From assembly GCA_044225365.1 (NCBI GenBank), contig JBGAIQ010000009.1, positions 32,001-96,000 of the forward strand: 64,000 nt of DNA, written 5' to 3'. This document shows positions 1-64,000 of this stretch, piece by piece; position 1 is the first letter of the stretch, and each line of letters begins with the position of its first letter. This DNA is from Planctomycetota bacterium. GTDB taxonomy: Bacteria > Planctomycetota > B15-G4 > JADJEK01. The notes beneath the pieces were generated by a model. It was not told where the DNA came from and made no database searches. It was given only the letters and a program-made list of their open reading frames with translations. Made by a program: the position numbers and the translations under genes.

Positions 1-124
1 ATTCGATACACGAGCGCGCATTCTCGCAGTGCAATCCGCGCGTTCTTCGCGCCGCGCCGACATCCGAATTGACAACCCGTTCGACCTCAGGCGAAATGGC
101 CGCGCCGCGCAGAGGTCTACCCCC

Positions 125-1546
125 ATGCTCTTGCGAGCTCTCGCGCTCTTCGCATCGATCGTCTCCAACGAGGTTCCTGAAGACTCGACCCATCCACCTG
201 CACCGCCGACGTCCCTCGAAGCGACGGCGTACGGAATCGTCTACGAGATTCCGGCGATGGCGTCGGTGCGCGTCACCAAGGACGTCACGTACACGAAGTC
301 CGGTGGTCGTGACCTGAAGATCGATATCGCCCTGCCGAAGACGGCGAGCGGTCCCCTCCCAGCGGTCGTCTTCCTCAACGCGATCGGCGATCGCCTTCCC
401 GATCGATTGAAAGAATGGGCGATCTATCGTTCGTGGCCGAAGCTCATCGCCGCTTCGGGTCTCGCCGGCGTGTCGATGGACTGCGACGCGGAACACATCC
501 AGGAGAGTCTCGCTGCGGTCTTCGACTTCCTCGAGAAGAACGGGAAGACCTATGGGATCGACGGCACGCGCATCGGAATCTACGCGGCGTCGGCGAACGT
601 GCGGGAGTCCGCGCGACTCCTCTTCGGCGAAAAGGCGCCGAAGAGCGTCAAGGCCGCGGTGTTCTACTACGGAGTCCCCGACGCCCCCGATCTGCGAGAC
701 GACCTTCCCGTCCTGGTGGTGACGGCGGAGAGCGATCTCGGACGCGTGCGTGACGGAATCCAAACGCTGTTCCTCCGCGTGATGGCGGATGCGCTGCCCT
801 GGACGTTCGAAATGGGCGCGGGATTGCCGCACGCCTTCGACTCCGTCGCCGACAACGATGCGAGTCGACGCACGATCCAGCGAACGATCGCCTTCTGGAA
901 GAGCCATCTCGAACCGATGCCGGCCTCCGCCTCCGGACCGTCCGAGGAACGCGAGATCCTCGCCGCGATGTTCGGGAACGACGATGCGCGCCTCAAGACG
1001 TTGCTCGACGCGTGGATCCCGAAGCACGAGAACGAAGCCATCGGCTACGCGATGCGCGGAACGGCGCTCGCGCACGCTCGCCGCGGACGCGAGGCGCGGA
1101 GCGATCTCGAGCGCGCCCTGCAGCTCGGCAGCACCGATCCCGGCGTTCACGGCTCGCTCGGAATCGAACTCCTGTTCGAGGGAAGGCATGCGGAGTCCAT
1201 CGAACACCTGCGGAATGCGATCGCGGGTGGATGGTTCAATGGCGAGGTGTACGCACACCTCGGCCACGCGCTGCTCCTCACCGGTGACTACGACGAGGGC
1301 GTGAAGGCATACGAACGTGCGATGGAATTGGGCATCCCGCCCGGCGCGCAGAGCCTCGGAAATGCGAGCTACAACCTGGCGTGCGGGTACGCGCGGCTCG
1401 ATCGCAAGGCGGATGCGCTCGCCGCGATCGAGAAGGCGGTCGATCAGGCCTTCGGCGATCGGCATACCTATGAAACGGACACCGACCTCGAGTCGATCCG
1501 GAAGGAGCCACGATTCCAGGCCGCGATCGCGAAGCTCTCGCGTTAG
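125..1546 (+). CDS. Alpha/beta-hydrolase (BD-FAE/esterase-like) fused to C-terminal TPR repeats, probably exported
   Basis: LKIDIALP..PLPAVVF, GIDGTRIGIYAAS elbow, AESD and PHAFD (Ser-Asp-His-like triad); TPR tail ending YNLACGYARL..DTDLESIRKEPRF; ATG 125 chosen for its hydrophobic N-terminus. Confidence 0.75.
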   Translation: MLLRALALFASIVSNEVPEDSTHPPAPPTSLEATAYGIVYEIPAMASVRVTKDVTYTKSGGRDLKIDIALPKTASGPLPAVVFLNAIGDRLPDRLKEWAIYRSWPKLIAASGLAGVSMDCDAEHIQESLAAVFDFLEKNGKTYGIDGTRIGIYAASANVRESARLLFGEKAPKSVKAAVFYYGVPDAPDLRDDLPVLVVTAESDLGRVRDGIQTLFLRVMADALPWTFEMGAGLPHAFDSVADNDASRRTIQRTIAFWKSHLEPMPASASGPSEEREILAAMFGNDDARLKTLLDAWIPKHENEAIGYAMRGTALAHARRGREARSDLERALQLGSTDPGVHGSLGIELLFEGRHAESIEHLRNAIAGGWFNGEVYAHLGHALLLTGDYDEGVKAYERAMELGIPPGAQSLGNASYNLACGYARLDRKADALAAIEKAVDQAFGDRHTYETDTDLESIRKEPRFQAAIAKLSR

Positions 1547-1570
1547 TCCAAGGGAATTCCGGGAGTCGCT

Positions 1571-1960
1571 TCAATCCTGGCGGGCTCCAGGACGGCGCTC
1601 CGCCACGTGCCAGAGCACGCCGGCGGGATCGTATACGTAAGCGACCCGCAGCCCCCACGGCTGCGTGGCGGGCGGCTTGGGCGCCTGTACTCCGAAACGA
1701 ACCGCGAGATCGAGTCCCTTCAGATGATTCCACCACGCGTCGAGATCGTCGACCATGAGTTGCATCATCGTGTTCTCGGCCCATTCCTTTTGATAATAAC
1801 GCTGCAAGATGAATCCCCCGGAACCCGCGTTGAAGATCGCGACTTCACTATCGAGAACCTTCTCGAAGCCCAGCGCCTCGTAGAACCGTTTCGAGACGTC
1901 GAAATCCTTCACGGGCAGGAAGGGCCGCGCGAGTTCGTTACCAGCGGGAATTCGGTCCAT
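1571..1960 (-). CDS. VOC/glyoxalase family protein
   Basis: RPFLPVKDFDVSKRFYEALGF...QPWGLRVAYVYDPAGVLWHV. Confidence 0.85.
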   Translation of the reverse strand: MDRIPAGNELARPFLPVKDFDVSKRFYEALGFEKVLDSEVAIFNAGSGGFILQRYYQKEWAENTMMQLMVDDLDAWWNHLKGLDLAVRFGVQAPKPPATQPWGLRVAYVYDPAGVLWHVAERRPGARQD

Positions 1961-1987
1961 GCATACACTCCTCGTCGAGCCTGATTT

Positions 1988-2617
1988 CTACTGTCCGCCG
2001 TGCTTCCGGGTCAATTCTACACCGCTGCCGATCGGGAGGAGAATCGAGTCGAGGTCCGAGCGCGTTCGAATCCGAGCCTGATAGGCCATCGCATCGGCCC
2101 GCGCGCTCGGCGGGAAGAGCATGTTGTCGGCCGCGATGAATCCGCCGGGCGCCAGCTTCGGATGAAGGAGCTCGAAGCACGGCAGATAGAGGTCCTTCCA
2201 GAGGTCGAGGAGCACGAAGTCGAATGGGCCATCGAGGCGCGGCAGGGTGTCGAGCGCGCTTCCGACGTGGAACTCGACGAATGATTCGAGTCCGGCGCGC
2301 GCGAGTTGGCTTCGCGCGTATTCGACCTTGCTTTCCGCGAGCTCGAGGCTGTGGACCCTGCCTCCCGTTGCCCGAGCGGCATCCGCGAGCCAGATCGTGG
2401 AGTAGCCGTACGACGCTCCCACCTCGACGATGGACTTCGCCTTCGCCCCCACGACGAGACTGTGCAGGAATCGCCCCGTCTCCGGCCCCACGCTGATCAG
2501 GAACTCGTCGATCCTCCGCATGAACTCGGCGAAATCCGAATGCATGAGCCGCGATTCGTCGGCGGCTCGGCGCTCGTATTCGGCGAGGACGGATTCGACG
2601 GCGGGATCCAGTTCCAT
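1988..2617 (-). CDS. O-methyltransferase (class I SAM-dependent, Methyltransf_3-like)
   Basis: IVEVGASYGYSTIWLA; FDFVLLDLWKDLY; GGFIAADN. Confidence 0.9.
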   Translation of the reverse strand: MELDPAVESVLAEYERRAADESRLMHSDFAEFMRRIDEFLISVGPETGRFLHSLVVGAKAKSIVEVGASYGYSTIWLADAARATGGRVHSLELAESKVEYARSQLARAGLESFVEFHVGSALDTLPRLDGPFDFVLLDLWKDLYLPCFELLHPKLAPGGFIAADNMLFPPSARADAMAYQARIRTRSDLDSILLPIGSGVELTRKHGGQ

Positions 2618-2644
2618 GCGGGGACTCCTTCAGCGTCGCGCCGT

Positions 2645-3586
2645 TCAGTCGAACGCGGCGATTCGAGTTCGATGCCACTCCTCCGGCGCGCCGGAATCCA
2701 GTCCGAACTGCATGGGAACGGAGAAGGTCACGGTGGGAGAGCCAGACTTGTATACGCGGATGAACGGTGGCGCTGCGCTATTCACGGGCGGCACGGAATC
2801 CGGATCGAAGCAAGGATTGGCGAAGCCGGAGGCGCAGAGTTCCACGTAGCCGAAGCGTTCCTCACGGTGAAGGATCCCCTCCTGGACTCGGCTCAGATCG
2901 AGGAATTGCACCTTCCACGAGCTGTCGTCACCCCACTGGCAACCCCACACGAACCCGAATGCGCCGGTCGGCCACTCGCGGTCTTCCGTCCAATGCTCAT
3001 GGCCGGGGATGCAGCCGGTTCCATGCACATCCCACCAATCGGGTACGTAGAACCCGACGGGACAGAAGGAATCCTTGCCCGCATCGGGCTCTTCCGCGAT
3101 GACCTTTCCACTCGCGAGATCGAGGACGGCCGAGCGAGTGTAATGATGCGAGATCAATGCGAGTTCTCGAGCGCCCTGCCGAAAGGGTTCGAACGTCCTG
3201 TACATGACGAAGTCGCGTTCGTATTCGCAGATCGTCTCGAGGTAGGGACTCGAGGTCGAGCGACGGACGACTTCCACGTGGGTCGTGGCCCATGTCCCCG
3301 GATTCCGCTTCGCTTCGTTGCATCGCACCGCGAACTTGTCGCGCGGTTTGGGAAGCGGCGGAATCTCGAAGTCCGTGGCGACGAGGATCTCGCAAATCAC
3401 GAATCCGCGATCGTGATACTGCGCCGCCCAGTTCCGACCGTCCCTTTCCTCGCGCCGCAGGCGGTCGATCGTCTGCTCGGCCTCCGCCTTCGTTCGATAG
3501 GTCCCGAAAGGGACATCCTGCTCCCTTCCCGCGTGCTGGCCGAGCACTCGATAGACGATGTCACCTCGCATCTCGAGTTTCCTCAT
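2645..3586 (-). CDS. Hypothetical protein
   Basis: 313-aa ORF with protein-like composition (FCPVGFYVP, GFVWGCQWGDDSSWKVQFLDLS), co-oriented with neighbours. Confidence 0.7.
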   Translation of the reverse strand: MRKLEMRGDIVYRVLGQHAGREQDVPFGTYRTKAEAEQTIDRLRREERDGRNWAAQYHDRGFVICEILVATDFEIPPLPKPRDKFAVRCNEAKRNPGTWATTHVEVVRRSTSSPYLETICEYERDFVMYRTFEPFRQGARELALISHHYTRSAVLDLASGKVIAEEPDAGKDSFCPVGFYVPDWWDVHGTGCIPGHEHWTEDREWPTGAFGFVWGCQWGDDSSWKVQFLDLSRVQEGILHREERFGYVELCASGFANPCFDPDSVPPVNSAAPPFIRVYKSGSPTVTFSVPMQFGLDSGAPEEWHRTRIAAFD

Positions 3587-3642
3587 TCATGCTCGTTCCA
3601 CTCGACCCGTTCGTTCTCGCCGCACGGGATCGCCGACTCCCC

Positions 3643-4089
3643 TCACTCACCGAACTGAACCAAGTGATGATCCGTGTGCTTCCAACACAAGCGGCCCCAC
3701 TGTTCCGGGGTGAGCGGACCGAACATCGGATGCACCGCGCGAGCGGTACCCGCTCCGACGCGCTCGATGAGATCGACGACGGCGGACACGTCCGATGTCC
3801 ACGACGAGGGTGTGGACTGCAGCATCTCGGGAGCCGTCTCGATCTTGCCGCGCGGGGGCTTGAAACCGGTTTCGACGACGAGGAATTTCAGCACCGTGCG
3901 ACTCAGCAGATGGTGGACCGGCTTCGACGGCGCGTCGCCGAGCGCCACGCGCAATTGATCCTTGAGATGGCAGATCATCCTCGGTGCATCGAGTTTGCCC
4001 CACGCGGGCTTCTCGTCCGCGCGGACTCGACGAAGGCGCTCGATCAACGGGGCGCGGTCCTTGGCATTCAAGAGCGTTGGGAGCGGCAC
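3643..4089 (-). CDS. DUF1569/DinB-like protein
   Basis: WGKLDAPRMICHL...HPMFGPLTPEQWGRLCWKHTDHHLVQFG; GGAGG RBS before GTG 4089. Confidence 0.85.
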   Translation of the reverse strand: MPLPTLLNAKDRAPLIERLRRVRADEKPAWGKLDAPRMICHLKDQLRVALGDAPSKPVHHLLSRTVLKFLVVETGFKPPRGKIETAPEMLQSTPSSWTSDVSAVVDLIERVGAGTARAVHPMFGPLTPEQWGRLCWKHTDHHLVQFGE

Positions 4090-4135
4090 GAATTCCTCCG
4101 GCGAAGACGAACAGTTGAGAACGAAAGGGCGCAGA

Positions 4136-4978
4136 TCATTTTGGAGCAAGATCGCCGAACCAGTACGCGGCGGTGACGCCGCCGTCCATCAAGAAGTCGC
4201 TGCCTGTGATGAAGGCGCCTCCGGACTCGAGGAGCAGCGCGCCGACCGTCCCCACCTCATCCGGCGTGCCGGCGCGTCCCGCGGCGGACAAGTCGATCAT
4301 CCTCCGGTAGCCCGCGCCGCGGGGCCCCGAGAGTTCGTCGTTGGCAAGAGGTGTCATGATGATGCCGGGACTGATCGTATTGACGCGCGCGCCGCGCTTG
4401 CCCCACCGCACCGCTTCCGCCTTGACACGAAGCGAATTCGCGCGCTTCGAGATCTGATACGCACGGAGCGGATCGACGACTTCCGACGGCTGCAACATGG
4501 GAAGCGCGAGGAGTTCCTCCGTCGGAGTCCTCGCGAGCGCCTCGTTCTGCTGCGGCGTGAGCGCCGGCAATCGATGCCCCGACTGCGACGCAATGACGAC
4601 ACCGGCCCCGCCGCGCGCGATCACGTTGCCGAATTCCTCGAGCACGAGCGCGGTGCCGTAGAGATCGACCTTCAAGATCGTTGCAGAGGAAGCTTGCGAC
4701 GGTGAGACTCCCGCCGCGTGAATGATCCTCGTGACGCTCCCGATCGCGCTGGCCTTCTCGATCAGTGCGCGGACTGAACTGCGCGACGCAACATCGACCT
4801 CGGCGACGCTCACGTCGAATCCCGCGTCGAAGAGGACTCTCGCGGCGGCGCTCGCGTTCTCACTCCGCAGATCGGCAAGAACGATGTGCTTGCCTGCACC
4901 GATTCGCCGTGCGATCGCCTGGCCGATCGCTCCTGCGCCGAGCACGACGATGACCTCTCTCCTCAGGTCCGAGATCAT
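4136..4978 (-). CDS. SDR family oxidoreductase
   Basis: VLGAGAIG NAD-binding motif, YQISK catalytic motif, RVNTISPG, FITGSDFLMDGG. Confidence 0.9.
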   Translation of the reverse strand: MISDLRREVIVVLGAGAIGQAIARRIGAGKHIVLADLRSENASAAARVLFDAGFDVSVAEVDVASRSSVRALIEKASAIGSVTRIIHAAGVSPSQASSATILKVDLYGTALVLEEFGNVIARGGAGVVIASQSGHRLPALTPQQNEALARTPTEELLALPMLQPSEVVDPLRAYQISKRANSLRVKAEAVRWGKRGARVNTISPGIIMTPLANDELSGPRGAGYRRMIDLSAAGRAGTPDEVGTVGALLLESGGAFITGSDFLMDGGVTAAYWFGDLAPK

Positions 4979-5502
4979 CCTTTCGACTCGATGTCGGCGG
5001 TGAGCCAACCCTTCAGCGCCGCGGCCTGCTTCACCCAGTTCGCGAGCTGGTCCTCGTCGAGGTCGTCTTCGTGGACGTCGATCCAGCGAGCCTCCTTGGC
5101 CGTTCCGCCAGCGGGCGCGGGTCGCAGCGAGGTGCCCGCGAAGAACGTGACCTTCACGAAATTCGTGAAGGTGTGCAGACCGACGAGCCAGCCCTGGCCG
5201 TCGATGCCATAGAACGGCGAGTTCCACTTCACGGCCTTGCGCACGTTCGGAACCGTGCGAACGATGAGCGCGTCGATTCGGCGGCCGATGTCGCGCTTCC
5301 AGCCCGGCATCGCATCGATGTACGCCTGCACCGGTGCGTCGCCCTCGGACTTCGCGATCCGAGGATTTCCGCCGGCGAGCAGAACGGGCTTCGCATTGGA
5401 GGAGGTCATCGGCGAATGCGAGCTCGATCTCGAACGAGCCGAGTTCTTGCCCGTCGGTTTCGCTCGCTGCGATTGCGAGGCGGTCTTGCGAGTCGGACTC
5501 AT
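4975..5502 (-). CDS. DUF1801 (YdhG-like) protein
   Basis: LLAGGNPRIAK..GDAPVQAYIDAMPGWK..VRKAVKWNSPFYG; stop overlaps the start of the SDR gene. Confidence 0.85.
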   Translation of the reverse strand: MSPTRKTASQSQRAKPTGKNSARSRSSSHSPMTSSNAKPVLLAGGNPRIAKSEGDAPVQAYIDAMPGWKRDIGRRIDALIVRTVPNVRKAVKWNSPFYGIDGQGWLVGLHTFTNFVKVTFFAGTSLRPAPAGGTAKEARWIDVHEDDLDEDQLANWVKQAAALKGWLTADIESKG

Positions 5503-5939
5503 CGGCTTCCTTTCTTCTTCGACTTCTTCGTCTTGTTCGCCTTGGCATCGAGGACGCCCCGATTCAGCGCGACGGCTTCGCGCAGGAGCGCCTTGAACGC
5601 TGTCGCATCCACCGTCTCGCCTTCGCGGATGTCGATCGCGCGGCGAGCGTTTCCATCGAGGCTCGCGTTGAACAGGCGCGAGGGGTCCGGAAGTGCGGCG
5701 CCCTTGTGAAACGTCAGCTTGACGACGCTCTTGTACGTCTCGCCGGTGCAGAGGATCCCGTCGTGCGACCACACGGGAGTGCCCATCCACTTCCATTCCT
5801 CGACGACGTCCGGATCCGCTTCGTGGATGAGCTTTCGCATGCGACGCAAGGTCTCGCCCCGCCAGTCTCCGAGCTCCGCGATCCTCGCCGTGATGAGCTT
5901 CGATGCATCCGAGTTCGTTTCCGCATCCGCTCGCTTCAT
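5499..5939 (-). CDS. DUF1801 (YdhG-like) protein
   Basis: LGDWRGETL..ADPDVVEEWKWMGTPVWSHDGILCTGETYK. Confidence 0.9.
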   Translation of the reverse strand: MKRADAETNSDASKLITARIAELGDWRGETLRRMRKLIHEADPDVVEEWKWMGTPVWSHDGILCTGETYKSVVKLTFHKGAALPDPSRLFNASLDGNARRAIDIREGETVDATAFKALLREAVALNRGVLDAKANKTKKSKKKGSR

Positions 5940-5992
5940 CGTCGTTTCCTCGAATTCACGTCGTTTCCTGGATCACATGAGAAGGCGAAGAA

Positions 5993-6328
5993 TCAAGGCT
6001 CCGGGGACAAACCATACAAGCGCTTCTCCTCCGCGAGGAAGCCTTCGAGCGTGCCGTCGAATTCCACCGTGGGATGTCGCGCATCGATCTCCTGCTTCCC
6101 GATCCACGACAAGTGGACGACCGTGAACCGCTGCGGCCGATCACGATGGCGGACGAGGATATCGTCCGTGCCGTGTCGGTGTGCGACGATGTCGACGGCG
6201 CGGCCGAACAAGAGATGACCCGGAGGCAATTCCCTTCGCAGCTCGTCCTCTAGACTCGACGTCGTGGCCGCGTCCTCCGGATGGAACCAGCCCACGGGAA
6301 GCGCCGGTCGATCGGGCTCGGACGTCAT
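5993..6328 (-). CDS. Hypothetical protein
   Basis: ELRRELPPGHLL..DDILV..VVHLSW; ATGA coupling to the upstream VOC gene. Confidence 0.7.
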   Translation of the reverse strand: MTSEPDRPALPVGWFHPEDAATTSSLEDELRRELPPGHLLFGRAVDIVAHRHGTDDILVRHRDRPQRFTVVHLSWIGKQEIDARHPTVEFDGTLEGFLAEEKRLYGLSPEP

Positions 6329-6687
6329 CGCGATCCTCGCCCTGGTAGCTGCCAGAGTCCGTGATGAACGCCGCCCTGCAGGTAGATCGCGAACGTGCCG
6401 TGACCGGGGATCTCGAGCGGCGGGTGCGCGACCTTCCCGCCGGCGAGAACGGCCGCGGCGAGAGCCCCTTCGATCTCCTCCACCAGGAAGTAGGGACGCA
6501 CGACGGGTTGCTCCGACGGGCTGAGCGGCGCGCGCACTCCGAGAAGTCCGCCTCCCGGCAATCTCGCGGTGCGAGCGTGACCGAGCTCCGCGATCGGCTC
6601 GCTGAACTCGGCGTGGAGCGATGCTGCGTAGGCCGCGCAGACTTCGTCGACTCGATCGCTCACGATCTCGAGGTACTGGATGCGCAT
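6325..6687 (-). CDS. VOC family protein
   Basis: MRIQYLEIV...RPYFLVEEIEGA..GGKVAHPPLEIPGHGTFAIY. Confidence 0.85.
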   Translation of the reverse strand: MRIQYLEIVSDRVDEVCAAYAASLHAEFSEPIAELGHARTARLPGGGLLGVRAPLSPSEQPVVRPYFLVEEIEGALAAAVLAGGKVAHPPLEIPGHGTFAIYLQGGVHHGLWQLPGRGSR

Positions 6688-6730
6688 GGGGACTTCCGTT
6701 CGACTCCGACGACGAGGATGCGTTCGAATC

Positions 6731-7162
6731 CTACTTGGCCGCCTTGCGCTTCTTTCCTGGCTCGGCCTTCCCGGTTCGCTGCGGGGCGGGCTCGGGGGCC
6801 GCCTTCTCGCCGCCGAACACGGCGTAGCTCTCGCGAATCCACTTCTCGATGCGCGAGAGAGTGACGCCCGAGGGAAAGGTGCCGCCCGCTTGCAGTCGGA
6901 TCGTGGCCCAACCGCCCGCTCCAATCGCGAGGGATTTTGGATCCTTCTTCGCGAGCGTCTCGAACTCGCCCTTCGATGCGTCGAGCTTCAGTCGAATCTC
7001 CGTCGCGCGTACGAAGAGGAAGGACTTCTTGCGCACGGTCACGGTCGCGCTCTCGAGCGATGTGCCCGCGCAAGCGACGCCGGATTCGACGTTCGGTAGA
7101 CCGAGCCCGATCGCCAGGATCTGGTTCGTACCGTTCGCGTTCTCGCTCGCTCTTCCTGCCAT
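6731..7162 (-). CDS. MmcQ/YjbR-like DNA-binding protein
   Basis: LPNVESGVAC..VRKKSFLF..GWATI..WIRESY. Confidence 0.65.
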   Translation of the reverse strand: MAGRASENANGTNQILAIGLGLPNVESGVACAGTSLESATVTVRKKSFLFVRATEIRLKLDASKGEFETLAKKDPKSLAIGAGGWATIRLQAGGTFPSGVTLSRIEKWIRESYAVFGGEKAAPEPAPQRTGKAEPGKKRKAAK

Positions 7163-7278
7163 GTTCAGCCTCCTGCGGCGGCAAGGGGGTCAGGATACCA
7201 GAGCGCCCACGGTCGACGTGGAGTCGCCCGCCATCCGCCGATTGCGTTTCTCTCGAGGCAGCTCTTAACTGCCGCGAG

Positions 7279-8304
7279 ATGATCAAGAGCCTTCTGCGCC
7301 TGTTGCTCGCCCTCGTCGCCGTCGCCATCGCCGTCGCTCTTCACTTCCGGTCCGACACGGAGGTCACGCGATCCAGCGCCGAGCCCTGGCCTGCCGGAAT
7401 GGGCACGCTCGATTCGGTCGCCGCACGCTTTCCCCCGTTGGAGCAGAACGCGACCGCCACGCAATGGCTGGCGCTCGCGGGCGCGCTGCCGACGAACGGG
7501 AACGTCCTCGAATACCTCCGCCGCGAGATCGCCCGCGACGACCTCGCGATCGGCGAGCCGCCCGCGCTCGCCGACCCCACGGCGATCCGTGAACTGCTCC
7601 TTCGCGAGCCGATCGTCTTCGGAAGCGCGATCGCCTTCGACGACGGGGAGATCGCGACGAGGCGCGTCGTGCTGCTCACCGCGGCGCGAACGCTCGTCGC
7701 CGATGCGCTCGCTCGCGCATACAAGGGTGATGCGACGGCCTGGGAGGATCTTCACGCCGCATGGATCCTCGCCCGCACGCAGGATGGACATCCGCAGATG
7801 ATGGCGCAGACCGCGGCGCTCACGATGGCGCGTTGGATCAATGCCGTCGCTTGGAAGATGCCGCTGCCCGCGCCCGAATGGTTGCACGAACTCACGATGC
7901 ACGATCCCGTACGGCCCCTCCTCGATGCGTTCCAATATCAAACGGCTTCCTACTGGAGGAGTGGGTCCGAGATCTTCCCGACTCGTTGGCTCGCGCAGTC
8001 GATGGACCGCGACCGGAAGATCGCGGAAGAACTCGCGAATTCGAACGCCTGCGACGTCGAAGCCCGCGAGAACGATCTCGGACCCTCGCTCGTCACCGTG
8101 TGGCGTCGTGCCTTTCGATTTCGAGCCGAACGCGAAGCGACCGCCAACGCGATCCGCGTCCGCGAGGGCAAACCGATCGAGGCGACATCGAAGTGGAGCG
8201 ACGGCGGCTGGAGGCTCGACGGGACGACGCTGCGACCGCAACGCGAGATCCCCATGGACGCCGAGCAGATGCCGATGCCGCTCACGCTTCGGATCGCCCG
8301 GTAG
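7279..8304 (+). CDS. Hypothetical exported or membrane-anchored protein
   Basis: N-terminal hydrophobic segment [21 protein letters not shown]; long clean ORF. Confidence 0.7.
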
Positions 8305-8314
8305 CACACTTGCC

Positions 8315-9106
8315 TCATCTCTTTCCGTCGAAGCAAAGCGCGAGCACTTCGCGGAGGGCGGAATTGCACTGCGCTTTCGACCATCCATCGCTCGGCGCCG
8401 GCAAGTTCCGCTCGATGCGAGTGATCTCCTCGTCGAGGTAGTCATCCAATTCGGGAATGCGTGCGACGACATCCGTTTCGAGAGATCGACTCTTCAGCGC
8501 GACGAGATGATCGATGATCGTTCGGATGCGCCCGGCGGGTACGAGCGTGTCGACGAGCTCCTGGAACTCCATCGGCGGCGAGATCCCCTTTTCCAATACG
8601 AAGCGCGCCGCGAGAAGCGGACGCAGTGCGTAGAGATAACGCTTGAACCGCACGTCCGAGTCGCCCGCGCCCCGCCGCTGGTGCTGCCGCATCATCGATC
8701 GATAGTGATGGCACGAGGCCAGGGGAATGAAAGCCGTATCGGAGAGGCGACGCAGGTACGCGGCGGCGGCGGAATGCTCTCGATATACGATCCTCGATCG
8801 CAGCCATTCCAAGAGCGCGGGGTTGCTCTTGCGGAGCAGTCCGAGAGCCTTCTTCACGTCCCAGCCGTTGACGTCCAGCACTCCCGAGATCGGCCGCTCG
8901 ATCACATCGCGCGGCTCGAACACCGCGATGTAATCGGTCGGTGGCCGGGCGTAGACGAAGCGCACGTCGAAATCGCTATCTGGTGACGGAAATCCCCAGG
9001 CGCGGCTTCCCGACTCCACCGCGAGGAGGATGAGGACGCCTTCGTCGCGCTCGATGCGGGCGAGCTCATCCAGGATTTGTGGGCGCAGCGAATCCGGAGC
9101 GAGCAT
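8315..9106 (-). CDS. Predicted nucleotidyltransferase (Pol beta superfamily, YcgL/Nuc-transf-like)
   Basis: AVESGSRAWGFPSPDSDFDVRFVY; GWDVKKALGLL.KSNP..EWL; KRYLYALRPLLA. Confidence 0.9.
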   Translation of the reverse strand: MLAPDSLRPQILDELARIERDEGVLILLAVESGSRAWGFPSPDSDFDVRFVYARPPTDYIAVFEPRDVIERPISGVLDVNGWDVKKALGLLRKSNPALLEWLRSRIVYREHSAAAAYLRRLSDTAFIPLASCHHYRSMMRQHQRRGAGDSDVRFKRYLYALRPLLAARFVLEKGISPPMEFQELVDTLVPAGRIRTIIDHLVALKSRSLETDVVARIPELDDYLDEEITRIERNLPAPSDGWSKAQCNSALREVLALCFDGKR

Positions 9107-10510
9107 TCAGACCGCCGGCTCCTTGCGTCCGCGCCCGGCACTCTTGGTCCACGCCAGATACGCGGGGATGCCGAGGGCGACGATCCCCACACCGATCAAC
9201 GAGTCGCGCGGGCTCGTTACCAAAGCGTTGACGACGAACGCGAGCGAGGTCAATACGAAGAGAAGGGGTACCCAGGGATAACCGAACACGCGATACGGCC
9301 GCGGCGCATCGGGACGCGTGCGACGCAGACGGAACAAGGCGATACCCGTAGCCGCATGGAAGACGAAGAGAACGAAGACCACGTAGCCGAGGAGTTGTTC
9401 GTAACTACCCACTAACGTGAGGATCACGCTCCAAATCCCTTGCGCGATCAGGCTCGCCGTCGGGACCTTGCGCGTCGGGTGGATCCGGTCGAGCGAACGG
9501 AAGAAGACTCCGTCCTGGGCCATAGGTAGGTAGATCCGCGACGCGGTCAGGATTCCGGACGACAGACAACCGAACAGCACCACGATCACGGCGAGCGCCA
9601 TCCAGCGGCCTCCCGCTGCTCCGAGCAGTGCGGCGACCGCCGACTCGCCGATCCGCGGGCTCGCCCCGAGCGTGGCCAGCGGAAGCGCGCGCAGGTACGT
9701 CCAATTGATGAGGGAATAGAGCAGGGTCATCACGATGACGCCGCCAACGAGACCCCGCGGAATGTTGCGAGCCGGATCGCGAATCTCGCCGGCCACGAAC
9801 GTCGCTTGGTACCACCCGTCGTACGCTCCGAAGACACCGATCAACGCCACGCCGATTCCAGCGGCGAGGCCCCCGGTGGGTAGCGGGGCAAGCCAGTCGA
9901 TCGAGGTGCCGGCGGGCGCGGCGAGACCCGCCCCACAGAGAAGCACGACCAGCACTGCCTTCACGACGGTGAGCGCATTCTGAATGCCCGCCCCTTCCTT
10001 GAGTCCCAAGTAATTGATCGCGGTCAAAACGACGATCGCGATGGCCCCGACGAGTTGGACCGCGTTCAGGTCCCAATTCCACGGCCCGATGGGAAGATGA
10101 ACGATCACGTGCTCGGTCGACACCCACGGGAGGAATGCGCCCAAGTACTCGCCGAATGCGACCGCGACGAACGCGTTGCCCGCCGACTGGGCAACGAGGA
10201 ACGACGCCCAACCGAACATGAAGCCCGAGAAGGGACCGAACGCTTCCTTGAGGAAGTGATACTGACCTCCCGCCCGAGGGAACATCGCACCGAGCTCGGC
10301 ATACGTGAGCGACCCCGCGATCGTCAGGACCCCGCCGACGATCCACGCCGCCAGCACGAGGCTCGCATGCGGGAGGGCGCGTGGCACCAACGCGGTGCCG
10401 ATGAAGATCGACGAGCCGAGCATGGTGCCGATCGTGATGAGCGCGGTATCCCAGGCACCCAGCCCCCGAACGAGCCCCGAGGAACCATCTGAAGCGTCCG
10501 TTTGGGTCAT
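9107..10510 (-). CDS. APC family amino acid permease
   Basis: Many TM segments; YAELGAMFPRAGGQY, AYDGWY..VAGEIRDP.RNIP, RPYRVFGYP. Confidence 0.92.
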   Translation of the reverse strand: MTQTDASDGSSGLVRGLGAWDTALITIGTMLGSSIFIGTALVPRALPHASLVLAAWIVGGVLTIAGSLTYAELGAMFPRAGGQYHFLKEAFGPFSGFMFGWASFLVAQSAGNAFVAVAFGEYLGAFLPWVSTEHVIVHLPIGPWNWDLNAVQLVGAIAIVVLTAINYLGLKEGAGIQNALTVVKAVLVVLLCGAGLAAPAGTSIDWLAPLPTGGLAAGIGVALIGVFGAYDGWYQATFVAGEIRDPARNIPRGLVGGVIVMTLLYSLINWTYLRALPLATLGASPRIGESAVAALLGAAGGRWMALAVIVVLFGCLSSGILTASRIYLPMAQDGVFFRSLDRIHPTRKVPTASLIAQGIWSVILTLVGSYEQLLGYVVFVLFVFHAATGIALFRLRRTRPDAPRPYRVFGYPWVPLLFVLTSLAFVVNALVTSPRDSLIGVGIVALGIPAYLAWTKSAGRGRKEPAV

Positions 10511-10570
10511 GTCGCTCGTTTCGCGTACGTGCGTGATCGGAGATCGCGATTCACTCGGACTCGACGCCCC

Positions 10571-10600
10571 GAATCGTCGAATCGTCGAAGCGTCGAAGCG
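10571..10600. repeat. Short 8-bp tandem repeat (GAAKCGTC, about 3.7 copies)
   Basis: gaatcgtc gaatcgtc gaagcgtc gaagcg in an intergenic region. Confidence 0.55.
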
Positions 10601-10657
10601 ATCCGACGAACTTTGGGCCGTCACGATACAAAGGCGGTCGATGGAACGCCGCCGCAT

Positions 10658-11011
10658 TCAGGACCGCAGGATCTTCTCCATCGCCTTCCCCTTCGCGAGT
10701 TCATCGACGAGCTTGTCGAGATAACGAATCTCCCGCATCAGGGGGTCCTCGACGTCCTCGACTCGGATTCCACAGACCACGCCCTGGATCGATTTGCGTG
10801 CGGGGTTCATCTTGGGAGCGTCTTTGAAGAAGTTCTCGAAGTCCGTCTTCTTCTTCAACTGAGCCTCGAACCCGCGCTGCGTGTAGCCGGTGAGCCAGCG
10901 AATGATGGTGTCCACCTCCGCCTTGGTACGCCCCTTCTTCTCCGCCTTCGCGAGATAATGCGGATACACGCTCGCGAAGCTCGTCGTGAAGATGCGGTGC
11001 TTGGTGGTCAT
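10658..11011 (-). CDS. DUF2200 family protein
   Basis: [28 protein letters not shown]...[15 protein letters not shown]. Confidence 0.92.
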
Positions 11012-11142
11012 GAGAGTGGGTATCGTGGCGCCGTGGAAAGGTGAGCCGGACGCGATGTCCGGCATCGCGAGGGAATGCTCCTCGCGCGAATGGGAGTGTA
11101 GGGGATCGATTCGCGTCCGGAAACGCCCCGGCCGGCGCGTCG

Positions 11143-11511
11143 TCAGGGAGGCCGCGATTCGCCCCGCAGCGCGAGGATCCGCGGTTCGAGCTTCCGCCAC
11201 CACGTCGTGGTGTAGCGTCGAGACAGCCATGGCCTCCGCTTCCCGAATCGGTGTTTCTCCAGGATCCTGTTCTTCAACCATCCGGCATCGATTCCGCGCC
11301 ACTCCCCGGCGACGGAGAGAAGGTTGAACCTGCAAGCCGGCAGGACCTCGTTGAAAAGGATCGCCTCGATCTCGTCCAGCCCGTACGGCGAGCGGGCACA
11401 CACTTCGGCGATCTCGTCGAGGAAGTCGTGGGGATCCGTGTCCATGAAGAGCATCTGCAGTTGCCCCCAGACCGGCATCCGACGTTCGACGTCTTGTTCG
11501 GGTCGGATCAT
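11143..11511 (-). CDS. Hypothetical protein (DUF7079-like)
   Basis: [45 protein letters not shown]. Confidence 0.7.
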
Positions 11512-11630
11512 CGTGAATCCTCGCATTCGTCCGCGAATCCGAATCGTAGCGCTTCGATTCCATCGCGCGCACAATCCGGCCCCGAGTGCCGCATGAGGGC
11601 TGTTAGCATGGCGAACCGACGACCTCCGCG

Positions 11631-14600
11631 ATGGATCGGCCTCGCATGAGCACTGCCGGAAGCCCTCTCCACGCTCGCTGGGTGCAAGGATCGATTGCAT
11701 CCTTGATGCTCCTCGTGGCGACGGGGGCGATGTGGTGCTTCCGTACCCAGGGTTCGCCGAGCCGCGCAGCAGACGTCCGATCGCGCTCGTCCGAATGGCC
11801 CTCGCCCCGGTCATCCGTCATCGTGGAACGACTCACTCCGGGGGGCAAGGCGGAGGCTGCGGGCCTGAGAGTCGGCGATCGCATCCTGACCTGCCGAAGC
11901 AAACCGCTGGATTCTCCGGCAATGCTTCAGAGCGAGCTCGACAACTCCGCCGGCGAGGACGAGATCGACCTCCGGTTCGAGCGGGATGGTGCGGAGTCGA
12001 GTCTGCGCGCGCCGCGAACGGGACTCGGAATCGAGGTACGGCCCGCTCTCCCGGACGAATCGCTCGACCACTACGAAGAGGGACTGCGAGCCCGGATCGC
12101 CGGCGATGCAGTCGCAGCAACGACAGCATGGACCGTCGCCGCCCTTTCCGCCGCGCGCGACGGAAACGGAACTGCCGCAGCATGGCTCCATACACGGGTG
12201 GCGCAGATCCACGAATCGAAACAGCGGTGGGACGAAGCGAGCAAGGAGTATCGTTCCGCCATCGAGATCTGGAAGCCGGGAACGGACGACGCGAGTCGGT
12301 CGCGCACCCTGGTCTCACTCGCGCGGTGCAATCAGCAGCTCGCCGACGCCGATGCCGCGCGAAGACTGCTGGACGAAGCGAGACGTCTCGACGCGAGCGC
12401 CGATCGAAAGATCTGGGAAGGTCTCGACCTTCATTCACTCGGGATGCTGACGTGGGCCCTCGGCGACTTCGAATCGGCACGTCGCTACTTCGGCGATGCG
12501 GTCACCCTTCGCGAGCAATGGATGCCCGGTTCACTCCAACTCGGCGAGAGTCTGAACGGCATGGGCGCCGTCGCTTATCAGGAAGGAGATCTCGACAAGG
12601 CCGAGGATTATTATCGCAGGTCGCTCCGCGTCAGCGAATCGAAGCTGCCGGATTCGCTCGCAGTGGCCGACGGACTCAACAATTTGGGTGTCGTCGCGAT
12701 CGCGCGTGGGGATCTCGACGCCGCTTTCGAGTTCAACTCGCGCAGCCTCGACATCCGCGAACGCCTCGCGCCCGATTCAGAAGCGCTGACGGCCGCACTC
12801 ACCAACACCGGGATCGTCGAGTACAAGCGCGGTCACCTCGACACTGCGCAGGATTACTACACTCGAAGTCTAGCGATCCATGAGCGTCTTGGGCCCGACT
12901 CGATGTTCGTGGCTCGCGACCTGATCAATCTCGGTGTGATCTCCTATGAGCGAGGAGATCTCGATGCAGCGGAAGACCATTACTCGCGAAGTCTCACGAT
13001 CCTGGAACGCCTGGCGCCCGAATCTCCGGATTGCATGACGAGCGTCTACAACCTCGGGATGGTGGCGTCCGAGCGCGGCGACTGGGATGTGGCGCAACGC
13101 AACCTCAGTCGCGCCCTCGCCTATCGCGAGAAGACCGCCCCCGATTCTCTTCCGGTCGCCGAGACGCACAATGCCCTCGGCAACCTCGCATTCGCTCGAT
13201 CGGATCTCGAAACCGCGGAGATGCACTATCTTCGCGCGCTGGAGACCGAGGAACGCCTCACTCCCGGCTCCCTGCTGGTGTCGATCAGCCTCCACAATCT
13301 CGGAGGCGTCGCATCGCGGCGGGATCACATCGATGCGGCCAAAGGTTACTACGAGCGAGCCCTCGCGATCCGAGAACGCATGGCTCCGGAATCGCTCGAT
13401 CTGGCGAGCAGTCTGCATGGGCTCGCAGACATCGCGATCCGTCAGCACCGCCCCAAGGATGCCCTGCCGCTGTTGAAGCGAGCGCTCGAAACGATCGAAT
13501 CGCAACGCGATCACATCCACGGCAGCCAATCTCGAGCGCTCCTTCTCGCGCGATATTCCGAACCCTACGTCACGTTACAACGCGCGTACCTGGCCCTCGG
13601 CGATCTCCCTTCCGCTTTCGATACGATCGAAAGAGCGCGGGCGCGCAGTCTCCTGGAGGGACTTGGTGAAGCACGCGCCGAGATCCGCGAGGGAGTCGAG
13701 CCGTCCTTGCTGGAGCGCGAGCGAGCGCTGCGGGAGCAACTGAGCACGACCGACCTCGAACGACAGTCGCCGGCGAGCGACGATGCGTCCCGCGCGAGAG
13801 CTGCGGCCGCCGAGAAGAAAATGAACGAACTCCTCGTGGAATTCGAGGAGATCCAGGGTCGGATCCGCCGCGCGAGTCCCCGCTATGCAGCTCTGACTCA
13901 GCCGCAACCGTTGAGCCTCGGCGAAATCCAACACGAAGTGCTCGACGAGAACACGCTGCTCCTCGAGTACGCGCTCGGGCCCGATCGCAGCGTCCTCTGG
14001 TGCGTCTCGACGGAAGGGATCCATGCGTACGATCTGCCCGGCCAGGACGAAGTGGACCGCGCCGCGAGGCACGTCCACGAGCTTCTGACGGCTCGCAATC
14101 GGGGACCGAAGGGCGAGACGGTCGCACAAGCCGAGAAGCGGATCGAACAGGCGGACCGGGAGGTTTCGACCGCGGCATCGGCGCTCAGCGAGATGTTGCT
14201 CGGTCCCGTATCCCAGAAGATCGGCACGAAACGTCTCCTGATCGTCGCCGACGGAGCCCTGCAATACGTTCCGTTCGGCGCGTTGCCGGCTCCCTCCGCC
14301 GACGCCGACCCCCACCCCCAGGCCCATCCGTTGATCGTCGACCACGAAGTGATCAGCCTTCCGTCGGCGTCGGTGCTCGGCGTCCTCCGTCGCGAGATCG
14401 CGGGGCGCGAGCGAGCGAAGAAGAGCGTCGCGGTCCTCGCGGATCCGGTGCTCACGCCGAGCGATCCGCGCGTGAAGAACCGTAGCGCGGCGCCTTCGAG
14501 TGCGGACCGTGCTTCGTCCACCCACGCTGGGGGCGACGGCGGGAGCGACAAGCACTCGAAGAGAGGCGTGGCGCGGATCGAGCCCTCGTCGATGCAGCGC

Positions 14601-15161
14601 TTGCGCTTCAGTCGTCTCGAGGCCGAGAGCATCCTCGCCCTCGGCGGCGATCAGGGTCTTTCCGCTCTCGATTTCGCGGCAAACAAACGCACCGCACTCG
14701 GTCCGGAGCTGAACCAATATCGAATCGTCCACCTCGCGACCCACGGACTACTCGACAGTCAACATCCCGAACTATCCGGCATCGTGCTGTCCCTGGTCGA
14801 CGAGGAGGGCAGACCGCAGGACGGATTCCTCCGACTCCATGAGATCTACAACCTTCGATTGAATGCGGATCTCGTCGTGCTGAGTGCATGCCAGACCGCG
14901 CTCGGCCGTGAAGTGCGCGGCGAGGGTCTCGTGGGCCTCACCCGCGGGTTCATGTATGCCGGCGCGGCGCGCGTGATCGCCAGCCTATGGAGCGTGCAGG
15001 ACAAGGCGACTGCGGAACTGATGACGGGATTCTACGAAGCGATGCTCCACGACGGCCAAACGCCGGCGGCGGCTCTGCGAACCGCTCAGGTCGCGATGTG
15101 GAAGCAGGGCCGCGTTCCTTACTATTGGGCCGCCTTCGTGCTGCAGGGCGAATTCAAGTGA
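11631..15161 (+). CDS. PDZ-TPR-CHAT (caspase-like peptidase) protein
   Basis: PDZ-like AEAAGLRVGDRI; tandem ~42-aa TPR repeats (SLNGMG/LNNLG..ALAIRERMAP); CHAT motifs VHLATHG and VLSACQT, ending YWAAFVLQG; start uncertain. Confidence 0.9.
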   Translation: MDRPRMSTAGSPLHARWVQGSIASLMLLVATGAMWCFRTQGSPSRAADVRSRSSEWPSPRSSVIVERLTPGGKAEAAGLRVGDRILTCRSKPLDSPAMLQSELDNSAGEDEIDLRFERDGAESSLRAPRTGLGIEVRPALPDESLDHYEEGLRARIAGDAVAATTAWTVAALSAARDGNGTAAAWLHTRVAQIHESKQRWDEASKEYRSAIEIWKPGTDDASRSRTLVSLARCNQQLADADAARRLLDEARRLDASADRKIWEGLDLHSLGMLTWALGDFESARRYFGDAVTLREQWMPGSLQLGESLNGMGAVAYQEGDLDKAEDYYRRSLRVSESKLPDSLAVADGLNNLGVVAIARGDLDAAFEFNSRSLDIRERLAPDSEALTAALTNTGIVEYKRGHLDTAQDYYTRSLAIHERLGPDSMFVARDLINLGVISYERGDLDAAEDHYSRSLTILERLAPESPDCMTSVYNLGMVASERGDWDVAQRNLSRALAYREKTAPDSLPVAETHNALGNLAFARSDLETAEMHYLRALETEERLTPGSLLVSISLHNLGGVASRRDHIDAAKGYYERALAIRERMAPESLDLASSLHGLADIAIRQHRPKDALPLLKRALETIESQRDHIHGSQSRALLLARYSEPYVTLQRAYLALGDLPSAFDTIERARARSLLEGLGEARAEIREGVEPSLLERERALREQLSTTDLERQSPASDDASRARAAAAEKKMNELLVEFEEIQGRIRRASPRYAALTQPQPLSLGEIQHEVLDENTLLLEYALGPDRSVLWCVSTEGIHAYDLPGQDEVDRAARHVHELLTARNRGPKGETVAQAEKRIEQADREVSTAASALSEMLLGPVSQKIGTKRLLIVADGALQYVPFGALPAPSADADPHPQAHPLIVDHEVISLPSASVLGVLRREIAGRERAKKSVAVLADPVLTPSDPRVKNRSAAPSSADRASSTHAGGDGGSDKHSKRGVARIEPSSMQRLRFSRLEAESILALGGDQGLSALDFAANKRTALGPELNQYRIVHLATHGLLDSQHPELSGIVLSLVDEEGRPQDGFLRLHEIYNLRLNADLVVLSACQTALGREVRGEGLVGLTRGFMYAGAARVIASLWSVQDKATAELMTGFYEAMLHDGQTPAAALRTAQVAMWKQGRVPYYWAAFVLQGEFK

Positions 15162-15202
15162 ACCCCGCGACCGATCAGGACGCGTCGCACCGCACCTCGA
15201 GC

Positions 15203-15916
15203 CTACGAGGTTCCGCCGGGGCCCGACTCCCCACGTAGCAGCGCTCGGATCCCCTCACTCTTCGCCAACTGGCTCACTCGCTTGCCTCGCTCGTCCTCGT
15301 CGTCCGGACTCGCACCGCGCTCTAGCAGCACCTGGATGATCCTCGCCTGCTGTTCGCGGGCATGCTCGCTACCGCTGCCGCCGCGTCCCGTCGTCTGGAC
15401 TGCGAGGTGCAGGGGAGTCGAACCGGACCCGTTCCGAATCATCGGTTCGGCTCCGCCCTTCAACAGCGCGACCACCGCCGGCATGGAACGGGTCCTCACG
15501 GCTCGATGGATGGGAGCGACGCCGTCTTGGTCGAGCGAATTCGGATCGGCGCCGATCGACAAGAGGTATTCGATCGTCTCCACCTGCGCCGCCGGTTCCC
15601 AGTGATTCGTATCGGCGGCGTAATGAAGAGGCTCGGCGCCCCGACGATTCTTCGCTCGACACTTCGCGCCGTGCTCCACGAGGAGTCGGCAGACGGGGCG
15701 CAAGAACGCGGCGGCCGCCCAATGCAGGGGAGTGTCGCCCTCGTAAACGTAGTGCGCGATCTCACGGAGGAAGTACGTCGGTGCATCCTTCCGCGACGCG
15801 CCGATCGTTGCGGGCGCCCTGGCGAGCGTCGTGTCCGCGGACAGTCGACGGGATAGGGCTTCGAGGTCCCCGCTCACGATGAGGCGGGCGAAGTCCATGA
15901 CATCCGGTTTCGCCAT
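15203..15916 (-). CDS. Ankyrin repeat protein
   Basis: GDTPLHWAA, GAEPLHYAA, GVAPIHRAV, GSTPLHLAV. Confidence 0.9.
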   Translation of the reverse strand: MAKPDVMDFARLIVSGDLEALSRRLSADTTLARAPATIGASRKDAPTYFLREIAHYVYEGDTPLHWAAAAFLRPVCRLLVEHGAKCRAKNRRGAEPLHYAADTNHWEPAAQVETIEYLLSIGADPNSLDQDGVAPIHRAVRTRSMPAVVALLKGGAEPMIRNGSGSTPLHLAVQTTGRGGSGSEHAREQQARIIQVLLERGASPDDEDERGKRVSQLAKSEGIRALLRGESGPGGTS

Positions 15917-15933
15917 TCGAAATGCCTTTTCTT

Positions 15934-16103
15934 CCTAAATAAGAGTCCACGATTATCTTAGGTACCGAGGCCGAGCGAGAAGTGCGCAGGCGAGGAGGAT
16001 CGACGAGGCGACTCAGGAAGAAGAGTCGGCGAGGAGATCCGACGATGCATGCGCGCTTCGCAGCCGGCCGCAGGCCTAATAGAATTGTGGACTCTTATTT
16101 AGG
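15934..16103. repeat. 170-bp imperfect palindrome with 29-bp terminal inverted repeats (attC-like or MITE-like)
   Basis: CCTAAATAAGAGTCCACGATTATCTTAGG (15934-15962) matches the reverse complement of 16075-16103 at 26/29; nested internal stems. Confidence 0.85.
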
Positions 16104-16111
16104 TCCGCCAA

Positions 16112-16486
16112 TTAATACTGATGGAACGCGCGAAGGAAGTTGCCATCCGGGTCCGTCGCGATGAACTCGTGAAGGCGGATTCCCTCCTTCGATTCGGGAG
16201 GATGGAGAATGCTCGCACCCCGGCGCGACCATCGATCGTGCAAGTCGTCGACGTCTGCGTTGCTCTCCAGGTTCAGCCAGATGACCACGGGCGGTCGAGT
16301 CCGGAAGTAGTCACGGATCTCGTCACTGGTGAGGAACAGTCGACTTCGTCCCTGAGAGATGCCCGCGATCCCGCCGCCCCCGCGTCCCCAGTCGACGTGG
16401 AATCCCAATTTCTCTTCATAATAATCGAGGGCCCGAGTCAGGTCGGTGACCGGGATCTCCGGCACGGCGCTGGGGAATTCGTTCAC
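16112..16486 (-). CDS. VOC/bleomycin-resistance-like protein
   Basis: AVPEIPVTDLTRALDYYEEKLGF...LHEFIATDPDGNFLR. Confidence 0.85.
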   Translation of the reverse strand: MNEFPSAVPEIPVTDLTRALDYYEEKLGFHVDWGRGGGGIAGISQGRSRLFLTSDEIRDYFRTRPPVVIWLNLESNADVDDLHDRWSRRGASILHPPESKEGIRLHEFIATDPDGNFLRAFHQY

Positions 16487-16799
16487 GATTCGGGTCTCCG
16501 AGACGATACCCCGATGGACGACGTCGGAGCGAGTGCACGACCCAGTGGGCGGTGGGCCGACGCTTTCGCAGGGCCCTGTGGACCGCAACGCCGAGCATCG
16601 GATGCGAAGAGTCGATTCTATCGGGGGAAATCCCTATGGACGAGAGAGTTCGATCGCCGGCGAGCATAACCGCGGCGAGTGCGGGCTTCAATCCGAACTC
16701 TCATGGTGGAGCCGCAACCGTCGGGCGACGCAAGCGAACGGACCTTCCGACGCAAGGGCGACCCTTGAACTCCGACCCCCGAAAGATTTTCGAAGTTCG

Positions 16800-16829
16800 T
16801 GTCGATTCCACGGCCGGTGATGGGTCGTG
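16800..16829 (+). promoter_or_regulatory. Possible ECF42-type promoter
   Basis: TGTCGA at 16800-16805 after an A/T tract, upstream of the DUF1579-YCII-ECF operon; -10 match and spacing imperfect. Confidence 0.3.
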
Positions 16830-16883
16830 CGGATAACTTTCGCGGCGGTCCCCATCGCCGCAGTATCCCCCTTCGAGGTGACC

Positions 16884-17453
16884 ATGCTCCTGCGAACACT
16901 CCCATGGCTGTCGGCATTCCTTCTCGCGATCGCCCCGCTTCCCGCCCAAGAGATGCCGAAACCCCAGGCCGAGCACAGGAAGCTCGCCGAATCGGTCGGA
17001 ACCTGGGACGCGACCATCGAAAGCGTCGGCCTCGACGGCAAACCGCACGCTTCGAAAGGGGTCAGCGTCCGCAGACTGGGTCCTGGCGGCTTCTGGGTCC
17101 TCGACGACTTCGAGGGCGAGATGAACGGCGTCCAGTTCACCAGCCATGGCACGCTCGGATACGACCCTCAGAAGAAGGCCTATGTCCAGTCGTGGGTGTC
17201 GATGTCGCCGATGCTGATGGTGTTCAGCGGTGCGTTCGACGACGCCGGCAAGGTCCTCACGATGTCCGGGGACGGCCCCGGCCTGAACGGCGCGACGCTG
17301 CCGATGAAGAACGTCACGACGTGGACGAGCGCCGACTCGATGACGCTCGAGGTCTTCATCGTCCTGCCCGGCGGCCGCGAAATCAGGAACATGACCATTC
17401 ATTACACGCGGCGCGCCGACGAGAAGACCGCGCCCTCCGGCAACAAGAATTGA
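16884..17453 (+). CDS. DUF1579 family exported protein
   Basis: Signal peptide; PKPQAEHRKL..VGTWD; GTLGYDPQKKAYVQSWV. Confidence 0.85.
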   Translation: MLLRTLPWLSAFLLAIAPLPAQEMPKPQAEHRKLAESVGTWDATIESVGLDGKPHASKGVSVRRLGPGGFWVLDDFEGEMNGVQFTSHGTLGYDPQKKAYVQSWVSMSPMLMVFSGAFDDAGKVLTMSGDGPGLNGATLPMKNVTTWTSADSMTLEVFIVLPGGREIRNMTIHYTRRADEKTAPSGNKN

Positions 17454-17494
17454 GATCACGGTCGACCCTCCACCCATCGAAGGAATTGAACGAC

Positions 17495-17929
17495 ATGAGA
17501 TTCATCGTTTTCGGACATGGCAACAAGGACACCGAGGCCGGTGTGGTCCCGAGCACCGAGGAATTCGCCAAGATGGGCAAGTTCGTCGAAGAACTCGTGA
17601 AGGCCGGCGTGTTCGTGGCCGGAGAGGGGCTTCAACCGTCCTCGAAGGGCGCGCGCATCACATTCGAAGGTGGCGGAAAGGTATCGATCAAGAACGGCCC
17701 GTTCACCGAATCGAAGGAGCTCATCGCGGGATTCTCCATCATCCAAGTGAAGTCGCTCGCGGACGCGATCGCCTGGATGAGCCGTACGCCGGCTCCCGAA
17801 GGCTCGTCGCTCGAGATCCGGCAACTCTTCTCCGATGAGGACTTCGCGTCGGCCGATCCGACGGGCGAACTCCGCGAGAAGGACGCGAAGCTCCGCGCGG
17901 AAGCCGATCAGCAACACCGCAAGAGTTGA
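17495..17929 (+). CDS. YCII/DGPF-type protein
   Basis: ELVKAGVFVAGEGLQPSSKGARI..NGPFTESKELIAGF. Confidence 0.9.
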   Translation: MRFIVFGHGNKDTEAGVVPSTEEFAKMGKFVEELVKAGVFVAGEGLQPSSKGARITFEGGGKVSIKNGPFTESKELIAGFSIIQVKSLADAIAWMSRTPAPEGSSLEIRQLFSDEDFASADPTGELREKDAKLRAEADQQHRKS

Positions 17930-17947
17930 CGCGGCACGGTTTCGCGC

Positions 17948-19243
17948 ATGAACGAATCGCAGCAGCGAGTCGAAGCGGTCTTTCGTATCGAGTGGGCACG
18001 GCTCGTGGCCGGGCTCGCTCGATTCGTTCGCGGCGACCTCGGAGTCGCCGAGGATCTCGCTCAGGACGCGTTCCTTGCGGCGCTCGAGACATGGCCACGA
18101 GACGGGATCCCGCGCGAACCCGGCGCGTGGCTCATGCAGGTCGCGAAGAACCGAGCGCTGAATCGCGTCGATCGCCGGAAGCGCTGGGAGAAGAAGGAAC
18201 CCGAGATCAAGCGGGACCTCGAAGACCGGCAGGAGCGCGCGATCGGAGCGATCGAGGACGCCGCGGATGACGACATCGGCGACGATCTCCTGCGCCTCAT
18301 CTTCGCGTCCTGTCATCCGTCGCTCAGCGCCGAGAGCCGCGTTGCCTTGACGCTCCGCGTCCTGTGCGGTCTCACGACGGAAGAGATCGCGGCCGCCTTC
18401 TTCATCTCCGAAGCCACGGCCGCGCAGCGCATCGTGCGCGCGAAGAGAACGCTCGCGGAGAACTGCGCGGCATTCGAGATTCCGCGAGGGAAGGAGCGCG
18501 CCGCACGACTCGGCTCCGTGCTCGAGGTGATCTACTTCGTATTCAACGAAGGATACGTCGCCACGGCGGGCGCGAGCTGGATGAGGCCCGCACTGTGCGA
18601 GGACGCCCTTCGCCTCGGCCGCATCCTCGCCGAGCTCATGCCGAACGAAGCCGAAGTCCACGGCCTCGTCGCGCTGATGGAGATCCAGTCGTCCCGCACG
18701 CGTGCGCGTACGCAGCTCGACGGCACACCGATTCCGCTCTTCGAACAGAACCGCGCGCGCTGGGACCACTTCCTCATTCAGCGCGGCCTCGCAGCTCTCG
18801 CGCGCGGAGAGTTGCTCGGCGGTCCGCCGGGTGCGTACCTGATGCAAGCAGGGATCGCAGCTTGTCACGCGCGGGCCCGAACACCCGAAGACACGGACTG
18901 GCGCCGCATCGTCGCGATCTACGATCGACTCGCAGCGACGACGCCTTCGCCCATCGTCGAACTGAATCGCGCGGTCGCGATCTCGTTCGCGGTCGGCCCC
19001 GCGGCGGGACTGATGATCGTCGACGAGCTCACGAAGCTACCGGAGCTCGTCGATTATCATCTCGTGCCGGCAGTGAGAGCCGACTTCCTATCGCGCCTCG
19101 GGCGACGGGAGGAGGCGCGAACCGAGCTCGAACGAGCCGCCCTTCTCACCAAGAACGACCGTGAACGCGAATTGCTGATCGAGCGAGCGAAGAGATTGCG
19201 TGGCGGCGACGGCGTCCAAAACGAGGGTGATTTCCCGTCATGA
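17948..19243 (+). CDS. ECF sigma factor with C-terminal TPR-like extension (ECF42-type)
   Basis: AEDLAQDAF..WPRDGIP..PGAWL; DDLLRLIFASCHP; AAQRIVRAK; TDWRRI..SPIVELNRAVA; next to a DGPF gene. Confidence 0.9.
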   Translation: MNESQQRVEAVFRIEWARLVAGLARFVRGDLGVAEDLAQDAFLAALETWPRDGIPREPGAWLMQVAKNRALNRVDRRKRWEKKEPEIKRDLEDRQERAIGAIEDAADDDIGDDLLRLIFASCHPSLSAESRVALTLRVLCGLTTEEIAAAFFISEATAAQRIVRAKRTLAENCAAFEIPRGKERAARLGSVLEVIYFVFNEGYVATAGASWMRPALCEDALRLGRILAELMPNEAEVHGLVALMEIQSSRTRARTQLDGTPIPLFEQNRARWDHFLIQRGLAALARGELLGGPPGAYLMQAGIAACHARARTPEDTDWRRIVAIYDRLAATTPSPIVELNRAVAISFAVGPAAGLMIVDELTKLPELVDYHLVPAVRADFLSRLGRREEARTELERAALLTKNDRERELLIERAKRLRGGDGVQNEGDFPS

Positions 19244-19585
19244 CTCCGGATCGAACATGAACTCGCGCAATTCCTGCGCGCAGCGGCAGGCCGCCGCGAT
19301 CTTGGCCGCCCAGGTAACGGCTTCCTCGCGCGACGGCAGCTCCAGGATCGCATACCCGCCCTCGATGGCCCGCGTCTGCGGGTAGGTGCCCGCCGCAACG
19401 GTTCCATCGCTCGCGATCATGACAGGCGGCACGGACTCGTTGATTCCTCCCCCGAAGATCCACACTCCCGCGGCCTTCGCTTCTCGGACGACTGCATGGG
19501 CGGCGGCCGATACGTTCGGGAGTTCCTCCGCGGGAACCGTCATCGCACCGCTCGGGAACGAGATCAGGTACTTCGTCATCTTCAA
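19238..19585 (-). CDS. YCII-related protein
   Basis: KYLISFP..AAHAVVREAKAAGVWIFGGG..WAAKIAAACRCAQELREF. Confidence 0.85.
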   Translation of the reverse strand: MKMTKYLISFPSGAMTVPAEELPNVSAAAHAVVREAKAAGVWIFGGGINESVPPVMIASDGTVAAGTYPQTRAIEGGYAILELPSREEAVTWAAKIAAACRCAQELREFMFDPES

Positions 19586-19586
19586 C

Positions 19587-20069
19587 TCAATTCATTGGCT
19601 GTCGACGTTCGGTATCGGCAGGGGGAAGAGCAACTCGCCCGAGCCGCTCCGCCAGCGCGACGAGGATTCCCTCTGGCCCACGGATGTAGGCCAGGCGATA
19701 CGCGTTCTCGTATTGCATCTCGCCAATGAGTTCTGCCCCGTGCGTCCTCATGTGCGCGACGATCGCGTCGATGTCCTCGACGGCGAACATGAGGCGACGG
19801 ATTCCGAAGGTATTCACCGGAGCGTCGACGGGACCGAATCGGATCGCGTCAGGGGTGTGGAATTTGTCCAATTCGATGCCCTGACCGTCGGGAGTTCGCA
19901 GCATCGCGACCGTGGTCCGAACGTCGTCGAGACCGATCAGCTTTCCTACCGCCGGCCCCTCGACGGTCGTCTCGCCCTCGAAGACGAGGCCCAATTCGAT
20001 GAAGAAGTCCTTGGTGGCTTCGAGATCGTCGACGACGATGAGGACGTTGTCCATTCGCCCGAGCTTCAT
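19587..20069 (-). CDS. VOC family protein
   Basis: RMDNVLIVVDDLEA..FFIELGL..YRLAYIRGPEGILVALAE. Confidence 0.9.
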   Translation of the reverse strand: MKLGRMDNVLIVVDDLEATKDFFIELGLVFEGETTVEGPAVGKLIGLDDVRTTVAMLRTPDGQGIELDKFHTPDAIRFGPVDAPVNTFGIRRLMFAVEDIDAIVAHMRTHGAELIGEMQYENAYRLAYIRGPEGILVALAERLGRVALPPADTERRQPMN

Positions 20070-20102
20070 ATCGGTTCACTCCAAGACTCGTGACGGTGTC
20101 CT

Positions 20103-20486
20103 TCAGTCCGTGACGACAGCCACGCGGGAGACGACGCCGCTGGAATCGAAATCGATCGCCAGCCATTCGTAGTCGATTTGAACAACGCCGCGCTCGGGAC
20201 CAAGGACGTAGATCAAGCCGTGGTCGCGGAACTTGTCCGTCGACGTCGGCACGCCCAGTAGCGAGACTACCTCGCTTCGGGTCATGCCCTTCAGTCGGCC
20301 ACTCGCCGCGAGGCCATCGGCGACGCGATAGCGCGTTCGAAGCGTCGTCCCGTGTTCGGAATCCGCATTCCACCACGCGGCGACGAAGGGCAATGGACAA
20401 CGAAACACAGCCCAGTACGCAGCGACCGACACGACGACTGCACCCACGATCACGAGACCGCGCGCCGAGGGTTTCGCAGAGTGCAT
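20103..20486 (-). CDS. Hypothetical membrane-anchored protein (SmpA/BamE-like fold possible)
   Basis: TM segment, then LKGMTRSEVVSLLGVP..YVLGPERG..IDYEWL. Confidence 0.65.
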   Translation of the reverse strand: MHSAKPSARGLVIVGAVVVSVAAYWAVFRCPLPFVAAWWNADSEHGTTLRTRYRVADGLAASGRLKGMTRSEVVSLLGVPTSTDKFRDHGLIYVLGPERGVVQIDYEWLAIDFDSSGVVSRVAVVTD

Positions 20487-20694
20487 ATTCGTGAGGGCCA
20501 AATTCGCCTCCAGAACCGCAACTGTACGGCCCGATCGTGGACATGGCGAGAATCGAGTGCAGGGAACGGGTCGACGTCGATCGCGACCTCTACGTTTTCG
20601 CGGGCTCGACGGCGCTCGAGGCACGATCGTCACTTCGTCACTGCCAGGAAGTCTTGCGGAGCAGCAGCGAGAGACTTGGCGTCCGGGAGACAAA

Positions 20695-21033
20695 TCATCT
20701 CATGGCGAGAACTACGAAGATGCCGATGCCCACGAGCGCCAGCAAGACGGAAACGGCGACGAGCCCTCGGCGGCGTCGATCGCCCTGATAACGGCTCCAA
20801 CCTTCGACATCCAGAAAGTAACGGCCGTCAGCCGTTCGATGCACTGCGCCTCGACTCGTCAAGCTCTCGAGGCGGCGCCTTTCGAGCGATCGATCGAGGG
20901 ACAACGGGATCGCCGACTCCGTGGTGAAGGCGCGGGCCTCCTCGAATCGCTGACGGATCCGCGCCTCGGCCCGCCGCATTGCGGCGACGACGATCAACGG
21001 AACCAGACTCGGAATCAAAGCGGCGGCACTCAT
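20695..21033 (-). CDS. Hypothetical membrane protein
   Basis: N- and C-terminal hydrophobic segments; GGAG upstream of the ATG. Confidence 0.6.
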   Translation of the reverse strand: MSAAALIPSLVPLIVVAAMRRAEARIRQRFEEARAFTTESAIPLSLDRSLERRRLESLTSRGAVHRTADGRYFLDVEGWSRYQGDRRRRGLVAVSVLLALVGIGIFVVLAMR

Positions 21034-21109
21034 TCCACTGCTCCTCGGAGAATTCGATGTCCATGTCCCATCGGATCCACCCGCAGCCAAGCCCTCTTGA
21101 CGCTCAAAT

Positions 21110-21706
21110 CTACGACACTACCGCTACATCCACGAAATTCACGAATTCAGGAACGACTCGCATCAGCCACCCGCGTCCCCGAGCGGAGATGTAGTTGTAG
21201 CGGGTCTCCGTCCCCCGGAAGAAATCGACTCCCGTCCAGCTGGACTCGTTGACCACGATCGAATCGTCTCGACGAATCTCCGTAACAGCCGTGTCGAGCC
21301 GGAGCGCCCACAGAACACCGAGCTGCGACGCAGTATCGGCACAGTGGGGCCTATCCAGTATGTACCCCTCGGGTTCCCCGTCCTCAGGGTACTCCACGGG
21401 TTCCTCCGCGAGGCGATCCCAGAGATGCCAATCCAAACGAACGATTCGAGCTTTTTGGACGGGAACGTAGCCGAGGCCTGTCAATCCAGAACGGTTGAGC
21501 AAGTGACTCAACGCGGCCGTCACGATGACGTCTCCGACACCAGGGAATGAGATCGGAGGAATGAACGGTCCGGTTCGCTCAAGCTGGACCAGAGCTTCCG
21601 AAGAACGCCCGAGGTGCGCCGTCATCCCGTGCACGAGAATATCGCCGTAGTCACCCCACGGAGCGCTTGGCGCCTCGAATCGGAAGAATCTCTCCGTCAT
21701 CGGCAT
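21110..21706 (-). CDS. Hypothetical protein
   Basis: WGDYGDILVHGM..LERTGPFIPPISFPG; 198-aa clean ORF. Confidence 0.7.
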   Translation of the reverse strand: MPMTERFFRFEAPSAPWGDYGDILVHGMTAHLGRSSEALVQLERTGPFIPPISFPGVGDVIVTAALSHLLNRSGLTGLGYVPVQKARIVRLDWHLWDRLAEEPVEYPEDGEPEGYILDRPHCADTASQLGVLWALRLDTAVTEIRRDDSIVVNESSWTGVDFFRGTETRYNYISARGRGWLMRVVPEFVNFVDVAVVS

Positions 21707-21885
21707 GCGTATCCTTCACGATGGGACCGTAGGCCTGCAGCTCGCGAAATCCCGCAATCGATTCGAGATCGCACGCGTTGCTCGGGCTTTGGCGCCTGAA
21801 TCCGACCGCGCTGCGAGAACCAATCAGGATCCCACTGCTACCGACGATTGCCGATCGGCGCTCGATCCCGGTACGACTCGATTCG

Positions 21886-22347
21886 CTACGCCCCTTGGTA
21901 AGCCCTCTCGAGGGCGGCGACGTCGAGCTTCACCATCGTCATCATGGCAGCCATCACGGCCTTTACCTTCGTAGGGTTCTTGTCGCCGATCAGTTCCATG
22001 AAGCGCCGCGGGACGATCTGCCACGAGATGCCGAACGGATCCTTGATCCAACCGCACGCGGTCGGCGCGGCGCCAGCCTTGACCAGCTTGTCCCAGTACA
22101 AATCGACTTCGGCCTGGTCCTTGCAGTCGACGTAGAACGAAATGCCTTCCGAGAAGCTGAAGTAGGGCCCGCCGTTGTAACCCATGAAGACCTGGCCACC
22201 CACGACGAACTCAGCGGAGGCGATCGGACCGTCCTTCCCATTGCGAGCCACGCTCCGAATCTGGGAGTCCGGGAAGGTGGCCATGTAGAACTCCATGGCC
22301 GCCTCGAGCTGATCGTTGAACATCAAGAAGGGTGTCACCTTGCCCAT
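21886..22347 (-). CDS. VOC family protein (PhnB/3-demethylubiquinone-9 MTase-like)
   Basis: KVTPFLMF..NGGPYFSFSEGISFYVDC.DQAEVD.YWDKL..CGWIKDPFGISWQIVP. Confidence 0.92.
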   Translation of the reverse strand: MGKVTPFLMFNDQLEAAMEFYMATFPDSQIRSVARNGKDGPIASAEFVVGGQVFMGYNGGPYFSFSEGISFYVDCKDQAEVDLYWDKLVKAGAAPTACGWIKDPFGISWQIVPRRFMELIGDKNPTKVKAVMAAMMTMVKLDVAALERAYQGA

Positions 22348-22425
22348 CGCCCACGGTCCTTTGTTGAAGAAGCATTGGAAGCGGGAACAGCGTACCCGCT
22401 TCGAGACGTTCGAGAGTCAGGACTC

Positions 22426-22472
22426 CTCGACGATTCGATGACTCGATGACTCGATGATTCGACGCTCGACGA
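22426..22472. repeat. Short 8-bp tandem repeat (YTCGAYGA, about 6 copies)
   Basis: ctcgacga ttcgatga ctcgatga ctcgatga ttcgacg ctcgacga. Confidence 0.7.
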
Positions 22473-22487
22473 CGGCCACCCGATGGC

Positions 22488-22967
22488 TCACGGAGAAGGC
22501 GGGATGTAGCGAACGAGGACGACGCGACCGTGGTAGCTCGCTCGCGCAACCTCTTCGGCGATGAGTGCCTGGACGGCCGCTTCATCGCCGCCGCCGGTTC
22601 CCGCACCGATCAGCGGCATGCCGACGGAACGAAGCCCGTGTTGATTCGCGAGGCGCAACGCGTTCGCTACCGACTGCCGGATCGAAGTCCGTGACGACCG
22701 CCAGAGCATGTCGATTCCGGCAACGTGATGGATCGCCTTGAACGGTAGTTTGCCGGCACCGGTGAGAACCGCCCCGCCGAGTGGGATCGCTCCATGACGC
22801 GCGAGCTCCCTGAATGGTCCGTACCCCGCTCGTTTCTTGATGGCGGCCGATACGCCCCGAGGAATCAGGAGCCACCACGGGATGATGTTGCGATTCCATG
22901 CGTTGACGATGACATCAACGTCTTGATGGAGAAGATCCCCGTCCACGAGTTCGAGGATTGGCGGCAT
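22488..22967 (-). CDS. Macro domain protein (ADP-ribose binding/hydrolase)
   Basis: GDLLHQDVDVIVNAWN, GVSAAI, GAGKLPFKAIHHVAG, MPLIGAGTGG. Confidence 0.88.
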   Translation of the reverse strand: MPPILELVDGDLLHQDVDVIVNAWNRNIIPWWLLIPRGVSAAIKKRAGYGPFRELARHGAIPLGGAVLTGAGKLPFKAIHHVAGIDMLWRSSRTSIRQSVANALRLANQHGLRSVGMPLIGAGTGGGDEAAVQALIAEEVARASYHGRVVLVRYIPPSP

Positions 22968-22976
22968 GCGTCGGTG

Positions 22977-23303
22977 TTATACCTTGGGAGCGGCGTGAGG
23001 ATGAAATTCGACGAGCTCATAAATGAACTCGCTCATACACGATTGACAGTTCGGGCAAACGATTCGACCTCGTGCGAACTCCTGTGCGCGCACACCGCAG
23101 CCGGGACAGTACCATTCACCGCCCCATCGAAACGCAATGTCGGGAAAGGCAATGTCGCGCTCGCTGGGTCGGCGCGATTTCGACACGTAGCAATCGGTCA
23201 ACCGCGACGCCATCACCTTGGACAGTCCCATTCCGCCCGCGACGCAGGTCAGTTCGCCCTGGATATCGACCAGTCGATCGCCGCACCGGGGGCAGAACAG
23301 CAT
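22977..23303 (-). CDS. Small Cys-rich zinc-finger-like protein
   Basis: CPRCG, CPGCG, CPNC motifs; C-terminal ELVEFHPH. Confidence 0.65.
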   Translation of the reverse strand: MLFCPRCGDRLVDIQGELTCVAGGMGLSKVMASRLTDCYVSKSRRPSERDIAFPDIAFRWGGEWYCPGCGVRAQEFARGRIVCPNCQSCMSEFIYELVEFHPHAAPKV

Positions 23304-23317
23304 CGAGACGGCTCGAG

Positions 23318-23827
23318 TCAAAGCTCGCTCCTCCATCGCAGGAACTCGACGGCGACCTGAGGCGTCAACTCCAACGCCGCTTCCGCGATGGCGACTTGCC
23401 CCTTCGCAGCGGCAAGTGCGGCCATACAACAGGCCGTGAAATCCGCCTCCCATGGACGAACCGCGGCCGAAGCAATGATCGACGGCAGTCGATTCAGTGC
23501 TGCGAAGTAGGCAGACTCGAGGTCCGTTGGGATCGGCGGCCCGCTCTTGATGCGACAGATCTCGACCCACGCAGGGAATAGAAAGTAGCCATGGTCCGCT
23601 CGATCGGGCGCACGAGACAAAGATCCAATGATATGCGGAACCGCTGCGTACGAACCCGTGTAGACATCTCCTTGGTGCGCGAGCGCGCTCCAGAGACTGA
23701 ACCAAGGCTCCGAATTCCCCGAGGACGATGGAACCTCGGAGATCGCGCCCAACCACCCAGGAACGTCGGACGCATTGCCGTATGCGTGGCGGAGTTGGCC
23801 CCAACGGCGGCTTTTCAACTCGAGCAA
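23318..23827 (-). CDS. Hypothetical protein (helical repeat-like)
   Basis: WGQLRHAYGNASDVP..LWSALAHQGDVYTGSYAAVPH. Confidence 0.75.
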   Translation of the reverse strand: MLELKSRRWGQLRHAYGNASDVPGWLGAISEVPSSSGNSEPWFSLWSALAHQGDVYTGSYAAVPHIIGSLSRAPDRADHGYFLFPAWVEICRIKSGPPIPTDLESAYFAALNRLPSIIASAAVRPWEADFTACCMAALAAAKGQVAIAEAALELTPQVAVEFLRWRSEL

Positions 23828-23994
23828 GGTTCACCTCGATGGTTGCATCGCATTGCCGCTACCCGGCGAGCGGCGGTGCGAGTGTACCGTCTCATTCGTC
23901 CGCATCGTCATGGTCCTAATTGCGCGGTCCGCTGAAAGAGTCGGCCGAGCACAAGGACCAAGGGTCAGTTACAGCACTCGGATAGGGCAAAGCG

Positions 23995-24528
23995 TCACTT
24001 GCGTGTCCACCGGACCACGTTGAGCAACGCCCTGTGTGGCAGGGAGAATTCGCAAGCATCGAGCGAGTACTCGCCCGGTTCGACGCGCACTAAGAGCGCA
24101 TCACCTATGCACGCGACGTCCCGATCGGGGTCGATCGCCAAATCAGCAAGTACGCAGGCGGCGTGGAAGAGGAGCAACTTGCCCGACGCGGCAGTAATGG
24201 TGCCGAGCGGCGTCCATGAGCAGAGAGGGTCGGTGAGGAGTCGCGGGAGTTCATGAACGACGTCGTCGTTCGCGAAGACGCACCCGACCAAGAAGAGGGG
24301 ACCATCGGGCGCACGAAGCCACCAGGCCGTCCCGAGTCCTTCATCCGCGTCGATCACGACTCCGGCGTTCGTCGCGAGACGCACCAGACCAGCCGGATAA
24401 CCCGCTTCGCATGCGCGGCGATAGTCCGACTCATCGTCGGGTTGCTCCCCTCCCGTCCAGAGGGTGGCGGCGCGAGCGTCGAGCGCGATGAGTGGCCCGC
24501 CGTCATTGGCGAAGACTCGTTCGCTCAC
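23995..24528 (-). CDS. Imm21-like immunity protein
   Basis: GGPLI..W.G...DYRRAC pattern resembles Imm21; GTG start overlaps the upstream stop. Confidence 0.55.
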   Translation of the reverse strand: MSERVFANDGGPLIALDARAATLWTGGEQPDDESDYRRACEAGYPAGLVRLATNAGVVIDADEGLGTAWWLRAPDGPLFLVGCVFANDDVVHELPRLLTDPLCSWTPLGTITAASGKLLLFHAACVLADLAIDPDRDVACIGDALLVRVEPGEYSLDACEFSLPHRALLNVVRWTRK

Positions 24529-25484
24529 GCCCCGATTTCCCCTGTCAGCCGTTGGCCCGAGCAGGCCCCACGTCGCCGTGCCGCGCGCAATAGCAGCACG
24601 ACCGCGACCGATGTCGACGCCATCACCAGCCACGAACTCTCGGGACCGAACATTCCACCGGTCAGCCAGTCCGGCCCGGCATAGCGGCTCTCGAGTGGCG
24701 CCAATTTGCGCCAGTCCTCGATTCCGGAGAGCGGCACGCCCGCGAGGAGTATGGTGAAGTTCCATGCCGCGTGATGCGCGGCCACCGCCCATAGGTTACG
24801 CGTCAGGATGAACACCGCGGCCCAGAGAAGGCCCGTCAAGATCACTGCGATCAACATCGTCACCAGATCGAAAGCCCCGCCTTCCGCAACGTTCTCCACG
24901 TGTTGCAGGGCGAACGCCACCGCCTGCACCACCAGCGCCACCTTCGTTCCCCCGGCTCGCTCCACGACGCGGAACAGCAGACAGCGAAATGTCAGCTCTT
25001 CCAAGGTGGCCGCGATGCAGAGGAAGGCGGCTACGCCGAACAGGGCCGGCGAGAAGCCGCGAAACAGCACCCGTTCGTACACGCCCAGTGCGAACAGGAT
25101 AGCGATCGGCAGCCCTACCATGGCTGCACCGCTCGCTGCGCCGAGCATCAGGTGAATTGGCCGCAGACGCAGCTCGGTCGCTTCGCGCTTCTCATGCCAG
25201 TGAACGAATGCCCAGTAGGACCCCACCGCCGTGAGAAGGATGCCGACGCGCCGGACGACACTGAGCCATTCGGCGCATGGATGAAAGGCTGCGTCGATCA
25301 GCGGCAGCAGGCCCTTTCGGAAGATCAGCATCGAGCCAAGGATCGCCACCCCACCCAGCAGCAGGGAGCCGAGCATACGACCGGCGACTCGGATACGACC
25401 TCGCGCACCGCTTTCCGTTACAAGCCGAACGGTGCCGCTCGTCTTTGCATTCTCGGGGTCGACCCGCGGATCTTGATGCTTCAT
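24525..25484 (-). CDS. CPBP (CAAX/Abi) intramembrane metalloprotease
   Basis: EELTFR, FALQH, AHHAAWN, GGMFGPESS motifs; multiple TM segments. Confidence 0.9.
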   Translation of the reverse strand: MKHQDPRVDPENAKTSGTVRLVTESGARGRIRVAGRMLGSLLLGGVAILGSMLIFRKGLLPLIDAAFHPCAEWLSVVRRVGILLTAVGSYWAFVHWHEKREATELRLRPIHLMLGAASGAAMVGLPIAILFALGVYERVLFRGFSPALFGVAAFLCIAATLEELTFRCLLFRVVERAGGTKVALVVQAVAFALQHVENVAEGGAFDLVTMLIAVILTGLLWAAVFILTRNLWAVAAHHAAWNFTILLAGVPLSGIEDWRKLAPLESRYAGPDWLTGGMFGPESSWLVMASTSVAVVLLLRAARRRGACSGQRLTGEIGA

Positions 25485-25685
25485 GTCGCTGCTCAGATGC
25501 GGTGCGCGGCGAACGGAGCGCGGCACGCGCTCGGCGGCGTCGGCGGTGCGGAGAATATAGGATTCCGTGAACGAGCTCCAGCATGGACGGGCGGATGGGG
25601 ATTCGACTCTGGCCGGACAGCCTCTTGCCCTATATCCCCGATGCCCCGATGCCCTACAGCACACGCTCGGCAGCAGACCGGAGCG

Positions 25686-26087
25686 CTACTTGGATTGGAA
25701 CATCCAACGAATTCCGTACCGGTCGTTCAGTGCGCCGTAAAGGCCGAACGGCTGTTCAACGAGCGGATCCGTGACGTTGGCTCCATCGGAGAGCTTCGTG
25801 AAGGCGGCCTTGATCTCGTCTCTACTTCCACCGCTGAGGTAGAGGCACACCGTATTGCCTTGAACGGGGGTCTCCGTCGGTCGCAGCCAGTCGGAGGCCG
25901 AGATGTCCGCGAGGTCGCTCTTGAGCCTCGCGTTCACGATCCTGCCATGCATCGAGGGCGGGAACATCGACTTCATTGGTGAGTCACCCACGGAAGTCAT
26001 TACCAATTCCCCACCGAGCGCCTCGTGATAGAAGGACATGGCGTCCTTACACGTTCCTGGCAGGAGAAGGTACGGCGTCAAGTGCAT
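25686..26087 (-). CDS. VOC/PhnB-like protein (may carry an N-terminal lipoprotein-like extension to ~26250)
   Basis: HLTPYLLLPGTCKDAMSFY..QPFGLYGALNDRYGIRWMF. Confidence 0.85.
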   Translation of the reverse strand: MHLTPYLLLPGTCKDAMSFYHEALGGELVMTSVGDSPMKSMFPPSMHGRIVNARLKSDLADISASDWLRPTETPVQGNTVCLYLSGGSRDEIKAAFTKLSDGANVTDPLVEQPFGLYGALNDRYGIRWMFQSK

Positions 26088-26399
26088 GGATTGACTCTCC
26101 AAGTCCGGTTTGTCGGGGGTTGCAGTGGCGACGCCGCTGGCGGTCGTCATCGCGGGCTGCGTCTCGCTCGACGCAGAACAGCTTACGATGACCAGACAAT
26201 TCAGAAGCGCCGCGATTCTGATTGCTCGAAGGCGGATGGACGATAGGGGCACAGTTGACTCCGGGGGCGATCGATACGAAACCGTTGTCTGCCGACCACT
26301 CGGCAGCGTAGCACGCGAGGCCGCGTCGGCTGCGTGCTGTTGTTTCCTGGACGTCCGCGATGCGCTTCTAGAGAATAGCAACGATGACCTCCCTGTTTC

Positions 26400-26830
26400 G
26401 CTTTACGGCGACGAATCTGGGCGCGTGTCCTAGCGCGTCACGACTGGAGGCTGCCCCGTGATCGAGTAAGACGACCGCCTTCTCGATCCTACCACTTCGT
26501 ACGGCGTTCTACAGATGCGTAGCGCCCTCCCGCGATCGCACGTCGACCGGCGAAGCCCGCTCGAGAAGCAAGGTCAGGATTGCAAGATCCTGCGACACGA
26601 GTGCCCCATGCAGCGGTGCGGGGCCGCCACTCGCGCGCAGTCGATGGGGACGCCAGCGGCCAAGTGCTCGTCCATCGCAGGCGTGCTCGCGCGCGCGGCT
26701 GTGATATGGAGTATGGAGCGAGTCTTGTAGGGGGCAGTCCGGAATAGGCCGAACGAGATCGAGCGGAGTGGCGGCCGGTAAACCCCGCCGATCGCACGCG
26801 TTCACGTCCGCTCTGTGATCGAGTGCGCTT
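26400..26830 (-). pseudogene. Degraded ankyrin repeat gene
   Basis: Ankyrin motifs spread over different frames (HRADVNA; ILHITAA..LAAGVPID; PLHGA..LLLERASPVD) with an in-frame TAG before NAVRSGRIEKAVVLLDHGA. Confidence 0.65.
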
Positions 26831-26884
26831 CTCCTTCGGCATCCGTTCTCGGCCGAGTTCTTCCACGGGCTGTTCGCCGCCTGT

Positions 26885-27154
26885 CTACCCATCCAGCCAT
26901 GGTCCCTTCTCCCACTTGGGCCCTTCCGCCGACACTTCGAGAATGCGAGTGCGAGAGAGTTGGCGCCAGGGTGTCTGACTCGCGTCGTACTCGACGATTT
27001 CATACTTTCGGCCGCAGGTCTTCCACGTCGTGCACGGTGCGGCGTTCGGGGGCTGGTCCCACGGCATCTCGGCGCGCCGGCGAACTTCGGCAAGAGCGTC
27101 GTCGAAGGTGCCGAACTCACCGATCTGTTCAGCGTGAGATTCGTCTTCGATCAC
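26885..27154 (-). CDS. Small hypothetical protein
   Basis: VIEDESHAE..PWDQPPNAAPCTTWKTCGRKYEIVEY; start uncertain. Confidence 0.6.
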   Translation of the reverse strand: MIEDESHAEQIGEFGTFDDALAEVRRRAEMPWDQPPNAAPCTTWKTCGRKYEIVEYDASQTPWRQLSRTRILEVSAEGPKWEKGPWLDG

Positions 27155-27283
27155 GAAAATCGGGACACCTCGCGGGTGCGGCGGGCAACGCGTTGAAAGT
27201 ACCGGCACTCCCCAGTGCGCGCGACTCGGAAAACGCGGTGGACCGCGCTCCGCGCCCATCCGTCCGGTATCCTGCCCGCCATC

Positions 27284-27751
27284 TCAGCCCTGCTCCTCAT
27301 GGATGAGTCTGAACTTCCGATTCAGGTCCACTGTCTTGAACGAGAAATAGAATCCGGAGTATTCCGGGTCGGCGCGATCCGACGCAGGCACGATCCTCTC
27401 CTCCACGGCATCATAATCCACTGCGGAGGCGTAGGTGCCGATGGCTCGCGCTTCTACTGGCTCGGTGTCCACCACGACTCGGTCGCCCTTCCTGAGCCTG
27501 GCCTGCCCACCCCCCGTGAACGGCGCTCCCCACGACGTCATGTAGTGAACGTCCACGTCGTCCAGCGCCTCGTAGATGTCTCCTTTGCGGGGAAAACGCA
27601 TGTCCGCCGGAATAAGGCTGCGCTCGTAATCCCGGGCCCATACCCATTCGGAATGTCCGATCGAGGTCCGCTCGCCGCGCTCCATTTCTGCGCATAGGTC
27701 GTCGATCGTCTTGTTCCAACCGGACGGGGTTGGCGGCACGGAGTTGCTCAT
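27284..27751 (-). CDS. Hypothetical cassette protein
   Basis: RFPRKGDIYEALDD..WGAPFTGGG; follows an eroded attC. Confidence 0.7.
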   Translation of the reverse strand: MSNSVPPTPSGWNKTIDDLCAEMERGERTSIGHSEWVWARDYERSLIPADMRFPRKGDIYEALDDVDVHYMTSWGAPFTGGGQARLRKGDRVVVDTEPVEARAIGTYASAVDYDAVEERIVPASDRADPEYSGFYFSFKTVDLNRKFRLIHEEQG

Positions 27752-27772
27752 CGAAGCCTTCGCCTCCACGTT

Positions 27773-27950
27773 GGTCCGCAAGCTCTGAATCGAGAGACAC
27801 CACGCGAAATGGGCCGTCGCTCCCCACATCGAAAGCGCCACGCCCTCGACTCCCTGATGTCGCGTACCGCCGAGCGGTGTGTCGCGTCCGAGAGCATCGG
27901 GTCTCGGGTTGCCTGGATCGCGGCGTGTCCGCTCCTTTGGCGAGTTGGCG
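27773..27950 (-). other. Eroded attC site
   Basis: R''-like CGCCAAC on the minus strand (27944-27950) just after the stop at 27958; distal arm degenerate. Confidence 0.4.
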
Positions 27951-27957
27951 GGCCACT

Positions 27958-28278
27958 TTACCAACCCATCACGGCGGGAAGTCGCCGGCCCGCCGCATCG
28001 ATCAGAGTCCAGAGGTCGATGAGAAAGCACAGGGCGAGCATGATTCGGCCGACCGTTGGAACGCGACGCCAGATCACGACAGAAAGCACCGAGGCCAAAG
28101 CCGCGATGCCGATGACCTGCATCACGATCGAACGATAGTCATTGTTTGCGAATGTGATCATGTTGATCGCGAACGCGTACAACGTCATGAGCAAGACGAG
28201 GGTGTAGCCCAGCGCAACCAACGGAAATGTCCTCCTTACCGGCCGGTTCGAAGATGCCGCCCCGAGGAATCCGTTCAA
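27958..28278 (-). CDS. Small membrane protein (about 3 TM segments)
   Basis: Three hydrophobic segments; stop followed by an attC-like sequence. Confidence 0.65.
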   Translation of the reverse strand: MNGFLGAASSNRPVRRTFPLVALGYTLVLLMTLYAFAINMITFANNDYRSIVMQVIGIAALASVLSVVIWRRVPTVGRIMLALCFLIDLWTLIDAAGRRLPAVMGW

Positions 28279-28333
28279 TGCACACGCGGGCCCCCGAAGG
28301 AGCGCGCCGCATCGGGTTCGCTCGAGCGAGAGG

Positions 28334-28804
28334 TCATGCGTCCATCCTCAGTAGGTGTGAAAGGATGCGGTTGAGAGTTTCGCGAAGTTCCATCCGCTCC
28401 TCGTCATCGAACGTCGGCACGAGGTTCGACATCCCGCACGAAAGGTACTCGAGAACGACCGCTCGCTCGTTGGCGGGCCAATGGCGAAATTCGAGGCGAA
28501 GCAATGTCTCCGACAGATGAAGGGGGTACAACGGCGGCTCGTGCCAAGGAGGGCCGAGGATTCGAAGGATACGCGGGAGATAGCGCCGGTAGGCACTGGC
28601 ATTTTCGCAATGGTCGAACGACTCCCACAACAACTTGCGACTGAGATCGTGGTCGAGCGCCTCGAGCGGTATGGAGGCGAGTCGATCGATGTCGTCCTCG
28701 GAGTAACAGTAATTGCAGAATTCCGCACGGATCCGCTGGTAGGCAGCGAACGTCTTGTAGAGCGCACTCGTGTCCGGCGATGGCACTATGAACGGTTCTC
28801 GCAT
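28334..28804 (-). CDS. Hypothetical protein
   Basis: FCNYCY..YRRYLPRIL..WPANERAVVLEYL. Confidence 0.65.
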   Translation of the reverse strand: MREPFIVPSPDTSALYKTFAAYQRIRAEFCNYCYSEDDIDRLASIPLEALDHDLSRKLLWESFDHCENASAYRRYLPRILRILGPPWHEPPLYPLHLSETLLRLEFRHWPANERAVVLEYLSCGMSNLVPTFDDEERMELRETLNRILSHLLRMDA

Positions 28805-29122
28805 GAGGCACATCGCAGCCGAGGAAATTGGACCTCTTCGACCTCGAACTGGCGCCTGAGGCAGCAGTCTATCGTCCACAGGTCGTCCTGTCGCCGTCAT
28901 CGGACCACGATCGTGTGTCGTTCACGTGGCCCGTCTCTTGAGGTCACATCCTCCCGAGCCGTGTCGATCCAGATCTCGCAACCTTGTCGGGCGAGGCCGG
29001 CTCGTGGTCGATGAGGCGCAGACCCCTGTCGGAACGCACGCAGTCGCGAAGGGTCAGGCAGCCGCAAACAGCGCGTCGGCCAAGGCCCGCGAGGAGGCGT
29101 CCAGGCCGTCATAGGCGCCCAT

Positions 29123-29662
29123 TCACGTTTCGTCGCGCTCGATCCTTCCACCGGACACGACCAAATGCGGCGCGTCTGCTTCGGGGCGAAAGAGCCGCCA
29201 ATCCTCATCGATCGATCCAGACGGGAACACTGCAAGTCTATACCCGCCGTTGAAGGCGATCGTGAATGAGCCGTGCGATTGAATCGCGACCGACTCGACG
29301 AGCAAACCAGTATCGTTCGACATGACTCGCTCCATCCGCAGATCTTGCACGTTACCGTCACGGTCGTAATCCCGGTCGTCGTCCGAGAATCCCTCGGGTT
29401 CATGGAGCGGCCGCAGTAGATCGGCCCGACCCGTGACGATTTCCTTGTCCGTCTCGATTCGCCACGGACACTGAATATGGAGGGCAAAGTCGCACACTGT
29501 TCCGCGCGGCTCGCCCTTTCGAAAGGGAAGTACCGATTCCGCCGCGCGACGGATGGTGCCGAAGTGAAGTACGCGCATGTCGCAAGCCCGTCTTGCGATG
29601 GACAGCTTCAGGCCAACCAACTGCTTCAGCGCTTCGAGGATCTCAGTATCATCCCGATCCAA
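29123..29662 (-). CDS. Hypothetical cassette protein
   Basis: LHFG..ALHIQCPWRI..EDWRLFRP..HLVVSG. Confidence 0.7.
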   Translation of the reverse strand: MDRDDTEILEALKQLVGLKLSIARRACDMRVLHFGTIRRAAESVLPFRKGEPRGTVCDFALHIQCPWRIETDKEIVTGRADLLRPLHEPEGFSDDDRDYDRDGNVQDLRMERVMSNDTGLLVESVAIQSHGSFTIAFNGGYRLAVFPSGSIDEDWRLFRPEADAPHLVVSGGRIERDET

Positions 29663-29677
29663 TCATATGTCCTTTGG

Positions 29678-29847
29678 AGAAGAGCGGCTGAGCTGAGCGG
29701 TGCGCGCGCTTGCATCGGAGATCGTCCTTTCTCTTCCGACGCGTCTCACCGCGCGAGGTGGTAGGCCGCGAGCCGCACCCCGCGATTCAGCGTTGGGCAA
29801 GTCGAGTGTAGCTGTATGAGATCATTCGTTGCAACGGCACGTTATCG
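29678..29847 (-). other. Partly eroded attC site
   Basis: Minus strand CGATAAC-gtgcc-GTTGCAAC contains the upstream gene's TAA; the distal arm CCGCTCAGCTCAGCCGC lacks a clean GTT. Confidence 0.55.
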
Positions 29848-30696
29848 GGCACGCCACCATCCGTCCGCCTCGAAAAGCATCGCGGCAGCCTCCTGCGCGA
29901 CGATCGCGGGCGGCGTGCCGTTGTCGTAGCGCAACCACTTGCCATCTTCGCCCATCGTCGGAGCTCCGAGGCGATGAGACAGATTGGGATGAAGATCGTG
30001 AGTGGTCACCTTGTTGGGCGGAACCGCCTTACCCCAGCCCAATATCACGCCGGTCGGTCCGCATCGACCGATCTCGATCACGAATCCCCCGCCCCACCTA
30101 TCGAATTGTATGGTCAAAAGATCGATGCCGGTCGAAGCGGCACGCCGAAAGTGCGGCAACGATCCTTTGAACCCGCGTGCGCGCAACTGCGGCACGAAGT
30201 GTTCTCGCAAGGCGTCTTTCATCGCGTCATTGCTCATGTCATGTTCTCTCCATCCTCGAGCGGCGAGTTCGCAAGCAAAATCTGCCGGGATACACGAATA
30301 ATGGGGAGCGCGCTGCTCGTCATCCGTCGGCGAAGGCGTAAAGCGCACGAACTCGGCTTTCTCCCGGCGGCGATCCATCCAACGCCAGATTCGGTAGTTC
30401 ACCTGTCCCTTGACGGGCGGCTGCTGAAGTAACTCCGGCCCGGCGAGGTGCGAGAAGTCGTTGTCGCGACGGACTCGAAGGATCCGGTCTTCGCGTTTCG
30501 GGATGATGAAATCCACCGCCGCGTTGAAGCCCTCTCCGATCGCTCGCTCGGCAACAACGGGCGGTGACGACCGCGGACCGTGAAAGACGAATACCCAATG
30601 GCCCCCGAACAAGATCTGCTTGGTCATTACAGCGATCAAGAAGTAGACGCCGTCTTTTCGGACTGCGACAAGGTCACCCGAGCGGATCTGAATCAC
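29842..30696 (-). CDS. Two-part ORF: unknown N-terminal domain fused in frame to a DUF4304-like domain (internal ATG 30237)
   Basis: C-terminal half MSNDAMKDALREHFVPQLRARGFKGSLPHFRR..LLTIQFDRWGGGFVIE resembles DUF4304. Confidence 0.65.
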   Translation of the reverse strand: MIQIRSGDLVAVRKDGVYFLIAVMTKQILFGGHWVFVFHGPRSSPPVVAERAIGEGFNAAVDFIIPKREDRILRVRRDNDFSHLAGPELLQQPPVKGQVNYRIWRWMDRRREKAEFVRFTPSPTDDEQRAPHYSCIPADFACELAARGWREHDMSNDAMKDALREHFVPQLRARGFKGSLPHFRRAASTGIDLLTIQFDRWGGGFVIEIGRCGPTGVILGWGKAVPPNKVTTHDLHPNLSHRLGAPTMGEDGKWLRYDNGTPPAIVAQEAAAMLFEADGWWRAR

Positions 30697-30726
30697 GGAA
30701 GCACCTGAGTTGCAGTCGACCGGTCT

Positions 30727-30839
30727 TCACAACGGTTGAGCTCGTTCGGGAACGCGGGCTCGCGCCTTCCGGGAAACGTCATTTCAGTCCGAACACGGCT
30801 GTTCATCCATCGCCTGTTCGTTCGAGCGAAGTGTTCGAC
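30727..30839 (-). other. attC site (degenerate)
   Basis: Plus strand TCACAAC-ggttgagctc ... ttcgagcgaagt-GTTCGAC; nested CGAACAC/GTGTTCG stem. Confidence 0.55.
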
Positions 30840-31210
30840 CGAAACTCACCCGATCGCCACGGACGGCGAACCGATCTGTCGCACTTTCGGATGCAGCGAA
30901 ACATTCGGTCTCGCTTTCACGGCTACCAGTACGCTTCGAGGCCATGGCCGCGCGAGGACCAATACTCGCACCACCGTGCCGCGGTGAACAGAATATGAGC
31001 TCTTGATTCTTCACTGCCTTCCTCGAACTCTGGGCGTGCCACGCGCTCCACGTGAGCAACTCCCGCCTTTGCGGAGAACGACGTTGCCCTTGCACGTAGT
31101 TCATGACCCAGTGCCTCTAGGCCTGGTGCGAGACAACTCTCGTAGCATTTCTCCAGGGTTGCCATTCCGATGATGTCCTCGCAGTCATGCAGAAACTGCG
31201 CGCGAAAACT

Positions 31211-32750
31211 GGGTCTTCCGGGAATCGTGTGGGTTTGAGGCTCAAAATCGCTTGGTTCGGCTGACAGCGTGACGTGAACCCGTTCCACGCTCACTCAACC
31301 TCAGACTCCGAAGCTGAGAGGGTGCACCGCCCTCTGGCCCCACCTCCGTCGTCGTCGGTCCTTCGCTCGCGTTCGCTCGCTCGGTCCGCGACCGACGCCG
31401 ACGGCGATGGGGCTGCGAGGGCTCGGGTGGCGTACTGGGCCGCAGTTCCCGAGCCTGTCCAGATCGCGTCGAGTCGCTACCGTTCGGGGGATGAACGACA
31501 ATGAACTCTATGCGCGGATCCTGGGACTTGAGACTCCGTGGCGAGTGACCAAGGTGGACCTCGCCTTGAAGAAGGGCGAAGTGTTGGTGGTCGTCGAGAT
31601 GGATCCGTCGGGGGCGCGATTGTGCGCCGAGTGCGGAGCCGCAAGCCCTGGCTACGACACGTTGGTTCGGCGCTGGCGTCACCTCGACACCTGCCAGTAC
31701 CGGACGATCCTTGAGGCGCAGGTGCCGCGCACGAATTGCGCGACGCACGGCGTGAAACAGGTCCGCACTCCGTGGGCGGAAGCGGGCTCGCGATTCACGG
31801 CGCTGTTCGAAGCGATGGTGATCGCGTGGCTGAAGCAGGCGAGTGCTGCGGGCGTCGCGAAGGAGATGCACCTGAGTTGGGACGAGGTCGACGGGATACA
31901 AGGACGCGCGGTGAAGCGAGGGCTTGAGCGGCGTCACGTGAGGTATCCCAAGCGCCTCGGCGTCGACGAAACGTCGTTTCAGAAGCGGCACGAGTATGTG
32001 ACGGTGATCTCCGATCAAAAGCGCAGCGAAGTGCTCGACGTACAGGATGACCGCAAGACCGAGAGTCTCGATCGCTTCTTCGGAACGCTCACGAACGCGC
32101 AGCGCAAACGAATCGAGCTCGTTGCGATGGACATGTGGCCGCCGTTCATGAACTCCGTCGCGAAGAATCTCGAGGACGGTGCGAGCAAGATCGCGTTCGA
32201 CAAGTTCCACGTCGCCAAGATGCTGGGAGACGCGGTGGACAAGACGCGGCGTGAAGAGAATCGAGAGCTTCTCGCCGAAGGCGACCGCTCGTTAGTCGGA
32301 AAAAAGTATCTCTTTCTCAGTCGCACAGAGCCGATCGATCCGGACCAGGATCCGTTCGAGTTTCGACAGTTCACGGCGGGCATGCTGCGGACCGCGAGAG
32401 CCTGGGCGATCAAGGAGACCGCGATGCACTTGTGGTCTTTCGATACGGTCCGCGCGGCGAAAGCCGCTTGGAATCGGTGGCTTGCTTGGGCGTCGCGGTC
32501 GCGCCTCCCGAGCATGGTGCGCGTGGCTCGAACGGTCAGAAAGCACCTCCAGGGGATCCTCGTCGCGGTCATCCACAAGATCACGAACGCAGACGGCGAG
32601 TCGATCAATGCGAAGATCCAACGGCTGAAGCAGCGAGCCTGCGGTTATAGAAACCGGCAACGCTTCCGAAATGCCATCCTCTTCCACTTCGGCGGACTGG
32701 ATCTCATGCCCCGGACGCTCGCATCAACCCACACGAAAGTCTGAAGCGCC
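31211..32750 (+). mobile_element. ISL3-family insertion sequence, 1540 bp
   Basis: Imperfect terminal IRs GGGTCTTCCGGGAATCGTGTGGGTT / GGCGCTTCAGACTTTCGTGTGGGTT; 8-bp TSD CGAAAACT at 31203-31210 and 32751-32758. Confidence 0.93.
31491..32744 (+). CDS. ISL3 family transposase
   Basis: CAECG zinc finger, RRWRHLD, LGVDETSF, VAMDMW, FDKFHV, TNADGESINAKIQ..ACGYRN. Confidence 0.95.
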   Translation: MNDNELYARILGLETPWRVTKVDLALKKGEVLVVVEMDPSGARLCAECGAASPGYDTLVRRWRHLDTCQYRTILEAQVPRTNCATHGVKQVRTPWAEAGSRFTALFEAMVIAWLKQASAAGVAKEMHLSWDEVDGIQGRAVKRGLERRHVRYPKRLGVDETSFQKRHEYVTVISDQKRSEVLDVQDDRKTESLDRFFGTLTNAQRKRIELVAMDMWPPFMNSVAKNLEDGASKIAFDKFHVAKMLGDAVDKTRREENRELLAEGDRSLVGKKYLFLSRTEPIDPDQDPFEFRQFTAGMLRTARAWAIKETAMHLWSFDTVRAAKAAWNRWLAWASRSRLPSMVRVARTVRKHLQGILVAVIHKITNADGESINAKIQRLKQRACGYRNRQRFRNAILFHFGGLDLMPRTLASTHTKV

Positions 32751-33180
32751 CGAAAACTAAACAACTCAACGTATCCCAACGGGCCATGTGTGTACATCGG
32801 TAAGCCATCACACGGAGGCGCAAGCTGAAGCACATAGTAACCTTTCATCTCGCGGATGAACTCCGCCTCGGACTGCCGAGGGGCCTTTGATTCACGATAC
32901 CGATCTCGCGCCCAGGCGTCCGCTCTTGGGTCGGTGCCGACACGCGGAGCTCGAAGTGTCTCGTACGGCGTGATCTGAATCTCGCGCCATCGTCGATCAA
33001 TGGCATCGCGATCGATGCCTCTCCACCGACGCCGCACCTTCTCGAACCAGCCAACGTTGACCGGCAAGTCCATCAGTCGCTGGAAGAGCCGAGCGAACTC
33101 TTCTTCGTGCCCGGCCTTCGGCTTGCCGATAGGATTCCAGTCGAGGCCCATGCTCTGAGAGACCTAGCTTGCACTTGACA

Positions 33181-33546
33181 GGTCTGGATAACTCATGTCC
33201 TGGACCTCACAGTCCATCCAGCATCGCGCTGGAATGTACCTCTTTCACCGAATCGTTGCTCCTGCGAATCGTTGGCGTGATCGTCTCGAACCGAGCGCGA
33301 TCACCGGACCGGATGGCGGCCGAGCGGTGAGCCAGAGTCGGCGTCTTGCTTCGGCTGACGGCGATCGGCTTGGTAGTGAGGCCGATGAACGTCGGTGGCC
33401 TGAGCCTGCTCTCGGCCAGCCCCTCGCGAAGAACGAGGGACTCGACGTGCGGGTCCATTGCGTTCATCTCCGAGGTTCCGTGGTCGGCGCGAGTGGATCC
33501 ATGATGGGCGACCGTCGAGATCAACCGTTGCAACGGCTGGTTCCGC
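33181..33546 (-). other. Composite attC remnants (GTTATCC-type R' half at 33185-33191; canonical R''/L'' half at ~33525-33546)
   Basis: GGTCTGGATAACTCA identical to 38766-38780; minus strand GCGGAAC-cagcc-GTTGCAAC after the CbrC stop. Confidence 0.5.
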
Positions 33547-33552
33547 AGCAAC

Positions 33553-34113
33553 TCATATGAAGTCGCTGTACCCGGCAACCCTTCCGCAGCGATCACACCT
33601 GAAGAGATACGCCGTGGGCGAGCCGATCCGCGAGAGTGCTTTCAGGTACTCCTGCCACGGATTCCCCTCCTCCCATCCGAGCTCTGTCCTGATGGCTTCA
33701 ATGACTTCAAGGGCCCCTGGACCGAGCTTCATAAGGTCCGAAAAGCCTGCCGGACCAAGGAAGGTCGCCGCATCTTCGCAGCAGGTCATCCATCGCTCTT
33801 GCTGCCATCCGGAAAAGCCGGGGGTTCGAAAAGCCACCTCTTCAGCGATCACACGGTCGACCTCCTCCCATGAACCGAAGCCACCGACACCAGCGAGTTC
33901 AGTGAACTCTGCACCGTACTTCTCATGCGCGCTACCGTCGACGATGCACCACGGACAGATGTCGTCCCGATGCTCCGCCTCAGAGTAGACCGGACCCGTG
34001 TAGATGTAGCCCCGAGCGCGATGACAGCATACGCAAGTCACCGGCGAACTCTGGACGCTTCCCGTGGCGACCGGATCCGGGTGATAGCGAAAACGTGGCA
34101 GAGGCTCGCTCAT
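33553..34113 (-). CDS. CbrC/UPF0167 family protein
   Basis: LPRFRYHPDPVATGS, CVCC..RGYIY.GPVY, CPWCIVDGSAH, RTPGFSGWQQERW, AYLFRC..C. Confidence 0.9.
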   Translation of the reverse strand: MSEPLPRFRYHPDPVATGSVQSSPVTCVCCHRARGYIYTGPVYSEAEHRDDICPWCIVDGSAHEKYGAEFTELAGVGGFGSWEEVDRVIAEEVAFRTPGFSGWQQERWMTCCEDAATFLGPAGFSDLMKLGPGALEVIEAIRTELGWEEGNPWQEYLKALSRIGSPTAYLFRCDRCGRVAGYSDFI

Positions 34114-34140
34114 ATATCTCGGCTTCGTCCGCCCCGCGAG

Positions 34141-34194
34141 ATGCCGCTCGGCCGCGCGAGCGAATCGAGCGCCTGCGGAGGCGGCATGTTAGGC
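34141..34194 (-). other. Eroded attC (R'' half and hairpin)
   Basis: Minus strand GCCTAAC includes the upstream TAA; ATGCCGC...GCGGCAT stem; R' lost. Confidence 0.5.
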
Positions 34195-34656
34195 AGACAA
34201 GTCCAACAGCAAAGACGCACGCGCTCGGCAGGCCGGAAGCATGCCGGGGAGGTCCTCCCGAACTTGGGCTACGGCCCAGTCCAATCGCCCACAGTCATCG
34301 ATCAAGTGATCGAGGTAGTAACCGAAACGGACGACAGGATTTTCGAGATCCTCACCGAGGCAGTTTCCGGCCGCCCACCGAGCGAATGCGGACACGGCGT
34401 CATCGCTCGCGAGATCGAGTTCAACGGCATGCAAGCTGAACTGAGATGGGAAGTCGAGCTTGGGTGGCCGCCCGAAGCCCTCCAACTCAAAACAAGGTCC
34501 CGGGCCATGCTCCACCAGCTCGAGTAGCCACGTCGGAATCTGCGCCGGATCAGCGTGCGACATCAATACCCGCTCGGCCCAACCGGAAACCTGCTCATCG
34601 CTGAGAAAGCCTGCCGCCCAGACGGAGAGCACGCGGTTCCTCTCATCAAGAAGCAT
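34189..34656 (-). CDS. Hypothetical cassette protein
   Basis: Starts just after an attC R' (GTTGAGC, 34666-34672); stop lies within GCCTAAC. Confidence 0.7.
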   Translation of the reverse strand: MLLDERNRVLSVWAAGFLSDEQVSGWAERVLMSHADPAQIPTWLLELVEHGPGPCFELEGFGRPPKLDFPSQFSLHAVELDLASDDAVSAFARWAAGNCLGEDLENPVVRFGYYLDHLIDDCGRLDWAVAQVREDLPGMLPACRARASLLLDLSA

Positions 34657-34665
34657 AGTCGTCCT

Positions 34666-34690
34666 GCTCAACGATGCCGGTCAGCGGATA
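34666..34690 (-). other. attC half site (L'-R')
   Basis: Minus strand CCGCTGACCGGCATC-GTTGAGC; the R'' arm was not found. Confidence 0.5.
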
Positions 34691-34885
34691 GTGGCGGTCC
34701 AGATTCTACCGCGCCGACGAGCTCCACATCGCTCGCCGGCAGCTTCGGCGCGTGAGGTGAGTCTGCGGTCGGGCACGCGACGTCCGGGCGACGGCTCGTC
34801 GCCGAACGTCTCCGAGAGCGGGATGACCTCGCGATCGTGTTTCGCAATCGTGTTGACTGCGTACGGCCGGGGTTCCCGGCGTCCT

Positions 34886-35122
34886 TCATGGAGATGTCCG
34901 ATTCGTGCCCGTACAGAACCGCCAACTCCGGTCCTCGGGGAAGCCGGGCGCCTCGCGGTACATGACGTCGAGCCGAGCGCCATCGACGAAAAACCGAACG
35001 GCGGCGAAGCAAGGCTCGGGGCCGCAGGGTTGAACCACGACGTCGGCCGACTGGGTTGACCAAGTGATCGAGGCGCTGACCAGCGTCGCATCGTGCAGGT
35101 CGAGATCAACAAGCGAGGTCAT
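34886..35122 (-). CDS. Short or truncated cassette ORF
   Basis: MTSLVDLDLHDATLVSASITW starts 6 bp after an attC R'; the C-terminus looks scrambled. Confidence 0.45.
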   Translation of the reverse strand: MTSLVDLDLHDATLVSASITWSTQSADVVVQPCGPEPCFAAVRFFVDGARLDVMYREAPGFPEDRSWRFCTGTNRTSP

Positions 35123-35128
35123 AGATCT

Positions 35129-35221
35129 GGCCAACGACACAAGCTCAGCGACGGCGGCCACGAGACGCGCCAATTGCAACCGCGACGGCCCGCCGCCGTT
35201 CGCTGCAGCGCATGGTTAGAC
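35129..35221 (-). other. attC site
   Basis: Minus strand GTCTAAC-catgc-GCTGCAGCGAACGGCGG ... CCGCCGTCGCTGAGC-ttgtgtc-GTTGGCC. Confidence 0.9.
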
Positions 35222-35641
35222 GGCGTGGTCATCTGGCGCATCACCCTCGCCAAGAAAGTATAGATCGAAATCGATGTCGAGACCGAGTGCGGCGACTCTG
35301 GCAAGAAGCTGCCGCGGAAGGTGAATGCCCGGTGTAAGCGTGCGGAAATAAACGGCGCAACCAATCTCAGCGGGAAAACGCGACAGGACTGCGCGAATGC
35401 CGGTGGCGTGTGCCTCCAAGGCTGTAAGCAAAGCATCAAGGTGCTCCTCGACTGGCGCGGTGAGTGGCAGCGGACTCTTGAAAGTCCAGCGGCTGTGTCG
35501 GCGCGTAACGTCCGGGCGCGTGCGCATCGGCTGACCAACAACCCACGCTTCGGTCGGCTCGAAGCCAGCCAACTGCGTGACAACGCTGGCGTCCTGACCA
35601 AACTCGAACACTGCGAAGAAAACGTGAGCGTCATGTTCCAT
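35216..35641 (-). CDS. DUF4279-like cassette protein
   Basis: VTQLAGFEPTEAW..G..W...S...EEHLDALL..LGLDIDFDLY; stop lies in the attC R''. Confidence 0.75.
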   Translation of the reverse strand: MEHDAHVFFAVFEFGQDASVVTQLAGFEPTEAWVVGQPMRTRPDVTRRHSRWTFKSPLPLTAPVEEHLDALLTALEAHATGIRAVLSRFPAEIGCAVYFRTLTPGIHLPRQLLARVAALGLDIDFDLYFLGEGDAPDDHAV

Positions 35642-35655
35642 GTCGTGCGAACGCC

Positions 35656-35763
35656 TTCTAACGCGTGCAATTCTGCGGCGGCGCGAACACACCCGCGGCC
35701 GCCAAGTGTGGCAAGAGCGGCCGCGTTCCGCAACGCGCCGTCAGCAGAAATTGCTCGTTGGAC
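35656..35763 (-). other. attC site
   Basis: Minus strand GTCCAAC-gagcaatttctgctgacggcgcg ... cgcgccgccgcagaattgcacgc-GTTAGAA. Confidence 0.88.
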
Positions 35764-35980
35764 AGCGAGCTGAGGCCTCACATGCAAGACGTCCTGTGCC
35801 ACCGAGGCGGACGTCTAGTTCACGAAGAAACGCGCCCAGCAGCTCCGAATTGCGCCGATCAAGAGTCGGCATGGGCTCACCTGCCGCTTGATGTTCGCCT
35901 TGTGCGACGAGGCAATCTCGCAGGAGCCGGGCCGTTTCAACGTCGATTCGAAATTCAATCAGCGCGGTGTCGTCCGCCAT
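35741..35980 (-). CDS. Small hypothetical cassette protein
   Basis: 79-aa ORF filling the space between two attC sites. Confidence 0.55.
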   Translation of the reverse strand: MADDTALIEFRIDVETARLLRDCLVAQGEHQAAGEPMPTLDRRNSELLGAFLRELDVRLGGTGRLACEASARCPTSNFC

Positions 35981-35992
35981 TGGTTTCTTGGC

Positions 35993-36119
35993 TCTCTAAG
36001 CTCGCTGTTCAGCGGGGGCGCGCTGACATGGAAAGCGCGGCGCACGCGCATAATGAAATGACGCGTGTGCGCCGCGCCGCCATACCTTTGGCACCGACCG
36101 CTGCAACTGCCTGTTAAGC
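35993..36119 (-). other. attC site (R' has CTT instead of GTT)
   Basis: Minus strand GCTTAAC-aggca-GTTGCAGCGG ... CCGCTGAAC-agcgag-CTTAGAG; internal GCGGCGCACACGCG/CGCGTGCGCCGC stem. Confidence 0.82.
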
Positions 36120-36132
36120 GGCTGACGCACTG

Positions 36133-36573
36133 CTATGGATTCTGCCGACGCCCAATGCGTACGCATTCGCGCACATCGGACCATAATGCCGTGCCCCGCG
36201 CACGCGCCGCAGCAACGAACTCAGGAAGGCGGCGCGCAAGCTCCTGGATGTGCGTATCGAGTTCCGAACTGCTGCCGTAGCGCGGCGACCTCCACGGAGG
36301 CAACGTTAGCGCCTGCGCCGGCCAGCCGAGCCCCACCTCATCGTTCGAATTCCAACCACGGTTGGCATTGGACTCCGGAGCTACTGTGACGGTCATGTTT
36401 ACTCCGTGGCCCGCAGCACAATAGACGAGGAGATCGAATGGAGTACCGCGGAAGATCGCCAACATCTCCTCACGATGGCGCGGTATCCAAAGTGGACCCA
36501 CGAAGCCAATTTCGCGTGCGCCTGCGACGAGAAAAGTATCGAGGCTCGTGACGAAGTCCCTGGGCTCACTCAT
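36133..36573 (-). CDS. Hypothetical cassette protein
   Basis: 146-aa ORF bounded by two attC sites. Confidence 0.65.
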   Translation of the reverse strand: MSEPRDFVTSLDTFLVAGAREIGFVGPLWIPRHREEMLAIFRGTPFDLLVYCAAGHGVNMTVTVAPESNANRGWNSNDEVGLGWPAQALTLPPWRSPRYGSSSELDTHIQELARRLPEFVAAARARGTALWSDVRECVRIGRRQNP

Positions 36574-36609
36574 CGCGAACTCGCACCTTGAAATGCGCTT
36601 GCAGAAGCC

Positions 36610-36673
36610 GCCTAACGTTCTGGTTCAGCGGCGAGCCGCGCAGCGGCCCGTCCGCTGCAACCGATTGTTCGGC
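36610..36673 (-). other. attC site (canonical, 64 bp)
   Basis: Minus strand GCCGAAC-aatc-GGTTGCAGCGG-acgggccgctgcgcggctcg-CCGCTGAACC-agaac-GTTAGGC; extra base in L''; 6 bp after the SLATT stop. Confidence 0.95.
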
Positions 36674-36679
36674 GGTTGC

Positions 36680-37591
36680 TCATTTTGTTTCCCTTCGAGC
36701 AACCCACATAGCGTGCTCACGGGAAATAGCTGTCTCGGCGTCATTAACAAACCGCGCAAGCTCAATTTCCGTCCTGACGTGCGGGGCGCGTGCAGCAATC
36801 AACGAGAGTTCTTGCGCCGCTAATCCGTATGCCTGTGCGAGCTCTTGATATCGCTTCATCGCACCCCAAGCGACAGTCGCCGATGCGAGAGTGCTGAACA
36901 CCGTTGCCGCCTTCCAAGGGAACGCAGGATATATTGCGAGCAGGACGGCTGCGCCTCCGGCCGCCGTTTGGAATACAACGAGCAGGACGAACCAGACATT
37001 ACGTTTGTTCCGATTGTCAGCCGACTTCTGCGAGTACCATGTCTGCTGTTCAACGACTCGCTGAGACAAGTAAGCATCGCGTTTTACACCGATCGCCGCA
37101 TTGCGGAGACCTTCCATGTACGACGTGACCTGCTGCCCCGTGGCATCCAGGCCAGCTAGCAGCGGAGCCAGCTGCTTGTTCTCGTTCAGCAACTCCCTTA
37201 GCGAATTCGTAAAGAGTTCAAGCGCATCCTGATACGACATCGACGACGGAAACGGATCGGCCGCACAGACAAATTTCCACGTCAGTGATTTCGCCGATTC
37301 GGCGACGGCGCGACCGGCATACCAGATTCTTTCCCATCGACGCGTTGCTAAGAGAATCGTGACCCCAACAGCCCCGAAGAAGATGATTGCTGCGATGGTG
37401 TTAACGACCCGCTTGCTCTCCACGTCAGTGAGACCAATCGATCCCACCATTGCTCCACTGAGTAGCAGCGACAGGTTGATGGTCACCCAGCGGGTATACC
37501 ACTTCTGACCAGACGAGGACGCATCATCCGCACACCGATACAGGGCGGGGAAAGATATTCGGTCAAAAGGCTTTGCCTCGAACTTTGCCAT
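36680..37591 (-). CDS. SLATT/DUF4231 membrane protein (two 2-TM modules)
   Basis: FPALYRCADDASSSGQKWY, WERIWYAGRAVAESAKSLTW, YLSQRVVEQQTWY..K, RYQELAQAY, FVNDAETAISREHAMW. Confidence 0.88.
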   Translation of the reverse strand: MAKFEAKPFDRISFPALYRCADDASSSGQKWYTRWVTINLSLLLSGAMVGSIGLTDVESKRVVNTIAAIIFFGAVGVTILLATRRWERIWYAGRAVAESAKSLTWKFVCAADPFPSSMSYQDALELFTNSLRELLNENKQLAPLLAGLDATGQQVTSYMEGLRNAAIGVKRDAYLSQRVVEQQTWYSQKSADNRNKRNVWFVLLVVFQTAAGGAAVLLAIYPAFPWKAATVFSTLASATVAWGAMKRYQELAQAYGLAAQELSLIAARAPHVRTEIELARFVNDAETAISREHAMWVARRETK

Positions 37592-37625
37592 GGGGGATAT
37601 CTCTGTGAAATCTCGATTATGACCG

Positions 37626-38021
37626 TCACGGGACAAGACGCCGCATGGTGCGGACGATCTCGTCAATGTCCCAGCCGACTCGCGGATGAGCTGCGAGCGG
37701 TGAGGGATAGTATTTGATGCGCCCATCGCTGTAGAGCCGAACCCCCATGATTGGCTTGCCGAGTTCGAGTGCCTTGTTCAGTTCCCAATCAACCCAGCTG
37801 CTCGTGTATGTGGTTGGCCCGTAGAGACACATGTTGAGGCTCGATCCACTGATCTTCGGAGCAATCTGCTGTTTGATGTAGTGCGCGTTGCTACTGTTGT
37901 ACGGTTCTCGAACCGAGTAGTCGGCGAATTCCAGGTCTCCGTTCTTGTTCTTCGCCTGTCCGCGAAATAGGTTGACCAATGCCAAATCTTCTTCGACAAA
38001 GCTGAGGAATGTCCGGATCAT
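37626..38021 (-). CDS. TIR-like protein (ThsB/DUF1863-like)
   Basis: RTFLSF, FADYSVREPY, YIKQQI, SSWVDWEL (catalytic Glu position), GKPIMGV; GGAGG RBS. Confidence 0.85.
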   Translation of the reverse strand: MIRTFLSFVEEDLALVNLFRGQAKNKNGDLEFADYSVREPYNSSNAHYIKQQIAPKISGSSLNMCLYGPTTYTSSWVDWELNKALELGKPIMGVRLYSDGRIKYYPSPLAAHPRVGWDIDEIVRTMRRLVP

Positions 38022-38032
38022 GGAACCTCCAG

Positions 38033-38578
38033 TTAGTAGCCGCGCAACCACTTGCTCAGTAGATCAGCAGTATTGGTGTGGTGGTCGTACACCATCCATA
38101 CATTCTTCTCGTGTCCCTCTAGCGACCCCCAGACGATGCGTCGATAGAGACCGAGGTATTCCTGTTCAGCCCATTTTGTCTCGGTGACCCTTTGTACAAC
38201 CGGAAACAGTGCAACGGCGGCGGTCGACTTTTGCCCGTCTGCCAACCCGAGTTCCCACGGAATCCAGATGCTTCCCTTGCTGTTCGGTGAAACCAAGAGA
38301 ACAAGTCGTCGCATTTCACGAATGGTGTCCCTCAGAACTTGAGCGGTCTCAACCGAGGGGGGCTCGGGAAGGCGATCGTCGCCAAGATCAACGTAGATTT
38401 GTCCGCCGTGATTTTGAAGCACAAGCACTACACCGGGAACGAGATCGTTATCCTTCGATGAGTGGGAAAGGAATATGTTCTTCTCAGACTTCGACGCGGC
38501 GGCTTTCGTGAGAGTCTGCCGCTCTTGAAGCGTCCCGACAAATCCCTTTACCTCGTCAATGGTGGTGTATTGCGGCAT
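38033..38578 (-). CDS. TIR domain protein
   Basis: IFLSHSSKD, IYVD, SPNSKGSIWIPWELGLADG (catalytic Glu position), EYLGLY. Confidence 0.9.
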   Translation of the reverse strand: MPQYTTIDEVKGFVGTLQERQTLTKAAASKSEKNIFLSHSSKDNDLVPGVVLVLQNHGGQIYVDLGDDRLPEPPSVETAQVLRDTIREMRRLVLLVSPNSKGSIWIPWELGLADGQKSTAAVALFPVVQRVTETKWAEQEYLGLYRRIVWGSLEGHEKNVWMVYDHHTNTADLLSKWLRGY

Positions 38579-38768
38579 TTCTTCAACCTCAGTCGTGAGT
38601 CAGGAACAGCGCGACATCGGTCACACTGGCTGCGTCGTCGCCGTCCTCGTCTTAGACATGGTCGAGGATAACGACCTGTGCCCTCAGCTTGGTCCGATGT
38701 CCGTTGCCCGTATCGTATTCTGGGAATAGCCTGCCCTGCCTCCGTCGCCGAACTTGCATTCGACCGGT

Positions 38769-38898
38769 CTGGATAACTCACCGCCGCTGGACCACACGGT
38801 CCAATCAACGTCCGGCTGCGCTCGGTCTCATTTACCATATCCTGTCCGTTCCGCATCATTTGCGCGATCGAGTCCATGGAAGCTCGCTTGTTATCCAG
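38769..38898 (-). other. Atypical attC-like site with GGATAAC/GTTATCC cores
   Basis: CTGGATAAC (38769-38777) ... GTTATCCAG (38890-38898) terminal inverted repeat with inner TGGAC/GTCCA pairing. Confidence 0.6.
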
Positions 38899-38912
38899 GT
38901 CTGGATAACAAG
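38887..38912. other. Perfect 12-bp palindrome; candidate attI / first-cassette junction
   Basis: CTTGTTATCCAG-GT-CTGGATAACAAG, about 40 bp beyond the intI stop. Confidence 0.55.
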
Positions 38913-38953
38913 GCACGGAGTTCTCGTGGCAGTCCGATCCATGAACGCTCCAT

Positions 38954-39460
38954 TCATGGCTCGAGCAACCGATCCGCGGGACTCTTCACGCCGGCCGGCC
39001 CGCGATTGAGGACGTGCGTGTAGATCATGGTGGTGGCGACGTCCTTGTGCCCGAGCAGTTCTTGTACCGTGCGGATGTCGGAGCCATCCTCCAGCAGATG
39101 CGTTGCGAAGGAGTGGCGAAACGTGTGACAGCTCGCGCGCTTTGAGATTCCAGCGGCGAGGACCGCGCGGCGCACCGCCTCTTGGACGACGGATTCATGG
39201 AGATGGTGACGGCGGCGCTGTCCAGTCGCGGGATGCACGTGGAGTCGCGTCGCGGGAAACACCCACTGCCAGGGCCACTCGCGGCCGGCGTTCGAGTACT
39301 TGCGCGAAAGAGCGTGCGGTAGTTCGACCCAGCCCGCACCCGCTTCGAGATCTCCGCGATGCTGCGCACCACTCGCCGCGATTTTCGCGGCGAGCGCCGG
39401 CTTGGTCGCGATCGGCAGCATCGTGACGTGATCCTTGTCACCCTTGCCACTGACGAATGC
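38954..39460 (-). pseudogene. intI: Integron integrase, 5'-truncated (C-terminal half only)
   Basis: GKGDKD.VTMLP; IntI-specific [37 protein letters not shown]; [12 protein letters not shown]; [16 protein letters not shown]. The N-terminal domain and box I Arg are absent. Confidence 0.88.
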
Positions 39461-39701
39461 AGGACGGGACGCGTGACCCCCGTCGACGAGCGACTCGCTC
39501 GCGACGAAACGCGGGTACGACAACCTTGCGAAGGTCATGAATCCCATCCTCGATCTCATTCCCGCGCCCGAGCGACTCCGTCGCGCGGCGTGAAGATTCG
39601 GACGCTACGCCGAATCGCGGAGAGCGTCAAGCGGATCGCGACGGCGAAGCGCAGGACCAGGCGCGTTGGCGGCCGTCTTCGGGGAAACTCCGGAACTCCT
39701 C

Positions 39702-39752
39702 TTGTTCGGTTTTCGTTCGGGGTGTACAGTCCGGCCCGTTCGTAGTTCGTTC
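39702..39752 (+). promoter_or_regulatory. Putative sigma70 promoter with two GTTC-N7-GTTC (LexA-type) operators
   Basis: TTGTTC-N17-TACAGT (39702-39730); GTTCggttttcGTTC 39704-39718; GTTCgtagttcGTTC 39738-39752; upstream of imuA. Confidence 0.6.
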
Positions 39753-40066
39753 GGTGATGCCGTGAATGCCTTCCATTCCCTCCATGTGCCCCTCCTCCCT
39801 TCCTTGGACCCATCGCCGGCAAAGCCGGCGAGCGCGGTCGAAGCTGCGGGAAGGTGTCACGCGAACGATCCGATCCATTTCGTCGCGACGGCGCGCGGCC
39901 TCACGAAGGGTCTCGGCGAACCGAGCCATCGCCATCCGTGCTCGCCCATCGATTCCACCGCCAACCGCCAATCCACCCGCGGAGTCGACACCGACGCGCT
40001 TCCCAAAGCCCGCGTCGTCGCGACGTTTTTTGCCGACCGCCAACCGCCCCTCGCCCATCGCCACCC

Positions 40067-40735
40067 ATGACCGCCGCGAAACGCCTTGCCCCATCGCTCT
40101 CGTCGCCGCTCTGGTCGCCGGCCGTGTTCGCCGGGCGATTCGTCGAGCTCACGGGGCGCGCGCGGCTGACGATGGCGTTCAGTCTGATCCTGATGGCGCA
40201 GCAGAGGCGCGAGCCCGTCGCGTGGATCGCGAGTCGCGGAGATCGGGAGAGCCTGTTCTTCCCGCCGGATGCGGCGGAGTGCGGAATCGATCTCGAGGCG
40301 CTGCCCTGCGCGCGGGTCGTCGATGCGGCCGCGGCGGCGCGGGCGGCCGATCTCTTGTTGCGCTCGGGTGCGTTCGGGCTGGTAGTGCTCGATCTCGGAA
40401 ATGCGAACGAGTTGCCGATGCCGCTGCAATCGCGGCTCGCCGCGCTCGCGCAGAAACATGAAGCCGCCGTGGTCTGTGTGACGGAGAAGAGCGAGCAGAC
40501 GGCCTCGCTCAGTTCCCTCGTATCCCTGCGCGCCGAGGCCTGGCGGGACAAAGCGCGCAAGGAGGTCCGCAAGGACCGGAGCGAGGGTTTGGATTTCGAG
40601 GACGACGACTCCGCGGTCACGACCGCGAGCGCGAGCGATCGGCTCGTCTGCGGAGTCCGGATCCTCAAGGACAAACAGCGCGGACCGGGGTGGGGCCACG
40701 CGGAGTCACTCCGTGGACCGCCTGGTTTGTGTTGA
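40067..40735 (+). CDS. imuA: ImuA-like (RecA-fold) mutagenesis protein
   Basis: GRFVELTG, FFPPDAAECGIDLEAL, ARAADLLLRSGAFGLVVLDL, SLSSLVSLR; first gene before imuB-dnaE2. Confidence 0.8.
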   Translation: MTAAKRLAPSLSSPLWSPAVFAGRFVELTGRARLTMAFSLILMAQQRREPVAWIASRGDRESLFFPPDAAECGIDLEALPCARVVDAAAAARAADLLLRSGAFGLVVLDLGNANELPMPLQSRLAALAQKHEAAVVCVTEKSEQTASLSSLVSLRAEAWRDKARKEVRKDRSEGLDFEDDDSAVTTASASDRLVCGVRILKDKQRGPGWGHAESLRGPPGLC

Positions 40736-42239
40736 CGTCGTTCAACTCCCCCTCCAAGTCTTGCTGCGCTCGCGACCGGATTGGGTGAAGCACCCTTCCG
40801 CCGTCGTCGCCGAGGACAAGCCGCAGGGACGGCTCTTGTTCGCGAACGAAGCGGCGCGACAGCAGGGCGTGCTGCCGGGGCAGCGCTACGCCGCCGCGCT
40901 TTCGCTCTGCGCGGGGCTGCGGGCCGCGGTCGTCGGCGACGCGGAGATCGCGACGGCGCTCACCGAGATCGCGCGGCAGCTCGCGGAATTCACTCCGGGC
41001 GTGGAGACGTCGAAGGAGCGACCCGGCGTGTTCTGGCTCGATGCGAAGGGCCTCACCTTGCTCGAGCCCTCGTTGCCGGACTGGGCGCGACGGATCGACC
41101 AGGCGCTGCGGGCGATCGGTTTCGTGGCGCATCTCGCGCTCGGATTCCGACGCTTCGCGACGCTCGCGGCCGCGGAGACGCGACGCGGACTCGTGGTGTT
41201 CGACGACGCGAAGTCCGAGCAGGAATACTTGTTCGGGATCCTGCTCGCTCGCATCGACATCGAGCCGAAGTTGCGCGACGAGCTCGGCAAGCTCGGCATC
41301 CACACGGTCGGGGAATTCGCTCGCCTGCCGCAGGAGGGCGTGCGCTCGCGCTTCGGTGAGGACGCGGAGCGCCTGCATCGGCTCGCGAACGACCGCGTCG
41401 CGGACCCGTTCTCGCCGGCCCCCATCCATGCGCCGCTCGAGCGAAGGATCGCGTTCGAGGAGGCGTTGACCGACTCGACGTCGCTCTTGTTCTTCATCAA
41501 GCCCTTGCTGCACGAACTGCTGGACGAGCTGGCGCAACGCGGGCTCGCGCTCGAGGAATTCACCCTCCGTTTGAAGCTGGAGAACGGCGCGCCGCACGCA
41601 GCGACGCTGCGACCCGCCGCGCCCACGCTGCAGATCGGGATGCTGATGCAGCTCGCGACGCTGCATTTCGAACAGGGTTTCGCCGCGACGAAGGACGCCG
41701 GCGCGCGCCGCCCGTCGCGCAATTCGAATTCGATCGAGGAATTGTTCGTCGGCGCCCAAGGCGTCCCCGCGCGTCCCGAGCAGCTCTCGCTGTTCCGCGA
41801 GAATCCCCGGCGCGATCTCCACGCGGGAGAGCGCGCGCTCGCGCTGGTGAGGAGCCGCTTCGGCGAGACGTCGATCGGCCGCATCGTCCTCCAGGAGGCG
41901 CATCTCCCCGAGGCGCGCTTCCGCTTCGAGCCGATCACGAAGCTCGAATATCCGCAGCCCTCCCCCGCGCTCGAACGCGTCGCGATCCGCCGCATCTTCT
42001 CCCAGCCCATTCCGGTCTCGCCGCCGCGCCGCCATCCGCACGACGACGGCTGGATCCTCCACGACTTGAAGCAGGGAACGGTGACGAAGACCGACGGCCC
42101 TTATGTCGTCTCCGGCGGCTGGTGGGCGCGCGAGGTGCATCGCGAATATCGCTTCGTGCACACGCTCTCGGGGGACGTGATGTGGGTCTTCTACGACAAG
42201 AAGCGCCGCCGATGGTTCTTGCAGGGAGATCTGGAATGA
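40713..42239 (+). CDS. imuB: ImuB, inactive Y-family polymerase
   Basis: ANEAARQQGVLPG, FTPGVE, LGKLGIHTVGEF..RFG, QLSLF clamp motif, C-terminal GPYVVSGGWW..REY..WFLQG. Confidence 0.88.
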   Translation: MDRLVCVDVVQLPLQVLLRSRPDWVKHPSAVVAEDKPQGRLLFANEAARQQGVLPGQRYAAALSLCAGLRAAVVGDAEIATALTEIARQLAEFTPGVETSKERPGVFWLDAKGLTLLEPSLPDWARRIDQALRAIGFVAHLALGFRRFATLAAAETRRGLVVFDDAKSEQEYLFGILLARIDIEPKLRDELGKLGIHTVGEFARLPQEGVRSRFGEDAERLHRLANDRVADPFSPAPIHAPLERRIAFEEALTDSTSLLFFIKPLLHELLDELAQRGLALEEFTLRLKLENGAPHAATLRPAAPTLQIGMLMQLATLHFEQGFAATKDAGARRPSRNSNSIEELFVGAQGVPARPEQLSLFRENPRRDLHAGERALALVRSRFGETSIGRIVLQEAHLPEARFRFEPITKLEYPQPSPALERVAIRRIFSQPIPVSPPRRHPHDDGWILHDLKQGTVTKTDGPYVVSGGWWAREVHREYRFVHTLSGDVMWVFYDKKRRRWFLQGDLE

Positions 42240-42281
42240 AGCGACTCGCGGCTTGCCGCATCGCCCTTCCCCACTCTTCCC

Positions 42282-45440
<3,159 letters not shown>

Positions 45441-45451
45441 CGACCGCGTCT

Positions 45452-47215
45452 TTACAACTGTCCGGTTCGCGGGTCGACGCGCAGATCGAGCGTCTCGTCG
45501 TCGAGCGTGTAGAAGAAGAATCCGTACATCATCTCTTCTTCGGTCTGCAGCCCGAAGCGGACGGGCTTCGACGGATCCGGATTGAACGGATTGAAGCGGG
45601 AATTGTCGAAGTGCGCGAGGACGTCGATCGTAGTGCCCGCGGGGAAACGCAGCGAGTCCTTCGGGCAATGATAACTTTGCTGCCAGTCGAAATTGTAGTT
45701 CGGGACGATGAGCAGGGTCTGGTCCGCGCCGCCCGGCAGCAGAGCCTTGAACATCATGTCGCGCCCGCGCAGATGCATGTGCGCGAACATGCCGATGCAC
45801 GTGATCGGCGAATCGAACCGTTTCTTGCCCTCGACGGGATGCCCCTGTGCGAACGGTGGGATCGTGAAGCGGTGATCCGCGATCTGCGCGTGATGGAGCA
45901 GCTTCGTGACGGGCGCGTGCGGGAAGCGCAGGGCGACCGAGATGTGGCAGTTCTCCGGTTTGCCGCTCGTCACGTAGTGGACCTGGAGCCCGAGCACCGA
46001 GCCCTTCGGAATCTTCACGGCGAGGCCGGGTCCGAGATCCATCGGGTCGCCACCCGGCACGAAACCGGTGATGAAGTTCTCCTGCTCGTACTTCTTGCCG
46101 ATCTCGAAGAACGCGAGATTCGCGTGATGCAGCACCGGTTTGTTGTCGCCCTGGATCTCGAGCGCCTCGACGTAAGTATCCTCGAGGAACAGGTGCGGCA
46201 TGACGACGTATTGATAAGGAACGTAACCCGTCGCGGGCAGCTCCTGCGCGCCGAGCTGCTCGAGCACGAGGTCGGGCTTGCCGATCCGCCAGCGGTCGGC
46301 CGATGAGAGGGAGGGCGCGGGCGGCTTGGGTGCGGCGGAGAGATCTCCCGGATTCGCCCCCGCCGCGATCCAGCTCCGCAGGATCGCGCGCTCGGGACGC
46401 GTGAGGCCGAGATGGTTCGCGAACACTCCGTAGTCGGCGCTCCCGTACCACGGCGGCATGCGCTCCTCGCGGACCACCTCGTCGATCATGTCGATCCGCT
46501 TCTTCACCTGCTCGAAGGAGACGAGCGGGAACGGCGCTTCGCCCTTCTCCCGATGGCAGGGCACGCACTTGCCGTAGACGATCGGCGCGACGTCGGCGGC
46601 GAAGGTGAATTCGGGCGCGGGCTTCACCGGCGCATCCGCGGTGAGCGCGCAGCCCTCGGCTTCCGTCTCCGGAATCGCGACGTCCTTGCCCGCGAGCAGT
46701 TCCTCGAGCGCGATCCGCAGATCCTCGCGCTGCGGCTCGGGCCGCACGCCCGACAACCGCATCTGATCGTCGACGCGACCGCGATAACGCAGGACGAAGT
46801 TCGAATCGAGGACGACCGCTTCCGGCGTGCGCGAGACACCGAGAGCGTTCGCCGCCTTCAGATCGAAATCCTTGAGCAAGGGGAATTCGATCCCGTTCTC
46901 CACCATCTGCGTCGCGGACTCGACGATCGACTCGCCGGCGCCCGCATTGACGAACGCGAACTGCACATCGCGCGCCCGGAACTCCTTCTCGAGCGCGGCG
47001 ACGCGCGGGATGTAGCGCTTCGCGAGCGGACACTCGCGAGTGATGAACACGAGCACGTACGCCGATTTCTTCCCGAACTCCGACAACTTGCGCGGCAGGT
47101 AGCGAACGTCCTTCAGCGAGAGATCCGGGGCGATCGCACCGATCGGAAGCGGCGGCGGAGCACCTTCGCTCGAGGAGAGGGCGAGGGCCGGAAGAAGGAG
47201 CAGCGAAGCGATCAT
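45452..47215 (-). CDS. Exported redoxin + cytochrome c (CxxCH) + copper type II monooxygenase-like fusion
   Basis: Signal peptide; APDLSL..ECPLA..TPEAV..LRYRGRVDD; CVPCH; LHH, QVHY, AHMHLRG, EEMM. Confidence 0.8.
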   Translation of the reverse strand: MIASLLLLPALALSSSEGAPPPLPIGAIAPDLSLKDVRYLPRKLSEFGKKSAYVLVFITRECPLAKRYIPRVAALEKEFRARDVQFAFVNAGAGESIVESATQMVENGIEFPLLKDFDLKAANALGVSRTPEAVVLDSNFVLRYRGRVDDQMRLSGVRPEPQREDLRIALEELLAGKDVAIPETEAEGCALTADAPVKPAPEFTFAADVAPIVYGKCVPCHREKGEAPFPLVSFEQVKKRIDMIDEVVREERMPPWYGSADYGVFANHLGLTRPERAILRSWIAAGANPGDLSAAPKPPAPSLSSADRWRIGKPDLVLEQLGAQELPATGYVPYQYVVMPHLFLEDTYVEALEIQGDNKPVLHHANLAFFEIGKKYEQENFITGFVPGGDPMDLGPGLAVKIPKGSVLGLQVHYVTSGKPENCHISVALRFPHAPVTKLLHHAQIADHRFTIPPFAQGHPVEGKKRFDSPITCIGMFAHMHLRGRDMMFKALLPGGADQTLLIVPNYNFDWQQSYHCPKDSLRFPAGTTIDVLAHFDNSRFNPFNPDPSKPVRFGLQTEEEMMYGFFFYTLDDETLDLRVDPRTGQL

Positions 47216-47235
47216 GCCGCCAGCATAACGAATCC

Positions 47236-48850
47236 TCAGTGCGGCGCGGGGACCGGCGGTACGTCCTGGCCGCAGGTCCAGGGGAACGCGGACGCCTTCA
47301 CCTTCTTGCCCTTCTCGTCGATCGCGAGCGACTTCGCGCCCGCGGGCAGGATCCGCAGACTCTTCAGGAATTCGAGCACCTCGAGCCGCTCCCCCTCGGC
47401 GAGCGCATTCCAATTCGCGCGGACGCCCGCGGCTTCTCCGCCATGGGCCGCGATCGCCTCACGCAGCGTCGTGAACTTTCCGTGATGGAAGTACGGCGAA
47501 GTCGAACCCGCTCCCCACAAACGCGCGGTCAGGAAGCGTGAGTTCCCGGCGAAGAACGCGGGCGACCCGGTCGGCGCGAGGACGTCGATCGGCTCCCGAT
47601 TCGGATCGTTCGGCCCGTCGGTGAGATCGTGCACCTTGAAATCGCTGAACACGAACACCGGGACGACGCCCTTCGCATCCGCCTTGAGGCGCGGCTTCGG
47701 AAGCGTCTTCCCGGCGAGGTCGATCTCGATCGAGCCGTGCTCGAGATTGTAGGCATCGCCCTGCTGCTGGTTGCCCGGAGGACCGTATGGGCTCGGCTCG
47801 ACGAACGCGCTGCTTTCGAGCGGCAGGCACGGGACGTGGCACGTGGCGCAGCCGATGCTCACGAAGCGCTGCTCGCCGCTCGCGATCGCGTCGCGCGACT
47901 CGGCGCCGAGGGGGACGACGCGGCCGGGCGGCGGCAAGGTCGCCTGGAACAACACGATCGCCGAGACATCGCCGTACGTGAGCTCGTCGACGACGCCGTC
48001 ACCATCGGGATCTCCCGGGCCCGATCGCTCGATGCTCTGCATCCCGAGATGCTGATTGAACGCGGTGTTCGTGAAGTGCCGGATCGTGATCGCGGCGGAC
48101 GACGCGCTGAAGGGACGCAGGACGAGGCTCGGCGGATCGGAAGGGCCCGTCGTCGCGAGACTCGGCGGCTGGATCCCTTCCACTTGCGAGGTGTCCCAAT
48201 CACCCTGGGCGGTACGCGTGAGCGTCCCGAAGTGGACCCCCTTGGTGACGAGCGTTACCGATTGCCCCGGTGCGAGCGCGTTTCGCAACGAGCGCAGATC
48301 GGTCGTCATCTCCCGCGCGAGCAATTCGGTGTAACCCGAGCCGAAGAGATGCGGCGTGTTTCGCGAATCGCCGATCGTGTCGAGCGTGGCGGCGATCCCC
48401 TGCTCCGTGAAGGTTCCCTTCGTCGGGATCGAGTCGTGGGGATCGAAGGTCGCGTAGTCGAAGCGATCGGCGAAGACGAAGCCATTCGCCAGGAACTGCC
48501 CGGATCCGCCCGGCAATGGATCCTGATGACAGCCCGCGCAGGAGTTCGATTCGGGCGAGGAGATGCGGTTCATGTTGCGGGGGAACACGAGCGGCGCCGT
48601 CGGATCCGCGAGCGTGTTGAAGTCGCCACGCAGCAATGGCCGCCCATGCCCGTCCGCCGCGGACATCTTCGCGACGAAGAGGTTACGACCGAACGCGACG
48701 AGCTCCGCCGCGCCGAGCGTCTTCTCTTCGCCCGGTGCGAGGTGGTGTGCGATCGCCTTCTCGCTCCCCACGGATTGCGCGAGGAGGACGGGCGAGAGCG
48801 CTGCCGTGGCGACGACCGCGGCGATTGCAGCGGAACGATGGCGTGCGAGT
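47236..48850 (-). CDS. Di-heme oxidoreductase (DHOR-like) family protein; start uncertain
   Basis: SCAGCH and GCATCH heme motifs, RNTPHLFG, FSDFKVHD, FLTARLWG..PYFHHG, FLKSL. Confidence 0.85.
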
Positions 48851-48931
48851 CGAAAGGCGCCGCGCGGCGCGGTCCGCCGGGTGCTTGGGAGGAAGTCCTT
48901 CGTGCTCGAGCGGCGTTCGAAGGAGAAAGAA

Positions 48932-50287
48932 ATGATCATCGGTACCCTCAGTTCCTTGTCCCTCGTCTTGGCCGGTCAGGCCGGTCAGGTCGACCACCTC
49001 GCGGTGGTTCGTTGCGACGCGACTCACGCTTCGCAAAAGGCTGGCCTGTTCGCTTACGGCGCAGGGATCGCGAGCCCGGCCGTGACGGCGTTCGATCCGA
49101 CCTTCTTCCAATTCGGCGGCTCGCAGCCGATCCGCCACGTGTTCAGCATGGACATCCAAGGCAACGGCACCGACGAGATCGGAGTCGTGCGCGAGCAGTT
49201 GAACAAGGGCGGCCGCTACGTCCTTTCGTTCCACTCGGTTCCGGCCACGCCGTACGCGAGCGTGAGCACGCCGTGCGAGGCAAAGAAGCTGGCCTCCCTC
49301 GGCTCCGCGAAGACGGCGGGCACGATCGTCGCGATCGACGGCGTCGACGTGAACGGTGACTTCCGGGACGAGATCGTGATCGTCCGCACGACCGAGAGCG
49401 GAGAACAGCGGATCGAGATCTACGCTCCCCCGGGCATGAGCGGCCTGCTCGCGGCTCCCTTCACGTCCTACGCCGCGGCGGGCTCCGTCGGCTCGTCGGA
49501 GATCGTCGATGCCGTCGGCTGCGACTACGACGGGAACTCGATCGAGGAGATCGCCCTTCATCGCAGGAGCCTCGCGGGGGACACGATCGAGATCGTGCCC
49601 GCGCCGAGCATCGTGGCCGATCATCTCGGATCGCCACTCCTCACCTTCCCGATCGATCAGGAGTCGGAATCCCGCCTGCTCGTCACGACGCTCGATGACG
49701 ACGAATCCGACGACCTGCTCCTATGGAGCCCGATCCTCGATGGCACCTCTGCAATCACTCCTCTCTGGACGTCGAAGGGCGGAGTGAAATCGGCTTCCGC
49801 GCCCCTCAAGTCCTTCGCAACGAACGACGCCTTTCCCATCGCGGCTCCACTGATGATCCGCGGAGCGACGACGAAGGCGCCTTTTGGCTCTCCCGCGATC
49901 TCGACCTCGCTCAACTCGGAGCTCGAATTCGGATTCTGCCATGTCGTACCGTCGAATGGGTATTACGGAGGTTCGAACACGACCGAAGTGGGTCCGATCG
50001 TTGCGAAGAGCCAATTCGATGCGACGACGGGGATCTTGACGATGCAGTTCGCGAACGCCGCAGCCCCGATCGTCGGCAAGCTCGAACCGGGGTTCACCAA
50101 GGTCGCTCTCAGCAAGAACGTGATCGAATTCCCTCTGACCACGGGAGGCAAACTCCATGTCGTGCTGCAATCGCTCACGGTGGTCAAGCTCGGAGGCACG
50201 ATCGCGATCCAGGGAACCTATTCCTCGGGCTCATGGGTCGGTTTCGGGACGCCGCTGAGCAATGGCGTGATGACCCTCTCCAGTTGA
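48932..50287 (+). CDS. Hypothetical exported protein with FG-GAP/VCBS-like Ca-binding motifs
   Basis: AAGGAG RBS; DIQGNGTDEI, DVNGDFRDEI, DYDGNSIEEI. Confidence 0.65.
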   Translation: MIIGTLSSLSLVLAGQAGQVDHLAVVRCDATHASQKAGLFAYGAGIASPAVTAFDPTFFQFGGSQPIRHVFSMDIQGNGTDEIGVVREQLNKGGRYVLSFHSVPATPYASVSTPCEAKKLASLGSAKTAGTIVAIDGVDVNGDFRDEIVIVRTTESGEQRIEIYAPPGMSGLLAAPFTSYAAAGSVGSSEIVDAVGCDYDGNSIEEIALHRRSLAGDTIEIVPAPSIVADHLGSPLLTFPIDQESESRLLVTTLDDDESDDLLLWSPILDGTSAITPLWTSKGGVKSASAPLKSFATNDAFPIAAPLMIRGATTKAPFGSPAISTSLNSELEFGFCHVVPSNGYYGGSNTTEVGPIVAKSQFDATTGILTMQFANAAAPIVGKLEPGFTKVALSKNVIEFPLTTGGKLHVVLQSLTVVKLGGTIAIQGTYSSGSWVGFGTPLSNGVMTLSS

Positions 50288-50373
50288 GCTTCGGGGCCCC
50301 TTGGATTCGAATTGCCGCGGGCGCCCGCAGCCCGCGTCCGTTCGCCCCTTGGCCCTACGGCTCGACCCGAGTC

Positions 50374-51450
50374 TCAGGGCTCGAACAGCTTGGGATCGAG
50401 CGTGACGCCCTGATCGCGCAGCTTGTCGAGGAAGACGGGCTTGTTGCCGGTCGCGACGAACCGGCCAAGGAGCTTGCCCGAGGGATCCGTGCCTTCGATC
50501 TGGTAACGGAAGAGATCCTCGAACTTCACGCGGTCGCCGTCCATGCCGCAGAGCTGCGTGATGTGCGACACCTTGCGCGTGCCATCGGCAAGCTGCTCGT
50601 GCTGCACGACGAGATCGAGAGCCTGACTGATCTGGCGATGGATCGCGAAGAGCGGCAGACCGAGATCGGAATCGAGCATCATCACTTCGAGGCGGGAGAT
50701 GACGTCGCGGGGCGAACCGGCGTGCAGCACGCCGAGCGTGCCCCGATGGCCCGACACCATCGCCTGGATCATCTCGATCGCGTCGCCGCCGCGCACTTCA
50801 CCGACGATGATCCGATCGGGACGCATGCGCATCGCGTTCTTGAAGAGATCGCGCATCGTCACCTGACCTTTGCCCTCGGCGGACGCCGCGCGGCACTCGA
50901 GCGGGATGACGTGCTCCTGGTTCAGCGTGAGTTCGGCCGTGTCCTCGAGCGTGACGATTCGCTCCGACGGATCGATCGACGAGGAGAGCACGTTGAGCGT
51001 CGTCGTCTTCCCTGCGCCCGTCGCGCCGGCGAAGACGATGTTGAGCCGGCCCTTGATCGCGGCGATCAAGAGGTCCGCCATCCGCCGATCGAGCGTGCCC
51101 TTCGCGATCAGATCGTCGATCTTCTTGAAGCCCTTCGAGAACTTTCGGATCGTGATGACCGGGCCCTTGGTCGAGACGGGCGGCAGGATGATGTTGACGC
51201 GCGACCCATCGGGCAATGAGAGATCGACGTACGGGCTCTGGTAGTTCACCTGACGTCCGGAGAGGATCGCCATCGCGTCGACCATGACGTTGAGCTGCTC
51301 GGAAGTGAGCTTCAATTGCGCGACGCGGATCATGCGGCCCTTGCGCTCGACGAAGATCTGCGCACCGCCGTTGATCATGATCTCGGAGATCTCCGAGTCT
51401 TCGAGCAACTCCGCGATCGGACGAAGCCCGACGGGAAGACTGATCGCCAT
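50374..51450 (-). CDS. CpaF/TadA-family secretion ATPase
   Basis: ISEIMING, ITIRKF, GATGAGKTT, EDTAEL, MRPDRIIVGEVRG. Confidence 0.92.
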   Translation of the reverse strand: MAISLPVGLRPIAELLEDSEISEIMINGGAQIFVERKGRMIRVAQLKLTSEQLNVMVDAMAILSGRQVNYQSPYVDLSLPDGSRVNIILPPVSTKGPVITIRKFSKGFKKIDDLIAKGTLDRRMADLLIAAIKGRLNIVFAGATGAGKTTTLNVLSSSIDPSERIVTLEDTAELTLNQEHVIPLECRAASAEGKGQVTMRDLFKNAMRMRPDRIIVGEVRGGDAIEMIQAMVSGHRGTLGVLHAGSPRDVISRLEVMMLDSDLGLPLFAIHRQISQALDLVVQHEQLADGTRKVSHITQLCGMDGDRVKFEDLFRYQIEGTDPSGKLLGRFVATGNKPVFLDKLRDQGVTLDPKLFEP

Positions 51451-51501
51451 GCGCGTCCTCGGTCGAGGGGAAAGGGTCGCGCCAAGTCTATCGATCGTGA
51501 C

Positions 51502-54500
51502 TCACGGACACAGCGTGAGGCGAAGCCCGTTCGAGAGCGCGACTCCCGCGATCTGGGATGGGTCCGCGGCGGCGGCCTGGAAGTAGAGCGTGATGCCGGC
51601 GTAGAGCGGATCCGTCCCGATCGGGATCGAGAGACTCGATTCGCCCTGGAACGTCGGCAACGGCACCACCGCGAGGAACCCACTGAGTCCGACGAGGAGC
51701 GTGCCGCCGAGGAAGGGCTGCGATCCCGGAGAGAGCGAGACCAGGAGGCTCGAGGACGCCGCGTTCTTCAGGCCCGTCGCGACGATCGTCGCGGTGCCGC
51801 CGAGCGAGGGGGAACCGGTCCCGACGAGGCCGAGGGAGTCCGCGGCCTTGGCGCTGCCGGCGCTCGGACCGTACGTCGTGAATCCGCAAGGCGGGGCGCA
51901 CCCGCCGCTCGGACCCGCCATCACGTACGCGAGGTGGAGACGCGGCGGAGTCGCAGTTCCGAAGCGCTTCACGCCGTAGAAATGCGACAGCGTATTGGCG
52001 CTTCCATCGAGGACGAGTCCGACCCGCGCGCCCGGCGCGTAGTCCGGGCGATCGAGGACTTCCTGCAGGATCGCGGAGAGATCCGGCGTGAAGACGCTCG
52101 TGCCGAGATCGAGGTGCGGCACGGCCCAGGTGACCGTCGCGCTGGTCATCGGTGCGACCTGGACGAGCGGCGCCTGGGATCCCGCGACGAACGGCGGCGC
52201 ATCGGCCACGTCGTAGGCGCGGATCGCGCAGGCCGGCTGACCGAATCCGTCGCCACTCCCCGTCAGCTCGAGCGACGCAGAGACGACGACCGATCCCACC
52301 GGCAACGGCGAGGCGAACTCGAATGCCGTTTGGTAACCGGCGACGTCCTTGCCGACGAAGAGGGCGTTGGGATCCGAGGCGCTCGCGAGCAGCACGCCCG
52401 TGGTCGATTGGTACTGAGCGTTGCGATCCGCCGCGGCCACCGCAATCGAGACGCTCGTCGGCGCGACGAGGTGATACAGCGCGGCGAGATTCAGTCCACC
52501 CACGGGCGCAGCGACGACGTGCGCCGCCGCGCCGCCGTCCGACCAGCAGGAGAATGCGTAGGTCGCACCGGAACTCGCGAAGACGAGCGGCGCCGCGACG
52601 GCGTGCTCGAAGCCGTCGATGCTCGCTTCGACGTGCGGCGTGCCGATCGGTTCGCCGTCGAGAACGAGCGGGACGCCCGGAGGAATCGACGAGAACGCGA
52701 GCGAGGAGACGTTCGGGTGCAGATCGACGCTAGTCGTTGCGGCGAGGCCGTCGCTGTCGGTCGCCGTGAGACGAATCTGGAAGTACGTCGAAGCCGGCGC
52801 GTGACCGGTCTTCGGGATCGTGAAGCTGCCGCTCGCGACGCCGATCGTCGGTCCGAAGAACGGGTGGACATGATCCTCGTGAACGAGGAGCACTTCGAAG
52901 GCGAGCAAAGAGGGCGGAAGGATCCCGTCCTCCTGGTCGCTCGCCGTTCCCGAGAATGCGATGACGTCGCCCGCGGCATACGCCAGGTTCGGTACCGGCG
53001 AGGCCAGGACCGGAATCGGCTTGGAGCCGACTTCGATGACGATCGGATCGGAGGTCGCGGCGAGCGCTCCGTCGCTCACGGTGAGCGACGCGACGAACTT
53101 GCCTTTGTTCGCGTACACGTGCGTCGGATTCGGCGTCGCGGCGAATTGCCCGTCGCCGAAGGCCCACGCATACGAAAGGCCCGCGATCGGACCGTCCGGG
53201 TCGAGAGTGCCCGCGCTCGAGAAATGGACGGTGAGCGGCGACGGACCGAGGAGCGGCGACGCGGAGGCCGCGACGAGCGGAGGGGCATTCGCATTGCCGA
53301 TGTACGAGATCCGGAGCAGGCCGGGTTGGTCGGGCAGCCCGCCGTACGTGACGCCGTACGCGAGGTAGTAGAGCGAGCCATCCGGCGCCGCTTTCAAGTC
53401 GACGATCGTGCGGCCGAGTCCGGGCCATAGGAACTGCGGGGCCGCGACGATCGCGCCAATTCCACCGGAGGAGTCGCGGAGAACGCGTCGTATCGAACGA
53501 TTCGCGTAGTCCGCGATGAACAGATTCCCGAGGTAGCTGCTCGGGAAGGAGCTGGCGCTCCCTCCTCGATAGACGGCCCCCATCGTGATCGAGCCCTGCG
53601 GGTAGAGGACGAAGTCGTCGGGATCGTCGTGGCGATAGTCGAAGAAGGGAGGCGAGATGGCGGCGCAATCGCCGACGTAGCACTGGTCGCCTTCCTGCAG
53701 CGGCCATCCAAAATTGCCGCCCGCGTTCACGCAATCGACCTCTTCGAATGCGTTCGTGGTATTGCCGCCGACATCGCCGACCACGATGCCAAGGCCCGCG
53801 GGCCCGGAGTCGACGGTGAGGCGAAACGGATTGCGAAATCCCGAAGCGTAGATTCCCGGCATCGCGCCCTGCAGCGAGACGAAGGGATTGTCGCTGGGGA
53901 TCGCACCGTCGTCGCGCAGGCGCAGCAGCTTGCCGAAGGGCGACGCGAGGTCCTGCGCGTATTGGCTGTTCAACTGGTCGCCCACGCCGACGAGCAGATT
54001 GCCCGCAGCGTCGAAGCCGAGCGCTCCGCCGTGATGGTATTGCGACGCGAGAGCGGGAGCCTGCCAGACGACGAGTTCGGAGTTGGCGGCGATGGAGTTG
54101 CCCGCGAGCGTGAAGCGACTCACCCGGTCGCGCGGCTCGCTCGTGGTGTAGAAGACGTAGACGAATCCATTGGATGCGAATTGCGGGTGGCGCGCGATGC
54201 CGAGGAGTCCGCGTTCGCCGTTCGAGTTGTCGACCGCGAATTGGATCGCGGGATTCGACAGCATCGCGCCGTTCTGGAAGATTCGAATCGCGCCGCCGCG
54301 CTCGGCGATCACGATCCTCCCGTCCGGGAGGAAGTCGAACGCGGTCGGCTGCGTGAGCGCCTCGGTGAGCACCACACGCTGGAAGCCTGGCGGCAGCATC
54401 CCGAACGAGATTGGAGCGCAACTCGAGGGATTGGACGCATAGTCGGTCCACGCGATGATCGAGCTCGATGCGGCGACAAGAGCGGATGGGCCGCCGTTCG

Positions 54501-55326
54501 CGCTCGCATCGGCGGTCGTCGGCCCTGCGCCTTCCTCGAACCGATACCAGGCGGCGAGCCCGGATGGCTGCGATGGCATCACGCGATCGAAGCGCGACAG
54601 GATCTGCGAGGCGGACAAGGCGCGCGACCACAGGCGGAATTCGTCGAGGTCGCCTTCGAAACGGGGAGATCCCGCGTCGTAGGCGTCGGCGCCGAGAACG
54701 AGCGATGGAAGATGCCCGCCCTGATTCGCGCCGTCGTTCGGGTAAGAGAGGTCGCCGCGGGAGACGTCGCCACTCTCGATGTCGAGCGCCCCATCGACGA
54801 AGATCCGCTTCTGCCCCGTCATCGCGTTTCGAACGCATGCGACGTGGTGCCAGTTGCCGTCGAGGACGTTCATTCCTCCTTCGAGCGTGTGCTCGGCGTC
54901 GAACGGCGCCTGCGCGCCCTTGCCCGTGCCGAAGCGGACGAATCCACCAGCGATCGCGACGCCGAACTCGGCGCCGTTGCTTCCTGCGATCTCGCGGTCG
55001 ACGACGACGTTGCCGACCTTCCAGTTCTGGACGAAGTACTCGCGATCTCCACCGCCGCTCGGTGTCGGGTTCGACGAGAGCGTTCCGCGCACCCAGAATT
55101 CGATCGTGAAGTCGCTCGCGCCAACATCCGCCGCTGTACTCGCGTCGATTCCGGGCGCATCGTCGTCGATCGCGAGCACCACCCGATCCGCTCCTTGCGT
55201 CGGCACACCGCTGAAGTGGAGCGCATGCTGCGATCCCTGGCCGTGCGCGCTCGATCCCGTCAGGACGCAAATCCCCGCGAACGCGAGTGCGCGAGAGAAT
55301 CGAATCTCGTTCGAAGCATGGCCCAT
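51502..55326 (-). CDS. Secreted LamG + PQQ-type sugar dehydrogenase (GSDH) + PKD protein with a C-terminal tail domain
   Basis: DFTIEFW..DGNWHHVA..GDLDEFRLWSRALS; GERGLLGIA, HHGG.L.F, GKLLR, GFRNPFR, GGNFGWP; YAWAFGDG PKD. Confidence 0.9.
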   Translation of the reverse strand: MGHASNEIRFSRALAFAGICVLTGSSAHGQGSQHALHFSGVPTQGADRVVLAIDDDAPGIDASTAADVGASDFTIEFWVRGTLSSNPTPSGGGDREYFVQNWKVGNVVVDREIAGSNGAEFGVAIAGGFVRFGTGKGAQAPFDAEHTLEGGMNVLDGNWHHVACVRNAMTGQKRIFVDGALDIESGDVSRGDLSYPNDGANQGGHLPSLVLGADAYDAGSPRFEGDLDEFRLWSRALSASQILSRFDRVMPSQPSGLAAWYRFEEGAGPTTADASANGGPSALVAASSSIIAWTDYASNPSSCAPISFGMLPPGFQRVVLTEALTQPTAFDFLPDGRIVIAERGGAIRIFQNGAMLSNPAIQFAVDNSNGERGLLGIARHPQFASNGFVYVFYTTSEPRDRVSRFTLAGNSIAANSELVVWQAPALASQYHHGGALGFDAAGNLLVGVGDQLNSQYAQDLASPFGKLLRLRDDGAIPSDNPFVSLQGAMPGIYASGFRNPFRLTVDSGPAGLGIVVGDVGGNTTNAFEEVDCVNAGGNFGWPLQEGDQCYVGDCAAISPPFFDYRHDDPDDFVLYPQGSITMGAVYRGGSASSFPSSYLGNLFIADYANRSIRRVLRDSSGGIGAIVAAPQFLWPGLGRTIVDLKAAPDGSLYYLAYGVTYGGLPDQPGLLRISYIGNANAPPLVAASASPLLGPSPLTVHFSSAGTLDPDGPIAGLSYAWAFGDGQFAATPNPTHVYANKGKFVASLTVSDGALAATSDPIVIEVGSKPIPVLASPVPNLAYAAGDVIAFSGTASDQEDGILPPSLLAFEVLLVHEDHVHPFFGPTIGVASGSFTIPKTGHAPASTYFQIRLTATDSDGLAATTSVDLHPNVSSLAFSSIPPGVPLVLDGEPIGTPHVEASIDGFEHAVAAPLVFASSGATYAFSCWSDGGAAAHVVAAPVGGLNLAALYHLVAPTSVSIAVAAADRNAQYQSTTGVLLASASDPNALFVGKDVAGYQTAFEFASPLPVGSVVVSASLELTGSGDGFGQPACAIRAYDVADAPPFVAGSQAPLVQVAPMTSATVTWAVPHLDLGTSVFTPDLSAILQEVLDRPDYAPGARVGLVLDGSANTLSHFYGVKRFGTATPPRLHLAYVMAGPSGGCAPPCGFTTYGPSAGSAKAADSLGLVGTGSPSLGGTATIVATGLKNAASSSLLVSLSPGSQPFLGGTLLVGLSGFLAVVPLPTFQGESSLSIPIGTDPLYAGITLYFQAAAADPSQIAGVALSNGLRLTLCP

Positions 55327-55407
55327 GCAGACTCCCGTCCGTCACCGGTCCTCGGTCGATCCTACCTTGGGAACGTCCGGGACGGGTCGTGAGGGCCACC
55401 GGCATCC

Positions 55408-55514
55408 CGGCGGTCACGGACCGCGTCCGCCGCCGCCGGTTTCGGCGGTTACGGACCGCGTCCGCCGCCGACGGTTTCGGCGGTTACGGACCGCGTCCGC
55501 CGCCGACGCTTTCG
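55408..55514. repeat. Three tandem 35-bp palindromic (REP-like) units
   Basis: CGGCGGTYACGGACCGCGTCCGCCGCCGMCGSTTT starting at 55408, 55443 and 55478. Confidence 0.9.
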
Positions 55515-55527
55515 AAGGGGAAAGCCG

Positions 55528-56421
55528 CTATTTCGCGTAACCGACGACGTAGGCGATCCACGCCGGGTCGTGCTGGAAATACGAGCGCAAGCGATAACGG
55601 CCGTCGGCGTCGTTTGCGGCCCAATCCCACCCGTCCACGTAGACCTCGGCGCGGGCGAATCCCGCCTCGACGAGCAGTTCGCAGAGTTCGGGGATCGTCC
55701 AGAAGCGCCAGTCGTACGTGAAAGCGTTGCGTCGCTTCACGCCGTGCGGGAGTTCGAAGTGGATCGCGCACTGGAAGTCGTGGTCGACAGGATTGAATCG
55801 GACCTGGTCCCACACGTAGGTGAAGCGCGGCAGCTTCGTCCCGCAGGGAAGGGTCTGCGATGGGATGATCCGCCGGTCCGTCGTCTCCGACATCGACTCG
55901 GTGCCCCCGAAAGCATCGAGGACCAGGATCCCGCCCTTCGTGAGGCCGCGCCGCGCGGCTTCGAAGTAGCCGCGCATCGCATCGCGGGTCTTGAACACCC
56001 AGTACGAGAAATTGAGGGCGAGGATCGCCTCGACTGGATCGCATTCGACGCGACGAACATCGGCTTCGAGCAGCGCGAGCCGCGGCGCAGCCTTGCCGAG
56101 CGCCGGGACGTTGTGTCGCCGCGCCCACTCGAGCGTCGGCGAGTGCAGTTCGACACCAATCGCCCGCCGATCCTTCGACTTGGCGACGAACGCACACGAA
56201 ATCATCGCCGTGCCGCAGAAGTCCTCGCGGATGCTTCGCAACGGCCGACCGTTCGCGTGCTTGAAGACTCGCTGGGCGAACCCGAGGTCCGCGTCGACGC
56301 TCTGCACCGACCCCTGATAGAGATGATGATCGTCGTAGGCGACGCGAGGGACGCTAGGGACTCGCGCACGGGACGCGAGAGGTCGGGCCTTGTGCGAAAC
56401 TTTGCGGTCGAAGCGGATCAT
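55528..56421 (-). CDS. Class I SAM-dependent methyltransferase; start uncertain
   Basis: LYQGSVQ, IREDFCGTA, ALNFSYW, GILVLDAFGG, AFTYDWRFWTIPE. Confidence 0.85.
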   Translation of the reverse strand: MIRFDRKVSHKARPLASRARVPSVPRVAYDDHHLYQGSVQSVDADLGFAQRVFKHANGRPLRSIREDFCGTAMISCAFVAKSKDRRAIGVELHSPTLEWARRHNVPALGKAAPRLALLEADVRRVECDPVEAILALNFSYWVFKTRDAMRGYFEAARRGLTKGGILVLDAFGGTESMSETTDRRIIPSQTLPCGTKLPRFTYVWDQVRFNPVDHDFQCAIHFELPHGVKRRNAFTYDWRFWTIPELCELLVEAGFARAEVYVDGWDWAANDADGRYRLRSYFQHDPAWIAYVVGYAK

Positions 56422-56512
56422 CGTGGACGAAACCCCTGGAGCCAATCGGCTGCGAGAGGTCGGAACGATACCCATTCCACCGTCGTCCGCAACGAACGGC
56501 CGGGCTTCGCGG

Positions 56513-58543
56513 TCAGCGATCGGGCTCGACCGGCGACGGGGACGTGAGGGTAGCCGGACCCGCGATCTCGGTGGGCGGTTCCGCCTCGCGTTCCGGAACA
56601 TCGATCGCGATCGCGCCGAGTCCGAGTTCGGGATTCGCGGCATTCGCGGCAATCGACGCGTAGCGCGCGGCGAGATCCGACTCTTTCGAGCGCGTGAAGA
56701 GGCGTGCGAGCGAGCGCGCGATCGCGGCGAGATCTCCCTCGATATCGGCGTCGCCCGGTGCGTTCGCGTACGCGCGAGCGCACAGCTCGTACGCGGCGCG
56801 GAGCGAAGTCTTGGCTTCGTCGAGATGACCGAGCTTCAACAGGAGTTCGCCCTCGCGCTGCGGCAAGCGCCAGACGAATCCGGACGTCCGATCGATCACG
56901 CTCGCGCCGCCGATGCACGCCGACGGCACCAGCATCCGCGAGCGGTCCTTCGGACAGAGCGCCGCGATCACGTCGTCGCCGTGTTTCTTCAATGTCGCCC
57001 GCTGGATCTCGAGGGAACGCGTCCAGGCGCGCTTCGGCGCAGCCGCATCGGCGGGCTGCCGGCTCGCGAGCATGTCGCCCACCATTTCGTAGCTATCGGC
57101 CACGACGACCGAAACTCGAATGTCGTCGCCCTGATCCTTGTCGAGTTCCTCGAGGCTGGCGCGCGCCTTCGCGAGTTCACGGTCGAATCGCTTCACCTCG
57201 GCGGTCTCGCTCGGAGACCCATCCCTCAGCATCCACACCGCGCGACGCGGCGCGTCGAGGGAAGCGAGCGCGCGAATCTGCTCGCGCAGTTCCTCGGCGT
57301 CCCGAGCGATCGATCCCGCATTGCGTTCGGCTTCGACGCGCGCCACGTGCTCGCTCTTTACTCGCGAATGCAGCGCGGCGATCGCGCCGGCACTCGAGAT
57401 CGTGACGAGGACGAGTGCGCCGGCGAGAAGCGTCAACGCGCGATTGCGACGCGCGAAGCGACGCAGCTTCTGCACGCGGCTCTGGGGTCGCGCCGCGATC
57501 GGTTCGCCCTGGATCCACCGCGCGAGATCTTCCGAGAGAGCCCGCGCCGAGGCGTAGCGCTGCTCGCGCGCCTTCGCGATCGCCGTCTCGATGATGATCT
57601 CGAGATCGCGATCGAGCGTGGGATCGTGGCTCGACGGCGTCTTCGGCGACGATTCTTGTACGCACTTGATCGCCTCGTAGACCGGCGTATCGCGTACGTC
57701 GTACGGCAACGCCGAGGTGAGGAGTTCGTAGAGCACGACGCCGAGCGAGTACACGTCGGAGCGCGCATCGACCTGCGAGGGGTCGGCCGCGCATTGCTCG
57801 GGACTCATGTACTGCACGGTGCCGAGGATCTGTCCCATCTCGGTGCGGAACACGCCGCTCTCGTGCTTCCCGCCCATCACGCGCGCGACGCCGAAATCGA
57901 TCACCTTCGGCTCGCCAACCTCGTCGACGAGCAGGTTGTCGGGCTTCAAATCGCGATGCAGGACGCCGCATTCGTGGCCGTAGTGGACGGCATCGCAAAC
58001 CTTCAGGAACAACGAAACGCGTTCGACGCGCGAGAGATTCCGATCGGCGGCGAATTTGGTGATCGGCTGCGCACCGCGGACGAACTCGAGGGCGATGAAC
58101 GGAACGGGGCCGTAGATCTCGGCGCCCGGCCCGGGAATGTGAGTTCCCGCCGAATAGACTTTCGCGATGTTCGGATGGGACAGGCGCGCGAGCACTTCGG
58201 CCTCGCGCTCGAAGCGCCCTTCGAGTTGCTTCGATCCGAGCCCATTGCGCATGACCTTGAGCGCCACCGCTCGGTCCGGGCGATCCTGCTTCGCCTCGTA
58301 GACCGTACCCATCCCGCCGACGCCGAGACGACGAACGATCGAGAACCCGCCGATTCGCTGCGGCAACGCAGCCGCGGCGGGATCAGCAGCCCGAAACTCG
58401 TCCTCCTCGACGTCGCGAAAACTGACTCGCGTCGGAAGCCTGTCGTTCCGTGCGCCCATAACCATCTCTTCGCAGCGACTACTGCACAACGCCGATTCGT
58501 CGGGCGCGTTGGACGCAAGTTCAAGATTCCACTTGCGCCCCAT
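56513..58543 (-). CDS. Serine/threonine protein kinase (Hanks-type) with a TM segment; start uncertain
   Basis: LGVGGMGTVY, VALKV, HRDLKPDN, DFG, GTVQYMSPEQ, SDVYSLG. Confidence 0.93.
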   Translation of the reverse strand: MGRKWNLELASNAPDESALCSSRCEEMVMGARNDRLPTRVSFRDVEEDEFRAADPAAAALPQRIGGFSIVRRLGVGGMGTVYEAKQDRPDRAVALKVMRNGLGSKQLEGRFEREAEVLARLSHPNIAKVYSAGTHIPGPGAEIYGPVPFIALEFVRGAQPITKFAADRNLSRVERVSLFLKVCDAVHYGHECGVLHRDLKPDNLLVDEVGEPKVIDFGVARVMGGKHESGVFRTEMGQILGTVQYMSPEQCAADPSQVDARSDVYSLGVVLYELLTSALPYDVRDTPVYEAIKCVQESSPKTPSSHDPTLDRDLEIIIETAIAKAREQRYASARALSEDLARWIQGEPIAARPQSRVQKLRRFARRNRALTLLAGALVLVTISSAGAIAALHSRVKSEHVARVEAERNAGSIARDAEELREQIRALASLDAPRRAVWMLRDGSPSETAEVKRFDRELAKARASLEELDKDQGDDIRVSVVVADSYEMVGDMLASRQPADAAAPKRAWTRSLEIQRATLKKHGDDVIAALCPKDRSRMLVPSACIGGASVIDRTSGFVWRLPQREGELLLKLGHLDEAKTSLRAAYELCARAYANAPGDADIEGDLAAIARSLARLFTRSKESDLAARYASIAANAANPELGLGAIAIDVPEREAEPPTEIAGPATLTSPSPVEPDR

Positions 58544-58743
58544 TTCCGACCCGAGAACCTCGGATCGGGCAACCGAACTGCTCTGGCGACCGGAAACGAG
58601 CCGCTCCGCGCTCGGTTCCCGATGAATCCGAGTCAGGCGAATTGTTTCGGCGGGAGAATCAGCACGCGGCGTTCCCAGCGGAGGAACGCCGGGATGTAGA
58701 GGGCGGTCGGAAGGAAATTATTTCGCCGGATGCGAAATCGCCG

Positions 58744-58989
58744 TCAGTTGAAGGCTCCGCAATCGGGCATCGCGCAGCCCGAGGGAGGACAGGAACTCGC
58801 CTGCGGAGCCCCACACGGCCCGTCTCCACATGCCGAGGGCGACGTGCTCGAGCCCACGCCGAAAACGGAGAACTTCTTCTCCACCTTCTCGCTCTTGCAG
58901 GCGGGACAGCTCACGACCTCGTCGGAACGAAAGACCAGGGTCTCGAAGGGCGCGGAGCACTTGCGGCAAGTGTATTCGTAGATCGGCAC
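58744..58989 (-). CDS. FmdB-family zinc ribbon protein
   Basis: MPIYEYTCRKC..FE..CPACKSEKVEKKFS. Confidence 0.9.
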   Translation of the reverse strand: MPIYEYTCRKCSAPFETLVFRSDEVVSCPACKSEKVEKKFSVFGVGSSTSPSACGDGPCGAPQASSCPPSGCAMPDCGAFN

Positions 58990-59086
58990 GGTGAGGTCTC
59001 TTCACGAGATCGGGACAGCGGAACGAGCGTCGAACTGTTCGAAAAGCGTACGCGACCCGGATCGCGCACGAAAGCTCCGACCAGAC

Positions 59087-60778
59087 TCAACCGATCGTGA
59101 TCCTCACGGCGTTCGACAGGCTGAAGCCGACGAAGGCACCGGGATCGGCCACCATGAGCTGCATCGCGATCGTCGCCTGAGCGAATCCCGCGGGAATGGT
59201 GGTGGTCACACCGAAACCGCCGTTCCCGGCACCCGAGCCGGACAGGGCGGCTGGCACGATCACGAGGAGCGGGACCTGCAGGCTGAGGAACACTCCGCCC
59301 GCCGTGATGGGAGTCGATCCGAGTTGCGGCGCCAGAAGGAGGAGGCCCGAAGCTCCGCCCAGTGCGTTCGCTGCCGTCAGCGTGATCGTTGCCCCTTCGC
59401 GGGGGCACCCGGTCGCGACCAGGGACGGCACGAGTCCGCCCGATCCCGGAAAACCCGTACCCGCGAGCACGATGCTCCCCGCGCAGCCGTTGTAGACGCG
59501 GGCCGAACCCGCATTCGATCCGGTGTCGTCGTCGTCGCGAGCGCCGATCAGGATGTCGTCGTACCCGTTCCCATCGCTGTCGCCGATCCCCGCGACGGCG
59601 AACGCGAAGATGTCGTTCACCGAGTCCTCGTTCAATTGGTACAGGAGCGCGCCGGTCTTGCCCGAATAGACGCGCGCGAGGCCGTGATTGAAACCCGTGG
59701 CGTTGCCGAGGAACGGTGTGCCCGCTTCGACATCCGGCACCCCGTCGCCGTCGACGTCGCCGAGCCCCGCGACCGACCGCCCGAAGTACATGTCGGGGAC
59801 CTCGCCGTCGAACTCGTAGAGCAAGGCGCTCGTCGCGCCGGAGAAGACACGCGCGCTCCCGGACTGCGTGCCGTTCGGATCGTCGTGGTGCGACCCGACG
59901 ATGAAGTCGTCGGCACCATCGCCATCGATGTCGTGGGCGAGGTCGACCGAGATGCCGAAGAAATCACCCGCGACGTGACCCGTCACGAGGCCGAGGAGCG
60001 GCCCGCCCGCCAAGCCCGAGAAGACGTAGCAAGCGCCAGAGTCGATCCCCTGGTAGTCGGCGTGCCACGATCCCACGGCGACGTCCGCGGCTCCGTCGTT
60101 GTTGTAGTCGCCTCCCGCGAGCACGCGGCCGAACTCCTCGAACGCCGTGACACCGCTGTAGCGTTGCAGCACCGAGCCGTTCAGTCCCGAGACCAGCGTC
60201 ACGGTCCCGCCATCCGGCCCGGGCGTGCAGTCCTCGAAGGGCGATCCGATCGCAAAGTCGACCCGCCCGTCGAGGTTGGCATCGCCGACGGACGCGACGC
60301 CATAGCCGAAATGTGCGTTGTTCTGGGTCCCGAGGAACATCGCGATGAGATTGCCGGTCGCGCCGGAGACGACGCGCACGCAGCCGACATCCGTTAGATT
60401 GCCGCTGTCGCGTCCATACGACCCGACGAGCACGTCCGGAATACCGTCGCCGTCGAGATCGCCGCCACCCGCGACCGAGATTCCCGCCTGCTCGTTCGTC
60501 TGATCGCCCGCGACGGTGAAGAGCGTCGCTCCGGTCTTTCCGGAGTAGACCCGGGCATAGCCGCCATCGACGGCGAGCGTGTCGCCCTGGTAGGCGCCTG
60601 CGATGAAGTCGAATTTGCCGTCACCATCGATGTCGCCGGCGGGGCCCACCGCACGCCCGAGACGATCGCCCGCCTTGTCGCCGAACACGGTGTAGCGCGC
60701 GCTCTGCGCCATGGCGGGATGCATCCCGCCGAGCACGGCACAGACCGAGACTGCACTTGGAAACCAAATCGACCGCAT
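59087..60778 (-). CDS. Secreted FG-GAP (integrin alpha-like) repeat protein with a C-terminal tail domain
   Basis: About 7 repeats of FG.SVA..GD.DGDG..D...G....ARVYSG; signal peptide. Confidence 0.92.
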   Translation of the reverse strand: MRSIWFPSAVSVCAVLGGMHPAMAQSARYTVFGDKAGDRLGRAVGPAGDIDGDGKFDFIAGAYQGDTLAVDGGYARVYSGKTGATLFTVAGDQTNEQAGISVAGGGDLDGDGIPDVLVGSYGRDSGNLTDVGCVRVVSGATGNLIAMFLGTQNNAHFGYGVASVGDANLDGRVDFAIGSPFEDCTPGPDGGTVTLVSGLNGSVLQRYSGVTAFEEFGRVLAGGDYNNDGAADVAVGSWHADYQGIDSGACYVFSGLAGGPLLGLVTGHVAGDFFGISVDLAHDIDGDGADDFIVGSHHDDPNGTQSGSARVFSGATSALLYEFDGEVPDMYFGRSVAGLGDVDGDGVPDVEAGTPFLGNATGFNHGLARVYSGKTGALLYQLNEDSVNDIFAFAVAGIGDSDGNGYDDILIGARDDDDTGSNAGSARVYNGCAGSIVLAGTGFPGSGGLVPSLVATGCPREGATITLTAANALGGASGLLLLAPQLGSTPITAGGVFLSLQVPLLVIVPAALSGSGAGNGGFGVTTTIPAGFAQATIAMQLMVADPGAFVGFSLSNAVRITIG

Positions 60779-61037
60779 TTCACATCTCCGACTCGAAACG
60801 GCTCCACCCCCGGCAGGGCGAGGCTCGCTGGACCCACGACGCGTCGGGCGATGGCCCCAGGGACGCGTCCCCTCGATGACGTGACTCCGATCGATTCCAT
60901 CGATGCCATGGACCGAACGGAGTCGCAAGCTCCACAGTATACTGCGGGAGATTCTACCTGCCAATCGACGACACGCGGGCCCAGTCCCTCCCTCTCTGTC
61001 GTCGACCCCTAGGAAACGGTGATTCCGAGGCTCTTGG

Positions 61038-62180
61038 ATGGCGTCGTATCGCGTCGCTCTTGGCCGACTTGCCCTGATGCTTGGCCCCTTCGTCCTCGGA
61101 GTCGTCCTCGCCGAGTGGTACGCCTCGACCACGCCGGACGGGAACGCGGCCTACTTCATCGAAGATCCCGAGCTGACGGTCGTCCGCAAGCCCGGCATCG
61201 ACGGCTACACGGTCGGCAACGCGCGCTGGATCCCTGTCCACATCAACCGCGAAGGTCTGCGCGACGACGAACTCCCGAGCATGCGCGATCCCGCCGAGTC
61301 GTGGGTGCTCTGCATCGGCGACTCCTTCACCTTCGGCGGCGGAGTCGAGACGAACGAAGCATGGCCGCAACGATTGCAGGCGATCGTCGGGACGCCGGAG
61401 TCGTCGAAGTTTCGCGTCCTCAACGGCGGCGCGAACGGTTGGGACACCCCCTGGCAGCGCCTCTACCTGGAGAAGCGCGGCCTGCCGCGGCTGAAGCCCG
61501 CGATCGTGGTGCTCGGCTTCAACTGGAACGACCTCGAGATCTCGATCGACGCTCCGCAGCAGGCCGTCGACAACTTCATCCTCTGCAAGGGCATTCCCCA
61601 GCTCGAGTGGTGCGCTCGATTCGCTTGGATCCGCGAGACGCATCTCTTCCGTCTCGCCTACAGTCGCGTTCGCAAGTCGGCCTATGTCCCGACCGACCAG
61701 GATCTGAAGAACTGGACCGCGGAGTATCGGGCCAAGCGCGAGCGCGACGCGATCACTCCCGAGCGCAAGGTCGCCGAGATTCGCAAGCGGCGATTCAAGG
61801 ACGGCAAGCCCGACGAAGCCTTCTGGCTCGCGACGGACACGAAGGACTGGAAGATCGTTCGCGAAGAGATGAAGAAGATCCGCGATCTGTGCGCCGCGCA
61901 GAACACCAAGTTCTTGGTGGCGATGCTGCCCGAGCCGACTTGGAACGGACCGGGCGTATTCCCCGGCGCGGAGCGCATGATCGCGCTGCTCGATGCGATC
62001 GGCGTGCCCTACGTCGACGTCGAGCCCGCCTTCCTCGAGCGCGACAAGGACGGTCGCCTGAACGGGCAGGGGCAAGGTCTGTGGCTGCGCTACGACCCGT
62101 TCCATCCGACGCCGAAGGGCCAGCAGATCTTCGCCGACGTGATCGCGGGGAAACTCCGTGAGCTGCATTGGATCCCGTAG
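61038..62180 (+). CDS. SGNH/GDSL hydrolase family protein
   Basis: INREGLRD, GDSFTFG, NGGANG, WND, DPFHP. Confidence 0.88.
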   Translation: MASYRVALGRLALMLGPFVLGVVLAEWYASTTPDGNAAYFIEDPELTVVRKPGIDGYTVGNARWIPVHINREGLRDDELPSMRDPAESWVLCIGDSFTFGGGVETNEAWPQRLQAIVGTPESSKFRVLNGGANGWDTPWQRLYLEKRGLPRLKPAIVVLGFNWNDLEISIDAPQQAVDNFILCKGIPQLEWCARFAWIRETHLFRLAYSRVRKSAYVPTDQDLKNWTAEYRAKRERDAITPERKVAEIRKRRFKDGKPDEAFWLATDTKDWKIVREEMKKIRDLCAAQNTKFLVAMLPEPTWNGPGVFPGAERMIALLDAIGVPYVDVEPAFLERDKDGRLNGQGQGLWLRYDPFHPTPKGQQIFADVIAGKLRELHWIP

Positions 62181-62200
62181 CTCGCGACAGCACGAGGAAG

Positions 62201-63720
62201 TCAGCGCTCGACGAAGTCGCCGCCGGTCAGGCGCGCGAGGTCGCGCAGGAAGCGGTTGGAGGCGGGCGAAGTGCCGAGGCCGATCGTCGAGATCGCGACG
62301 CGCCGCAAACGATTCTTCGACTGCAGGCAAGCTTTGATCCGCGGGTAGAGGCGCACGGCCCCGGAGGAGGGCTCTCCGTCGGTGAGGAGCACGACCGTGT
62401 CGGCGCCGTCGACGTCGATGGCTTTCACGAGTGAGTCGTAAAGGTTCGTGGAACCTTCGGCCCGGATCGACGAGAGCGACTCCATCGCCGCCGCGACGCT
62501 CGCGCTGCTCCGCTTGCGCAGCGGCGCGGACTCGACGTGCGGCTCGTCCGAGAACGCGATGATTCCGAACTCGGTTCCGTCGGGAAGTGCGTTCAGTACC
62601 TGGGCGAGCGCCGCGCGCGCGCCGTCGATCTTGGATCGACCATCGGGCCCCGGTTCGCGCATCGATCCCGAGTGATCGATCACGAACACGACGCGATCGG
62701 AGACGATGGGGATGCCGTAGAACTGCGCCTCCGATCGCATGCCGCTCGTGGCGCGAGAAGCGTTTGCGGCTCCGCCCGGTATGGGTTTCGCCGAGTTCGC
62801 GGGGAGAGGAGCGCGCGGGGAGACGAAATCCCGACCGTGCATGCTCCACCACTGCATCCAGTCCGTAGCCTGATTCGGGATCTCGAGGCCCGTGATCTCC
62901 CGCAGCGCCTGCCACGCCATGTCGCGCGCTCGCGCGCGCGGATGCGCGAGGAGTTCGACGAGGCGCGGCACGCACGGCTTCGTTGCGTAGCGCGTCGCCT
63001 CTTCGATCGCCTGCACCAGCAGGGGCCGCAGGGGCAGGTCCGCGCGCAGATCGCGGCGCGACAACACCTCGGCCGTCACCGCGGCGCCGCGCACGGGGTC
63101 GATCTCGAAATACCGCGAGAGCGCGGCGACCTGCACCTCTTCGCGCGGCGACTGCATGAAGCGATCGAGGAGCGCCACCGCATCGGGACCACCGAGCCGA
63201 CCGACCGATTCCGCTGCGACCGACCTCACGAGCGGATCGGGATCGGTATCGACCAGTTCGACGAGACGATCGCGCGTCGAGCGGGCCTTCACGAATCCGC
63301 ATGCGCAGGCCGCCGCCGCGCGCGTGGCCGCAGCCGGATCGGAGAGCGCGGGCAGGAGTTCGATGTCGACCCCCGGCGGTTCGAGATCGGCGAGCGCATC
63401 CGCGGCGACCCGTCGCAAGTTGGAGTCGTGACTGCCAAGGCCACGCTTCACGAGTTCGGCGACCACCGCGCTCGAACGATCGCGCGTCATCGCGAGGAAG
63501 GCCTCGTCGCGCACCAGCGCGTCGCGATCGTTCGCCGCGAGCGGAAGGATCCAGCGAATCGCCGCGGCGCCGTACTCGCCCGCTTCGTGCGCGGCGCCCG
63601 CGCGCTCGGCGGACTCGGCGGATTGCAGCGACTTCTTCAGGTTCGCGGGAACCTCGCCGCAGACGGCCCGCGTGGATAGAGCGAGCAGCGCCAGGATGGC
63701 CGCGAGGAAACGCCGCGACG
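62201..63720 (-). CDS. HEAT-repeat + VWA domain protein; start uncertain
   Basis: HEAT repeats (VRSVAAESVGRLG); FYGIPIVSDRVVFVIDHSGSM MIDAS; LLTDGEP; LARLTGG. Confidence 0.85.
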
Positions 63721-64000
63721 ACGATCGCTCCCGCTGCTTCGGGCGTGCTTCGTTCGCGGTCAGTTCGTCTCGATCGCGCGCAGAGCCGGGCGCGCAGCGA
63801 CCGCGAGGATCCGCTCGCTCGCCATCTTGCGTCGATGCGGCTTCTTCGCGCGCGAAGGCTTCTCCGACGCTGTCTCGATGAATCCCTGGAGTTGATCGAT
63901 GAGGTCGACCCATGACGATCCGTGATTCAGCTCGAACGCACCGCGGCGGCCGTTGTGCAGTTCGAGCGCGACGCCGCGCGTCACGCTGCCCGAGCGGGCA

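Follow-up and report, generated by a model that had tools for sequence, protein, structure and literature searches.

Gene content and conserved residues

Three genes lie on the minus strand at 36680-38578 of the 64-kb stretch of DNA that was analysed (hereafter the window). They are called here TIR-A, TIR-B and SLATT, follow one another in this order with gaps of 11 nt and 34 nt, and stand between the remnant of an integron integrase gene (intI) and a row of integron cassettes. The features of the region are as follows.

38954..39559, minus strand: intI remnant, the C-terminal half of an integron integrase, truncated at its 5' end, on the cassette strand
38579..38953, minus strand: spacer of 375 nt between the intI remnant and TIR-A, perhaps an attI-like region
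38033..38578, minus strand: TIR-A, 181 aa, TIR protein of a ThsB subfamily (PADLOC PDLC00436), Glu109 in WIPWELG
37626..38021, minus strand: TIR-B, 131 aa, TIR protein of the ThsB_TIR/DUF1863 type, Glu80 in WVDWE
36680..37591, minus strand: putative SLATT effector, 303 aa, SLATT_3 and SLATT_1, DUF4231, four predicted membrane helices, ThsH-like
36610-36673, minus strand: attC at the end of the three-gene cassette, R'' GCCGAAC (36673-36667), R' GTTAGGC (36616-36610), extra G in L''
36573..36133, minus strand: ORF146, following cassette, attC 36119-35994
35980..35741, minus strand: ORF79, following cassette, attC 35763-35656 (35665-35756 by the covariance model described below, weak, E 0.42)
35641..35216, minus strand: DUF4279 gene, following cassette, attC 35221-35129
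35179..34886, minus strand: Imm33-like ORF, in the following array
34671..34189, minus strand: ORF160, in the following array, degenerate attC at about 34192-34115

The longest ORF of TIR-B spans 38051..37626, but translation probably begins at the ATG at 38021, which has GGAGG 5 nt ahead and lies 11 nt past the TIR-A stop, giving 131 aa. For SLATT, the longest ORF is 37726..36680, and the ATG at 37591 was taken as the likely start because homologues of 303 aa align across 100% of the resulting length. TIR-A matched TIR_2 in Pfam (1.2e-9) and, over its full length, the PADLOC ThsB model PDLC00436 (3e-62). TIR-B matched ThsB_TIR in Pfam (3.3e-18); its best PADLOC model was PDLC00418, and its match to ThsB2 reached merely 6.7e-4. 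The SLATT protein matched SLATT_3 (1.2e-37), SLATT_1 (1.1e-31) and DUF4231 (3e-12), and the NCBIfam models of SLATT_3 and SLATT_1 matched too.

Glu109 of TIR-A (WIPWELG) aligned with the WMPWELG motif of PDB 8btn_B, and Glu80 of TIR-B (WVDWE, with the ATG at 38021 as residue 1) matched WVPHE in 8fz9_A and WVRYE in 6lhy_A, placing both at the conserved glutamate that we take to be catalytic in ThsB. The W-x-P-W-E motif was kept in all TIR-A-type homologues, the closest of which (62% identity, locus L002) adjoins a SLATT gene. The closest solved relative of TIR-B was 8fz9_A, that is BcTir (E 1.4e-11). A literature search returned no mention of the PDB code 8BTN.

The SLATT protein contains four hydrophobic stretches (at about 35-55, 59-86, 198-224 and 214-232), and its predicted structure is all-helical (pLDDT 91). 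Those invariant residues that are charged or aromatic (W90, R94, E98, K101, W105, R163, R178, E286, R291, E292, H293 and W296) lie in the non-membrane helices. Its sequence matched no solved structure better than E 0.14, and a fold search of solved structures gave no match at E <= 0.001 (best TM 0.23). A predicted complex of three SLATT copies, modelled without controls, scored 0.00 against a mark of 0.42 and is evidence neither way.

The GC content was 0.547 in the three genes, 0.623 in the next cassettes, 0.647 in the intI remnant and 0.668 in imuA-dnaE2. A preliminary description of this DNA had reported a TIR protein, a ThsB/DUF1863-like TIR protein and a four-helix SLATT/DUF4231 membrane protein, encoded by tightly spaced co-oriented genes that are richer in AT than their flanks, with the catalytic glutamate in both TIRs. 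The Pfam and PADLOC matches (ThsB models for both TIRs), the hydrophobic stretches, the short gaps on one strand, the GC content of 55% against 62-67% around and the alignments of Glu109 and Glu80 with solved proteins confirm this account.

TIR-SLATT neighbourhoods in other genomes

SLATT homologues were confirmed in 581 of 599 candidate stretches, and the neighbourhoods of the best 80 of the 581, which come from many phyla, were compared. SLATT proteins with 80-93% identity are encoded on metagenome contigs. At least one TIR ORF lay within 3.5 kb of the SLATT gene in 69 of these 80 loci, and two to four in 33 (iterated TIR profile, both strands); no TIR ORF lay within that distance in 11, some of them short contigs. 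In the same 80 loci, Pfam recognised a TIR domain in 50 of the 74 same-strand ORFs next to SLATT on its upstream side, in 23 of 60 downstream ORFs, and in 9 of 43 submitted ORFs one place further upstream. The upstream TIRs of most loci were full-length matches to the PADLOC models ThsB1 PDLC00429 and ThsB2 PDLC00440, and both TIRs of the window fall outside this commonest SLATT-linked subfamily. TPR-S/TIR genes also stood beside SLATT genes in several loci.

Genes of the TIR-A type (phmmer, >50 bits) were present in 8 of the best 80 loci, each time together with a ThsB_TIR-type gene. Their order and strand varied: A-B-S, S-A with B on the opposite strand, A-S-B and B-A-S were all seen, and in locus L077 the A-type gene was 2.6 kb distant on the opposite strand. 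The TIR-B-type gene was the only adjacent TIR in locus L010 and lay directly upstream of SLATT in L042. These neighbourhoods agree with the TIR-to-SLATT logic of the preliminary description; of the TIR-TIR-DUF4231 synteny that it had proposed to look for, the composition recurs (A-type, ThsB_TIR-type and SLATT in 8 of 80 loci, at least two TIRs in 33 of 80), and the order is variable.

The two TIRs would most likely act as parallel sensors that respond to different phage triggers and feed one effector, with TIR-B as the putative basic partner and TIR-A as an add-on. Alternatively, they may be an obligate pair, forming a mixed assembly or acting in series, with sensing or regulation in one and signal synthesis in the other, which would define a distinct three-component subtype. 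The A-type gene was never the sole TIR beside SLATT (0 of 8 loci), only 11 nt separate TIR-A from TIR-B in the window, and the composition of A-type, B-type and SLATT genes is found again in Acidobacteriota, Pseudomonadota and Bacteroidota although the order is shuffled, all of which would fit such a pair. In the literature, type III Thoeris is likewise said to comprise several TIR proteins. However, the variable order and strand, with the distant A-type gene of L077 as the extreme, are unlike those of tightly co-evolving subunits, and the catalytic glutamate is kept in both TIRs, so that neither resembles a pure regulator. The co-occurrence in 8 of 8 loci has a chance of about 0.1, three of the eight being near-identical Mesorhizobium loci, and it is statistically weak because most SLATT loci carry a ThsB_TIR gene anyway. 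Moreover, type I Thoeris loci can hold several interchangeable ThsB genes. We therefore regard an obligate pair as unlikely and prefer parallel sensors.

Cassette boundaries and the integron remnant

The attC at 36610-36673 folded as DNA with a z-score of -4.4, and none of 200 shuffled sequences folded equally well. A covariance model built solely from the five attC sites of another genome (locus L049) recovered this site at E 4.5e-6; the only other strong match in the 64-kb window was 35129-35221, the attC of the DUF4279 cassette (E 7.8e-7). With filters off, the L049 model gave no match at E <= 10 over 36680-38953, and therefore the three genes are not split by any attC; they are read as one cassette of 2.1 kb. 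The attC that closes this cassette is the best preserved of the window. An inverted-repeat search did not recover the attC sites, and relaxed attC scans were dropped as too noisy, each giving about 150 matches that lay mostly within genes.

The 375-nt spacer may be an attI-like region. It contains three direct repeats of GTTATCC (38909-38903, 38777-38771 and 38672-38666) and no match to the attC model. A candidate 5' crossover of the cassette is GTTCGGC at 38753-38747, whose seven bases exactly complement the attC's unusual R'' (GCCGAAC); by chance, a spacer of 375 nt would contain this 7-mer on the strand concerned in about 10% of cases, as calculated from 27 matches on both strands of the 64 kb.

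The intI remnant matched the integron-integrase model TIGR02249 of NCBIfam (5.8e-67) at model positions 154-315 of 315 only, scoring 226 bits where the cut-off is 265, and Phage_integrase of Pfam (9.5e-24). Its N-terminal half was absent from every frame upstream of the remnant. Neither a full-length integrase divergent from the array nor a recognisable canonical attI was found, just the GTTATCC repeats near the remnant. This chromosomal integron is degenerate and decaying. The preliminary description was right about the closing attC and about a single multi-gene cassette, whereas its placing of the trio in the attI-proximal, most recently acquired position goes further than the sequence shows: as no canonical attI was found, the trio can be called only the first recognisable cassette past the intI remnant.

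The following cassettes span 34110..36609 on the minus strand, and several of their attC sites are degenerate. Membership of the trio in an array is indicated by the second strong attC (35129-35221), the weak one (35665-35756) and two more read by eye. The downstream sites read by eye share the R'' GCCGYCTAAC straight after stop codons; this motif was not enriched in the window at two mismatches (94 found vs 110 expected), and at 0-1 mismatch it clusters in 35215-36676. An ISL3 transposase is inserted at 31407-32744. The sole Macro gene (22488-22967) lies 14 kb off, in another part of the array.

Toxin-antitoxin cassettes stabilise the arrays of large chromosomal integrons, and the trio might similarly be an addiction-like module, or else decaying, silent cargo that is unexpressed or non-functional in a dying integron. 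The truncated intI, the degenerate downstream attC sites, the ISL3 insertion and a coding strand on which a promoter/terminator scan detected no promoter-like site would all be in keeping with this. Against it, the three ORFs are intact and full-length compared with their homologues, the catalytic and family-invariant residues are retained, and the cassette's own attC is better preserved than any other in the window. A silent or addictive role is improbable.

Similar cassettes exist elsewhere. TIR-SLATT genes were flanked by attC sites in two further genomes (L049 and L078). A strict attC scan of the 80 loci gave 37 matches vs 19 in block-shuffled controls, and only repeated, very stable sites were used (L049, L078, L002). 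The integrase search of the 80 loci found a tyrosine recombinase of 361 aa upstream of TIR-SLATT in L006 only, besides a weak match in L053. On plasmids, 81 records carried a SLATT homologue. In the three inspected, a convergent TIR gene adjoined it in every case, and the DUF4231 and TIR genes stood beside a resolvase gene (IS26 in the vicinity) or the gene of a site-specific integrase; no integron context was seen in these 3 of the 81 records of enterobacterial and Vibrio plasmid homologues.

Relation to known defence systems

A December 2025 preprint (Yirmiya et al., bioRxiv 10.64898/2025.12.03.692087) names the combination of TIR and SLATT 'type VII Thoeris', with ThsH as the effector and canonical cADPR as the signal. 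According to this preprint, three systems were validated (Pseudohongiella nitratireducens SCS-111, an Alteromonadales scaffold and B. licheniformis SCCB 37), the TIR and SLATT operons protect against phages, the TIRs make canonical cADPR only upon infection, and added cADPR is toxic to cells with the system (bioRxiv 10.64898/2025.12.03.692087). The same text places SLATT-linked TIRs in a cluster with those of type II, and the ThsB1 and ThsB2 matches of most upstream TIRs in our loci agree with this.

The trio resembles type VII in its stand-alone, small TIR genes in one operon with the gene of a SLATT membrane protein, in the TIR-SLATT adjacency conserved across many phyla, and in the retained TIR glutamate. 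No SIR2-SLOG, TM-Macro or caspase-like effector (type I, II and IV Thoeris) was present in the cassette or the neighbouring ORFs scanned, in line with the earlier statement that a ThsA-type gene is lacking, and a logic leading from cyclic ADPR to SLATT would be expected here as well. In contrast to the published description, which draws type VII with two genes, there are two TIR genes in the window, each of its own subfamily and neither from the commonest SLATT-linked one, and they are carried in an integron cassette. The set is likened to the three validated ThsH/ThsB pairs by gene content and domains, not by sequence: the validated strains were not among the best 80 of 581 SLATT relatives, and no B. 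licheniformis protein was among the best 120 of 882 matches in a search from a Bacillota homologue.

Other systems share single parts with the trio. Type I Thoeris (ThsA with SIR2-SLOG and at least one ThsB) has ThsB-type TIRs with the catalytic glutamate, PADLOC ThsB1 models match both TIRs of the window, and the detectable solved relatives of TIR-B include the ThsB structures 6lhy_A and 9b7d_A; however, its effector is a SIR2-SLOG protein, whereas that of the window is a membrane protein. A type II reading was rejected, as the cassette has no Macro effector. BcTir, the nearest solved relative of TIR-B (8fz9), belongs to BcTir/BcTpr of Bacillus cereus, a TIR with a MilB-like glycosidase-TPR protein in the type VIII Thoeris configuration. 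Its partner, the effector of the TIR/TPR-glycosidase system, reportedly binds cADPR, but is a soluble glycosidase-TPR protein rather than a SLATT protein, and no such gene is in the cassette. CBASS with SLATT effectors shares the effector superfamily and the idea of nucleotide-triggered membrane killing; its partner enzyme is a cyclase, whereas those of the window are TIRs. No CD-NTase/SMODS cyclase was found among the neighbouring ORFs scanned, and a CBASS or Pycsar reading was rejected for want of a cyclase gene.

Integron cassettes with defence systems ('BRiCs') and integrons as stores of defence genes have been described by Kieffer et al. (bioRxiv 10.1101/2024.07.02.601719). One of them, 'Tragantia', is a two-gene cassette of a ThsB homologue and a second protein, about 300 aa long, whose predicted fold is pore-like; for this cassette phage protection was shown (bioRxiv 10.1101/2024.07.02.601719). 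Like the window, it joins a ThsB-type gene and a putative membrane protein of about 300 aa in one integron cassette, its second protein being likened to the window SLATT by size and fold description only, not by sequence. As that text presents them, BRiCs are found in enterobacteria, in mobile integrons of the class 1 type, whereas the window has three genes in a degenerate chromosomal integron.

That the TIRs are themselves NAD+-depleting effectors beside an independent or merely co-located SLATT membrane toxin is very improbable: many bacterial TIR domains are NADase effectors (cases that Yirmiya et al., bioRxiv 10.64898/2025.12.03.692087, filtered out) and both TIRs keep the catalytic glutamate, but each is a minimal protein of one domain, lacking any sensor or partner to control a lethal NADase, TIR and SLATT are linked in 69 of the best 80 of 581 loci, and the validated systems, as that text reports, make cADPR only upon infection, with cADPR alone triggering toxicity through the system.

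The module is thus probably an abortive-infection module of the type VII Thoeris kind, with two ThsB genes in one 2.1-kb cassette of a decaying chromosomal integron. The preliminary description had called it a candidate Thoeris-like anti-phage system; the domains and the TIR-SLATT linkage uphold this part, but the kind is not an unknown one, as TIR with SLATT has already been published with experiments. Both this kind and integron defence cassettes are already known, so the earlier interpretation was mostly right and is not new.

Proposed mechanism and implications

By analogy with the validated systems, phage infection would lead one or both small TIRs to convert NAD+ into a cyclic ADP-ribose signal, most likely canonical cADPR. 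The signal would bind to the SLATT protein at its cytoplasmic helices, and this four-helix protein may then assemble in the membrane and kill or arrest the cell before the phage cycle is completed. As both TIRs of the window lie outside the commonest SLATT-linked subfamily, the signal could also differ from cADPR. A bolder proposal, to which we give little credence, is that the TIR-A type is the third component that defines a separate subtype of TIR-A, TIR-B and SLATT, either assembling with the ThsB_TIR-type protein or making a second signal, with SLATT integrating the two inputs, and that the set of three, in common with the two-gene form, would pass between distant phyla already packaged as an integron cassette.

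Modules resembling type VII Thoeris are found in environmental genomes in the form of multi-gene integron cassettes, which adds little to prior knowledge, and their single SLATT effector is often accompanied by two to four different TIR genes. Should a second TIR broaden the spectrum of phages that are detected, a cassette of this kind would be a compact vehicle for carrying several sensors of one immune module from genome to genome. The repeated co-occurrence of TIR-A-type with ThsB_TIR-type genes offers a concrete pair for studying how several TIRs share one effector.

Gene content and domain assignment of the TIR-TIR-SLATT trio

ORF calling in the window revealed a head-to-tail run of three ORFs on the minus strand:

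38578..38033, minus strand: TIR-A, ORF of 181 aa
38021 (likely ATG)..37626, minus strand: TIR-B, 131 aa; longest ORF starts at 38051
from ATG 37591, minus strand: SLATT, 303-aa form; longest ORF starts at 37726

Judging from the local sequence, TIR-B likely starts at the ATG at 38021: GGAGG precedes this codon by 5 bases, and the TIR-A stop lies 11 nt before it. The 303-aa form of the SLATT protein matched 303-aa homologues across 100% of their length. TIR-A matched Pfam TIR_2 (1.2e-9), TIR-B matched ThsB_TIR (3.3e-18), and the SLATT protein matched SLATT_3 (1.2e-37) and SLATT_1 (1.1e-31) plus DUF4231, with the NCBIfam search in agreement on both SLATT halves. The ORFs and domains thus bear out the co-oriented TIR, ThsB-type TIR and SLATT genes of the preliminary description. 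Its four-TM SLATT/DUF4231 protein was confirmed by these domains and by a sequence scan that found four hydrophobic stretches; the predicted structure was all-helical (pLDDT 91), and no resembling solved structure was found by sequence search or fold search. Alignment with solved TIR/ThsB proteins showed that the W-x-x-W/Y/H-E glutamate is conserved in both TIR-A and TIR-B, as had been proposed for the catalytic position. The trio was also AT-richer than its flanks, as first described (54.7% GC, compared to 62.3% in the following cassettes, 64.7% in the truncated integron integrase gene beside the trio and 66.8% in the imuA-imuB-dnaE2 set).

The suggested PADLOC check succeeded for the two TIRs only. 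In PADLOC-DB 2023, TIR-A matched ThsB model PDLC00436 over its whole length (3e-62) and TIR-B matched several ThsB models (best PDLC00418, 7.8e-13), but the SLATT protein had no model there.

The trio as a single integron cassette

The following features adjoin the trio:

36673..36610, minus strand: attC (cassette recombination site) of the trio, 64 nt, directly after the SLATT stop; R'' GCCGAAC, R' GTTAGGC
39559..38954, minus strand: intI remnant, TIGR02249 integron integrase (5.8e-67), model positions 154-315 of 315 only
39854-45440, plus strand: imuA-like, imuB-like (Y-family polymerase-like) and dnaE2 genes; dnaE2 is an error-prone polymerase (NF004225, full length)

The L''/L' arms of the trio attC are paired, and the 5' arm has a single additional G, indicating that the site has the polarity of the genes. 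Folded as single-stranded DNA, it reached a z of -4.4, and 0/200 shuffles folded as well. We also trained an attC covariance model on five attC sites of L049, a Vicinamibacterales MAG locus, as an independent test of the window sites. In the whole 64-kb window, the model found two sites only, both on the minus strand, at 35129-35221 (E 7.8e-7) and 36610-36673 (E 4.5e-6), so that fold and model uphold the single canonical attC previously placed at the latter position. With filters off, a third site appeared at 35665-35756 (E 0.42), and no attC scored from the SLATT stop up to the integrase. By eye, GCCGYCTAAC was the common start of five sites, each right behind the stop codon of a small minus-strand ORF (ORF146, ORF79, ORF160, the SLATT gene or a DUF4279 gene); two of the sites have a damaged R'. 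The lack of an internal attC, together with the further sites downstream, indicates that the trio is one multi-gene cassette, as had been claimed, and that four or more further cassettes come after it.

The intI remnant and the cassettes share a strand, the 3' end of the remnant pointing towards the cassettes, and its missing half was absent from every frame upstream. The imuA-like/imuB-like/dnaE2 set abuts its truncated 5' end and is transcribed away from it; it is curious to find an SOS mutagenesis cassette beside what is left of an integron integrase.

The attC model found no attC in the 375 nt that separate TIR-A from the intI remnant; this spacer carries three direct GTTATCC repeats. In it, GTTCGGC at 38753-38747 exactly complements the trio attC's unusual R'' and has the expected look of the cassette's 5' end. 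Since the chance of such a match is ~10%, the cassette is only likely to be 38752..36616 (2137 bp). A ~55-nt element around one GTTATCC repeat, with GAGTTATCCAGACC, occurs in two minus-strand copies, one between the intI remnant and TIR-A (38753-38800) and the other (33166-33215) just upstream of the ORF 33151..32645. In both copies the similarity stops after ..GCAAG and before (T/C)T, the putative cassette crossover position, and the element was absent from all 82 fetched loci. It may be a duplicated attI-like site or a special recombination site.

Farther along, the minus strand at 20000-34100 holds a long series of small genes of the sort characteristic of cassette arrays, with an insertion; these and one further cassette-type gene are:

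22488-22967, minus strand: Macro domain gene
23995-24792, minus strand: Imm21
29842-30696, minus strand: DUF4304
33553-34113, minus strand: UPF0167
34886-35179, minus strand: Imm33-like
within 20000-34100, minus strand: glyoxalase-like and 3-dmu-9_3-mt genes
31407-32744, plus strand: ISL3-family transposase (DDE_Tnp_ISL3, 3.8e-63), inserted among the small minus-strand genes

The 3' end of the ORF 33151..32645 overlaps the transposase ORF, which probably interrupted it. The attC model found no site in 20000-34100, and no attC of the trio-site family was recognisable there; the sites in this run may have eroded or may belong to another type. Elsewhere, at 11631-15161 (plus strand), a 1176-aa protein ends in a CHAT protease domain (CHAT 4.9e-68), preceded by numerous TPR repeats and, at the N terminus, by a weak match to PDZ, an architecture of the kind found in conflict systems.

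TIR-SLATT loci in other genomes

A SLATT profile was run against one genome per species; of 599 candidate stretches, 581 were confirmed as relatives, and the best 80 loci (numbered with L) were analysed. They came from many phyla, and the top match was only 62% identical, indicating that the window's own genome lies outside the scanned collection. Among these best 80 of 581, Pfam TIR was found in the same-strand ORF just upstream of SLATT in 50/74, in the ORF downstream in 23/60 and in the second ORF upstream in 9 of the 43 searched. Using our own iterated TIR profile on all ORFs of both strands within 3.5 kb of SLATT, we found at least one TIR ORF in 69 of the 80 loci (one in 36, two in 25, three in 4, four in 4, none in 11). 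The commonest SLATT-linked TIRs matched two PADLOC models at full length, ThsB1 PDLC00429 and, for type II, ThsB2 PDLC00440.

TIR-A-type genes were present in 8 of the best 80 loci (L002, L029, L077, L018, L072 and three near-identical Mesorhizobium loci), with 62% identity to TIR-A in L002, and all 8 also had a ThsB_TIR-type gene. The gene content of the trio recurred in these 8 loci, but the order varied: A-B-S in the window, S-A plus an opposite-strand B in L002, S-A-B in L029, B'-S-A-B in L018, A-S-B in Mesorhizobium and B-A-S in L072. The nearest relatives of TIR-B lie directly upstream of SLATT in L010 (Dehalococcoidia MAG), where it is the only TIR, and in L042 (Sinorhizobium saheli), where a further TIR gene lies 1.8 kb off. 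These unrelated genomes share a QueC-family gene immediately upstream of the TIR-B-type TIR and SLATT (L010 4782-5375; L042 4828-5463), which could be an additional component of this subtype.

TIR-SLATT units also occur between cassette sites elsewhere. By the attC model, L049 has 11 or more attC sites within 12.8 kb, including six that were not used for training, and a two-gene TIR-SLATT unit lies exactly between attC 5390-5466 and attC 6844-6917. Two attC-like repeats (134-136 nt, GCCCAAC...GTTGGGC, 79% alike) flank an ORF, a TIR gene, a SLATT gene and a TIR-A-like stretch in L078 (Neolewinella), and L002 has a single attC-like site 0.6 kb past its module. In L006 (Flavobacterium MAG), a 361-aa tyrosine recombinase (2142-3227) runs in the same direction as a small-gene run ending in TIR-SLATT; its identity to the window intI remnant is 43% over 115 aa. 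This might be another same-strand integrase arrangement.

SLATT homologues were found in 81 plasmid records, many of them from Enterobacteriaceae of clinical or wastewater origin. The three records examined (L081-L083, Klebsiella and Vibrio vulnificus) carry DUF4231/SLATT with a convergent 134-aa TIR gene, and no integron was found around the pair. In both Klebsiella records, the pair adjoins a resolvase gene and IS26 is close by; in V. vulnificus, a site-specific integrase gene lies ~0.9 kb upstream. These pairs are probably mobile type VII Thoeris copies.

Relation to published systems

According to Yirmiya et al. (bioRxiv 10.64898/2025.12.03.692087, December 2025), a defence-island scan found 84 TIR genes adjoining SLATT genes, and three TIR + SLATT operons were validated. 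Their TIRs yield canonical cADPR only on infection, and cADPR addition halts growth of system-bearing cells; the kind was named type VII Thoeris, with the effector ThsH. The earlier guess that a TIR signal acts on SLATT agrees with this since-validated system. Some operons there carry both ThsH and a type VIII effector, consistent with the TPR-S ('sensor' TPR) genes, alone or TIR-fused, beside TIR-SLATT in Flavobacteriia and cyanobacteria (second upstream ORFs in L016, L023 and L033; also L008, L014, L041 and L051), which recall these mixed type VII/VIII operons. Kieffer et al. (bioRxiv 10.1101/2024.07.02.601719) report phage defence encoded by mobile integron cassettes and cite a companion study on chromosomal integrons. 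In their two-gene cassette 'Tragantia', for example, a ThsB homologue is encoded together with a ~300-aa protein whose predicted fold is pore-like. In the published text found, supplementary locus lists aside, neither a two-ThsB form of the SLATT system nor Thoeris VII in integrons appeared.

For the trio, we infer the identity of the signal, the roles of TIR-A and TIR-B and protection against phage. Three features are particular to the window locus: it has a second TIR gene that differs from the first, its cassette comprises three genes, and its integron is odd and decayed.
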